From positions 6,175-70,174 of IMG/VR virus record IMGVR_UViG_3300016665_000666: a DNA stretch of 64,000 bases. One strand, written 5' to 3'. The notes beneath the pieces were generated by a model, which was not told the origin of the DNA, did no database searches, and saw only the letters and a program-made list of their open reading frames with translations. Shown one piece after another: positions 1 to 64,000 of this stretch. A program made the translations under genes and the position numbers. This DNA is from a virus. Taxonomy: Duplodnaviria; Caudoviricetes. Position 1 is the stretch's first letter. Every line of letters starts with the position of its first letter.

Positions 1-2
1 GA

Positions 3-425
3 CAGGTGGTTGACCACAGAACCGGAGAAGAGTTGGGCGTTGGTATTGAACCAATCACCAGAAGACTTGTTGGTAGCCAGATGGTTCCTTACATCTACGA
101 AGATTATGCTTCGCACGAAGATGTCGCCAATGGCCTGATGAAGATTTACAAACTAACAGAAGAAGAAAAAAAGACTCTAAAAACCAAAGCCGTAGATTAT
201 GTGAATTCAGAGTTTAACTACGAAAACATGATTAAAGAATGGGATAGAACTCTTATGGCCACGATTGAAAAGTGGCAAGCAGAGAAGGATACCCGTAGAA
301 CTTGGGAATTAATTCCATTGAGCAACGAACTCAACGTGCCTTTGGCTAAACCAACACCGACAAACCCATTGAAAAAACTTCACCCAAACGCCTTGTATCG
401 ACTAGCACAAAAGGATAGTGTATGA
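3..425 (+). CDS. Glycosyltransferase, C-terminal part (5'-truncated by window edge)
   Basis: Frame is open from the window start. The C-terminal segment resembles phage GT4 ends, and its stop overlaps the next GT start (ATGA). Confidence 0.55.
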   Translation, partial: QVVDHRTGEELGVGIEPITRRLVGSQMVPYIYEDYASHEDVANGLMKIYKLTEEEKKTLKTKAVDYVNSEFNYENMIKEWDRTLMATIEKWQAEKDTRRTWELIPLSNELNVPLAKPTPTNPLKKLHPNALYRLAQKDSV

Positions 426-1597
426 AATCAGTTCTTTTAAGAGCACCAGTTCTAACCATGTCGGGTTATGGCGTACATGCCCGTCAGATTGCCAAGTGGC
501 TTTTCTCTTTGGAGGAAGAGTATAATCTTGATATCGCTGTGGAACCTTTGAATTGGGGCAACACTGGTTGGCTTACAGATGTAGAAGCGGAAGACGGTTT
601 GGTTGGTAGAGTTATTCAAGCAGCGAACAACCTTAAACCCTTTTACGACGTAACAATTCAGTTGCAATTGCCAAACGAATGGAACCCTATGCTTGGAGCT
701 TTCAACATTGGTTTAACAGCCGGTGTTGAGACAGATCGTTGTAACCCTGTTTGGATTGATGCGATCAACCAAATGAACTTGGTGATTGTTCCTTCTCAGT
801 TTACAAAAAAGACACTTGAAAACTCTGGAACGCTGACAACAGAGATTGCTGTCATCCCAGAATCATTTATTGATGAAGTGAAAAATCAAAATGAATGTTC
901 GCTTGATCTCAATCTTCCAACAAAGTTCAACTTTTTGGTTTTTGGTCAGATAACAGGAACAAATCCTGAGAATGATCGAAAGAACTTGATGTACACAATG
1001 AAGTGGCTTGCGGAAGCATTTGCCGATCAGCCAAATGTTGGTGTGATTGTCAAAAGCAACTTGATGAGAAATACCAAGATTGACAAAGCTGCTTGTACCA
1101 ACATGTTTAAAACTATTGTTGGAGAAGTAACCAAGGGGCCTGGGCCAAAGTTTTATCTGCTGCATGGCAACATGAAGGATAAAGAAGTTGTTGGTCTATA
1201 CAAGCATCCTTCTGTTAAAGCGTTAGTAACACTTACTCACGGTGAAGGATTTGGCCTTCCTATTTTGGAAGCTGCTGCATGTGGCCTTCCTGTTATAGCA
1301 CCAGAATGGTCTGGTCACATGGACTTCATGAAACATGGAAAGTTCATCAAGGTGGAACACAAAGTCGCACCTGTTCATGAATCCAGAGTTGACAATGCCA
1401 TCTTTGTTCCAGGCGCACAATGGGCTTATCCACAAGAAGAAGATGCCAAGAAAAAGCTTCTAAGGTTTTTTGAGAAACCAGACATGCCAAAGCAATGGGC
1501 TTTAGAGTTAAAAAACAAACTGCTTAATCTTTATAGCTTTGAGGCAGTTGCAGATCGTTACACAAAGCTACTTGGTCCATGCCTAAAGGATGGTTGA
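422..1597 (+). CDS. GT4 (GT-B fold) glycosyltransferase
   Basis: N-terminal SGYGVHAR, and HGEGFGLPILEAAACGLPVIAP matching the GT4 EGFGxxxxEA motif. Confidence 0.9.
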   Translation: MKSVLLRAPVLTMSGYGVHARQIAKWLFSLEEEYNLDIAVEPLNWGNTGWLTDVEAEDGLVGRVIQAANNLKPFYDVTIQLQLPNEWNPMLGAFNIGLTAGVETDRCNPVWIDAINQMNLVIVPSQFTKKTLENSGTLTTEIAVIPESFIDEVKNQNECSLDLNLPTKFNFLVFGQITGTNPENDRKNLMYTMKWLAEAFADQPNVGVIVKSNLMRNTKIDKAACTNMFKTIVGEVTKGPGPKFYLLHGNMKDKEVVGLYKHPSVKALVTLTHGEGFGLPILEAAACGLPVIAPEWSGHMDFMKHGKFIKVEHKVAPVHESRVDNAIFVPGAQWAYPQEEDAKKKLLRFFEKPDMPKQWALELKNKLLNLYSFEAVADRYTKLLGPCLKDG

Positions 1598-1919
1598 GAT
1601 GTTAGTTGTCGCTTGTCTGTTATTAACACTATGGGCTGTTACTGCAACTATTTTTCTTTGGAAGTTTGCTAAAATCATTTTGATCATTGAAAATGATCTT
1701 TCGAACGCCATTGAAGTTTTGCAGGACGCTGAAAAAACAATGAATGATTGTTTGGAATTGCCCATGTTCTTTGATTCTCCACAAGTGCAAATGGCAACAA
1801 AGGAAGCACTTGATCAGATTAGAGTTGCAAAAGTTGCCGTTGCAGGTCTTGTCACCAAGTTCGTAGCACAAAGCAAACAGAAATATATTGAAGTTGTTGA
1901 AGACGTAGAAAGAGAGTGA
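1590..1919 (+). CDS. Hypothetical protein with N-terminal TM helix and coiled coil
   Basis: Hydrophobic residues 4-33; overlaps both neighbours in an operon-like way. Confidence 0.7.
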   Translation: MVEMLVVACLLLTLWAVTATIFLWKFAKIILIIENDLSNAIEVLQDAEKTMNDCLELPMFFDSPQVQMATKEALDQIRVAKVAVAGLVTKFVAQSKQKYIEVVEDVERE

Positions 1920-2677
1920 CAATGACCTTAAAAAAGAAAATATCCCGCAAGAAGCCAGGGGAGAAATCCTTTAGGAACTACTTTGACGATGATACTCAAG
2001 ACGCCATTGTTCGTTATCAAAAAGCAGTTGTCACTTTACCAGATGGTACAGTGCAACCAAACTTTGAAGAGCGCAATAAAATCTATGTCATGGAGATTTT
2101 ACCCGCATTTTCAACATTGGTTGAAAATCTGATCAATGTTTATGGGTATCATGTTCTCTATGAGAGCAAAGAAGACTTGAAGAATGAGTGCCTTGAGTTT
2201 CTTTATGGCGTTATCAACAAGTTTAAAGCCGAGCGAGGCTCAAAAGCATTCTCTTATTTCAATGTTGTCGGAAAACATTGGTTAACCATCAGAAGCAAGC
2301 AGAGTGCAAAGCTGGTACAGAACTATGTCTCATTGGACAACAGAGAAGCTTTGTCAAAACACGACTTGGATCTGATTGAAGACTACAACTTTTTCCCATC
2401 AGCAGAAGATGCGCTAACAAATGAAGATATTAGCAAAAATCTAAAAAAGCTAGTCGATAGTTTGCGTGAAAAAGTTAAAACAGATAATGAGAAGTCTTGT
2501 TTAGATGCTATTGAGGCGCTTGTTGCAAGAATAGATGATGTGGACCTTTTAAGCAGCAAACGTGCGGTTATGGTTTACATTCGTTCTTACACTGGCATGT
2601 CCAGCAAACAACTCTCAATCGTTCTTTCTTCGCTGAAGAAACAATACAGGGCCATTAAAGAAGAAAGTGTTAAGTGA
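1916..2677 (+). CDS. Phage RNA polymerase sigma-like factor (gp55/sigma70 region 2-like)
   Basis: EDLKNECLEFLY...KFKAERGSKAFSYFNVV resembles sigma region 2 (D..Q....L....KF......F..Y). Start is 1916 GTG or 1922 ATG. Confidence 0.65.
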   Translation: MTMTLKKKISRKKPGEKSFRNYFDDDTQDAIVRYQKAVVTLPDGTVQPNFEERNKIYVMEILPAFSTLVENLINVYGYHVLYESKEDLKNECLEFLYGVINKFKAERGSKAFSYFNVVGKHWLTIRSKQSAKLVQNYVSLDNREALSKHDLDLIEDYNFFPSAEDALTNEDISKNLKKLVDSLREKVKTDNEKSCLDAIEALVARIDDVDLLSSKRAVMVYIRSYTGMSSKQLSIVLSSLKKQYRAIKEESVK

Positions 2678-2680
2678 CCT

Positions 2681-3127
2681 ATGGGCAGATCTTATTTTGA
2701 TGAACAAGAAGCAAAAGAGTCTCAGTTGCCTGAAAGCAACTTTCAGGCAGTTTCCAGCGTGGAACTGGAACGAGAAGCAAAGAAACAGATGAATGCTTTC
2801 TCTGATTTGCTGAACTCGCTAGATAAAAGCCTTGACAAAAAGAAACAGCTTTGGAAGCAGATCTACGAGAATGCTGTAACAGACCGTAAAAACGCTTACT
2901 TGGTTTTTGCAGACCTCTATATCAACGTTCATACAAAGCCTGCGGAACATGCCATTCATGGTCCTGTTCTTTCCAAATACATGGAAAGAATGAGCAAGGC
3001 AACAGATCAGTTGATCAAACTGGCTGAGTTGGTCGCGGCAGCCGAGAGTAAAACTGTAGACGAAATTGAAGAAAGAGTTTCAGATGAAGACATCTATGGT
3101 TCGATTCAGGCTAAAAAACAACACTGA
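2681..3127 (+). CDS. Hypothetical helical protein
   Basis: 148 aa ORF tightly packed after the sigma-like gene. Confidence 0.75.
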   Translation: MGRSYFDEQEAKESQLPESNFQAVSSVELEREAKKQMNAFSDLLNSLDKSLDKKKQLWKQIYENAVTDRKNAYLVFADLYINVHTKPAEHAIHGPVLSKYMERMSKATDQLIKLAELVAAAESKTVDEIEERVSDEDIYGSIQAKKQH

Positions 3128-3162
3128 GGTTTTGTGATTGATGTTGGTGTGTAGAGTTTAAC

Positions 3163-4830
3163 ATGAGCAATAGAGGATACAACATAGGAAGGCAGCTTGC
3201 TGGTGGTTCTGGTCAGAACAACACCACACAGCAACAAAGAGACTTCCTGATGGGTGGTAGTGCGCCAACTCTTCAAAGAGTGGTGGTTGTTGATGTGATC
3301 TATGACCCAACATCTTTAACCAACACCGAGATGACGGCATTAGAAGATCGAGTTGCCAACCCTCAAATGATTGAAGGAATGCCATTTAACTCTATCATTG
3401 GGAGAGTGGTGAACGACAGTCAAGATCTAGGGAATCCAAGTCTGTTTGTTTTCTATCCGTTGTTCTCAACGCATTTTCAACTGCCAGTAAAACCAGGGGA
3501 GCAAGTTTTTGTTATTTACGAAGACTACTCTGGTGCTGGCAACTCTTTTGGTTATTGGATAACAAGGCCAATGGCTGCAAAACAGATTGAAGATGTTAAC
3601 TACACTCACGCAGATCGCTTCTTTGATCCTTACAATCATCCAAGAAACATGAGTTCTGCTCTGTTGAGTTCACTTACTGCTTCTGCACCAACCTTTCCCA
3701 ACGGCGCAGGAACACCAGAATCTTTTTCTTTGCGCCCATCAGGATCTACAAATCCATACAATGACATCGTAACAAATGCGAGCGCCTCACATTTGGTTAC
3801 GATGGAACCAGTACCTCGCTTTAAAAAGCGTCCAGGCGATCTTCTTCTGCAAGGTTCAAACAACTCACTGATTCTTCTGGGTCAAGACAGAACTGGTCCC
3901 GTTCTAAGGGTAACAGGTTCGCAAGGAAAAGATGTTGTTGAAACTGCTGGAGTGATTGACATTGTGACCGGCATTGGGGCTCCAAGAAAAATGCCAATTG
4001 ATGAGCGTTCAGACCCCTCAGAAGCCAACCACAACCCAACTTCGCCAAGAGTGATCACAAACACAAGGGGTAAAAAAGAAGTCTACAAAACGCCTTATAG
4101 AAGCCAAAGAACCGACAATCCCAAAGAGGGTGATCCCGATTTCGCAAGAGATCTTTCTCGGCTTTATTTGGCGATGAAAACAAAAGGAGATTTCAACTTT
4201 AAGATTCAATTTGGCGGAGAAAGCGGAATATTTCCGTCAAGTGGAAACAAACTCGCTCAAACGGTTGCCGACCTGCCAGCAGACGGACAGAACGGTCAGC
4301 CATTTGCCATTTTGAAATCAGAGCAAGTTAGAATAGTTGCAAAAGGAAAAGATTCTGATAACGGACCTGGAGAGTCTGGTGAGATTCGACTTATCAAAGA
4401 AGGAACTATAAACGACAAAGATCTTTCATTGCTTGTAATGAGCAAGGAAGGAAGGATCATGTTTGTCGGAAAAGACGTTCAGCTTCAAACTCACGAAGAT
4501 GGCAAAGTTCTTTTGCGTTGCAAAAGTGCAAGCACCGAGGATTCAGATCCTATTGTTTTGTTCTCCAAGTTTAAAGAGTTTGCAGAAGACGTTTATGCGA
4601 AAATAGAAACTTTGCGAAACACAGTTGCAGATCAACTAGGGCAAGTTGCAACACAAGGAATTCTAAACACTGAAAGCCTTGCACCATTTTCGCCAGTACC
4701 AGGATTGGTGGGAGCCAAAGCAGCTTTGGTTAGTGCTAGAACAACCATTCGACAAACAGATGTTGACTTTAGGCGCAAAATTGATCCTTGCAGAAGCCGT
4801 TGGGTATTTGTAAACAAGGAAGGTCAGTGA
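3163..4830 (+). CDS. Baseplate hub/spike protein (gp5/gpV-like)
   Basis: OB-fold-like LPVKPGEQVFVI and PGDLLLQGSNNSLILLGQDR; located upstream of gp25-like and gp6-like genes. Confidence 0.65.
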   Translation: MSNRGYNIGRQLAGGSGQNNTTQQQRDFLMGGSAPTLQRVVVVDVIYDPTSLTNTEMTALEDRVANPQMIEGMPFNSIIGRVVNDSQDLGNPSLFVFYPLFSTHFQLPVKPGEQVFVIYEDYSGAGNSFGYWITRPMAAKQIEDVNYTHADRFFDPYNHPRNMSSALLSSLTASAPTFPNGAGTPESFSLRPSGSTNPYNDIVTNASASHLVTMEPVPRFKKRPGDLLLQGSNNSLILLGQDRTGPVLRVTGSQGKDVVETAGVIDIVTGIGAPRKMPIDERSDPSEANHNPTSPRVITNTRGKKEVYKTPYRSQRTDNPKEGDPDFARDLSRLYLAMKTKGDFNFKIQFGGESGIFPSSGNKLAQTVADLPADGQNGQPFAILKSEQVRIVAKGKDSDNGPGESGEIRLIKEGTINDKDLSLLVMSKEGRIMFVGKDVQLQTHEDGKVLLRCKSASTEDSDPIVLFSKFKEFAEDVYAKIETLRNTVADQLGQVATQGILNTESLAPFSPVPGLVGAKAALVSARTTIRQTDVDFRRKIDPCRSRWVFVNKEGQ

Positions 4831-5168
4831 TGCCGAACAACAATCAAATTTCCAAAGAAGACCTGCAACAAGCTTTGGAGCCAGCAGAGTTGAACATTGT
4901 AAGATTTCAACCGCCAGCAACAGTTATCAATCAAAACAGTCAAAACACGACTCCTACCGCTGTGATCAACATACCTGAAGCTCAAAGACAGGTGGCGGAA
5001 AAGGCAGCACAAGAAAGAGCGGGAGCATTGTTTGACATATTGGTAGACATGATCACTCAATATGCAAGCAACGAGATTGCAAGACAACAACTAGCCCAGC
5101 GATTAAGCAACTTGGAACAACGAGTACAAATACTCGAATCAACAACTGTGACATCTGGGTCGATTTAG
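4830..5168 (+). CDS. Hypothetical baseplate-region protein
   Basis: ATG at 4830 overlaps the upstream TGA; C-terminal coiled coil. Confidence 0.65.
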   Translation: MPNNNQISKEDLQQALEPAELNIVRFQPPATVINQNSQNTTPTAVINIPEAQRQVAEKAAQERAGALFDILVDMITQYASNEIARQQLAQRLSNLEQRVQILESTTVTSGSI

Positions 5169-5202
5169 GATCGAAAACCGATTCTACTTACCATAACAAC
5201 CT

Positions 5203-5676
5203 ATGTCGCTTCAAAGTTTTAAAAATGTTGGAATTCGAGAGTTCCAAACTCAAAACGTTCTTACAACTCCGCAAAGCATAGTTCCAATTGGCATTAAAAC
5301 ACCCGTTGCTTTGGGTGACCATGGCGATGGTCTTCTTGCCATGCACACAAACATTCAGGATGTTGTTCATGACAACCTGAGAAACCTTCTTTTGACAAAC
5401 CATGGCGAACGGTTGGTTCATTATGACTTGGGAGCCAATCTAAGACCTTTAGTTGCTGATTTTTCTTCCAAGGAAGATTTTGATGGCGAAGCCATGATTC
5501 GCATTAACACAGCAGTTTCCAAATGGATGCCTTTTATTTCTTTGGTAGGATTCGATTCCAAACCTGAGTTTATTGACAATCAATTTGTTGGAAAAATAGT
5601 TATTCTTTTGGTTTATAGCGTGCCGCAACTCGGAATTGCCGAGCGAGCTTTAGAAGTTCTACTATTTGTTATTTAA
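5203..5676 (+). CDS. Baseplate wedge subunit, gp25-like
   Basis: LLLTNHGERLVHYDLGANL matches the gp25 T..GER....FG..L motif; about 150 aa. Confidence 0.85.
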   Translation: MSLQSFKNVGIREFQTQNVLTTPQSIVPIGIKTPVALGDHGDGLLAMHTNIQDVVHDNLRNLLLTNHGERLVHYDLGANLRPLVADFSSKEDFDGEAMIRINTAVSKWMPFISLVGFDSKPEFIDNQFVGKIVILLVYSVPQLGIAERALEVLLFVI

Positions 5677-5684
5677 GGTAAGCC

Positions 5685-7529
5685 ATGCCAATAGACAGCA
5701 GAAATCAACTTTTGAAAAGTGTTAAACAGAGAAAGTTCCTCAACAAAGAGTTTGAGTCTTTCCGTGCAGATCTCTATGAATATGCCAGATTGCACTTCCC
5801 AGATCGGATCAAAGACTTTTCGGAAAGTTCTTTGGGTGGTTTGTTTCTGGAGCTCGCAGCTTATGTTGGCGATGTCCAATCCTTCTATCTAGACTTTCAG
5901 TTTCATGAACTGAACCCAGAAACGGCCGTTGAAGCTCGTAACATTCAAGCCCACATTACTGCTGCGGGTGTTGAAATCGTAGGTGCTTCTCCAGCCGTTG
6001 TGGACGTAGTGTTTTCTATTGAAGTGCCAGCAGACACTTCTGTTTCCCCACCTGTTCCTTTGACGATTGGAATGCCTGTGATCTACGCAGGAACAAGAGT
6101 TCAAGCACAGAATGGAATTCAGTTCGAATTGACAAAGGATATTGATTTCTCCGATGTTGATAATGCTGGCACCTTGCTGGCGAACGTTCGCATTGCAACA
6201 CGAGACACCAACAATCAGATTCTAAGTTTTGTTTTGGAGAGGACCGAGATCTGCATCTCTGGCTTTCGTGCTTCGGAATCTTTTTCTCTTGGAAACTTTG
6301 AAGCTTTCAAGAAGATAACACTTGCTCAGGAAAATGTCACACAGGTTGTGTCAGTTAGAGATGCTCTTGGAAACAACTACTATGAAGTTGGTTATCTTGC
6401 ACAAGACACAATCTACAAAGCTCTGGTTAACACAAACGAAGACAACGACTTTGTAGAAGACAACCTTCAAATCATCCCTTGTCCTTATCGGTTTTTGCGC
6501 AAGATGGATATTGATACCAGATTGACAACATTAACGTTTGGCGGTGGTAACGCTGACAGCTTGGACAACGATGTAATCCCAGATCCCTCGCAGTTTGCTT
6601 TGCCGCTTTACGGCAAAGAAACATTTTCAAGATTCACTTTGAATCCCACCAGTTTGTTGCAAACAACAACGCTAGGAGTTGTTGGAACAAACACGACACT
6701 GACTATTGACTACCGTTATGGTGGAGGTTTGAGTCACAACATTGGTGCTGGGGCAATCAGCAACATTGTCAGTCTGTCAATTGGCTTCCCTGGTTCACCC
6801 AATGCCACAATTGCAGCAAATGTGCGTCAAAGCATCACTGTTAGAAACGACAGAGAGGCATCTGGTGGCGATGATGCTCCTAACCTTGATGAGCTAAAAC
6901 TAAGAATCGGTGGAGCTCAAGCTGCTCAGTCGAGAATTGTAACAAAAGAAGATCTTCTGGCTCGTGTCTATACGATGCCTGCAAACTTTGGGAGAGTCTT
7001 CAGGGCATCCATCAGATCCAATCCGAACAATCCGCTTTCCAGCCTGCTTTACATCATTTCCAGAAACAGCTCTGGTTCTTTGATTGTTTCGCCTGATTCG
7101 CTGAAAAAGAACTTGGCGAAGTATCTAAACTCTTACAGAATGATCTCTGATGCAATTGACATCTTGGATGCCCAAGTCATCAACCTCCAAGTTGAGTTTG
7201 TGATAACGGTTGATCCGAACCACAACAGAGCACTTGTTCTCAATAACGTTCTTGCAAGACTAAGACAGTATTTCAACATCAAGTTTTTCGAGATTGATCA
7301 ACCTATTGTCATCGACGACATAAGGAACATCATCTATAACAACACAGGTGTTCTAACCCTTCAGTCTATTAATCTAAGAAACGTAACAGGGAACATTGGA
7401 ACAAGAACTTATAGTGATGTGCAATTTGATACTACGACAAATACAAACAGAGGGTTGATCATCGGACCACCCGGTTCTATCTTTGAAGTTAGATACAAAG
7501 ACAATGATTTGATTGGGAGTGTGGTGTGA
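5685..7529 (+). CDS. Baseplate wedge subunit, gp6/baseplate J-like
   Basis: DFSESSLGGLFLELAAYVGDVQSFYLD N-terminus and ASGGDDA...AQSRIVTKEDL; directly after the gp25-like gene. Confidence 0.85.
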   Translation: MPIDSRNQLLKSVKQRKFLNKEFESFRADLYEYARLHFPDRIKDFSESSLGGLFLELAAYVGDVQSFYLDFQFHELNPETAVEARNIQAHITAAGVEIVGASPAVVDVVFSIEVPADTSVSPPVPLTIGMPVIYAGTRVQAQNGIQFELTKDIDFSDVDNAGTLLANVRIATRDTNNQILSFVLERTEICISGFRASESFSLGNFEAFKKITLAQENVTQVVSVRDALGNNYYEVGYLAQDTIYKALVNTNEDNDFVEDNLQIIPCPYRFLRKMDIDTRLTTLTFGGGNADSLDNDVIPDPSQFALPLYGKETFSRFTLNPTSLLQTTTLGVVGTNTTLTIDYRYGGGLSHNIGAGAISNIVSLSIGFPGSPNATIAANVRQSITVRNDREASGGDDAPNLDELKLRIGGAQAAQSRIVTKEDLLARVYTMPANFGRVFRASIRSNPNNPLSSLLYIISRNSSGSLIVSPDSLKKNLAKYLNSYRMISDAIDILDAQVINLQVEFVITVDPNHNRALVLNNVLARLRQYFNIKFFEIDQPIVIDDIRNIIYNNTGVLTLQSINLRNVTGNIGTRTYSDVQFDTTTNTNRGLIIGPPGSIFEVRYKDNDLIGSVV

Positions 7530-7565
7530 CCATGTTGAAAACATCAGAAAATTGCAGAGGCCACC

Positions 7566-9098
7566 ATGTATAGACTTTTCTCAGTTCTTAAAGATGGATA
7601 CATTACCAACAAGATCATTGCCGGTTCTGGTTCGATAACTTCAAACGTAGGACAAGCAAGCTCACTGGACCTTTTCAAGATCTGGTCGCAACTTGTATCA
7701 GGAAGTGACCCAACAATTGAAAACTCTCGAATTCTATTGCAAACAGACATTCCATCTGTTCAAGAACTAACTGGCTCTGGACTAGATTTCACAGATGCAT
7801 CTTTTCGATGTTATCTGTCTCTAAAAGACATCTATGGAGGGCAGACAACGCCTTCAAACTTCACGCTATCTCTTGTCCCGCTTTCAAAGTCTTGGGATGA
7901 AGGCAGAGGAAGCGATGTAGAGGCGTTTAGAGACTTGGATGCGGCAAATTGGGTGACTGCCTCAGTCGCAACCGGAACGCCCGCTGTGTGGTCTGTTACG
8001 GGCGCTAACGGGGCAGGAACAGACTATATCAACGGCTATGAAGTTCAACAGACCTTTGAACGAGGCGATGAAAACCTTCTAATGGATGTAACCACGTTGG
8101 TTAGTGCTACCTTGGCCGGTCTTATACCAGATAGAGGTTGGAGGTTGTCTTACAGCAGTTCTCTAGAAACTGACAATCACAGCTATTTTGTGAAAAGGTT
8201 TGGTTCAAGACATACTTTGAATCGTTCTCTTCATCCAAAACTGCTTGTGTTGTTTTCTGATTCAATTCAAGACGATGGAAACCAAGCGTTGTTTGGAAGT
8301 TCAAACACTATTAGAACCTATAACTCGATTAGAGGGCAGTATGCAAACTTTGTTTCTGGGAACGTTGAAATAACTGGTTCAAACTCTCTTAAATTGCTTT
8401 TGGTTGCTTCTAAAAGCGTTAATGTTACAACTTCTTCCTGGCAAACAAACTTCTCTGCTTCCATCACTTACACAACACAAAGTGTTTCTTATTTCAGTCA
8501 GAGCTTTACTGCTTCCCTCTCCTCTACTGGTAATGTTCCACTTATGGGATATTACTACGCAGTAGTTAACATGAATCCACAGTTGACTGCGAGTTTGGCA
8601 TCTTTTCTTGGTTCTGACAAAACCATGAACTTCCAAAGCTACTGGACCAGCTTGGACGGAACCGTCCTTTACAGTTCAGGATCTTGGTTAACGTTTAAAC
8701 TACCAGAAGTCAGTGAAACTGTTGGAGCAGAGCGCAACTTTGTTGTTAACGTTACGAACCTAAAAAACGAATATCAGCAAAGCCAAAAGGTTAGAATGAA
8801 GGTTTTTGTTCAAGACAGAAACACCGAACAGCCTGCTTTTCACATCCCAACTCCTTCAAAATCGTTGATTTTGAACAACATGTGTTGGAGATTGTTGAAG
8901 CGTTACAACAGGAATGTTGTCATTCCTTTTGATTCCACATACACCAAGTTATCTTCAGATGGAACAAGCATGTATTTTGATATCTACATGTCAGATCTTG
9001 ATCCACAAGAGATTTACGAGATTGAGTTTCAAATCAATGAACATGGTAGAAACTATTTCATCAAAAATGAAGGTTTCACATTTAAAGTGGTGCCATAA
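7566..9098 (+). CDS. Putative virion structural protein
   Basis: 510 aa, Ser/Thr/Gly-rich, beta-rich, inside the baseplate operon. Confidence 0.6.
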   Translation: MYRLFSVLKDGYITNKIIAGSGSITSNVGQASSLDLFKIWSQLVSGSDPTIENSRILLQTDIPSVQELTGSGLDFTDASFRCYLSLKDIYGGQTTPSNFTLSLVPLSKSWDEGRGSDVEAFRDLDAANWVTASVATGTPAVWSVTGANGAGTDYINGYEVQQTFERGDENLLMDVTTLVSATLAGLIPDRGWRLSYSSSLETDNHSYFVKRFGSRHTLNRSLHPKLLVLFSDSIQDDGNQALFGSSNTIRTYNSIRGQYANFVSGNVEITGSNSLKLLLVASKSVNVTTSSWQTNFSASITYTTQSVSYFSQSFTASLSSTGNVPLMGYYYAVVNMNPQLTASLASFLGSDKTMNFQSYWTSLDGTVLYSSGSWLTFKLPEVSETVGAERNFVVNVTNLKNEYQQSQKVRMKVFVQDRNTEQPAFHIPTPSKSLILNNMCWRLLKRYNRNVVIPFDSTYTKLSSDGTSMYFDIYMSDLDPQEIYEIEFQINEHGRNYFIKNEGFTFKVVP

Positions 9099-12000
9099 TG
9101 CCTGACACAAGAAGTCTTAGACAAAACCGCCCTCTGCTGTTTTCGCCAACGGTTATTCGCCAAGTTCAACAAAATGACATGGCCGGGACCGGATTTACTC
9201 GCGTTGATTTCGAAACTCTTTCTTCAAGTTCTTTGGAGAACACAAGCTCGTTCAAGTACAGTCTTGTTGGTGAAGGCTTGAAGTCCACACAGCAGTTAAA
9301 CGTAGATTGGTCTAGGTTTGAAAACCACACGTTTTTCAACAATGCACATGTAAAAACGAATGTGGCTTTTAGAAAGATTTTTGATCAATTTCCGTTTGAT
9401 GGAACAAAAAAAGAGTTTGAAGTATTTCTTGACGATCTTTCTGGTTTTGAGAAGTACGTCTATGACCAATTTCCTAAAAACAAAGGCTATCTCTTCCTGT
9501 CTGGTACGACAACTGGTGAAACAGGCGTCAGTGGCACATTCGTAACTGCCAAAGATGTTGCCGGAGTTGCTTATCCGGGTGTCTCCCGAGACACTTCTGG
9601 TAGATCTGTTCTGAACCCACAGCGCAGTTCAATGACGCTAGAGTTTCAACTTTTCAGCCCTGAACTTTCCAATGCAGAATCTTATGTTTTGAGCAAAGTA
9701 TATTATTCGGCCATAAGCGGAACTCACGGGTTTGCTGTTTTGCAAAACAGTGGTTCTTCATCTCAAGGCACGCTAAACTTTGCATGTTTTTCGGGGAGCT
9801 ATGTGATTAGCTCATCCGTTCCTTATTCCAAAGGGGAATGGAATCATTTCGCTTTTGTCTGGGACAGGACTCAGGGAGTCCAGAAGATAAAGTCTTATTT
9901 GAATGGAAACTTTGTTGCAAGTTCTAGTCAGTTGGACCTTGGAATCATGAACATGGACTCTTCTGACCTGCTGATAGGGTCAGGATCAGTTATTCCAGCA
10001 TTTACACCCGTTACCACCTTCAGTGGTGCAATTGATGAGTTGCGAGTATGGCATGGGATAAGATCCAAAGAAGAAAGAGACGAATACCAAGAAAAATCTG
10101 TTTATGCTCAAGGCAATCTTAAGCTTTATTACAAGTTCAATGAGGCTTCTGGATCACAAACCCCTATTGTTCTTGATCATTCTGGGAACTCGTTGCATGG
10201 CACCTTGTCTTCTTGGGCAACAGCAAGAAACATTAGAAACATTTCAACAAGTTCAATTGCCGGGGAAAGCCCAATGACTTATGAGGCTTTGGAAAACAAT
10301 CCAATTCTCTTTCCTCTTCATCCCGATGTTGAAGCACTTAACGAATTGTTGCTTGAAGATGCAAAAGAATTTGATCGTGTAAACCCCAACAGAATTGATA
10401 GGTTGATTCCACAACATTATTTGTTAGAAGGTCAAATACAAGATGGCCTTACAACCGAGGAAGGAACAATTGTTGATGCCTTGGCAGTAAATGGAACCAC
10501 GCCGGACACAGCGAAACTCGGGAACACACAAGTTATCTTAATGCTCCTTTATACTTGGGCAAAGTTCTTCGATGAAATGAAGCTTTATACGCAAGCTTTT
10601 GGAGATCTGATCCACCTGGATTATGATTCAATTGACACAATTCCCGATTCATTTTTGCAGTTGTTTGCTCAAAGGTTTGGCGTAACCCTGCCTCCTTTGT
10701 TTACAGGTGCAAGCATTGCGCAGTTTATCAATGCTGAAAACGTGGATGCACAGATCAGCACAAGCTCTTATTCTTTGCAATATGTGCAGAACCAAATCTG
10801 GCGAAGGATTCTCCTAAACATCCAAGACATCTTGAAGTCCAAAGGAACAATACACTCTGTTAAAAGCTTTATCAGAGCAGTTGGAATTGAACCGGATAAC
10901 AACTTCAGGATTAGAGAGTTTGGTGGCCCAACCGCAAAAACACTATCGAACGCCAGAGAAGATAGAAGTGAAGTGAGCACCATGATCAATTTTGTGAGTG
11001 GTGGCCTTATTCGTTCATCTTGTTTGTCAGGCTCAAGACTTGAAACAGAAGTCGGGTTCCCTGCTTTCCCGCCAGGAACCAGTTTCTTAAATGGAGTTGA
11101 CACCACGCCTAGTGATGGTCTTTTCACCAGCGGGTCATGGACGTTTGAAGGAGCATATCGTTTTCCATCTGGAAGCTTGTTGACTAACACCACTCAAAGC
11201 CTTGTCAGAATGGAAACAACAGGCTCTTCTGGAACATTTGTTGTAGCAAACTTGCTTGCCACACAAAACGGAGAAGTGAAGTTTGCTGTTTGCCCAAACA
11301 CTCTTGTTTCCAACACCACGGAGCTCTCAGTTCCCGTGGACATCTTCGATGGAAACGTCTGGAGTGTTTCTTTTGGTAGACAGAGAGCAGATGAGATCTT
11401 TTCAAATGTGTCTTCTTCTTACTTTCTAAGAGTTGCCAAACAAGAGTTCGGAGAGATCTCAAGTGTTAAAATGACATCATCATTCATTGATGAGGTCCAA
11501 GGTGGAGTAGGAACGGTTATTTGGTCATCTATATTGCCAACGCTGAATGCTTCTGGCTCGATCCTTGCAGTCGGTTCATCTTCAATTACAACAGGCTCTT
11601 ACTTTTTGAACTCGTCTTCTTATGACAACTTTTATCGTTCTTCTAACTTTGAAGGAAGGGCTGGCCACTTCAGGTTTTGGTCAAAGGCACTTACCGAAAC
11701 AGAATGGTTTGAACACGTCAGAAACTTTAAATCTCTTGGTGTTCTTAACCCTCTTGCAAACTTCAACTTTGTAACTAATCAAACTGGCTCCTTTGGTCGT
11801 TTGAGAATGGATGCCAGTTCTGATCAGACAGAGCTTTCTTCAAGTGTAACTGGCTATTTGCAAATCAAAGATTTCTCGCAAAACAATCTTCATTGGTCAG
11901 GCAGTTTCTCGGCTACCAGTTCCATTATTGTTCCGCAACTGTTTCAATACAGTCTTATTTCACCAAAGTTTGATGTGGGAGCTACAACCGACAAGGTGCG

Positions 12001-12523
12001 CGTAAGAAGCTTCCAAAGCTTTGAGAACGTTCAAAGCTCCTCTTATGCACAAGTGGCACCCATCTATGCCTTGGAGCCTTCCGAAAGGCCACAGGATGGG
12101 ACAAGGTTTACGATTGACTTCTCAGTCGTTGATGCCCTTGATCAAGACATCATCAACATCTTCGCCAACCTGGACTTGCTGGATAATGTTATTGGAAACC
12201 CCGAGTTGATCTATAGCCCAGATTATCCAGATCTTGACAACCTTAGAAACATTTATTTTAACCGCTTGACTGACACGGTTAACCTTAAAGGTTTTTTTGA
12301 ATTCTATAAGTGGTTTGATACCAACCTTGGTGTTTTCATAAGCCAGCTTGTTCCAAGAAAAACAAAGTTTCTGGGAACAAACTTTGTAATCGAATCCCAC
12401 ATGTTGGAACGGCCAAAACTAGAATATTTTTCTTCGGATATCTATCTTGGAGACAGCACACGACATGCTTTGAAAGATACAATCTTGTTTCAACAGTTTG
12501 TTGCGTCTCTGTCTAGGTTCTAA
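9098..12523 (+). CDS. Baseplate protein with LamG domain and P2 gpI/gp7-like domain
   Basis: LamG motifs WNHFAFVWD, FSGAIDELRVW and LKLYYKFNE; gpI-like LQLFAQRFGV...ILKSKGTIHSVKSFI. Confidence 0.75.
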   Translation: MPDTRSLRQNRPLLFSPTVIRQVQQNDMAGTGFTRVDFETLSSSSLENTSSFKYSLVGEGLKSTQQLNVDWSRFENHTFFNNAHVKTNVAFRKIFDQFPFDGTKKEFEVFLDDLSGFEKYVYDQFPKNKGYLFLSGTTTGETGVSGTFVTAKDVAGVAYPGVSRDTSGRSVLNPQRSSMTLEFQLFSPELSNAESYVLSKVYYSAISGTHGFAVLQNSGSSSQGTLNFACFSGSYVISSSVPYSKGEWNHFAFVWDRTQGVQKIKSYLNGNFVASSSQLDLGIMNMDSSDLLIGSGSVIPAFTPVTTFSGAIDELRVWHGIRSKEERDEYQEKSVYAQGNLKLYYKFNEASGSQTPIVLDHSGNSLHGTLSSWATARNIRNISTSSIAGESPMTYEALENNPILFPLHPDVEALNELLLEDAKEFDRVNPNRIDRLIPQHYLLEGQIQDGLTTEEGTIVDALAVNGTTPDTAKLGNTQVILMLLYTWAKFFDEMKLYTQAFGDLIHLDYDSIDTIPDSFLQLFAQRFGVTLPPLFTGASIAQFINAENVDAQISTSSYSLQYVQNQIWRRILLNIQDILKSKGTIHSVKSFIRAVGIEPDNNFRIREFGGPTAKTLSNAREDRSEVSTMINFVSGGLIRSSCLSGSRLETEVGFPAFPPGTSFLNGVDTTPSDGLFTSGSWTFEGAYRFPSGSLLTNTTQSLVRMETTGSSGTFVVANLLATQNGEVKFAVCPNTLVSNTTELSVPVDIFDGNVWSVSFGRQRADEIFSNVSSSYFLRVAKQEFGEISSVKMTSSFIDEVQGGVGTVIWSSILPTLNASGSILAVGSSSITTGSYFLNSSSYDNFYRSSNFEGRAGHFRFWSKALTETEWFEHVRNFKSLGVLNPLANFNFVTNQTGSFGRLRMDASSDQTELSSSVTGYLQIKDFSQNNLHWSGSFSATSSIIVPQLFQYSLISPKFDVGATTDKVRVRSFQSFENVQSSSYAQVAPIYALEPSERPQDGTRFTIDFSVVDALDQDIINIFANLDLLDNVIGNPELIYSPDYPDLDNLRNIYFNRLTDTVNLKGFFEFYKWFDTNLGVFISQLVPRKTKFLGTNFVIESHMLERPKLEYFSSDIYLGDSTRHALKDTILFQQFVASLSRF

Positions 12524-12537
12524 TTGAAAGGCTACAA

Positions 12538-13356
12538 ATGCAGTTTACGCCATTTGATGATACACAGACGCGAACAAGAAGCCCACAGCCAACAGAGAAT
12601 GGCTATGATACTTCTGGGTGGGATCTATACCGCCAAGGTGTTGAACTGAGCACTGACAAGATGCGTTTTATGGGTTCTCAGCCTAAGATCTGGGCTGGTA
12701 ACACTAGCGGATATACGGATGTTGCAACCTATGGACAAAACCCTGGGGCTATCGACGGAAATGCTTTGGGCTTGGAATCCAAGTTTGAAGATATTCCCAG
12801 ATTTGATCCAGTTTCGTTTTTAACAATGGGCACATCCTATCCTCTTCCAATCATCTTCAATGATGGACCATCCGAGGAAACCGAGGCGACAATAGAGCCG
12901 CTAGCCATTCCTTTCAAAAAACCAACGAACGAAGGTCCGTACTATGCCCATGCGGTTAGAGGTAGTTTTGAAAACGGCATCGCAGAAGGGCACATCGTCA
13001 AATCAACAAACCGATACGAACAATTTGTTGACATAAGACCTTCACTTGATACTCGTTTCTTTCTTGATGAAGGCTCAAGATATTTTGGCAACCTACCACT
13101 AGATCCATATATTGCCGACGTAGGCCAAACCCCGATTCCATTTGATGATACTTTGCCATATTTGGCAGACAACAAACTAACAACCACCAATTCTGTTTTT
13201 CACCAAATGATTCGAAATGGAATCGACACAGGCGAAGAAGATCTTCTGCCTTATGGAAAAAAGTCTGCCGCCGCAGGATTTAGTTGTTATGGGTTAAATG
13301 CTGGACAGTACGGAACTGATTCAGTTGCATTCATGGGTTGGAGTCTGGGGAGTTAA
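12538..13356 (+). CDS. Putative virion protein
   Basis: Intact 272 aa ORF in the structural operon. Confidence 0.6.
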   Translation: MQFTPFDDTQTRTRSPQPTENGYDTSGWDLYRQGVELSTDKMRFMGSQPKIWAGNTSGYTDVATYGQNPGAIDGNALGLESKFEDIPRFDPVSFLTMGTSYPLPIIFNDGPSEETEATIEPLAIPFKKPTNEGPYYAHAVRGSFENGIAEGHIVKSTNRYEQFVDIRPSLDTRFFLDEGSRYFGNLPLDPYIADVGQTPIPFDDTLPYLADNKLTTTNSVFHQMIRNGIDTGEEDLLPYGKKSAAAGFSCYGLNAGQYGTDSVAFMGWSLGS

Positions 13357-13361
13357 AAACA

Positions 13362-15098
13362 ATGCCTAGAGTTTTAAAGAAAACAAGAATAAAATGGCTT
13401 CCGCCCAAGGTTCAACTTAGGAACAACGAGGCTTTGACAGGTTCGTTCCCAACTCATGCTCGGATCTCGTCAGATAACAGAACTGGTGTTTTTAACACTT
13501 TCTATGATGACAGCAACACCATTGTGTTTAAAAGCATAACATCCGGCTCTGATGGTTTGATGTTGCCCGTGGGTTTGAATGCGTCAAACCCTGCCCTTTT
13601 TTACTATGATCAAACAGGTTCTCTTGTAAGAAACCCTGAGTTGTCGTCAAGCATTAATGTTTCTGGAGTTATCAGAAAGGGAGTTGGTGATCAGTTTAGA
13701 ACATTCGCTTCGGGACAGACTGCAACGCCATTTTGCGACAACAACATACCTGCAAGCGATGGGTTGTCTGAAGGCAATGAGTTCTATGCAACTGGAAGTC
13801 GGCTTGCTGATGTCGGAGAGGGATTTAGTCAGCCGCTTTGGAGCAAGAGCAAAATAGAAATTGATCTAACGCCATCTGTAACACATTCCTTTTTCATAAA
13901 GAACTATTCCAGTGCCAGCAACAACTATCCAATGGCTTATTGGAACAATACCAGTAAGATTTGGGAAGGAATAGGAGCGGGTAAGGAGTTTGGTCTTTAT
14001 ACCGTGGGAAGCCAGTCATACTTTGAGGCTTTGTGTGAAGATCAGTGCATAGGTTTTGGAGCAACGATCAATCAAGGCGGAAGTGGTTTGTCAGATTATT
14101 CTGCTGGCGCAAAAATTAGCAACTTTGGTTTCCCATATCATGTGAAGTACCACGCAACCTCTTCTAATGAAATCGCGATGTCTAACTACATCTCTTCGCC
14201 ATTCCTTCTTGAAAAGATTGTTTTGGAATGGAGTGGGTCATTAGTGTTTAACAACACTTCGTATGGTAGTTTCACCAACTTCACAATCTGCACGTTTTTT
14301 ATCCTTAATCAACGTAAGCCGTATGGAATCAACGACCCCGCAGTTCAGCAGTTTGTTTATAGAACTGCTGACCAAAGAACTCACTATCTGGTTACAGGAG
14401 TACAGATCCCTGCTTCTTACAACGGCGGTTCTTCATACAACACCATTCGAGAACTTGTAACTTATGCACAAATTGTAGGATTCGCAGAGTTGGCTGATGA
14501 AACGCAGATAGAAAGAGTTAGTCGAGAGATGAACATTCCTTTTGGAGATCCTCGTTTAACTGATGCGTTTGGTGCTTGGTCTGGTAGATTTGTCATGTCT
14601 GGCACTGTAAAGAATCCGTTGCCCAACGAGGGTCTTACTGCAATGCAGATAGGGAATGACGACCTTGGTGTCGCGGCTATGATGCTAATCAATAAAAACA
14701 GCACCAGATCTGGGCTGTTTGCGGCTGGTGGTCGTGACTTTGTTGGAGCACTGGAAAGGGGGAAGGTTTTAGAAACCAGCAGTCAGCTTGAGACAGGAAC
14801 ACCTGCTTCTACCGATCCAACAGGGTCCGTTGTTGTTTTGGACAGGTACGCAAAAAACAATCCATATTTGCTTCAACCAACAGATAAGTTGGTTTTTGGT
14901 TGGCAGGTTCCTGTTGCTGATAGAATTAATTCCGCATTTGGGGTTCCGCAGTATGATGGCAGAGGCACAGAGATGACATTTGCCACTTCCCCATCCAAGA
15001 TAACCTTGTATGGCTCAATTGTTAGTGAAGGCAAAGAATTTCATGACACATTGAATCAATCATTGACTTCTGTGTCTATCCACGAGGTTATTGGCTAA
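13362..15098 (+). CDS. Putative virion protein
   Basis: ATG at 13362, 5 nt after the upstream stop; Ser/Gly-rich. Confidence 0.6.
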   Translation: MPRVLKKTRIKWLPPKVQLRNNEALTGSFPTHARISSDNRTGVFNTFYDDSNTIVFKSITSGSDGLMLPVGLNASNPALFYYDQTGSLVRNPELSSSINVSGVIRKGVGDQFRTFASGQTATPFCDNNIPASDGLSEGNEFYATGSRLADVGEGFSQPLWSKSKIEIDLTPSVTHSFFIKNYSSASNNYPMAYWNNTSKIWEGIGAGKEFGLYTVGSQSYFEALCEDQCIGFGATINQGGSGLSDYSAGAKISNFGFPYHVKYHATSSNEIAMSNYISSPFLLEKIVLEWSGSLVFNNTSYGSFTNFTICTFFILNQRKPYGINDPAVQQFVYRTADQRTHYLVTGVQIPASYNGGSSYNTIRELVTYAQIVGFAELADETQIERVSREMNIPFGDPRLTDAFGAWSGRFVMSGTVKNPLPNEGLTAMQIGNDDLGVAAMMLINKNSTRSGLFAAGGRDFVGALERGKVLETSSQLETGTPASTDPTGSVVVLDRYAKNNPYLLQPTDKLVFGWQVPVADRINSAFGVPQYDGRGTEMTFATSPSKITLYGSIVSEGKEFHDTLNQSLTSVSIHEVIG

Positions 15099-15101
15099 AT
15101 C

Positions 15102-16394
15102 ATGGCATATAACATTTTTGATCAATTTGAAACAGAGCCAAATGCTTTCTACAGCGGAAGTTATACCGATGCGATTTATCAAGGGAATCTTGGTGATCCG
15201 CAAGGAAGGTACAGGATTGTTTCTAAAACAAGCGGTTCTGTTGAAGCTCTCTATGCACAGTTTTTCTCGCAGTTTGCAGACAACAGTGGTTCTAACAGCA
15301 ATAGAAAGATAGGAACCGATCTAAGGTTTCGTTCATTTACCTCGGCAAATGAACTGTACCAGGATACAATTTTGCCAGATCTACACGAGTGCTTTTTGAT
15401 CAATGGCGGAATTCCTACCCTTTCTCTTATTGAAGCGGGTCTTTATCCGGTTATCTTGGATCGCGGAAGTGTGGGTAATCCTGTTGGTAAGTTGGTATTT
15501 TCCACTTATGGAACAACTGCGTCTTATGTCAGTTCTGGCACTGTGAATGTTGGCGATAGCACTTGGTTCGGCTCTTTTCCATTTCAGTACCGCTACAGAT
15601 CTGCAAAAAGAAATGTAATTCCTACTGTCTCCAAGTTCAATGTCTTGTTTCCGGCTTCAGAGTCTCAATTGTCATATAACAACATTGCCTATTATGGTGT
15701 TAACCAACAAACTTACAAATATGGATTGCTTGCAACCATTGAAGTGATCTTGCCTAGAATAAGTCCTGACTTTTACCCTACGGTTTCTGGTCCGGCTCAA
15801 ACAGAGCCATTGAGATATGCTCTGTTGGATGTGACCGGCGCTGTTTCTGTTGCGAGTGGGACTTTTGGAACAGGTGTAACTCTATATCCGCCTCCTGGTT
15901 CTGGTATTTTTGGTGTCGGTTTTGGAACTATCAGACCACCCGAAAGTCTTTTGATAAAAATGGCATATGGGTTTGGTGACTTTTGGAACAACGTTGCAAC
16001 GATGGAAACGGCTGTGACATCCAGTAAGTTGCAATGGGTGGCTGGTGTTTGCAACTACTACTATGCTTCCTCTGTGAACATCAGGGGTTGGCGATATGGC
16101 GTGATTAATGGTTTTCCTCAGTACACTTCGTGCATTTTCAGGAGTAGCCACTACGGACAGTTTAGAGACATGCTTGAGCAAAGAAAGCTTTCTAAGTTTT
16201 TCGACATCAACGGTCTAACCACTGATGGTAAAAACAATGCAAAGAAAGGCGTCACAAATGCTGCGGTTCAAGTTTCTTTTCTTAGTGGATCTAAGTCGTT
16301 TGTGACAGCAAGCTCGCCTTCATCTCTAAATCCCAATGACTCAGGCATTTATGACTTTGAATGCAAATCTGGAAGCCCTTGGCGCGATATTTGA
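15102..16394 (+). CDS. Putative virion protein
   Basis: 430 aa ORF, 3 nt after the previous stop. Confidence 0.6.
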   Translation: MAYNIFDQFETEPNAFYSGSYTDAIYQGNLGDPQGRYRIVSKTSGSVEALYAQFFSQFADNSGSNSNRKIGTDLRFRSFTSANELYQDTILPDLHECFLINGGIPTLSLIEAGLYPVILDRGSVGNPVGKLVFSTYGTTASYVSSGTVNVGDSTWFGSFPFQYRYRSAKRNVIPTVSKFNVLFPASESQLSYNNIAYYGVNQQTYKYGLLATIEVILPRISPDFYPTVSGPAQTEPLRYALLDVTGAVSVASGTFGTGVTLYPPPGSGIFGVGFGTIRPPESLLIKMAYGFGDFWNNVATMETAVTSSKLQWVAGVCNYYYASSVNIRGWRYGVINGFPQYTSCIFRSSHYGQFRDMLEQRKLSKFFDINGLTTDGKNNAKKGVTNAAVQVSFLSGSKSFVTASSPSSLNPNDSGIYDFECKSGSPWRDI

Positions 16395-16434
16395 TAGGTC
16401 AATATGAGTTTTTATACTCAGGCTACTTAGCAAC

Positions 16435-17454
16435 ATGGGTTTTTTAGATTCACGAACAAGAATACTTGATACGATAATAACTCTTCAAGGAAGAGGGCAG
16501 ATAGCTGCCGGAAAACTGAAAGCCGAGTTTTATAGCTTTACAGATCAAGGCGCTTTTTACACTCAAGATACTTCGGTAAGTGCCGCTTTAGATGGTACTC
16601 GCAGAATATATCTTGAGGCTTCAAGTCTCCCACAAGACATGATCACGTTTGAATCTGATGACTCAGGCAAACTAGTCAACTTTAGATCTTCAAACGTTTT
16701 GGTAAGAAACGGGCAGATTCTTGAAATCAGTTCGGCATTGGAAGGATCTGGTTCCGCGAGAACTTATTCCCCTGTACAGGATACCGTTTTTGCAAGCATG
16801 ACGGATCAGTTGTTAAGCAGTTCATTGGATGCTTTTACAAACAACTACATTCTTGGAAGTCCAGATGTGTTTGATGAAAACAGAGATTCTTTTCTTGTTG
16901 GGAATCCCAATCTCAGTTTTGCAATCAGCAACAACTCTCCTATCGCTTCTTCTGAGCAGCAAACAGCAAACATAGAACATGTTGATGGATTGTTTGTTGA
17001 CTCTAAACTAAGCCATCTTCCAAACTTCCAGTATCTTCCACCCATCAACAAGTTTAGACCTGGCGATTCCACTGTCTCATTGCTTGGCAACTATCCAAAC
17101 CTGAACCAAAGAAGGCAGTTAACGTTCGCAGATGTCGAAAGATATGTGGAAGATGCAAAAAACAAAGGCTACTCAACAGAGGTGGTGTTTGAAGAGACAT
17201 CAAAGAACAACAATCTTGTTTGTCAGATGTTTGAAATAGGAGATAATGAGATTGTCAAACTGGACATAATTGATTTTGGGCTGTTCAACTTGTCAGGACA
17301 AGACATCTCTCTTTCCGAAAAACTTAGACAGAACAAAGATCCTAGAAAAGCTCCAACTCTTAGCAAGCACGTTTTTTTTGTTGGAAAAATATTCACTGAC
17401 AGCAACAAGGTCAACAAGTTCATTAACCTTTTTACTATTATTTTCGAGGGATGA
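16435..17454 (+). CDS. Putative tail/baseplate protein with tail-collar-like N-terminus
   Basis: MGFLDSRTRILDTIITLQGRGQIA is paralogous to the N-terminus of 25750..26469. Confidence 0.55.
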   Translation: MGFLDSRTRILDTIITLQGRGQIAAGKLKAEFYSFTDQGAFYTQDTSVSAALDGTRRIYLEASSLPQDMITFESDDSGKLVNFRSSNVLVRNGQILEISSALEGSGSARTYSPVQDTVFASMTDQLLSSSLDAFTNNYILGSPDVFDENRDSFLVGNPNLSFAISNNSPIASSEQQTANIEHVDGLFVDSKLSHLPNFQYLPPINKFRPGDSTVSLLGNYPNLNQRRQLTFADVERYVEDAKNKGYSTEVVFEETSKNNNLVCQMFEIGDNEIVKLDIIDFGLFNLSGQDISLSEKLRQNKDPRKAPTLSKHVFFVGKIFTDSNKVNKFINLFTIIFEG

Positions 17455-17457
17455 TCA

Positions 17458-19956
17458 ATGAAAGTCAACATAAGTCGTCAGATTGGGATTCTAAGCCTCC
17501 CAGAAGAGCCAGCATTGTTGGACTTTTTAACAGAAGATGGAAGATACCAATACTTGGTAAGGTATAACGTTGATGTTGCCAAAGCGATTCGCAACAAAGC
17601 CATGGTGGTAAAAATCCATGCAACCAACAACCCACCAAACAATCGGGATGTTCCTGGTTTTGCGAGAATGAACACCAGCCAAATTGTAGAAAGTTTGTTG
17701 ACTCGTCAAACACAACATGTCGAGATCAATCGTGTAGCTGTTCAAAACTACATTGCATCAATCACTTCGGACATAACAGCACACATCCCAAATGATAAAG
17801 CTAAAACACTGGCAACTTCCACACTTGCTCGAACAAGAGAAAGTGTTGCCAAACCATTCTTGTATAAAACGGTTGCATTTAAACTAGCCAAAGCCAGTGA
17901 TCTAACACAGCAGAACATCTCACAACCAATTTTGCAAATCCCACTGTACCAACCAAACAGTAATGCTTTTGGCCCATCAAGCTCCCCACAAGAACACAGC
18001 TTTGCCTTACTGTTCCGTTTTGGCCGCGACCCAGCTTCGGTGGCAACCCCTACAAACCTTTATATCAGCACGGAAAAGGCCCATGCGGGCATTCTACAGT
18101 TGCCAAGCGGTGTTGCTCGTGCTGCAACGCTAGGAGCCGCTGACGGGCCTCCAGCGGCGTCCTTTGGGCTGCTCAGTTCTGTTGTGGGAAGCAAGAAGGG
18201 GCGACCAGCAGATCAAACTGGGTTGGCAAACAATGCTTATGTGCCAGTGTATGTTTCCGAGGAGACAAACATCAAAACCATCGAGGAGGTGATGCTTTTA
18301 AACATCTCTGATCTTGGTGATCAGTTCTATCTGATTTTTTCACTTCAGACTCTTGATGGTATCGAAGTAGAACGTGTTTCCTCTTTGGTACAACACTCAA
18401 AAGCAGAAGCGATTCTTAGCATTCCAGGTGCTCCAATGTTGGAAGCTTCTGAAGGAAACGGCTATAATCGTTTGTGCATAACGCAATTTGATCGCCGTGC
18501 GCAAGGCGTCTATCTCTATCGGAGAACGGTTGAGACACATACTGCCATGACCGATGCACCTTATGTGCAAATAGCAAAAATACCGTTGAGCAAAAAAGAT
18601 GTCTCAAAGTGGTTTACTGATCCAAGCCCCGGAATGAAGCCGGTTATCTACCGAGCGATTTGCTACAATCATCATGATGTAAAATCACACGAGTTTGCTT
18701 CGGCAGTAGTAATCCCAAAAAGAAAATATTTGGGAGTCAAAACAAGTGCTCATCAAAAACAACTTTTTTGCTCGGTAAAACCAACAATAGTTGGCAAAAC
18801 CATTCAAGTTGAAATTAACAACATTCCGCCTTTTGTTTTGGGGATGGAAGTTTTTCGTCGCGATCTAAGCAGACATCAAAACTTCAATGAGTTGACCAGG
18901 GTTGCAGAACCCCAGATCGTGTTTGGTCGAGCAAACATGCAAGGGCCATGGTATGTGACAGACACTTCTCCAGTAAACGGAAGAATCTATGAATACATGG
19001 TTAGGTTTTCTTATTTGAAGCAACCAGAATCTTGGTCTACTGCAACAGCTACGATTCAATTCAATCCAGTGCTGAACAACATTATTTCCACAACATCGAG
19101 TCCTATCAAAGCTGTTAACACAGGCACCGAACTAGATATTCAGTTCATTTTAAATTCCGTTATTCAGGATGGTCAGATAGATCAAATCCGAAAATCTTTG
19201 GAGCAACAAGGTCTTCTCGGCTTTTTTCAAGACGACATCACCCAGAACAGAGAGAAACTGCAAAACCTTATCGCTTATCATATTATCAGATCGGATTTGA
19301 CGACAGGTGAACATTCTGACATGGGCGTGTTTGTTGGAACAGAGTTTTCTGATCGTGCTGTTGGTAAAAACATGAATGTACCTGCCCCACAAGAAGGTCA
19401 TGTTTACACCTATACTATTAACACACACTTTAGATCTGCTCAAAGTTTGATACCAAGTTTTACAAAAACTGTGTCTTACCCTCTTAATCCTTCTCAAGAC
19501 TACGAGTACAAACCTTCAAAATGGCACCATCCAGTCACTTTAACCGAAGGTAGCATCGTTACAGATTCAAGCCTGAAGCGGAATCATGCAAACACCGATT
19601 TCACATTTGGGCTAGTTGGAGACATTCTTGAACTAAGAATTGATCTTTCGGATATCATGCCATCCATCCATGATGCAACAGCCAAAACATTTGGAAAAAG
19701 AAACATCCTGGTTGAATGGAGTTTGAAAGGTTCAAACAAGAAAATTGATCATTTCATAGTTACAAGGGAAGAGCTTGGCATGAAAACCGTTGTGGGCAAA
19801 AGCCACGCACTTTCAGATTCTAACTTGCAATTTCTGGATCGGTTCTATGATGACTCTAAAGACTCAGTGTTCACTTATTACATAACACCTGTGTTTTTTG
19901 ACTATACTCATGGAACAACAATTCAAACGCAGCAGGTAATAAGGAAAAAAGGATAA
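17458..19956 (+). CDS. Putative virion protein with FN3/Ig-like repeats
   Basis: Repeated Y-x-Y-x-V/I motifs: GRIYEYMVRF, GHVYTYTI, FTYYITPV. Confidence 0.55.
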   Translation: MKVNISRQIGILSLPEEPALLDFLTEDGRYQYLVRYNVDVAKAIRNKAMVVKIHATNNPPNNRDVPGFARMNTSQIVESLLTRQTQHVEINRVAVQNYIASITSDITAHIPNDKAKTLATSTLARTRESVAKPFLYKTVAFKLAKASDLTQQNISQPILQIPLYQPNSNAFGPSSSPQEHSFALLFRFGRDPASVATPTNLYISTEKAHAGILQLPSGVARAATLGAADGPPAASFGLLSSVVGSKKGRPADQTGLANNAYVPVYVSEETNIKTIEEVMLLNISDLGDQFYLIFSLQTLDGIEVERVSSLVQHSKAEAILSIPGAPMLEASEGNGYNRLCITQFDRRAQGVYLYRRTVETHTAMTDAPYVQIAKIPLSKKDVSKWFTDPSPGMKPVIYRAICYNHHDVKSHEFASAVVIPKRKYLGVKTSAHQKQLFCSVKPTIVGKTIQVEINNIPPFVLGMEVFRRDLSRHQNFNELTRVAEPQIVFGRANMQGPWYVTDTSPVNGRIYEYMVRFSYLKQPESWSTATATIQFNPVLNNIISTTSSPIKAVNTGTELDIQFILNSVIQDGQIDQIRKSLEQQGLLGFFQDDITQNREKLQNLIAYHIIRSDLTTGEHSDMGVFVGTEFSDRAVGKNMNVPAPQEGHVYTYTINTHFRSAQSLIPSFTKTVSYPLNPSQDYEYKPSKWHHPVTLTEGSIVTDSSLKRNHANTDFTFGLVGDILELRIDLSDIMPSIHDATAKTFGKRNILVEWSLKGSNKKIDHFIVTREELGMKTVVGKSHALSDSNLQFLDRFYDDSKDSVFTYYITPVFFDYTHGTTIQTQQVIRKKG

Positions 19957-22900
19957 TGGGTAAAACAACAAGCACAACCGGAATTGGTGTTCGTAACGGT
20001 GCGGCGCAACTTGGTGGGTTGTCCACCCAGCCAATTCCTTTTGTGTTGCCCGCGACCTATCCAGTACCAAGACCTACTAGTCCAGTAACGGCTGTTGTTG
20101 CGCCAACGACCATTGCAGAAGCTTTGACCAATGGACAAACTCCTGAACTGCTTGTGCCAGTAAGCAGAGTTGTAAATGGCGAAATGGATGTTGCAGTTAA
20201 AGAGCTATTGCCAGCACGTTTGACATCTCTTCAATATCAACCTACTACAGATGGTTCTGGTGTAAGAATAAGCCAAGTGCAACTTGGCACTCAAAGAAGA
20301 ACCAATGATGACACTCTCTCGGTTGCTCAACTGAACGTAGAAAACAATCAGTTTCAACCTGTTGGCCCAAACGGGATTAGCAAACTAAGACCAGAAATTA
20401 TTAGTTTGATGGACTATGAACCAATCTATTTTGGCAACACATCAACTCTAAACGATGTTGGCCTCTTGATGGATGTTCAATATCAAGCCAGAAACCTCCG
20501 CGAAGAAACATTTTTCCAATTAATGGCTAGGATTCAACAAAGTGATCAAAATCAGCAACTTCAAAACATACAAACTGATTTTTCGACCAACTTCCAAAGA
20601 ATTAATTCCTCGGCAAACTTTTACCAAAACACTATTGCTGCTTTGGAAAGCGCAAAGAATGGTTTTGATCTGAAGTCAATACCTGCCAACCTTTTTGATC
20701 TTAGAACTTTTAAATCTTTGCAAGATTTCTACGAGACATACATGTCTTTTCCAAGAACAGCATTTGATAGGTTCTCTGGAACCAAGATCTTTATGCAGCT
20801 TCTTTTTGACATGAGAAGCATTGCTGAAGGTTATTCAATGAATCTTTTAAACTTGACTGATCCTGATCGTCAAGCAACTGGTGCTGCTTTTATTAGTCCA
20901 GTTTCTATTGATAAAACCTACAACAACCGTAACGGTTTTTCATTCACTTATGACACCGTTCGCTCATTCAACTACCCTGCAAACTCATCCGAACCACAGT
21001 TTTTTGCGAGATTCAACACTTCATTGCCACAAGCGCCAGATGACAGAATCAAGCTTTTGATCAACTTAGTATCAAAAGAGCTTAGGGTATCAAAAGGACT
21101 TGGAAGAGAACAGGTCATAAATGATTTGCGCCAAAAGTTCGGAGCTACAACATCTGACGGATCGCCCTTTGACAACTTGATTGGCGGCGTTGGCGCAACA
21201 ATTTTTGACACAGTAACCGGCCCTGGCAGTCTTGCAAGCCTCGCTGTTCTTAACGATACTGCTGGTTCTGCGGTGTTGCCATTTGAGACAAAATATATTG
21301 ATGTTAACAATACCAGAAAAGTCTACATTCCTGGCAGTTCTTACTTCATTGATTCCATTGTCAACGTTCCGGTGTTGACAACCTTCAATCTCACTCCACT
21401 TAGAAGTTATGTTGAAACTTTTGTGCAAACAACAGACAACGTGGCCTCTCTTGTTGCCAATCTGTTTGATTACAACGAAGACGTATCCATTCTCAGTTCT
21501 GTTGAGCTTCTAAAGCAAATGCTGTACGGAGTTATTAACAGTATAGCCTATTTGATGTCGAACACACAAAGAAGTGGATTGCAGATCAACACAGCCGATG
21601 CCGCAACCGTGGCCGTTTTTAGGTTGGCAGCATCGGATGCCTCTTTGAAATCCATGCTGTTTCAATATGTTTTATTGAACTTGTTGTCTGCAAGCAATAG
21701 CAGATTTTTTGCAACTGGCATTGCAGAAGACTTGGTTAATGATATTAGAAACTTAAGTGCTGTAACGGTTAACGAGTCTTATTCGCTGCCAGATCTACGC
21801 CAAAGAAACTCCCTGCAACCTTACATCGCTAGTTTGGGTTCTTCAATTCAAAACAAAGCGGTGCAGTTGGTCAATCAACAAAACCTGAACGCTGCAAACA
21901 ACGCCCAAGCACGCGAAAGAAGTAGTGTGGGTGGTGACGGAAAGGTTGTTGTTGGATTTGATACAGATATCACCTTTGGTATATCTGCTGCTTTGAACCA
22001 AAGCCATTTCATGACAGAGTTTGTTAGGTTTTTAGTCGGAATTGAAACCAGTTTGGGCAACGAAGGAAACAATGTTCTTGACGGAACAAAGCGAACAAGA
22101 TTCAACGGCCTTTCTGTCTCAACTTTGGTTTTGATGATTTTTGAAGCTTATTTAAATGTCATTTCGAGGTTTGTAAAAGTTGATTTTCAAACATCTTCCT
22201 ATGGGCTAAACTTCCCAGACATGGTGGTTGATACCAACTTCAATGCGCAGATGCATGACTCCATGGAAGATATTGTGTTGGAGCCTTATGCGCCAACTCC
22301 GATCATTCGATCTGACAATGAGATTGGTGTTCCAAAACTTGATAAATCAATCCAAACACAAACTCAGCGTTCTTCAAAGAGTGCTCGGGAAAGAGCAACA
22401 GACTTCACCTATTCTCAAATAAGAGAAGCTGCACAGCAAACAGGTGCTTCTGTTGATGATGTTTATCTTGGCTTGGCTCAAAATGAGGCAATACTTGCCG
22501 GGTCACATGCAACGGCTGGCTCTAGACACACAAACGGTTCGCAGCTTGCCAACAGAAGAGTAGGGCGTAGCTCTAATCCGCAAAGGCTTCTTGATGCACA
22601 GATGATGGATAGAAGCCTGGATTCGATCATGACAAAACTGCATCAAGAAGACCTCGCAGTTGCTTGTGCCATGCACATCCTGTTGGTAATCAAACAACGA
22701 CTGAGAACTACTCTTGATGCGGCTTCGAACTACTTCAGCCAGCAAACACTTGAAAACTTTGCTGCTGTTAACGGTACAAGCCTTTCAGACATAGGAAAGA
22801 ACTTAACCCCTGCTCAAGTTAGGTTGCTTTTGCGTCAAAGGGACTCTTATGTTAGAAACCTAACTCCTAATTCCAGCAACTTGCAATTCATCCCGGTTTC

Positions 22901-23948
22901 TTCAACCGATCAAAGCACGCGAAACATGATTTTGAGTCTGCTAGGAAAGGCTTCGTTTAGAGAAACAACAAACGCACGTCTTCGCTATCGACTGCTTACA
23001 GTTGGAATCCCATCTGAGTTTTCAAAAAACCTTGTTGGGCGTTTGGTAGGTTCCAACATCAACTCTACATCATTTCAAAGAACAAAGGAATACGATCTCA
23101 TAAAGATCAAGGTGTACAAAAGAAGTCTGGAATATCCGCAGATTGTGTTTAAACCAAACAGCTTTCTATTTGATCTTTCTTTGTTTGAAACTGGATATTC
23201 TAATCTTGGAATCTTGCCACAGACCAACTTTGAAAATACACTTCAGCAGATTACACTTGTTGACTACCAAGATGTTTCAAGACCTCGTGAGGTTACTTAC
23301 CAAAACATTGTGGAAAGCGACAAATACTCACAGATCCCAGATGCAAGAAGCAGACGTTCACTGTTTGAGAATCATGTCGTTAGCAACATTTTTGGCTCTT
23401 ACATTCAAGCTCTGACTGCAATGAAGCTTACAGAGGCTACTTTTGTTGATGTCCGCAGCGAAACATGGAGAAGACTTTCCAGGGGCACAAATGGCACAGA
23501 TCTCACTCCTCGGTTTGCAGAGCTTGTAAGGCGTTTTCTAATCGCTCAACGAGCAGAAGACATCAGAAGAAACCCAGCTTTGCGCCCATTGCCCGATCTT
23601 TCAATCCAAGACATGTTGACAAGCACAGATGTTGATCAAGGAACTAAAGACACGTTAAAACTTTTAACATTTGGCAACATTGCATTTAAGCTTGAAAATG
23701 CATTGGCGAACATGCTTTCTCCTAAAATCTTTGAAAGAGTTTTCACTATTCCGCTAAATGTGGATGACTTTGAGATAGACTATCAAGCAACCATTGCAAC
23801 TGAGGGTGGTCGAGAGTTTTTGCAAAAGGATTTTATTCAGGACAAGCTAGATAAAACAGCCCCTCAAGGAACCTATCGTTTTCTTCCTAGAACTGTTAGA
23901 GATGCCGTTTTGGAAGATTTTTTTGTGACAATAGAATTGGCAGAATAA
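19956..23948 (+). CDS. Large putative virion protein (1330 aa)
   Basis: Long intact ORF coupled to its neighbours; no recognised motif. Confidence 0.6.
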   Translation: MGKTTSTTGIGVRNGAAQLGGLSTQPIPFVLPATYPVPRPTSPVTAVVAPTTIAEALTNGQTPELLVPVSRVVNGEMDVAVKELLPARLTSLQYQPTTDGSGVRISQVQLGTQRRTNDDTLSVAQLNVENNQFQPVGPNGISKLRPEIISLMDYEPIYFGNTSTLNDVGLLMDVQYQARNLREETFFQLMARIQQSDQNQQLQNIQTDFSTNFQRINSSANFYQNTIAALESAKNGFDLKSIPANLFDLRTFKSLQDFYETYMSFPRTAFDRFSGTKIFMQLLFDMRSIAEGYSMNLLNLTDPDRQATGAAFISPVSIDKTYNNRNGFSFTYDTVRSFNYPANSSEPQFFARFNTSLPQAPDDRIKLLINLVSKELRVSKGLGREQVINDLRQKFGATTSDGSPFDNLIGGVGATIFDTVTGPGSLASLAVLNDTAGSAVLPFETKYIDVNNTRKVYIPGSSYFIDSIVNVPVLTTFNLTPLRSYVETFVQTTDNVASLVANLFDYNEDVSILSSVELLKQMLYGVINSIAYLMSNTQRSGLQINTADAATVAVFRLAASDASLKSMLFQYVLLNLLSASNSRFFATGIAEDLVNDIRNLSAVTVNESYSLPDLRQRNSLQPYIASLGSSIQNKAVQLVNQQNLNAANNAQARERSSVGGDGKVVVGFDTDITFGISAALNQSHFMTEFVRFLVGIETSLGNEGNNVLDGTKRTRFNGLSVSTLVLMIFEAYLNVISRFVKVDFQTSSYGLNFPDMVVDTNFNAQMHDSMEDIVLEPYAPTPIIRSDNEIGVPKLDKSIQTQTQRSSKSARERATDFTYSQIREAAQQTGASVDDVYLGLAQNEAILAGSHATAGSRHTNGSQLANRRVGRSSNPQRLLDAQMMDRSLDSIMTKLHQEDLAVACAMHILLVIKQRLRTTLDAASNYFSQQTLENFAAVNGTSLSDIGKNLTPAQVRLLLRQRDSYVRNLTPNSSNLQFIPVSSTDQSTRNMILSLLGKASFRETTNARLRYRLLTVGIPSEFSKNLVGRLVGSNINSTSFQRTKEYDLIKIKVYKRSLEYPQIVFKPNSFLFDLSLFETGYSNLGILPQTNFENTLQQITLVDYQDVSRPREVTYQNIVESDKYSQIPDARSRRSLFENHVVSNIFGSYIQALTAMKLTEATFVDVRSETWRRLSRGTNGTDLTPRFAELVRRFLIAQRAEDIRRNPALRPLPDLSIQDMLTSTDVDQGTKDTLKLLTFGNIAFKLENALANMLSPKIFERVFTIPLNVDDFEIDYQATIATEGGREFLQKDFIQDKLDKTAPQGTYRFLPRTVRDAVLEDFFVTIELAE

Positions 23949-23951
23949 GTT

Positions 23952-25733
23952 ATGACGGTTGAATCACTCCCATCAAAGAATGCTGCAATTTTGGACGTTC
24001 CAGAAGTCGAAAACTTAACAGCAGACTTCCAGTATCGTTATTGGACCGCTGATGAGTACGAAAATGGTTCTGGTTCTAGAAGTGATGCAAAACAACTGTT
24101 GCCTTCTGAAACCTTCGATGCAAACTACGTTAACATGACCAGGAAGCTTCCGAGGCTGGTTCGTCTTAGCTGGAATCCAGTCGCCCTAAACAGAGATGAC
24201 TCATACCAACAAAATCCAATAAAGATAAGAAACTTCTTAAACAATCTTCACAGCGAAGAAACGTTTACGAACAATGAGTTCACGACATTTCAGTATCAAG
24301 ACACTGGCGCAGACATGCGTTTGAGGTTCTTTGTTGATAGATTTGCAAACCTTTTGCCGGAGTTGGACAATGCAAACTCTGCTGATGAGTTAACCGAATT
24401 GGTTAACAGTCAAACAAGCACTCAAGTAAGTGCTGGGTTTCTTGCTGAGGTTATTGCCAATCTGCAAAAACAGGGAGTTGGGTTTTCCAACAGTTCTGAT
24501 CTAACCAATGCGACTATAAAACGCATTCAGAACGTGGTTCTGAATGCAAGGATCAACAACCGTTTGTTGTTGCCAGTTGCCAACACAGTCCAAGAGGATT
24601 CGGTTGGTATTTTTGCTGACGAGCTATCATCAGCAACATTTGTAGAGGCGATTAAATCAATACAAAGTGCTGCGATTTCAAACGCAAACGCAAACCTGAT
24701 CAATCCGCTAGACTACGAGTTTGAGCTTCTTTCCTATGTTGGCTACAAGCCCATTGATACAAACGGCTACAAACCATCTGTTCAATCTTTGGGATACCTC
24801 ATTGAAAAACGAGAGGTTCGTTCAGATGGCAGTCAGGAACAACACTCGCCCATTATTGTTGAAAATCCTTTTACAACTGTGACTTATGATCCGCAAGTTC
24901 GCTACAACTCCGTGTATCATTACAAGATTAGAGCAGTTTACTTGATTGAGATTAGAGCGGTTGATGAAAACACAAAGCAAAACCTCTTGGTTTCTTTTCT
25001 GATAGGGTCTAAGTTCTCCCCAGAAAAAAAAGTTGTGACAGTCGATCTCACACCACCGCCACCACCAGCAGATTTCAACCTTGCCTGGGACTATGGGGAA
25101 AGAGCTCTGCGTTGCACCTGGAACCTGCCCAACAATCCACAACAAGATATAAAGTATATCCAGCTTTTTCGACGCAAAAGCATTGCTGACCCATTTCAAT
25201 TGATTAAAATGTGGGATTTCAACAACACAAACACAAGAGCCTCTTTGAGCGAATACCCATCTCCAGAACTTGTTGTGCGCGTTCCTTCTTTTGTTGGCAT
25301 TTATCTTGATCGAGAGTTTGCAAAAGATTCAAACTACATCTATGCCGTTGCCGCTGTTGATGCTCATGGTCTTTGCTCAAACTACTCTTTGCAGTTTCAA
25401 GTCAGTTTTGACAAGTTTGAGAATAAGTTGGTTAAAAAACTGATCTCGGTTTCAGGCGCCCCAAAACAATATCCAAATGCATATCTTAATGCCGACACCT
25501 TTGTGGATACAATTAAGGATTCTGGTCACACAAGAATACAAGTTATTTTTAATCCTGATTACTTGGATCTTGTTGGCGGTAATGGTTCAGACTTGAAGCT
25601 GATTAAAACAAATCGTGCAAATGGCAAATACCGACTTCAACTTATCAATGTTGACCTTCAAGCACAACAAAAGATTGATATCACAATTGATGATTTTCGT
25701 CAGACCGCTTCCAACAATCGCAAAACCAGCTAA
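23952..25733 (+). CDS. Putative virion protein with FN3-like domains
   Basis: YHYKIRAVY, PPPPADFNLAW and YIYAVAAVDAHG...SNYS are FN3 hallmarks. Confidence 0.6.
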   Translation: MTVESLPSKNAAILDVPEVENLTADFQYRYWTADEYENGSGSRSDAKQLLPSETFDANYVNMTRKLPRLVRLSWNPVALNRDDSYQQNPIKIRNFLNNLHSEETFTNNEFTTFQYQDTGADMRLRFFVDRFANLLPELDNANSADELTELVNSQTSTQVSAGFLAEVIANLQKQGVGFSNSSDLTNATIKRIQNVVLNARINNRLLLPVANTVQEDSVGIFADELSSATFVEAIKSIQSAAISNANANLINPLDYEFELLSYVGYKPIDTNGYKPSVQSLGYLIEKREVRSDGSQEQHSPIIVENPFTTVTYDPQVRYNSVYHYKIRAVYLIEIRAVDENTKQNLLVSFLIGSKFSPEKKVVTVDLTPPPPPADFNLAWDYGERALRCTWNLPNNPQQDIKYIQLFRRKSIADPFQLIKMWDFNNTNTRASLSEYPSPELVVRVPSFVGIYLDREFAKDSNYIYAVAAVDAHGLCSNYSLQFQVSFDKFENKLVKKLISVSGAPKQYPNAYLNADTFVDTIKDSGHTRIQVIFNPDYLDLVGGNGSDLKLIKTNRANGKYRLQLINVDLQAQQKIDITIDDFRQTASNNRKTS

Positions 25734-25749
25734 TTAGAACAGAGGTAAA

Positions 25750-26469
25750 ATGGGCTTTCTGCAACAAGACACAAATAACATCATTCTTGATGCTGTATTA
25801 ACTGACACAGGACGACAGCTTCTTGCTAGAAATGATGGCAGTTTCTCAATTATCAAGTTTTCTCCTGGCGATGACGAGGTTGACTATACCTTGATTCAGA
25901 AATTTGGAAGAACCGTAGGGCAAGAGAAAATTGAGAAAAACACTCCTGTTTTTGAAGCACTTACAAATGGTGCATATGCTCAAAAATATAGGTGCATCTC
26001 TCTTTCCAATCCCAACTTGATTCGTCTTCCGAGTCTTGCACTTGCTGGTGGTCTTGGTGTTGATTCTACCAACAACACCGTGTCAATTGGAACCACGACC
26101 AACAAAACAAGGCAACTGACAGTTCAGCAAACCATCGGTGGTGGTGAAACTTCCATTGATGTTGAACTTAGGGACCAAGCATTCATTGTTAGTCTTGACA
26201 ACCGCTTTTTGCAAGTCCTTTCTAGAGCCGCAGATAACATTGATTCTCAACAGAGAGCTACATACATTCTTTCGAGAGATGCCAACGAGAACTCGGTTGG
26301 AGGATCGCAGGTTACGTTTACGGTGGGCGTTAAAGCAATCACTGAGGCGCAGTTCCAGATTTACGGTGCAAAGTATAACAAGAACCTCATCTCAACCTTT
26401 GTAAGAATTTCTGGTGTTCAATCAGGAGCAGTCAAAGAGTTTGAAGTTCAGATTAACAAATTGGGATAA
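25750..26469 (+). CDS. Putative tail/baseplate protein (tail-collar-like N-terminus)
   Basis: DAVLTDTGRQLLARNDGSFSIIKFSPGDDEVDY resembles the LT..G...LA......I..F..GD motif of gpH/DUF3751-type N-termini; AGAGG SD. Confidence 0.6.
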   Translation: MGFLQQDTNNIILDAVLTDTGRQLLARNDGSFSIIKFSPGDDEVDYTLIQKFGRTVGQEKIEKNTPVFEALTNGAYAQKYRCISLSNPNLIRLPSLALAGGLGVDSTNNTVSIGTTTNKTRQLTVQQTIGGGETSIDVELRDQAFIVSLDNRFLQVLSRAADNIDSQQRATYILSRDANENSVGGSQVTFTVGVKAITEAQFQIYGAKYNKNLISTFVRISGVQSGAVKEFEVQINKLG

Positions 26470-26475
26470 TACAAC

Positions 26476-27621
26476 ATGTCTACATTTAAAGAATTTGGCG
26501 CCGAAGATATCAAAACCTCTCGTTCTTTTTTGAATCAGTTGGTTGATATCATTCAAGAAGACATCTCTGGTTCTGCAACTCGTAGAAAGTATCAAGTCTA
26601 CGTTACAGGAGGATTGGGACCAGGAGTGACTAGCTCTTTGTTTCAAACAGTCTTTGACCAAGATTTTTCTCTGCAAACTGCCAACCCGGTTTTTGACATG
26701 ACAGTTGGGTTGCATGTTAACAGCAATGTTGTTTCTGGCACTTCACCAACAATTGATGCAAATGGTAAATTCACTTTTCCTTCGCAATCATTGATGATGA
26801 GAGAAAAAATTGACATTTATCGCCAAATGGCTGGATCTCTTTTGGGTGATGCAACCGAGCAGTTCAGTTTTGTTTCTGGATCAACAACCAGCACCATTAA
26901 CGAAGCCCTGTTTATCTGTTTCAAACGTTTGTTCTCCAGAGATCAGATCAAGCGTGAAACCTTTGCAGTCCAACTGTTTCAAACAGGAAGTCAGTTGACA
27001 ACGGCTGCTACGGGCGCTGTAATTTTCACAGACCTAAGTTCCTCAGTGAACAAAGACTTTAGCTTCGGTGGTCAAGTTTCTGCCATTGTTAACTCTGCTG
27101 ATACAACCAAACAGGTGGGATTGCTGTTCATTGACAGAGGAATTGCTGTCTTGGATATGTCAAAAGTGTTTTCTGCCCAAACAGGAACCGCACCGCTGAC
27201 AGGATCTATCAATGCTATCAGTTCTACTGGTTATACGCCATTCACAGGATCTTTTGATCAGTTCTTGGCAAGTGCTTCTATTGACAACATTGTGGATCAC
27301 ATTGCAACAACACGATTTTCTGGCTCTTCCCAAACAGCAATGACGTTTCAAAACATCACGAACATCAATTCCACTTTGTTCTTTTGTAGAATGGCTGCGG
27401 ACGAGTTTAACTACTCATCCAATCCAACATACACCGATTCTTCTAACAGGATTGTGGTGATTGATGAAGGGCAAGAAGAAACACAAAGAAGCTTTGCGTT
27501 TGTTACTTCTTTGGGCTTGTATGATTCGCTGGACAACCTTTTGGCTGTGGCAAAGCTATCAAGACCAGTTTTGAAAAATGACGAAAGAGACATTACTCTG
27601 AAAGTAAGACTTGACTTCTGA
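26476..27621 (+). CDS. Putative tail/baseplate protein
   Basis: C-terminal EFNYSSNPT...TSLGLYD...LLAVAKLSRP...KVRLDF domain. Confidence 0.6.
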   Translation: MSTFKEFGAEDIKTSRSFLNQLVDIIQEDISGSATRRKYQVYVTGGLGPGVTSSLFQTVFDQDFSLQTANPVFDMTVGLHVNSNVVSGTSPTIDANGKFTFPSQSLMMREKIDIYRQMAGSLLGDATEQFSFVSGSTTSTINEALFICFKRLFSRDQIKRETFAVQLFQTGSQLTTAATGAVIFTDLSSSVNKDFSFGGQVSAIVNSADTTKQVGLLFIDRGIAVLDMSKVFSAQTGTAPLTGSINAISSTGYTPFTGSFDQFLASASIDNIVDHIATTRFSGSSQTAMTFQNITNINSTLFFCRMAADEFNYSSNPTYTDSSNRIVVIDEGQEETQRSFAFVTSLGLYDSLDNLLAVAKLSRPVLKNDERDITLKVRLDF

Positions 27622-27645
27622 TTCTTGTTCTTGAAGAAATGAACC

Positions 27646-30018
27646 ATGACCATTCAGCGCATAAACCCTGATGACATCGAAGTATTCACGCTAACAACCA
27701 ACCCGCCAAGAACGTTCAATTCTAGTTCTTCTGGTATTGTTAGCGGAACTCTTCATGTGTTTGCGCGCCGATCTCCGTTTGAAAAAGAAGTACATCCTCT
27801 TTCAATGTTTTCTGGTTCATTCATTGATCGAGACTTGGATGGCATAAGAACTTCAATTGTCAACAACACGAACACAAACAAGTACAACTTGTTGCAAACC
27901 TACATGAAGAACGTAAACTCACAGTCCGTTTCCTTAAGGAAACAACAGACTGTAGAAGTTATCAGGTTTGAGCCATCAGCAAGATTTAGCTCAAACAGCG
28001 TAAGAAAGAGTGTTGTTACAAACAACTTGATGCCTTATTACAGAACCGTTTTTCCTGAAGCGCACTTTGCTTTTACCAACTATAACTCTTTAAACTTCTT
28101 AACAAGCTCTGGGCTTCCTAGCGATACGGCTTTGATCTATGCCGATCCAGATCGTCAGTACGCCATTACAGGGGCTTTCTCTTTCGACTTCTGGATAAAC
28201 CCAAGATATAAAAATGACTACCCAGGAGCGGCATTTAAAGCCGGAACCATATTTCACCGTTCTTCTTCTTATGCCGTTTCTTTGATCTCTGGTTCTTCTA
28301 GAGATGTGAACGGGTATGTTGATGGTTTTAGACTTGTTTTGCAGCTAAGTCATAGTGCAGAAGTTCGGCCTTCTCTGGCTATGCCAGGAACAGGCTCTAA
28401 CTCTTTAGTGTTCATGTCTGATGACAACGCTCTAAGAAGAAACACTTGGCATCATGTTACAATCAGATGGGGCGAGGAGTCCATCAACCAGGGCTCAGGT
28501 TCCTTTTTAGTTGACGAGGTGGAAAAAGGAAGTTTCGTTCTCACGTCATCGCTTACAGATTATCATGATGAAAACTGTTTGATGATTGGAAACTTCTTTG
28601 AAGGCTCGAACAATCCTTTGTTTTTCACAAATGAAGTTGCCGAGCGAGATGGGTTGACGGAGTTGATTGCTGGAACTGGTACTGCTCCTACAAACTATGT
28701 CTTAAACCATGGCTTGAATGCCGAGGTTCATGAATTGAAACTTTACAGTCGATTCTTGAACAATGATGAAGTTGAGTTCTTGCAAACTCAGGGGCCTGTG
28801 TCTGGAACAAACTATCTGGATGCTGATTTGCAGTTTTATTTGCCGCCGTTCTACACAAAAGAATCCCCATATAGATCTTTTCATCTTGGATATGGCGGTT
28901 TGATTGCTACGCCATTTTTTGAAGTTGATGGAACATCGACATCTCCAGTTGATGTGGACGCTTCATTTGGTTGTGCGGGTCACTATCTTAACCTGGAAAA
29001 CTTTGTAAGAGACTTTGCCACTGGCACATATGCCAGACTCTTTCACTTAACAGCCTCAGTCATTACTGGAAGTGCAACTGTTCCAACAAGCTTCAATGAC
29101 TACCTATATGCTTCCGGTTCCAACTTGAAGCGTCACATGACTTTGTTGCCAAATGACAATGGCAACTTCTTCCCGAACTTCTCCTTCATGATTCCAAACA
29201 GGGATGATAACTCTGTTACTGGCATTCCTTACTCAACAACTCAAAGCTATAGAGCTCCTTACAAAGTGGATTCTACACAGTTTGTGAATGACAATGGTAG
29301 CATATCACCGGGCTTTGTTACGCTGCGCAACATCATCCCCATGTCTTTCTTCCAAAGCCAAGTCCAAGAAGAAAGCGGTTCATTAGTAGATGCTTTAAAC
29401 GGAGTCAGTCCTGAGAATCTTGACTATGAGCCAAGTTCACACGGAAGATACACAGTGCTGCAAAGAACAGGTGACAACTCTTCCAACCAAGTTGTGTTTT
29501 TTGACATCTCTAACCTCTACTATGGTATTCAGATTGAACCTGGAACCGTTGTTCTTAAAGACACCAACACAACTGGCTCGTTTGGCAAGATGGAACTTAC
29601 ACTGATTGATGACGGAGAGGGCAATCTCTATCGCTCTAATACATCTGGTTCTTCCCCGGATTGGGCAAGTGTTGGAAACGTGTTTTACAACGAAGGGATT
29701 GTTATGTTGAAACACCCATCCCTTTACTTCTTTGGCAAAGACAACTTTGAGCTCTCCTTCAAAGGAAGACAAAACACTCATATTCTAACCTATAACTTGT
29801 TCAAAAGATCTCTTACTGCCTTTTCATCCAGCAATCCAAACTATTTGCCAGTAAGCGCATCTACCGATGCCAATGACACTGATAAGAGATTTGCTTACAT
29901 CACAGGTATCAACCTCCATGATGACAACCTGAACATCATCACAAAAACCTCACTGGCTCAACCCATTGTTGCTAGGACAAGTGATAAGTTTCTTTTTAAG
30001 GTCAGAATGGATTTTTAG
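27646..30018 (+). CDS. LamG-domain virion protein
   Basis: FSFDFWINP, WHHVTIRW, VHELKLYSRFL; C-terminus paralogous to 26476..27621 (YITGINLHD...KVRMDF). Confidence 0.7.
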   Translation: MTIQRINPDDIEVFTLTTNPPRTFNSSSSGIVSGTLHVFARRSPFEKEVHPLSMFSGSFIDRDLDGIRTSIVNNTNTNKYNLLQTYMKNVNSQSVSLRKQQTVEVIRFEPSARFSSNSVRKSVVTNNLMPYYRTVFPEAHFAFTNYNSLNFLTSSGLPSDTALIYADPDRQYAITGAFSFDFWINPRYKNDYPGAAFKAGTIFHRSSSYAVSLISGSSRDVNGYVDGFRLVLQLSHSAEVRPSLAMPGTGSNSLVFMSDDNALRRNTWHHVTIRWGEESINQGSGSFLVDEVEKGSFVLTSSLTDYHDENCLMIGNFFEGSNNPLFFTNEVAERDGLTELIAGTGTAPTNYVLNHGLNAEVHELKLYSRFLNNDEVEFLQTQGPVSGTNYLDADLQFYLPPFYTKESPYRSFHLGYGGLIATPFFEVDGTSTSPVDVDASFGCAGHYLNLENFVRDFATGTYARLFHLTASVITGSATVPTSFNDYLYASGSNLKRHMTLLPNDNGNFFPNFSFMIPNRDDNSVTGIPYSTTQSYRAPYKVDSTQFVNDNGSISPGFVTLRNIIPMSFFQSQVQEESGSLVDALNGVSPENLDYEPSSHGRYTVLQRTGDNSSNQVVFFDISNLYYGIQIEPGTVVLKDTNTTGSFGKMELTLIDDGEGNLYRSNTSGSSPDWASVGNVFYNEGIVMLKHPSLYFFGKDNFELSFKGRQNTHILTYNLFKRSLTAFSSSNPNYLPVSASTDANDTDKRFAYITGINLHDDNLNIITKTSLAQPIVARTSDKFLFKVRMDF

Positions 30019-30038
30019 TCCGAATATTTAATTCTGCG

Positions 30039-31241
30039 ATGAATCAAATACAAAAACTCATACTTGAAGCAATTCAGGCAGAACTGAAAGAAGCAGCTTT
30101 GGGTGCTTCTGATGCTGAAGCTAGAGGTTTGGCATTAGCTCTGCTTGGTGACAACAATGAAAAACAAGCAATCCTATATGATCCTGCGATGATTCGTAAA
30201 AGCTTCAGGATTGAAAAAGGCTATCCAATCATTACTGGTTTTAGAAGTCCAATTATTGGAACGATTAAGATCAAACAAAATTGTGGTGCATGGATGGTTT
30301 CCAGTGTTGCTGCCGAACGGGGGTTTGGTCCTTTCATGTATGACATTGCTTTTTCTCTTGTTGGGCCGCAAGGACTTATGCCCGACAGATCATTTGTTTC
30401 ACCACATTCAAGAAAGATTTGGAAATTCATTACTGATCGAAGAAGTAATGAATTCACAACAAAACCAGCACCAACAAACTGCAAGTTTCTTGATAAAAAC
30501 AAACTTGGAAAAGACCCTTATCTTGATTTTATCTACACGTTGAAAACGCCAATTCAAGGATTGGATGACTTAAAGAACAGGAGCAATCAATTCATTGAAG
30601 AGCTAACAGCCGAGATAAAATACGATGCAAAAAAGCTACTTGTCATGATGTCAAGTGGCATGTTTTCTCGCAAAATGACTTCACTAGATGAAGCTGCTAT
30701 TCCATTTCAACATGCAACAAAAAACAGTTTCGCCATACACACCACCAAAGAAGGTGGCGTTTTGACAGTGATTATGTATGAAACAAGTTCTACGGAGCCA
30801 GTAGTTCTGGGAATCATTGACATGGTAAAGATACCATCGTGTTCTACATGGAGGATTGTTACTTCTGCGGCCATAAAAGGTTATGGCCCGTTGATGTATG
30901 ACATTGCCTTTTCAATTGCAGGCGATTCGGGTTTGATGTCGGATCGCACAAGAGTAAGTGACGATGCTAAAAAAATATGGAATTTTTTAGCAAACAAGAG
31001 AACCGATGAGTTTGAAAAGATCCCGGTCAAACCAAACTGTAGGTTTAAAGGTGTTGACTCGGCTCACCCATTGAATCATAAGTTCATTTTAAAAAATAGA
31101 TTGAACTATGGTGAGTTGGAAGCAAACCATCAAAAAAACATGGCCCAGATGTCACCAAAAGACAAAAAGAAGTTTTTGGGGAGCTTGGAAGAGAAAGCGA
31201 ATGACTTCTTTAATGAGAAATATTTCGGAGTTAAACAGTAG
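30039..31241 (+). CDS. Tandem two-domain GNAT-like protein, probable internal head protein
   Basis: Two repeats: SVAAERGFGPFMYDIAF..GLMPDR..VSPHSRKIW and SAAIKGYGPLMYDIAF..GLMSDR..VSDDAKKIW; acidic leader ending LKE. Confidence 0.55.
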   Translation: MNQIQKLILEAIQAELKEAALGASDAEARGLALALLGDNNEKQAILYDPAMIRKSFRIEKGYPIITGFRSPIIGTIKIKQNCGAWMVSSVAAERGFGPFMYDIAFSLVGPQGLMPDRSFVSPHSRKIWKFITDRRSNEFTTKPAPTNCKFLDKNKLGKDPYLDFIYTLKTPIQGLDDLKNRSNQFIEELTAEIKYDAKKLLVMMSSGMFSRKMTSLDEAAIPFQHATKNSFAIHTTKEGGVLTVIMYETSSTEPVVLGIIDMVKIPSCSTWRIVTSAAIKGYGPLMYDIAFSIAGDSGLMSDRTRVSDDAKKIWNFLANKRTDEFEKIPVKPNCRFKGVDSAHPLNHKFILKNRLNYGELEANHQKNMAQMSPKDKKKFLGSLEEKANDFFNEKYFGVKQ

Positions 31242-31584
31242 GTTGTGAGTTTCTGATGGAGTTTTCAATGTCTTCAACAAGTTCTTCAACAGTTATTGGA
31301 GACTCACCTTGTTTCAACAAAAGACGGTTTTCTGCTTTTACTACCTGTTCCTCTGTCACTCTCTTGCCTTTGTAACTCAAACTCAACACTTCAACTTCTG
31401 AATCCGTTGGAGGTTCAAAACGACTCCCAGGTGTAGAGTTGATAAACCTAAACTTAACTTCCAGAGGCCCAACATTCAAATGAGTATAGTTGAACGTTTG
31501 ATCATCCGATCCCATTTGGGATAATTGATTGATCACAGCTTCTCGGATCATAGAAACAAGTTGTCTTTTTGTTATTACGCTCAT
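31231..31584 (-). CDS. Hypothetical protein with I-x-E leader
   Basis: MSVITKRQLVSMIREAV; TAATTA 6 nt upstream of the ATG. Confidence 0.65.
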   Translation of the reverse strand: MSVITKRQLVSMIREAVINQLSQMGSDDQTFNYTHLNVGPLEVKFRFINSTPGSRFEPPTDSEVEVLSLSYKGKRVTEEQVVKAENRLLLKQGESPITVEELVEDIENSIRNSQPTV

Positions 31585-31768
31585 AACTCTTAATTATCCC
31601 TTTCAATCACTAACCATTACTTTCCAAACCTATTTATGTTCCGATAGTTCTTAAACGGCATGGCGTTTAAACGCCGTTCTAGGCTGGTTGAAGACAGCAC
31701 CAAGGGCTTTATGGCTTGTTGCCGGAACAGCGGTTAAAACGAACGCTGGGTGGCTTGGAGGGGGTTCA

Positions 31769-32482
31769 GTGAACAATAGCAAGACAGACGCAACACTTCA
31801 TGAATTCATCAATGAGATTGTGGAAGAGATCGTTAACGAAAAAGCATTTCTTCCTTCAGAGGCAAGCTCTCAAGGACTTGCACTAGCCAAGTTTTCTTTG
31901 AATGAATCTGTATATTTTGTGCTTTATCGCCCAGGTGAGTTGTTGGAGTTTGCACAAAACCTGGAGCGATTCAATCCTGGGTTTTTAAATCCCAATCAGT
32001 TAGAAAAAGCAATCCAGCAACTAGTCAACGAAACAACAAATCCGGTTATTGGCCTTATCAGGATTTACAAAGATTCTTGTGCTTGGATTGTTCAGAACAG
32101 CGCAGCAGAGAAGGGTTATGGTCCAATGTTGTATGACATTGCACTTTCTTTTGCAGGTCCACATGGCTTGACATCTGATAGAGCGGAAGGCGTTTCTCCA
32201 TCTGCTAGAAACATATGGAAACACTACGCAACCCAAAGAAAAGCAGAAATGCGAATCTATCCTTTCATGGAAGACGACGAATGCTCGTCGTTTTCTAACG
32301 ATCAAGACAGTTGGTTTTTGGATGCAAAATACACGCTTAAAAACCCAAGAGCTGTTAACTGGGGAAGTTTGTTAAACACTTCCAACGATACGCTATCTCA
32401 ACTTCAAAGTCCAGTTCCAGGCGATGTTCTGTTGCGAAGGCTTGGAAGTATTTACTTTAGCAAAAAATACACAAAAGGATAG
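31769..32482 (+). CDS. GNAT-like protein, paralog of 30039..31241
   Basis: GTG start with GGAGG 7 nt upstream; SAAEKGYGPMLYDIAL..GLTSDR..VSPSARNIW. Confidence 0.55.
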   Translation: MNNSKTDATLHEFINEIVEEIVNEKAFLPSEASSQGLALAKFSLNESVYFVLYRPGELLEFAQNLERFNPGFLNPNQLEKAIQQLVNETTNPVIGLIRIYKDSCAWIVQNSAAEKGYGPMLYDIALSFAGPHGLTSDRAEGVSPSARNIWKHYATQRKAEMRIYPFMEDDECSSFSNDQDSWFLDAKYTLKNPRAVNWGSLLNTSNDTLSQLQSPVPGDVLLRRLGSIYFSKKYTKG

Positions 32483-32485
32483 CAA

Positions 32486-33214
32486 ATGGAGATTGAAAGG
32501 TTCATTAAAGAAGTTTTGCTGAAAGAGCAAAAAAGACTCAAAGAAGTGGCTGTTAGCGCAAAACAAGCTTCGCATCTCGCACTTTATGTTCAAAGAGACT
32601 CCAGAGATATGCGCTGTATTCTTTATGATACAGAAATTCTAATCGCACTCTACAAAGCTTACACGAAGCATTATTCCATGAATGACATGAGAAATATTCA
32701 AAGCACTCAACAACATGATTCAATACCTAATCCTGTTTTCGGAATGATTAGGATTGCGATAAACGCCGAATACAACGCTTGGGTTGTTCAGAACAGTGCG
32801 GCAGAAAAAGGCTATGGTCCATTGATGTATGACATTGCTTTTAGCTTTGCTGGCGAAAAAGGCATGACACCAGACAGAGATTCTGTAAGGCCAGCCGCTA
32901 AGAATGTTTGGAAACACATTCTTCTAAAAAGGCCAAACGAGTTTGAAATAACGCCGTTAAAAAATACTTGGAATGATCAAGGTGTTGAACATCATTCTTA
33001 CAATGATGAAAATCAAAAATACCTTGATAGCAAATATGTCTGGAAACAATCCAACCGAAAAGATTTTGGTCCTATGTTCCAAAAAAACAGACAAACGTTA
33101 AGTTATCTCAAAACGCTCGATGTAAAACACAAGATAGACCCTGAAGAATTTCTTAAAATTCTCTCCCGCATTTTCTTTAGAGAGAAATACTCCCCCTCCT
33201 CCTTCTACTGGTAG
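32486..33214 (+). CDS. GNAT-like protein, paralog of 30039..31241
   Basis: SAAEKGYGPLMYDIAF..GMTPDRDSVRPAAKNVW; leader MEIERFIKEVLLKEQKRLKE. Confidence 0.55.
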   Translation: MEIERFIKEVLLKEQKRLKEVAVSAKQASHLALYVQRDSRDMRCILYDTEILIALYKAYTKHYSMNDMRNIQSTQQHDSIPNPVFGMIRIAINAEYNAWVVQNSAAEKGYGPLMYDIAFSFAGEKGMTPDRDSVRPAAKNVWKHILLKRPNEFEITPLKNTWNDQGVEHHSYNDENQKYLDSKYVWKQSNRKDFGPMFQKNRQTLSYLKTLDVKHKIDPEEFLKILSRIFFREKYSPSSFYW

Positions 33215-33258
33215 TGTTCCACTTATCTTTTAATGACTGTTAAAGCCATATTAGCTGT

Positions 33259-33732
33259 ATGGCGATAAAGAGACGAAGAAGAAAAAGAAAACACTACAAA
33301 ACCGGAACGCATAAAAGTCCAAAGTGTAAAACACCAATCAAGTATCGTTCTGGTTGGGAATTGGTTGTTGCCAAATATCTTGATTCTGATCCGTTGGTGG
33401 AAGAATATGGCTATGAGTGCGTGGCAATAAATTATCTTTCAAATGTCAAAACCGGCAAGTACAGAACATACTACCCAGACTTCTTAATAACCTACAAAGA
33501 CGGAACCAGGAAGCTTGCTGAGGTAAAGCGTGTTGATAAGTTGAATGATCCAATGGTTATGAAGAAAGCGAAAGCAGCAGAAGAATGGTGCAAAAGTCAA
33601 AAGCAAAAAACGGTGTACGAGTTTTGGACAAACGTGATGATCGAAGCCTATCGGAAGATAAACGAAACCAGAACTCAACCAATGAAACCGTTGAAAAAAA
33701 CACGAAGCCGAGTCAAGCAGTCTGGACAATAG
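33259..33732 (+). CDS. T4 gp4-like head completion nuclease (TnsA N-terminal/PD-(D/E)xK fold)
   Basis: YRSGWE....YLD.DP.V..Y.YE...I.Y...YYPDF......AEVK. Confidence 0.8.
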   Translation: MAIKRRRRKRKHYKTGTHKSPKCKTPIKYRSGWELVVAKYLDSDPLVEEYGYECVAINYLSNVKTGKYRTYYPDFLITYKDGTRKLAEVKRVDKLNDPMVMKKAKAAEEWCKSQKQKTVYEFWTNVMIEAYRKINETRTQPMKPLKKTRSRVKQSGQ

Positions 33733-33752
33733 ATTTTGGTCATAAACACCCA

Positions 33753-34376
33753 ATGTTCTTTGGTCATCACCAACCAAGAGAACATTGGAAGGTTGATGTT
33801 GGTTTAGACATTTCTACATCTGTGATTGGAGTTTGCTTTCTTAATCGTGAATCATCGGAACTAATCTGCAAGTTTCACATTGATATCTCTTCAGAGAAGT
33901 TTGAAACCATGTGGCAAAAGGTTGATTATGCCATGGAGAAACTTGCTGGAAAGATTCGATGGTATCAATCTCATTCTAATGCTGGCCCGCCTCCTTGTGT
34001 TTTTCAACGATTTTTTGTTGAAGCAAACGCAAAAGCATATAAGTCTGGTTTTACGTCTGCTGATACTCTGATGACTCTTGCTAAGATGAATGGGATCATT
34101 TCCTATGAGTGTTACCGAATGTTTCAGTTGCCAATTATTGACATCAACGTCACATCTGCACGCAAGATGATTGGCTATAAAGACAAAAAAGCAGTTAAAA
34201 AACCAGTAAAAGAAAAGGTCAGAGAGTTTGTTTTGCAAACGTATCCAGAACTTAAAGTGGAAACAAGAGAAGTAACCAAAGGAAAAGACAAAGGAAAGAG
34301 AGTTCCTGTTTCTGGTGCTGCTGATGAGATAGATGCTTTTGTTATTTGTCGGGGCGGTCAGTTGTTAAATCCATGA
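33753..34376 (+). CDS. RuvC-like Holliday junction resolvase
   Basis: VGLDISTSVIG (D1), FFVEAN (E2), DEIDAFVI (D3/D4); start uncertain. Confidence 0.75.
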   Translation: MFFGHHQPREHWKVDVGLDISTSVIGVCFLNRESSELICKFHIDISSEKFETMWQKVDYAMEKLAGKIRWYQSHSNAGPPPCVFQRFFVEANAKAYKSGFTSADTLMTLAKMNGIISYECYRMFQLPIIDINVTSARKMIGYKDKKAVKKPVKEKVREFVLQTYPELKVETREVTKGKDKGKRVPVSGAADEIDAFVICRGGQLLNP

Positions 34377-34397
34377 CGGTTTAGTTTTAACTCAAGC

Positions 34398-35438
34398 ATG
34401 ATAGGTTTATCGGACAGAATCATGCACACAAAGGGTCAAGCAATAGACTTTATTGAAAAGTGTTTTGGGTCATCAACGCCTTCGAATGGCGGTTTGAACG
34501 TTTCAGTTGTTTGCCCTAAATGCGCTGAGAAAACAGATAATCTTCAAAAGAGAAAACTTGTTATTAGAACAACCGACTTCTTGACTCATTGTTGGGTGTG
34601 TGGATACCGGGCACCTAACCTCAATAACCTTCTTTCCGAATACCATCCTTTTTTCACAAAAGAATATCGTGAAAACTTTACGTTCAAACAGGAGTTTGAA
34701 CGTTGTGAGTTGAACGATGTTCTTAATCTTTTTGGACACAGCCAATCAAAGTCACCAACAAAACAAGTTCAACTACCAACTGGTTTTTACTTGCTAGCCA
34801 ACAACATTGGAAAAGGTATTAGAAGTGCTGATCTTGCTTGGGATTATTTAAGAAAGAAGCGCGGCCTCACAACATCTGATCTTTGGTATTGGAAGTTTGG
34901 GATAACAGAGTTTATGCCGCCAAAAGGCGAAACCAACTATAGGTTTCGAATCATAACACCATCATTTAATCAAGATGGGGAACTCAACTTTTTCTCTGCT
35001 CGTTCCTATTGGGATAAACTGCCAGGTCCAAAATACAGAAACCCTGATGCTCCAAGAGAAAGCATTGTTTTCAATGAACTAAACATTGATTGGACTCAAG
35101 AGTTGACGATCACAGAAGGAGTGTTTGATCTAGTCAAGTGTAATACCAATGCAACTTGTCTTTTGGGATCAACCCTTGATTCATCTTATCTACTTTTCCA
35201 AAAAATAGTAGAGAACAACACACCTGTTCTTCTTGCTCTTGACAATGACGCCAAGAGTAAAACGTATGAACTGGCAAAACTATTTTTGGAATATGGAATT
35301 TCAGTTAGACTTTTTGAAGTTCCAAAGCAATTCAATGACGTTGGAGAGATGACCAAGGTTTCTTTCCAAGAAGAAGCAAAACGTTCCAGGCTTTTTACCA
35401 ACGCTGATTATTTTCGTTGGAAGATTAACAAAACTTAA
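34398..35438 (+). CDS. DnaG-type DNA primase
   Basis: Zn-binding CPKC...HCWVC; TOPRIM ITEGVFD and LALDNDA; FNDVGEM. Confidence 0.9.
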   Translation: MIGLSDRIMHTKGQAIDFIEKCFGSSTPSNGGLNVSVVCPKCAEKTDNLQKRKLVIRTTDFLTHCWVCGYRAPNLNNLLSEYHPFFTKEYRENFTFKQEFERCELNDVLNLFGHSQSKSPTKQVQLPTGFYLLANNIGKGIRSADLAWDYLRKKRGLTTSDLWYWKFGITEFMPPKGETNYRFRIITPSFNQDGELNFFSARSYWDKLPGPKYRNPDAPRESIVFNELNIDWTQELTITEGVFDLVKCNTNATCLLGSTLDSSYLLFQKIVENNTPVLLALDNDAKSKTYELAKLFLEYGISVRLFEVPKQFNDVGEMTKVSFQEEAKRSRLFTNADYFRWKINKT

Positions 35439-35445
35439 GGAAAAC

Positions 35446-38400
35446 ATGAAAATAGCTCACATTTCAGATATTCATTGGCGCGGTCTTACTCGCCATGCTG
35501 AATACACAAAAGCATTCAACGATTTGTTTTCTGCGTTGCGCAAGATCAACCCAGACATGATTTTTTTGGGTGGCGACTACTTTCACACCAAGACATCTGG
35601 AATCTCACCAGAAGTGATTGATCGTCTTGCCTGGATGTTTAAATCTTTTGCTGATATTGCACACACATTTGCCATTCTAGGAAATCACGATGGCAACTTG
35701 GCAAACGAAAGTCGTGAAGATTCTATTTCTCCCATCATCAATGCGATAAACAGCCCAAGGATACATCTTTACAAGAAAAGCGGTGTTTACAACATATCGC
35801 CATTCGTTTTCCCTACCAATTCAGAAGAGCTTGCTGCAAACCTTTGCGTCTTCTCTTGTTTTGACAAAGAAGGTTGGGAGCGTGTTGCTCCTACTCCTGG
35901 CGTTTTGAACATAGCAGCTTTTCATGGCTCTGTGGGCGGCACAAGGATGGATAATGGCTGGATCATGCCAGATTCAAAAGCAGAGGTCATGCTTTCCATG
36001 TTTGATGGATATGACTTTGTGTTTCTGGGTGACATCCACAAAAGACAGTTCCTTGCTCAAAGACCAGATAAAAGTGGAACACTTAAACCTTGGATCGGGT
36101 ATCCGGGCTCCACAATCCAGCAAAACTTTGGCGAAGAACAACTCAAAGGATTCTTGGTTTGGGACATTAAAAACAGAAAAGATTGGGATGTTGAGTTTGT
36201 TGAAGTAGAAAACTCACAACCCTTCATCACCTTTGCATGGAACAATGACCCAGAAACCTCTTTAAAGGCCCTAGAAGCCCGCGTAGCCCTTCGTGACGGG
36301 GCAAGGTACACAGTGACTTCTCCACGCCCTCTAACAGCCTTCCAGCAGCGCCAAATGGTGCATGAGCTAAAGGTTCTTCGAGGCGCCCAAGAAGTTTTGT
36401 TTTCACCTGACAAGAATTTGAAACACGACTTGATCAGCCATGAAGATGTGGTGGTTAAAAAAGCTAGTTTGCGTACAAACCCTGAGATCTTGCAGCGGTT
36501 TTATCGAACTTTTCTAGAGTTGAACACCAAGAAGTATCAACTCACAGAAGCGCAGATGGAAGATGGTTTCAAGATCATCGAAGGTCTTTTGGGGCACCTT
36601 GATGCCACAGAGTCAGAAACCACAAGAGATGTTTATTGGTCGATTAAAGAGTTTGAATTCGACAATCTTTTTCGATATGGAGAAAACAACAGATTGAACT
36701 TTGACACTCTTGAAGGAGTTGTTGGAGTTTTTGGTAAGAACAAGATTGGTAAAAGTTCCTTGGTTGGCGCTTTGATGTACGTTCTGTTTAACAGCTCTGA
36801 TCGTGACGGGATCTCAAAGAACGGTCAGATTATGAACCAGAACAAGAAATCTTGTCGTGCCAAAATTGTAATAACAGTTGATGACATTGATTACAGAATC
36901 GAACGTTCTTCACAAAGAGTTCTTGCTGGCAAAAAAAGCAAAAAATCTTCCGAAGAAGAATATGACGGAGATAAGACAGAAACCAAACTTACTTTCACCA
37001 GATTGAACAAAGATGGCACAGAAACAAGTTTGAATGGAACAACAAGAGAAGAAACTGATAAAGCAATCAGAAAGCTTCTGGGGAACTCACAAGACTTCTT
37101 GATGACCACAGTAGCCACGCAAAGAGGAATGGAAAGTTTTATTGATGAAGGCTCTTCATCGCGCAAAACAATTCTTAACCGCTTTCTAGATCTTGACGTT
37201 TTTGAGAAACTTCATGCTTTTACCAAAGAGCACATTCTCAAACTAAACAACAAACTCTCTTCTTATGCTGTGGGTTGGGAGAAAACAGTTTTGGAGTTGT
37301 CCAACTCCATCCCTTTAAAAGAGAAAGAAGCTGAGGAGCTACAGAGTCTTATCTCGTCTCAAAGAGACGAGATGGCAAACTTAAGATTTTGGTTTGCAAA
37401 GAATGACTCTTCCGATGCGATTGAAGCATCCAACAACCTCACGAGAATACAACAAAAACTTCAATCGCTTCAGCGACAGCTAACAACTTCTGAACAAGAA
37501 CAAGCAACTATGAACAAAAAAATAGATGCTGTTCATGCCAAACTCATTGAGGTTTCCAATGAGTACAACAAGATTGATTACGCCAAGCTGAAGCAAGACT
37601 TTCAGAGTATGAAAGAGATTGAAGAGCGACTTAATGCAATAAATGCAGATTTTCGTGAACAAGAGAAAAGCATTGCATTGCAAGAAAGAAATGTCAAGAA
37701 GTTAACTCTGGTTCCTTGTGGAGATCAGTTCCCAGAGTGCCTTTATATCAAAGATGCTCACCAGGATAGAAAAACCATTGATGTAAACAAAAAGAAGCTC
37801 TCTGAGCTAGCTGTTACTTTGGAAAAAGCAACTGCTGATCTGAGGCTCTACCAAGAAATGCAGTTATCTCAAAAGATGTCACTACGACATGGACTAGAAC
37901 AGCAACTTAAAGACTTGGTAAAAGAGAAAACAAGCTATGAAGCTCAGTTGTCTTTGATGAATAAATCACATGGTGATATCAACAAGTGGCTTTCTGGTGC
38001 TCGTCAAGAAGAGGCAAGACTGCTCCAGTTGGCTGGAGCGAAAGATGATATCAGAGTTTTTGAAGAGAAAAAGAAAGAGCAAACTGAATTGCAGAATCTC
38101 TTGTTTGCCAATGAAAGAAGAAGAAGTGACCTTCTTGTTGAAATAGGAAGAGACAAAGCTAAATTGGAACAGTTGACCGAAAACAGCTATGAAGTTGGGT
38201 TGATCTCAGCCAAGATTCAAGTGTTTGAAACGCTGTTGGCAGCGTTCCACAAAAATGGAATTCCCGCAATGATTCTAAAAACACAGCTTCCAATGATCAA
38301 TGCGGAACTTTCCAGGCTTCTTGCAGGTTTGGTGGACTTCAACATCACGTTTGAAACAGAACCGGGTTCAAATTCAATGGATGTTTACATTGAAGATGGA

Positions 38401-38697
38401 CACTCAAGAAGGATTCTTGAGTTGGGTTCTGGAATGGAAAAGATGCTTGCCTCTATTGCGATCCGAGTCGCACTTTGCAACCTTTCCAGTCTTCCAAAGT
38501 CAAACATCATCATTCTTGACGAAGGTTTTAATGCACTAGATGATGATCATGTTGGAAAGTGTCTGGAGTTGATTCAAGCACTCAAGAACCACTTCAAAAC
38601 AGTCATGGTCATCTCTCACATGCAACGTGTCAAAGAAGCCTCTGATGTCATCATTGAGATCACTTCAACAAACCATGAGTCAAGAGTGGAAGCATGA
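35446..38697 (+). CDS. Fused SbcD/Mre11 nuclease - SbcC/Rad50 ATPase (gp47-gp46-like)
   Basis: DIH, GGD, GNHD, FHG and GDIH phosphoesterase motifs, then Walker A GKNKIGKS, coiled coil, signature LGSGME, Walker B IIILDEGF and ISH, all in one ORF. Confidence 0.92.
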   Translation: MKIAHISDIHWRGLTRHAEYTKAFNDLFSALRKINPDMIFLGGDYFHTKTSGISPEVIDRLAWMFKSFADIAHTFAILGNHDGNLANESREDSISPIINAINSPRIHLYKKSGVYNISPFVFPTNSEELAANLCVFSCFDKEGWERVAPTPGVLNIAAFHGSVGGTRMDNGWIMPDSKAEVMLSMFDGYDFVFLGDIHKRQFLAQRPDKSGTLKPWIGYPGSTIQQNFGEEQLKGFLVWDIKNRKDWDVEFVEVENSQPFITFAWNNDPETSLKALEARVALRDGARYTVTSPRPLTAFQQRQMVHELKVLRGAQEVLFSPDKNLKHDLISHEDVVVKKASLRTNPEILQRFYRTFLELNTKKYQLTEAQMEDGFKIIEGLLGHLDATESETTRDVYWSIKEFEFDNLFRYGENNRLNFDTLEGVVGVFGKNKIGKSSLVGALMYVLFNSSDRDGISKNGQIMNQNKKSCRAKIVITVDDIDYRIERSSQRVLAGKKSKKSSEEEYDGDKTETKLTFTRLNKDGTETSLNGTTREETDKAIRKLLGNSQDFLMTTVATQRGMESFIDEGSSSRKTILNRFLDLDVFEKLHAFTKEHILKLNNKLSSYAVGWEKTVLELSNSIPLKEKEAEELQSLISSQRDEMANLRFWFAKNDSSDAIEASNNLTRIQQKLQSLQRQLTTSEQEQATMNKKIDAVHAKLIEVSNEYNKIDYAKLKQDFQSMKEIEERLNAINADFREQEKSIALQERNVKKLTLVPCGDQFPECLYIKDAHQDRKTIDVNKKKLSELAVTLEKATADLRLYQEMQLSQKMSLRHGLEQQLKDLVKEKTSYEAQLSLMNKSHGDINKWLSGARQEEARLLQLAGAKDDIRVFEEKKKEQTELQNLLFANERRRSDLLVEIGRDKAKLEQLTENSYEVGLISAKIQVFETLLAAFHKNGIPAMILKTQLPMINAELSRLLAGLVDFNITFETEPGSNSMDVYIEDGHSRRILELGSGMEKMLASIAIRVALCNLSSLPKSNIIILDEGFNALDDDHVGKCLELIQALKNHFKTVMVISHMQRVKEASDVIIEITSTNHESRVEA

Positions 38698-38756
38698 AAG
38701 TTCTTATTCTAGTCATCACAGATTAGCGCAAAGCCACATAAACCCTATTTACAGGA

Positions 38757-39623
38757 ATGCAAGACAAAGAAAAACTTCAAACCTGGATAAGTGAAGCAAT
38801 AAAAAAAGAGATGGCAATCGCCAACTATAAAACGGTTGGTGATTTCAGTCGCCGCTCCTCCATTTCTTCACAGGTTGATCGTGACTTGGTTACTCATCCA
38901 AAAGCTATTGAAAAGATCAAAAGGCAATGGCAGAAAACCCCTTGGGATTTTGACATTTACATCGTTAACGATCCCAGGGTTAACAAACGAGAGTTCCGAG
39001 AAGTGGGAGTTGTTAATCCAGATTTTGTCTATAAGCAGATGAAGTTAACCCCTGAAGAGATCCCACTTGACACCAACCACATCAGTATAATCTTTACAGG
39101 AAACGGCGCTGCTGAAAAAGTGCCGTTGACAGGTTGGACAATGGCTCATCGCCTTGGACATGCATTTTCTGCTAGCAGAACATCCAATGTAGGAAAAGTT
39201 TGGGATGACTTCACAAAAAGACTTCGAAATATTTTCGATGAAATCATGTATAGAGTGTACAATATAAACACTGACGACGTTGAGAGTTTTGAAGTTAGAC
39301 GCAATAAAGAGAAAATATTGAAATATGCCGCTCAAGAGTTGGGAACAATGAAAGCGGCACGAGACAGAAAGCTTCGCAGTTGGTTTGAGTTTGGATATGA
39401 GTTGCTTGCTCAGTACATGATAACTGGCAAGATAACCTTAAATCCGCTTCCACCAGCAATTGTTACTGGCATTGCTGGTTGGGGTCACAAAAAACACCAA
39501 AGAGGCGACAAAGAGTATGCTGAAACCTATAACACTGGATTGCTTGAGCAGTATGCAGAAGAGTTACAAGAGATGCTTGATGTCGTATTGTCAAATGCTG
39601 TTGGTGAGGTTTTGGTGATGTGA
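38757..39623 (+). CDS. Hypothetical protein with acidic leader and HRLGH (zincin-like) motif
   Basis: Leader ...WISEAIKKE-MAI; GWTMAHRLGHA. Confidence 0.7.
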   Translation: MQDKEKLQTWISEAIKKEMAIANYKTVGDFSRRSSISSQVDRDLVTHPKAIEKIKRQWQKTPWDFDIYIVNDPRVNKREFREVGVVNPDFVYKQMKLTPEEIPLDTNHISIIFTGNGAAEKVPLTGWTMAHRLGHAFSASRTSNVGKVWDDFTKRLRNIFDEIMYRVYNINTDDVESFEVRRNKEKILKYAAQELGTMKAARDRKLRSWFEFGYELLAQYMITGKITLNPLPPAIVTGIAGWGHKKHQRGDKEYAETYNTGLLEQYAEELQEMLDVVLSNAVGEVLVM

Positions 39624-39624
39624 T

Positions 39625-40218
39625 TCAATCACGACCCAACACCATTTGTACTGGTATTGTTTTGACCTTTAGTTTTACAACAGCCTCATACCGATGATGA
39701 CCATCAAGAATAGAACCACTTTGATCAACTACAATTGGGAGAAACCAAGCATTTGGTTCCAATAGTTTTTGGGCTATGTCTTTAACTTTTTTCTGACCTT
39801 CTTTTGTTTGAGAATGACTTTCGGTTGGAGTGACATCAGAGATCGGCATCAATCTAGGTGGGCTTAGGTGCTCACCATCAAATATATTAATCCAACCATC
39901 TGTTGCCAGTTCCTCAGCAGAGTTTGTTTTAATCCGAATGTTCTTCCAATCAAACTTCGAAGTTTTTGGTTTCATGCCAATTTTATAGTTTTTTCCTTGT
40001 TTGTAGGTTGGTATGTTGTTGGCAAACCATCTACTTTCTTGTTCTGTGCCACCCCACCCTTGTTGCCTTGCACGTTCTTTTTCTCGATAGACAAACTCTG
40101 AAGCTTCTTCAGGTGTTTTAAACTCTTTGTAGCTATAATTCTCAGACCACCACTTTACATCTTCCAAGCTTATAGCTTTTTCGAGCGTTTCTAGAATGAA
40201 TCGTTTGAGATTGTCCAT
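39625..40218 (-). CDS. ParB/Srx-like domain protein
   Basis: PIVVDQSGSILDGHHRYEA...IPV; leader MDNLKRFILETLE. Confidence 0.8.
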   Translation of the reverse strand: MDNLKRFILETLEKAISLEDVKWWSENYSYKEFKTPEEASEFVYREKERARQQGWGGTEQESRWFANNIPTYKQGKNYKIGMKPKTSKFDWKNIRIKTNSAEELATDGWINIFDGEHLSPPRLMPISDVTPTESHSQTKEGQKKVKDIAQKLLEPNAWFLPIVVDQSGSILDGHHRYEAVVKLKVKTIPVQMVLGRD

Positions 40219-40246
40219 TTTGTTTATAGTTTCTTTAACTACTGCC

Positions 40247-40546
40247 ATGAATGATTTTTCACCATGGTCTAAGTTTGATTCCTATAGGGAAATGAAAGTG
40301 GTTTCTGATGGCAAAGTTTTGGTTATCAGACCAAGTGACACAACAACAGTTGTGCCTTTGTTTTGCCCGCTTTGTGAGTTCTCTATGCGGAATTCAAATG
40401 ATTCAATTGCATATAGAAAGAAACAGTGCTGTGACAAATGCCTGCTTTTTTGTAGAGGCAACAAAGAAGACTTTACTCCTGAGCAATGGGAAGAGTATTT
40501 GCAAGAACGGCAATTAATGACAAGGCCACTAATTAACTTAAAGTAA
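40247..40546 (+). CDS. Small zinc-finger protein
   Basis: CPLC...CCDKC. Confidence 0.6.
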   Translation: MNDFSPWSKFDSYREMKVVSDGKVLVIRPSDTTTVVPLFCPLCEFSMRNSNDSIAYRKKQCCDKCLLFCRGNKEDFTPEQWEEYLQERQLMTRPLINLK

Positions 40547-40553
40547 AGGGTTT

Positions 40554-40961
40554 TTGATGCCAGTACAAGATTTTGACAAATACATGAATCTTTCCAAGGT
40601 TCTCAACAACAGTTGGGGTACTGGAACACAACTCAAGCAGGGTCTTTCTCAGTCTATCAAGTTTTCACTTCGAGATGATCACATGTTGAAAGGTTTGTTT
40701 ATGATGATTGTAAACATGCCCAACAATCCGCAACTTGTTCATGAGATGAAAGTTAGATACAAGAATCAAGCACTCCAAATGTTGAAAGGTGCTTTGGAGA
40801 AGTTGAAAGAAGAATACGAAGACCAGAATCCAGGTAAAACAATAAAACTAAGAATGCTGGATGAGTCTGTGACGGAGGGCGTGGAATATCTTACAAATGC
40901 TCAATACAGACCAAACCTTCAAGCTTATTATCGCATTCATTGCTTGATTGAAATTTCATGA
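40554..40961 (+). CDS. Hypothetical protein
   Basis: 135 aa ORF directly upstream of terL. Confidence 0.7.
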   Translation: MMPVQDFDKYMNLSKVLNNSWGTGTQLKQGLSQSIKFSLRDDHMLKGLFMMIVNMPNNPQLVHEMKVRYKNQALQMLKGALEKLKEEYEDQNPGKTIKLRMLDESVTEGVEYLTNAQYRPNLQAYYRIHCLIEIS

Positions 40962-40986
40962 TCCTATCTTTTGAAAGATAGAAAAA

Positions 40987-49367: not shown

Positions 49368-49979
49368 TTAGCCCCAACTCACTCCGAGATTAATTCCATA
49401 AAACAAAGCATAATCGTTCAATGAACCGCTTGTTTTTTTTGCTCGGACTTCATAAATTTTTGAACTAGAAGGTACAGGTGTTATAGATAGGCTTTTATAT
49501 GTTCCGGTTACTTCAGTCCAATTTAAACTTCCAACACTTGTGCCATCTGTAACATTAAATAATGTCAAAGTGCCCAAAACTCCAGATACTACTTGGCCAA
49601 TTGCTTCAAACTTCAACTGTGTGGTTCTGTTAGCCAAAGAATAACTTGTTGGTGTAAAAATGCCGCCAGCAATAATTGCATCAACAGTATTTGTTGTTGT
49701 TATTGAAGAGCCTATTATTGATAGTCCCACACTTCCATTTCCAATAGATTCACTGATGGATGCCAAAACATAAGAACGTGGAGTTGCTTGACTGGAAGAG
49801 GTTGGTGTTGAAACCAAAGTTGAGCCGCTCGAAAAATCCCATGTTTGTGTAAGATCTGCTTTTGCTGGAGTTATAGCTCCAGCAGAAAGATGATACGTTT
49901 GAATAGAACCACTGCCAATACTTGCATTATCCAGGGTGGAGTTTTTTGTTTGAGTATAAAATGCAAATTTTGCAGGCAT
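49368..49979 (-). CDS. Short tail fibre-like paralog of 46876..48225
   Basis: First ~80 aa are nearly identical (KFAFYT...SGSIQTYHLSAGAITPAKADLTQTWDF...PRSYVL.SISESIG); C-terminus differs. Confidence 0.7.
   Translation of the reverse strand: MPAKFAFYTQTKNSTLDNASIGSGSIQTYHLSAGAITPAKADLTQTWDFSSGSTLVSTPTSSSQATPRSYVLASISESIGNGSVGLSIIGSSITTTNTVDAIIAGGIFTPTSYSLANRTTQLKFEAIGQVVSGVLGTLTLFNVTDGTSVGSLNWTEVTGTYKSLSITPVPSSSKIYEVRAKKTSGSLNDYALFYGINLGVSWG
49833..49895. repeat. 63-nt exact direct repeat, copy 2
   Basis: Identical to 48079-48141. Confidence 0.9.
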
Positions 49980-49990
49980 AACAGTTATTG

Positions 49991-51160
49991 TTAATTAGAT
50001 GTCAAGCTGTTAACAGTTGCTTGACATTTCCAAAAAACATTAGAAGTTGAAGAACCAGTTACATAAACAATCATATTTGAACCTGTAAGCATCAAAGACA
50101 TGTTCCAAGAACCTGTTGTTTGAAAATCTGGTGTGATTACGTTGATTGAATCTGCATAGGCAACGCTTCCTGTTGTCCTAACAAGTGTAAATTCACGAGA
50201 GAACTTCGCGTAGTTTACACTGTTGGTTTCTTTGGCAATCAAAGTAAAACTGATGTTTTGCAACTCATAGTTTGCAAGAGAGGTTTGCCACACGGCTCCA
50301 ATTGGGGAAGCGCTAAATGTGGTTAGTGTTCCAACTTTGATTGGTCCAAAATCCGTGGCATTCTCTACAACACCGGAAAAATAAGTCGTTCCGCCAAAAA
50401 CACTTTTTTGACTGCCAGAACCCGAGACATAGAAATAGACATCGGAGCCATGAGCACTTGCGTATAGGTTATCTGGTGCAATGGCTACTGAAGAAGTAGT
50501 TTTTAGATTGCTTCCGCTTGCAATCCATGTGGTTTCGGCAGAAGAACCTGTGATTCCAAGATAGCCACCAGAATATGTGTTGACAGTGATGTTGTTTCCG
50601 GCAAGAACTCTGTTGGTTAGAGTTACATCACCTGAAGCATCTGGTAGCTGCCAAACTCTGTTTCCAGTTAAAGAACTGCTGAGTGTACCAGAATAAGCCG
50701 AGCCTTCACTGATTGATATGTTGCCTTGGGAACGCAGATCAACAATGCCACCACCCACCGAGCTTACAACATTGAACCTTGCTCTCGCGCTTTCAACAAA
50801 AAAGTAAAACTCTGGTGTGTTCTGCCCATAGAATTGGACACCTTTTACAGTGGTAGAAATAACTTCATTGGCAGAGATTTGTTGTTCAGACTTTAAGTTA
50901 CCAGAAACAAAAACATCGCCGCCAAACAAAGTAATTCCATTGGTTGAGCCGTTAATGCCACCAATCACACCAGAAACAAAGAAGAACACATCGTTTCCGA
51001 TGGAACTAGTACCAAAAAGTGAGGCACTAAGGTTTCCTTGGTTGAGTGGAGTACCCTGTGATGAAATAGGATACAGAAGCAGTTTGGCACCTGTTCCAGT
51101 GCTGCCCGAGGCAATGATTTTGGAAGTGCGAAGTTGCGCTGCGCGATAGTCAAAGGTCAT
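49991..51160 (-). CDS. Putative tail fibre/virion protein
   Basis: Ser/Gly-rich; internal repeats VFFFVSG/VYFYVSG and TLFGGDV/SVFGGTT. Confidence 0.6.
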   Translation of the reverse strand: MTFDYRAAQLRTSKIIASGSTGTGAKLLLYPISSQGTPLNQGNLSASLFGTSSIGNDVFFFVSGVIGGINGSTNGITLFGGDVFVSGNLKSEQQISANEVISTTVKGVQFYGQNTPEFYFFVESARARFNVVSSVGGGIVDLRSQGNISISEGSAYSGTLSSSLTGNRVWQLPDASGDVTLTNRVLAGNNITVNTYSGGYLGITGSSAETTWIASGSNLKTTSSVAIAPDNLYASAHGSDVYFYVSGSGSQKSVFGGTTYFSGVVENATDFGPIKVGTLTTFSASPIGAVWQTSLANYELQNISFTLIAKETNSVNYAKFSREFTLVRTTGSVAYADSINVITPDFQTTGSWNMSLMLTGSNMIVYVTGSSTSNVFWKCQATVNSLTSN

Positions 51161-51209
51161 GCCAATAAGTATGACCTTTAAACTTTATAGAATGGAAGGT
51201 TCGGTTTTA

Positions 51210-52541
51210 CTACAGGATAGAAGCTGCGTAAGTAGCAAGAGCACTACGCTCACCTTTTGTCAAGGTGATATGCCCAGAAAGCTCTGAGCTTTTGAACTTT
51301 TCAATTGCAATGGTCAAGCCGTTTGATACAGAGTCAACATACATGTTGTCAATCTGCTCAATATCGCCTGTTAGCACAATCTTAGTTCCTTCACCAACGC
51401 GAGTGATGATTGTTTTAAGTTCATGAGCATTAAGGTTTTGAGCCTCATCAATGATCATGAAGGCATTGGCAATAGAACGACCACGAATGAATGTCATAGC
51501 TTCTACTTCGATTGTCCCATTCTCAAACAACATCTGCATGGTTTCCTCGCCCCGTTTGCTTCTTTTGCCATCGGCAGAGAGAAGATAACGAAGGTTGTCT
51601 TTGATAGGAGCAACCCATGGCTCCATCTTCTCTTCCATTGTGCCTGGAAGGAATCCAATGTCTTTTCCAAGGGGTTGGATAGGACGGCAGACAATAAGGC
51701 TTTTGTACTTCTTTGTATCAATCACTTGGTGAAGCCCAGAAGCAATTGCAAGAAGAGTCTTACCAGTTCCAGCAGAGCCCACAACAGTTACGAGAGGGAT
51801 CTCAGGATTCAACAAAAGATCAAGAGCGAACTTCTGCTCTTTGTTGCGTCCTTCAATCTTGCAAGGGCTATAGTTGTTAATTGCTTTTACTTTGTTGTTT
51901 CCAACATGTCTTGCAATTGCAGAACCATCGGTAGTTTCATTTTTCAATATCACAAACTCATTTGGATGAAGCCCATGATCACCTTCAAGTTCAAGGCTGT
52001 TTGCTACATAGAACTCACTCAGGTTGTAATCGCCAGTTAAGGTTGTAACTCCTGTGTAAAGACCAGAAACAGATTTTGCCACATGTAGTTTGCGATAGTC
52101 ATCACATGGAATTCCCAAAGCATTTGCCTTGAGCCTCAAAAGAACATCTCTTGTTACAAGAACCATGTTCTCATCTGTGAATTTTCTTTGCATGGCAATA
52201 CAAACAGCAAGAATCTGATTGTCGCCTGATTTCCCTTCAAGCTCTCCTGGCAAAAGATCTCTAATATCCGTGGCTGCGATGTTCCACGAAACGATCTTTA
52301 GCTCTCCCAGTTTTTCTCCGAGTGGAATAGGGTTGTCAAAAACTTTATGCTCTTTGGTAATGACTGAGAGCTTGCGTGATGTTTCACGAGCATTTCTGCC
52401 GACCTCATCTTGACGGTCTTTATGCCTGTCAAGTTCTTCCAATACAATGATTGGAATCACGATGTTGTGCTCTTTAAAAGAGAACAATGCGTTTGGGTCG
52501 GAGAGCAAAACATTAGTATCGAGAACGAACGTTTTTTTCAT
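51210..52541 (-). CDS. phoH: PIN-PhoH ATPase (PhoH2/YlaK-type)
   Basis: PIN FVLDTNVLL; Walker A GSAGTGKT; IGFLPG, IRGRS, IIDEAQN, LTGDIEQID. Confidence 0.92.
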   Translation of the reverse strand: MKKTFVLDTNVLLSDPNALFSFKEHNIVIPIIVLEELDRHKDRQDEVGRNARETSRKLSVITKEHKVFDNPIPLGEKLGELKIVSWNIAATDIRDLLPGELEGKSGDNQILAVCIAMQRKFTDENMVLVTRDVLLRLKANALGIPCDDYRKLHVAKSVSGLYTGVTTLTGDYNLSEFYVANSLELEGDHGLHPNEFVILKNETTDGSAIARHVGNNKVKAINNYSPCKIEGRNKEQKFALDLLLNPEIPLVTVVGSAGTGKTLLAIASGLHQVIDTKKYKSLIVCRPIQPLGKDIGFLPGTMEEKMEPWVAPIKDNLRYLLSADGKRSKRGEETMQMLFENGTIEVEAMTFIRGRSIANAFMIIDEAQNLNAHELKTIITRVGEGTKIVLTGDIEQIDNMYVDSVSNGLTIAIEKFKSSELSGHITLTKGERSALATYAASIL

Positions 52542-52621
52542 TGTGTTCCTGTCTTGTTAAACAATATCAAGCGGCAAAATATAGTTGAATACCTTTCCTG
52601 TCGAAAAGACAAGAAACGATT

Positions 52622-52912
52622 TCATTCTTTGGTTTTTCTGCCCTGTCTTTTTTGCTTTAATTCCGACTGAATTGGTTCAATTGGTTGCTGGGTTGCCTCA
52701 GCAACTTCTATTTCTGTTTCAATCGTTACTTGGTTTTGAACCGGCGTTGATTCAACAACAACCTCTGGCTCTGAAACGAGAACTGCTGGTGTTTCTATGG
52801 TTTTAGCCTTAGAAGCAACCAGCAGCCCATCTGTACCTAACTGACTATGTGGGAAAAAAGGATCTAGATTCTTAGACAGAATCTCCGAGGCAGCTACTAC
52901 ATGCAACTTCAT
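52622..52912 (-). CDS. Hypothetical low-complexity protein
   Basis: ATG 5 nt after TACTTA; Glu/Pro-rich middle, basic tail. Confidence 0.55.
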   Translation of the reverse strand: MKLHVVAASEILSKNLDPFFPHSQLGTDGLLVASKAKTIETPAVLVSEPEVVVESTPVQNQVTIETEIEVAEATQQPIEPIQSELKQKRQGRKTKE

Positions 52913-52938
52913 ACTTTTAAGTATGAAGCCAGAACATA

Positions 52939-53190
52939 TTAGCCAACCACAGCTTTCTTCTCTGCGTTTTTGGCTTTGCGTTGTGCAACAACAGCTTTGT
53001 CGGCCTGAAGTGTTTGCTGAAGCAACACAGCGGCTTGTTTGCGAAGCTGACGCAAACTCCTACGAACACGAACGCCAGCAGAAACATTGTTCTTCTGAAC
53101 GTTCTTGTCAAGGTCTTTCTGCAAGTCAGAAACTTCCTGACAAAACTCCGCCCACAACGACAAAACTTTTGAATCGGAACACTCACTCAT
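52939..53190 (-). CDS. Histone H1-like (Hc1-type) DNA-binding protein
   Basis: DLDKNVQKNNVSAGVRVRRSLRQLRKQA resembles the Hc1 K..KGNKAA..RVR motif; GGGAG SD upstream of 53190. Confidence 0.6.
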   Translation of the reverse strand: MSECSDSKVLSLWAEFCQEVSDLQKDLDKNVQKNNVSAGVRVRRSLRQLRKQAAVLLQQTLQADKAVVAQRKAKNAEKKAVVG

Positions 53191-53273
53191 ATTGCATATA
53201 CTCCCAGGCATGAAATTGGCCTTAAAACTATATTAGTTTAGCCTGACGAGTTTGTATCGGCATTTTCAGACAA

Positions 53274-53786
53274 TTATCTGGAAAAAAGAGCTTCCCAAGC
53301 TGCTTTGCCCATTGCTGCTAGAGCGCCACCAGCCAAAAGCCATGTTATTTTGGCTAGAAAGTCAAAACTGTTGGTTTTGACTTTGATCACTGATTCGAGT
53401 TTCTCAAGATCCTCACCCGCGATCTTTTTGAGTCTCTCAGTTGTATCTGCTTTTTCTTCTAGTTCAGCGTCTTTGTCAGCAAGTTTTTTTAATGACGCAT
53501 TAAGATCGTTTAATGTTTTCTCATCAGCAGTGAAATTGTTGGAAGAATCTTCCATTGTTTTCACACGAGCATACAAACCATCATCTGGTTCATATAGACC
53601 ATCATAGATTTTATCTATTTTCTTTGTTGTTTCATCCTGCTTCTCTTGGATGTGCTCAACAATCACCATCATTTTATCAAACCCTCCATTGAGTGCAGGC
53701 GCCCCGTTAATTTTTTTGGCAATATCTTCTATTACCATTTGCAATCTTCTATTAACCATGGGTTGACTAGATTTAGTGTCAGACAT
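53274..53786 (-). CDS. Coiled-coil protein with C-terminal TM helix
   Basis: Coiled-coil body; hydrophobic C-terminus TWLLAGGALAAMG. Confidence 0.7.
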   Translation of the reverse strand: MSDTKSSQPMVNRRLQMVIEDIAKKINGAPALNGGFDKMMVIVEHIQEKQDETTKKIDKIYDGLYEPDDGLYARVKTMEDSSNNFTADEKTLNDLNASLKKLADKDAELEEKADTTERLKKIAGEDLEKLESVIKVKTNSFDFLAKITWLLAGGALAAMGKAAWEALFSR

Positions 53787-53853
53787 AGGAACCTCTAAAG
53801 TAAAAACTTACAGTAGTAGATAATATTCAACGAATAGGAATTATAGCAAAAAA

Positions 53854-55245
53854 ATGACAACCACTTCATTTCGAGAAAAAGAGACGTTTCTCAGAGAGTT
53901 ACAGCAAAATAACAGCAAAATGAAAGAGATGCTGGGGCGGATCAAAACTGCTTTAAACGAGCAAGGTTATCCTTTGAAAAAAGAAAGTTATCACTTTCTT
54001 ACAAGGATATTAGAGCCGCAAACAAGAGTGGAAAGAACTCTTTACATGCTTTTGTTTCATGCAGCCTATCAAAGCGAACTGATGTCTTCGGGCAGTTCAT
54101 ATTTGGCCATTCGTTTTGCAAATGAGTTGATTGAACAATTGATGAAATCGCCGGATGTTTTAGAGAAAAATGAAGTGGAGTTGATGGCATCTTTTGATGA
54201 AATCATGGAGTCATACAAAGCAAGCATCGCGAAAAATCACATTCCGATCTCTCAAAAAACCTTAAAAGAGGAGATTGAGAGAATCTGTGAGGACAAAGTT
54301 CTTTCAGAGGCTTTGTGGGAAGCTGTTTCTGTTGCTGGTTTGGAGGGCAAGATCCATATTGAAGATGGAAATCTTTCGAACTATGTTGCAGAACAGAAGT
54401 CTGGTTACTTCTTTGACATTGTAAAGCCATTTAAGTTTATGTTTCCACCTAGTGGTATCTGGGAGGCTTTAAACGTAAAAGTGATGTTGGTTGACGGCAT
54501 CATTGAACGTGTAAGTGAGATTGATAAGATCTTAAACGGTGCATTGGAAACAAAAATCCCTGTTCTTTTAATTGCACAAGGTTTCTCGGAAGAGGTTGTA
54601 TCAACCATCAAAGTGAATGTCGATTATGGCAACTTCAACATCATGCCTTTGAGGATTCAACCAGATCTGGATTCTTTGAATGTTATCAATGACATTGCAG
54701 TTGTGGCAGGGGGCGATATCATCTCTACGTTGAAAGGGCAGATGGTGTGTTTTGCCGATTTTGATTCTTTGCCGATTGTAGAACAGGTGCGATTGAACTC
54801 GAAAGAGCTATGCATAGAAAATGCCAAAACAAGAGGAGCCGTGTCTCAGCAGTTGCGAATGTTGCTTGAAAAAAGACAAGCGAACCAAGAAGTTGTGGAC
54901 ATCTCAGATCTTCTTGATAAAAGAATCCAAGGATTGATCGCAGCCTCCGTTGTTTTTCGTTTGCCAAACATGGCACCCTCACTCCGAGACAACACAAAGG
55001 TTAAAATAGACATAACTCTTCGAACTGTAAAAACCTTGCTTGGTTATGGCAAGGTGAACTTTTCATCCTTGAAAAGCACGGCAAATGACAATGAACTAAC
55101 AAAGTGCTTCAACAAAGCACTTGCAGCCGTTCAGCAAGAAATAAAAGAGTTTCCTGCGCTAAGTGCATACTCAGGCATTCATCATGTAGGAAAAACAATC
55201 CTAAGCATGATGACAACAAGTGGCCTTGTCGAGATTGACGTTTGA
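53854..55245 (+). CDS. Divergent GroEL/Cpn60-like chaperonin
   Basis: EAVSVAGLEGKIHIE, VMLVDGII..VSEI, PVLLIAQGFSEEVV and NDIAVVAGG align with the GroEL intermediate/apical domains. Confidence 0.8.
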   Translation: MTTTSFREKETFLRELQQNNSKMKEMLGRIKTALNEQGYPLKKESYHFLTRILEPQTRVERTLYMLLFHAAYQSELMSSGSSYLAIRFANELIEQLMKSPDVLEKNEVELMASFDEIMESYKASIAKNHIPISQKTLKEEIERICEDKVLSEALWEAVSVAGLEGKIHIEDGNLSNYVAEQKSGYFFDIVKPFKFMFPPSGIWEALNVKVMLVDGIIERVSEIDKILNGALETKIPVLLIAQGFSEEVVSTIKVNVDYGNFNIMPLRIQPDLDSLNVINDIAVVAGGDIISTLKGQMVCFADFDSLPIVEQVRLNSKELCIENAKTRGAVSQQLRMLLEKRQANQEVVDISDLLDKRIQGLIAASVVFRLPNMAPSLRDNTKVKIDITLRTVKTLLGYGKVNFSSLKSTANDNELTKCFNKALAAVQQEIKEFPALSAYSGIHHVGKTILSMMTTSGLVEIDV

Positions 55246-55248
55246 TCC

Positions 55249-56037
55249 TCAGCCTTTAACAGCTTTCAAAATCGAATCAATAAGTTCATTGGGGATACGG
55301 TCGCCCATGTGAGGCGCCAAAGCCTTTGCAATGGCAGCTTTGGGATCGGATGAGGGTTGGGCTGGTGCAGCCGTTTGCTGGCTCTGCGCGGCAACCTGAG
55401 CGGCTGCTTGATCAACTTGTGCTTGAGTTACAACGGGTGGAGTCTGTTTGACTTTTGCCAGTGTTGCCAATTCATTGAATGTCAGATTGGCCAACTCATT
55501 TGCGAAGCTCTCATTGTTCACATATGGAATGTCAGAGCCAGCAAAAAGCTTCTTGAAAAAACCACCTTCTCGATTTGCCCAATTAATCTTCAAAGCCTGA
55601 AGAAACACAGGTGAAGCTTTAGGGCCAATTGGTTGATCCGGGGTTGATCTGGCATTGGCAAGAATTCTAGATTTTAGAATGACAGGCAAGTCTTGTTGAA
55701 GAAAAGAAGAGAGATTCCGATAGAAAGACATTGCTTTCACAAGCATCTTGCCAGTTTTAGCTGGGTTGTTGCCCGCCTTTCCTGAAACAAGGCTCATCAG
55801 TTCTTCTTCTGCTTTGTCAAGTCCTTGTTTCAAACTTGGCAACTTATCCAAAACAGCCTGCAAGGCTTCTTCAACGGAGTTCATCGCATCCACAATTCTT
55901 GAGATTGTGGATGTGTCAAGTTTTTCAACAATCAAAACATGTTCTTCCAAAAGTTCTTTAACTTCATGCAAGCCATTTTCCAATTCGGATGTTTTTCGAA
56001 TGTTGTAAGCTTCTCGAAGAGATAGGTTGTTGGTCAT
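55249..56037 (-). CDS. Hypothetical helical protein, possible head core protein
   Basis: LREA / LLEE leader; Ala/Gln/Pro-rich linker near the C-terminus. Confidence 0.65.
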   Translation of the reverse strand: MTNNLSLREAYNIRKTSELENGLHEVKELLEEHVLIVEKLDTSTISRIVDAMNSVEEALQAVLDKLPSLKQGLDKAEEELMSLVSGKAGNNPAKTGKMLVKAMSFYRNLSSFLQQDLPVILKSRILANARSTPDQPIGPKASPVFLQALKINWANREGGFFKKLFAGSDIPYVNNESFANELANLTFNELATLAKVKQTPPVVTQAQVDQAAAQVAAQSQQTAAPAQPSSDPKAAIAKALAPHMGDRIPNELIDSILKAVKG

Positions 56038-56100
56038 TATGGTTTATTCCTTGCACAATCTGTGTTATGCTGGTAAATAGGTAGAAAGTGGAGTATTAAG

Positions 56101-56808
56101 ATGTCTGGTCGCTTAGAAATCAAAACTAGACCGCCTTTAACCCCGGAAGAGGTTGAGGAGCTTCGGAAAAAGCGAGAAAGTTACGATAACTCTTTGAAAC
56201 AAGAAAGTAATCGCAAGTTTCTTGGGAACTTGAGAACCAAAAAAGGCCCCAGAGATCCGAAAGATCGTTTTCACCTTCCAGTTCTTCATGTAAACGATCC
56301 AACACAGTGGCCTAGTCAACCTCTGGAAAACCGTATGCGATTTACTGACGAGGTTGCAAAGAACACTTGTCTTGGTAACTGCTGTGGAATAGAAGGACTT
56401 AACGCAGGATGCTGTTTAATAGACCCAGATGACATGGAACACGTCTTGGGGCCAGTTGATGAAGAGTGGATCAAAAAAATTGTTCGTTGGCTGAATGTCA
56501 AAGGTATTGCTGCCACCCGATCAGACGTGGTGATCGATTTTGAAGAAGGTAAAGTCATCGGAGAAAAGTTCTTCAATGGCGAGAGAAAAAATGTTTTCTT
56601 CTCAAAAGAAACTTATCCGATCTTGAGATTCCAAATTGACGGACCACGATTTGCGTGTAAGTTCTTGACACCTATTACGGGAAAGTGTAGTATATACAAT
56701 ATGAGGCCGAACATGTGTCGCGGTTATCTCTGCCAGTATGTCAAAGCCAACTTCTTGGTGAAAACAGACCCGGTTAATCACCCACACACATATGTCAAAA
56801 TCAGGTAG
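56101..56808 (+). CDS. YkgJ-like cysteine-cluster protein
   Basis: C..NCC...GCC and CKFL....GKCSIYNMRPNMCRGYLC. Confidence 0.8.
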   Translation: MSGRLEIKTRPPLTPEEVEELRKKRESYDNSLKQESNRKFLGNLRTKKGPRDPKDRFHLPVLHVNDPTQWPSQPLENRMRFTDEVAKNTCLGNCCGIEGLNAGCCLIDPDDMEHVLGPVDEEWIKKIVRWLNVKGIAATRSDVVIDFEEGKVIGEKFFNGERKNVFFSKETYPILRFQIDGPRFACKFLTPITGKCSIYNMRPNMCRGYLCQYVKANFLVKTDPVNHPHTYVKIR

Positions 56809-56841
56809 TATAACATAAAAAGTAAGCAAGGAAAAATCAAC

Positions 56842-57369
56842 ATGGAAACTATTCAGCAGCCTACAAAGCAGATGCCTTGGAAAAACTCTGACGGTACTAG
56901 ATTCTCAGAACAACATGTGCTGGATTGGGTTTCTGCCACAAAGAATGACCCTGAGAATGAATATCAGGTGATTGTGGGCACAGACTCTCACATGGCTGGT
57001 CGCTCTTTCCGCTTCATCACAGTGGTGTGCGTTTACAGAGTCGGCAAGGGTGGTAACTATTACTATCTTGAAAACTATGAGCCTAGAGAGAACTACCTTG
57101 GCAACAACCGAGGCAAGAAAGTGAAAGGAAACCAGAAGATGAGAATGTTCACCGAGGTCGAACGTTCCATCGCCATGGCTGATAAACTCCTTGAGTTTTG
57201 TAGCGTGATTCCAGTAATCCACATTGACGCATCCCCAGCAGATCGTCATGAGTTTACATCTGAGTTCTCTGATCAGCTACAGGGCTATGCAACAGCTTGC
57301 GGTTATGAGTGTGTGCTAAAGCCATATTCATTTGTCGCCAATGCTGTAGCCGACAAACACACGAAATAA
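56842..57369 (+). CDS. RNase H-like YkuK/DUF458 family protein
   Basis: VIVGTDS, RMFTEVERS, IHID, LKPYSFVANAVADKH. Confidence 0.85.
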   Translation: METIQQPTKQMPWKNSDGTRFSEQHVLDWVSATKNDPENEYQVIVGTDSHMAGRSFRFITVVCVYRVGKGGNYYYLENYEPRENYLGNNRGKKVKGNQKMRMFTEVERSIAMADKLLEFCSVIPVIHIDASPADRHEFTSEFSDQLQGYATACGYECVLKPYSFVANAVADKHTK

Positions 57370-57380
57370 TCCTCATCCCC

Positions 57381-57419
57381 AATTCCATGTGTGAATACAA
57401 CTAATTCACACATGGAATT
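57381..57419. repeat. Perfect 16-bp inverted repeat with 7-nt loop
   Basis: AATTCCATGTGTGAAT-ACAACTA-ATTCACACATGGAATT. Confidence 0.9.
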
Positions 57420-57485
57420 CGATTTTTGCAATCCATTCCAGATAATTGTTATACAGAATCAGGATTCCAAACAGAGGAAATTCCT

Positions 57486-57779
57486 ATGACAGATCGTTTA
57501 CACCTTGAAACAGCAATCGAACGCGAAACCTATCGCCTTGTCGAGCAAATCAGAGAACACATGTATGATCACACCATGATCTATCTTCAACGCAATCAGG
57601 TTGATGTGGATCGTGAAGTGGCAGACCGAATTCTGCAAATTGCAAAGAATGCAGTAGATGACGGGCTCCTATCCAAGTTGGACTTCTATAAAGCCAACAT
57701 CGACAAAGCACTAACCGAGTTCACGGAAACAGAAAACCCTTTGGAACATGGCAAATCGTCGAGAAGGCAAAGAAGCTAG
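57486..57779 (+). CDS. Hypothetical protein
   Basis: AGAGGA SD before the ATG at 57486. Confidence 0.7.
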   Translation: MTDRLHLETAIERETYRLVEQIREHMYDHTMIYLQRNQVDVDREVADRILQIAKNAVDDGLLSKLDFYKANIDKALTEFTETENPLEHGKSSRRQRS

Positions 57780-57884
57780 AACAAAACGAGAAACGTAAAC
57801 GATTTGCCTATTCCGCACTCAAGTCTCTTGTGTCTGTTGGATTGATCGTTTTAACATCTATCTATTTTAGATAAAGCGAATAAT

Positions 57885-58355
57885 ATGGCAGCTAAAGAAT
57901 ATTCAAAACATTTGATTGAATGCAAGTGTGTGTTGCCACAGTTTAAAAATCACAACCCACCCAAATGGCATTGTTTCATAGTGTTTTCTGAGATTGACGA
58001 ATCTGGGGCTGTTATTCCTTCCTATGCTCAGTGCAACAACTGTGGAATTGTTCACAAGGTCATAGAGATAAGCACATCAACAATACTTGGAAAAGATTCT
58101 ATCTCAAGCCTACCACAGATTGATGAACTGAAGTCTTCAATCCCAGATAAACTTGCAAAGATATTGGAATCGTATAACTGCGAACTGCCTGTCTTTCAAG
58201 AAGTAATCTTCATCTTAGAGCATCAACTCTGGGGCCGTCCAGTTATCTTGACAAAAGAACTGCTTGATAACATGATGGTGGGCAAATATTTGGTAATAAT
58301 AGGCGAAAGCCTTTGGAAGATAAACAACTTCCAAGAGGAGATTGGTGATGTCTGA
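57885..58355 (+). CDS. Hypothetical zinc-binding protein
   Basis: HLIECKC...CNNCG.VH. Confidence 0.7.
   Translation: MAAKEYSKHLIECKCVLPQFKNHNPPKWHCFIVFSEIDESGAVIPSYAQCNNCGIVHKVIEISTSTILGKDSISSLPQIDELKSSIPDKLAKILESYNCELPVFQEVIFILEHQLWGRPVILTKELLDNMMVGKYLVIIGESLWKINNFQEEIGDV

Positions 58356-64000: not shown

Follow-up and report, generated by a model that had tools for sequence, protein, structure and literature searches.

The T4 head protease gp21 cuts packaged proteins after (L/I)-x-E. We verified that the T4 propeptides have this form, namely IPII (MKTYQEFIAE/ARVGAGKLE/AAV), gp24 (MAKINELLRE/S) and gp23 (LTE/AEI), the IPIII and IPI sites being likewise. The T4 capsid targeting sequence is a 10-residue N-terminal tag that is cleaved by gp21, and T4-like phages have been proposed to load varied proteins by means of tags of this type (PMC9026906). 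Large phages load many proteins, enzymes included, into the head and trim N-terminal propeptides of ~20 or more residues after Glu; in the giant phages phiKZ and SPN3US, gp21-like proteases process the ejection proteins at (S/A/G)-x-Glu (PMC10052503, PMC9026906). Here, we describe a locus in a 64,000-nucleotide stretch of DNA from a large uncultured phage (the window), taken from a 70-kb record that is 19% complete, in which domains of a large family each follow a site of this kind.

Four homologous domains encoded by three genes

The first-pass annotation had proposed that three open reading frames hold four homologous domains, and pairwise BLASTP confirmed it, with one listed start corrected. 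Gene A (30039..31241, + strand) encodes 400 aa with two GNAT-like domains in tandem, A_N (~19-214) and A_C (~219-400). Its leader, MNQIQKLILEAIQAELKE (30039..30092, +), ends with residues L16-K-E18, and an internal site, L216-D-E218 (30684..30692, +), lies where A_N meets A_C. Gene B (31769..32482, +) comprises a leader, MNNSKTDATLHEFINEIVEEIVNE, with the acidic site V22-N-E24 and a GNAT-like domain after it. Its reading frame is open from a TTG at 31688; 5 nt downstream of a ribosome-binding site, GGAGGGGG (31757-31764), however, an in-frame GTG (31769) opens a family-type leader, and gene B is therefore probably 237 aa long. Gene C (32486..33214, +) encodes 242 aa, with the leader MEIERFIKEVLLKEQKRLKE, the site L18-K-E20 and a GNAT-like domain after it. 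A 117-aa gene on the opposite strand (31231..31584, -), with the leader-like N-terminus MSVITKRQLVSMIRE/AV, separates A from B, and a 790-aa structural-type gene lies directly upstream of gene A.

The four domain copies share 30-41% identity, with BLASTP E-values of 6e-27 for A_N and A_C, 3e-35 for B and C, and 3e-31, 5e-30, 4e-20 and 4e-24 for the remaining pairs. The core consensus previously quoted for them is indeed present in all four (AAERGFGPFMYDIAFS, AAIKGYGPLMYDIAFS, AAEKGYGPMLYDIALS and AAEKGYGPLMYDIAFS), followed in each by DR..V(S/R)..A..(I/V)W. It includes a motif-A-like loop and helix, encoded on the + strand at 30309..30356 in A_N (AAERGFGPFMYDIAFS; modelled as strand 84-92 followed by helix 97-111) and at 30867..30914 in A_C (AAIKGYGPLMYDIAFS; modelled as strand 270-278 followed by helix 283-297), with the corresponding segment of B at 32102-32149 (+) and loop of C at 32798-32845 (+). 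The acidic sites ahead of the domains also read as quoted: LKE18/AA (A_N), LDE218/AA (A_C), VNE/KA (B) and LKE20/VA (C). This leader-plus-domain layout is far beyond chance and is found again in 138 diverse relatives.

In this phage lineage, the family locus is variable and is bordered by tail/baseplate genes on one side and a gp4-like head-completion gene on the other. The number of domains at the locus is 1, 2 or 4, and in syntenic relatives the flanking genes are 72-93% identical as against 33-68% for the family genes, a pattern suggesting that the family expanded at this locus from one to four domains while diverging faster than its neighbours.

Predicted fold and extent of the family

In GNAT enzymes, the motif A pyrophosphate loop, (Q/R)-x-x-G-x-(G/A), lies between strand beta4 and helix alpha3, and its contact is made by backbone amides. 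The earlier assignment of the domains to this class is supported for the predicted fold. The models place a G-x-G loop where motif A would lie, the first position of the motif is Ala in the family, and no sequence-profile link was found. Structure prediction and Foldseek, which had been named as a check, gave confident models of C and A with the mixed alpha/beta GNAT core fold, and PDB matches that were weak: none reached E <= 0.001, and the weak list, like the BFVD matches, was mostly GNAT/NAT_SF. Among Atlas clusters that carry a name, PF00583 clusters are the nearest. In the model of C, the segment A106-E-K-G109-Y-G111-P falls between strand 98-106 and helix 111-125, with G111 invariant and G109 nearly invariant in the family alignment. 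No Pfam GNAT-clan profile matched A, B or C. On these models, the family of A, B and C probably has a GNAT fold and consists of acyl-CoA-dependent acyltransferases.

Compared with known GNATs (NatD 4ua3, Elp3 5l7j, Tip60 2ou2, AAC(2')-Ia 5us1), the predicted fold matches, and in the models the strand/helix order is shared and a G-x-G loop lies at the motif-A place, with no detectable sequence-profile relationship. The family differs by a two-helix C-terminal extension of ~50 residues, by its N-terminal leader and by its own invariant residues Y115, D116, D130, R131 and W142. This conservation bears on whether the fold is active at all. A GNAT-like fold that is inert, reused after the manner of the T4 IPs for abundant proteins inside the head or on the DNA that bind a host factor without acylation, is very unlikely: at a mean column identity of 18%, the G-x-G-P loop, Y115-D116, D130-R131 and W142 show little or no variation, as sites of ligand binding or catalysis typically do, and the motif-A contact, being made by backbone amides, does not require Q/R.

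A search with the family profile returned 2,674 clusters at 50% identity. The family loci that were fetched are viral, as are the nearest Atlas clusters. A, B and C belong to a large family that lacks annotation and has so far been met with in viral sequences only. Neither A, B, C nor the 117-aa neighbour matched Pfam or PHROGs, from which the family is absent; Pfam searches with 141 members singly gave nothing consistent (one weak Acetyltransf_10 match, E 0.05), and PDB sequences gave chance matches only to the family profiles, with no GNAT among them. We found no match in 50,697 GenBank phage records, either by tblastn with three members (C, P0150 and P0024) or by megablast of the locus, and pattern scanning across 185,579 prokaryote genomes brought up no relative. 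The family profile likewise found nothing in Microcystis phage Mel-JY01 and the huge phages LR756508 and LR756501, chosen as the closest records by an SbcCD-like gene. The family was thus found in no cultured phage. As it is large, unannotated and without a cultured representative, the fold assignment alone is a useful annotation.

Leaders and the (L/I/V)-x-Glu site

Across the 138 diverse members, the acidic position is Glu in 136, L/I/V occupies -2 in 128 and Ala occupies +2 in 131, and the leader has a median length of 17 aa. An N-terminal leader ending in (L/I)-x-Glu, as in T4 cargo, is thus found both at the window sites and in relatives. In the model of A, the leader forms a helix (3-16) that runs into a low-confidence block (11-20, pLDDT 57), and the domain junction is a second such block (211-220, pLDDT 63) between flanking blocks at 89-92. 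In both the A and C models, a single low-pLDDT block precedes each domain and contains the Glu site, as expected of a flexible linker. An LxE/xA junction is also found in the tandem homologues P0014, P0016, P0029 and P0105, and the 1,367-aa protein P0030 has LxE.A before each family domain and also before a canonical Pfam GNAT domain.

We read this layout as that of capsid-targeted, protease-matured and injected acyltransferases, a reading whose probability we place slightly short of an even balance. Ahead of the domains lie an amphipathic helix of 12-23 residues and a flexible linker ending in (L/I/V)-x-Glu, and this leader would serve as a capsid-targeting propeptide of the T4 type. Synthesised late, the proteins would be taken into the prohead core, where a gp21-family head protease would cleave after Glu, the same cleavage splitting tandem A into two enzymes; these would enter the next host along with the DNA and there acylate targets of the host or of its defences. 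The sequences and models show the homology, the size of the family, its predicted fold, the conserved motif and a flexible linker; what we infer from them is the use of acyl-CoA, expression late in infection, packaging, cleavage, ejection and the targets, and the case for packaging of A, B and C is circumstantial.

Several features of the site point elsewhere. The residue at +1 varies while Ala at +2 is nearly invariant; the T4 sites compared have Ala or Ser right after Glu and no conserved +2 residue, and therefore T4-type specificity fails to account for the Ala. This pattern suggests that E-x-A belongs to the folded domain, and a short helix right after the motif (23-28 and 223-228) is confidently modelled within the domain. 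Moreover, Glu is retained in members with N-termini of 3-6 residues, and 15 of 136 members have only 3-11 residues ahead of it (MQE, MLFE), a length that would not suffice for a targeting tag, barring miscalled gene starts. A structural role accounts for the invariant Ala and these very short leaders just as well. The corresponding alternative is that GNAT-fold enzymes act in the producing cell, for example on proteins of the phage or its host, on tRNA or on small molecules, and are never packaged; the helix would be an oligomerisation or regulatory element, E-x-A a structural cap and the likeness to T4 sites coincidental. We hold it to be rather unlikely. The helix is highly variable in length, is replaced by unrelated N-terminal regions in fusions and is missing from the second domain of tandems, and is therefore not needed for the fold; the Glu site, for its part, lies within the lowest-confidence segment of the models.

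If the leader were a tag for loading, it might recur on other genes, and here the window gives little: leader-like N-termini on unrelated genes number 2 against 0.9 expected (31231-31584, -, and 39628-40218, -; background rate 1.4% of candidate starts), and neither a leader HMM nor leader regexes gave a significant match beyond the family among all ORFs of the record, as action in the producing cell would have it. The leaders of A, B and C are mutually no more similar than their domains. The first of the two genes is the 117-aa neighbour, whose orthologues in four related loci (L001, L004-L006) are 33-60% identical and retain the pattern L..(L/M)I(R/H)E/(A/T)V; its product is a possible further cargo protein, its membership of the system being uncertain.

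Genomic context and comparison with known packaged proteins

The record offers no head module of its own. Genes for gp21 (PF03420), gp23 (PF07068) and other head protease, scaffold or capsid proteins are absent from this 70-kb, 19% complete fragment, which fits enzymes that stay in the producing cell, and five larger related records, themselves fragments that are 14-29% complete, also contain no gp21-family protease. Only gp4, gp17 and one further ORF of the record match T4 by BLASTP, with a gp6-type baseplate match by HMM, and we reject the description of the record as strictly T4-like. The T4 late promoter TATAAATA has zero occurrences in the window, and a scan of 29500-33800 for sigma-70 promoters and terminators found fewer sites than in shuffled sequence.

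Head genes do occur beside distant members of the family. In two phages, such members, with the N-terminus MKLSEIFDELFE/ARV, lie directly downstream of a gp23-like capsid gene in which LTE is retained where the T4 protein is cleaved. Each of the two records encodes a gp21-family (Peptidase_S77) protease, T4 being the positive control in this protease and capsid search. In a third record (G005, 52.9 kb), a family member lies among three unrelated enzymes, namely an NTase plus Pfam-GNAT fusion, a protein of 361 aa and a CCA-adding enzyme, and the N-termini of the trio read ..I(K/R)(K/Q)(L/I)LRE/, a leader like that of T4 gp24; the pattern occurs at 3 of 643 candidate starts, only in those three enzymes. 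Both the proximity to a T4-type head module and the shared-leader cassette speak against an exclusive role in the producing cell, while the position of family genes beside replication genes in two other loci (L007, L014) speaks for it.

The toxins TacT and AtaT acetylate aminoacyl-tRNA. Whatever their route, the enzymes might likewise act on the translation apparatus, on aminoacyl-tRNA or other tRNA-linked substrates, and shut off or reprogramme host translation, which we judge distinctly improbable. Adjacency to a tRNA enzyme is found in one locus only, no antitoxin-like co-directional partner gene is present, and the fold search points to no substrate, since acetyltransferases of proteins, polyamines and aminoglycosides all lie within 1 Z unit in score. 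We reject a toxin-antitoxin module for want of a small partner gene in the same direction, the sole small neighbour (31231-31584) lying on the opposite strand. The family has neither a toxin-antitoxin layout nor sequence similarity to TacT/AtaT (6g96, 7ak7, 6gtp) or to the phage GNAT anti-CRISPR AcrVA5 (6iuf).

Returning to capsid loading, we suggest, with more doubt than conviction, that this family of >2,600 clusters may represent acyltransferase effectors, widespread among large T4-related phages, that are loaded into the capsid, released by a protease and injected. They would be a counterpart of T4 Alt that works by acylation, and their paralogue arrays and 'cut-apart' tandems would diversify against host targets or defences. 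If so, the injected enzymes of T4-related phages would reach well past Alt and the small internal proteins, acylation would be an added chemistry of host takeover or anti-defence in the first minute, and a leader with (L/I)-x-Glu would be a simple sequence rule to find cargo in uncultured phages. The general idea is already known, the T4 literature having proposed the capsid targeting sequence as a means of loading varied proteins (PMC9026906).

The phiKZ and SPN3US ejection proteins belong to unrelated protein families and have small residues at P3 where the present family has L/I/V; their cleavages were measured by mass spectrometry, whereas the sites described here are predicted from sequence. 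T4 IPs and Alt also have no sequence homology to the family, and T4 cargo is an ADP-ribosyltransferase (Alt) or a small basic protein whereas the cargo domain here is GNAT-like. The family leaders are longer (median 17 aa) and differ between paralogues, while the IPII and IPIII tags of T4 are identical; Ala at +2 is nearly invariant, unlike in T4, and packaging and cleavage are predictions for the family. The likeness lies in the layout: T4 IPI, IPII, IPIII and Alt, as well as the family, have a short leader ending in (L/I)-x-Glu with small residues after it, and the N-termini of IPII (MKTYQEFIAE/ARVGAGKLE/AAV) and gene A (MNQIQKLILE/AIQAELKE/AAL) are alike. Both are encoded by variable, multi-copy genes in plastic regions between core genes, and in relatives the family lies beside a gp21/gp22/gp23-type head module.

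Four homologous domains with a predicted GNAT-like fold

The family is encoded in the window by three plus-strand genes: A (30039-31241; 400 aa, two domains), B (ORF open from 31688) and C (32486-33214; 242 aa). Once A is divided at residue 215, the four domains are homologous (BLASTP E 4e-20 to 3e-35, 30-41% identity); all four share the core (S/V)AA(E/I)(K/R)G(Y/F)GP..YDIA(F/L)S ... DR..V(S/R)..A..(I/V)W and are preceded by (L/V)-x-E, then x-A. The first-pass annotation, which had described three genes encoding four homologous domains with a common consensus, each behind an acidic site, was therefore correct in this observation. The true start of B is most likely GTG 31769, which sits 5 nt downstream of GGAGGGGG and opens a leader, MNNSKTDATLHEFINEIVEEIVNE, that aligns with other family members. 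The ATG of A is preceded at a distance of 5-15 nt by a box of the (A/T)TATTTAA type (30020-30038), as are those of several structural genes (upstream of 5685, 9098, 38757 and 59703); genes with this box lack an obvious Shine-Dalgarno sequence, and it may be the late-gene signal flagged elsewhere in the window by an earlier reading.

Structure prediction, proposed by the annotation as a check of its GNAT assignment, returned a GNAT-like fold, with confident AlphaFold2 models of C (pLDDT 86.6, pTM 0.81) and A (pLDDT 88.5); for A, the pTM of 0.58 against this pLDDT indicates two rigid domains joined flexibly in the model. A G109-x-G111-P loop, with G111 invariant and G109 nearly so, connects strand 98-106 to helix 111-125. 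In GNAT motif A, a strand-helix loop binds the CoA pyrophosphate; the family loop is at the corresponding place in the models, and its first motif position is Ala, not Q/R. The family also differs by an extra C-terminal helix pair and by a nearly invariant set of residues of its own (Y115, D116, D130, R131, W142). The assignment holds at the level of predicted structure, where the fold is very probably GNAT-like and an active acyltransferase likely; judged by sequence profiles, the family falls outside every Pfam GNAT family.

With clusters drawn at 50% identity, a full profile search recovered 2,674 representatives at E <= 1e-3, of which 1,459 at E <= 1e-10; a word-indexed search recovered only 12 relatives. 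Members are mostly 200-250 aa long, with a minority of tandems or longer fusions. The family has no match in Pfam or PHROGs, three different members matched none of 50,697 GenBank phage records, and a pattern scan found none in prokaryote genomes; it is therefore without cultured representative or annotation. All fifteen recovered loci come from a viral-contig collection, the nearest Atlas clusters are viral, and the distribution is so far viral.

A family-wide leader ending in (L/I/V)-x-Glu

Among 138 single-domain representatives, the Glu is present in 136, L/I/V stands two residues before it in 128, and Ala follows at +2 in 131, while +1 varies (A 59, K 23, E 12, V 9). Ahead of the site is an amphipathic helix with consensus L..F(I/L)E(Q/E)V(I/V)..EL, the leader having a median length of 17 residues (mostly 12-23). 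On these alignments, the leader-plus-site is real and family-wide, and resembles T4-type propeptides. In the models of C and A, the site falls in the only low-confidence block before each domain (residues 11-20, pLDDT 57-58; A junction, residues 211-220, pLDDT 63). The block gives way to a short helix that is modelled with confidence, and GNAT structural alignments begin immediately after the Glu.

The leader helix is missing from the second domains of tandems and replaced by unrelated N-terminal regions in some fusions, and in P0030, a 1,367-aa member from the profile search, LxE.A precedes every family domain and also a canonical Pfam GNAT domain; these cases show that the helix itself is dispensable for the fold. 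P0030 is polyprotein-like and combines an HNH motif with three domains of the family and two canonical Pfam GNAT domains; its LxE.AKG-type sites, at 365, 602, 795 and 1000, each stand directly ahead of a domain.

The same site could instead be a structural N-terminal element of GNAT-like enzymes that are not packaged, a less likely reading than head cargo, in which E-x-A may be a structural part. Several points weigh against packaging for the window: the near-constant Ala at +2, the 15 of 136 members with only 3-11 residues ahead of the Glu, and the three window leaders, which are no more alike than the domains.

Genomic setting and relatives

The parent IMG/VR virus record (70,174 bases, 19% complete by CheckV) is a piece of a far larger phage. 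Large structural genes precede A-C, among them those for a gp6-type baseplate wedge (5685-7529) and a ConA/laminin-G protein (27646-30018); the genes downstream encode a gp4-like head-completion/TnsA-like nuclease, a RuvC-like protein, a primase, an SbcCD-like fusion and the large terminase. By BLASTP, T4 matches on the record are limited to gp4, gp17 and one further ORF, and the phage is therefore at most distantly related to T4. The SbcCD-like protein is nearest (23-26% identity) to those of Microcystis phage Mel-JY01 and huge metagenomic phages, from which the family is absent. No capsid, scaffold or head-protease gene was found on the record, which also weighs against packaging for the window.

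The SbcCD-like protein (35446-38697, plus strand; 1,083 aa) fuses an Mre11/SbcD-like nuclease to a Rad50/SbcC-like ATPase, and has full-length relatives in Mel-JY01 and metagenomic phages of 484-735 kb. The TnsA-like protein (33259-33732, plus strand; 157 aa) matches T4 gp4 (34% identity, 64 aa) and phrog_218; loci L004/L005 carry a second, longer version of it (8972-9964), a paralogue with 38% identity over 112 aa, immediately 5' of the family gene. Since the RuvC-like ORF as listed (33585-34376) overlaps the 157-aa ORF by 148 nt, it probably starts further downstream.

Only two non-family window genes have leader-like N-termini, about the background rate, a further point against packaging. 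One, a conserved 117-aa gene with no assigned function between A and B (31231-31584, minus strand), begins MSVITKRQLVSMIRE/AV; orthologues in L001 and L004-L006 keep M..(I/T)TK(K/R)QL..(L/M)I(R/H)E/(A/T)V, resembling a T4-type leader. The L004 copy begins MKTT; T4 IPs begin MKTY. Within the divergent spacer between this gene and B (31585-31768) is AACGGCATGGCGTTTAAACGCCGTT (about 31654-31678), a palindromic hairpin of 25 nt; no sigma-70-like promoter stood out there from shuffled background. The other (39628-40218, minus strand, about 197 aa; ORF 39625-40248, likely start 40218) begins MDNLKRFILE/T, in exact T4-tag register, and its L001 counterpart keeps ..LKRFLLE/V; it has no Pfam match, and its C-terminal DGHHR(Y/F)EAV motif is reminiscent of ParB/sulfiredoxin-type domains.

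In syntenic relatives (L001-L006), the same flanking genes are 72-93% identical whereas family genes are 33-68%, and the number of family genes at the locus is one, two or three (four domains); the locus is variable and evolves fast. At other loci, family genes are found between those for neck and sheath, with homing endonucleases on the flanks (L011), or in the vicinity of replication genes (L007, L014). Two viral records, G013 and G014, carry distant members, matched through the core motif at E about 1e-14 and beginning MKLSEIFDELFE/ARV, directly 3' of a gp23-like capsid gene and after a terminator-like hairpin. The module there runs from portal through gp21-like protease (PF03420, E 1e-25) and scaffold to capsid, and L-T-E is retained in the capsid protein where the T4 gp23 cleavage site aligns. 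In L012 (9180-9850), the gp23-like capsid gene 3' end, terminator hairpin and following AT-rich box are tandemly duplicated, so that two successive small genes, a family member and one starting MKEMIKKLLRE/N, each stand behind the same signal.

In G005, the neighbours of a member (MRQLIIEMVHSALLE/VA) are three unrelated enzymes: a fusion of NTP_transf_2 with a Pfam GNAT domain (MNIFIKKLLRE/G), a protein of 361 aa (MKHLIKKLLRE/S) and a CCA-adding tRNA nucleotidyltransferase (MKETIRQILRE/G). Such ..I(K/R)(K/Q)(L/I)LRE/ N-termini occur at only these three of 643 candidate starts in the 52.9-kb record, and closely resemble the T4 gp24 propeptide; a common tag on unrelated proteins is the hallmark of a targeting sequence. 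This cassette of four adjacent genes, 13802-18119 in G005, is the same stretch as 8511-12849 of L013, which has it in opposite orientation. Because TacT and AtaT are structural neighbours of the predicted fold and a CCA-enzyme gene is nearby in G005, one lead would be a tRNA-linked substrate.

Possible packaging and comparison with T4 tags

The annotation had proposed head-packaged, protease-matured acyltransferases ejected with the DNA, as an acetylation counterpart of T4 Alt. The circumstantial evidence from relatives favours head cargo, and we tentatively read the proteins as capsid-targeted, protease-released acyltransferase-like cargo, at slightly under even chances.

In the T4 record, propeptides read MKTYQEFIAE/ARVGAGKLE/AAV (IPII), MKTYQEFIAE/ASV (IPIII) and ...ITE/ATL (IPI), as well as MAKINELLRE/S (gp24) and ...FLTE/AEI (gp23). 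These sites do not account for the family's Ala at +2. In the T4 tag, positions 4 and 7 matter for targeting, and 8 and 10 for processing (PMC9026906). The leader of A (MNQIQKLILE/AIQAELKE/AAL) is in the same register, with hydrophobic residues at 4 and 7, Ile 8 and Glu 10, and those of C and B match with shifts, a likeness that, judged from sequence, is a short-motif resemblance to the T4 tag and not homology.
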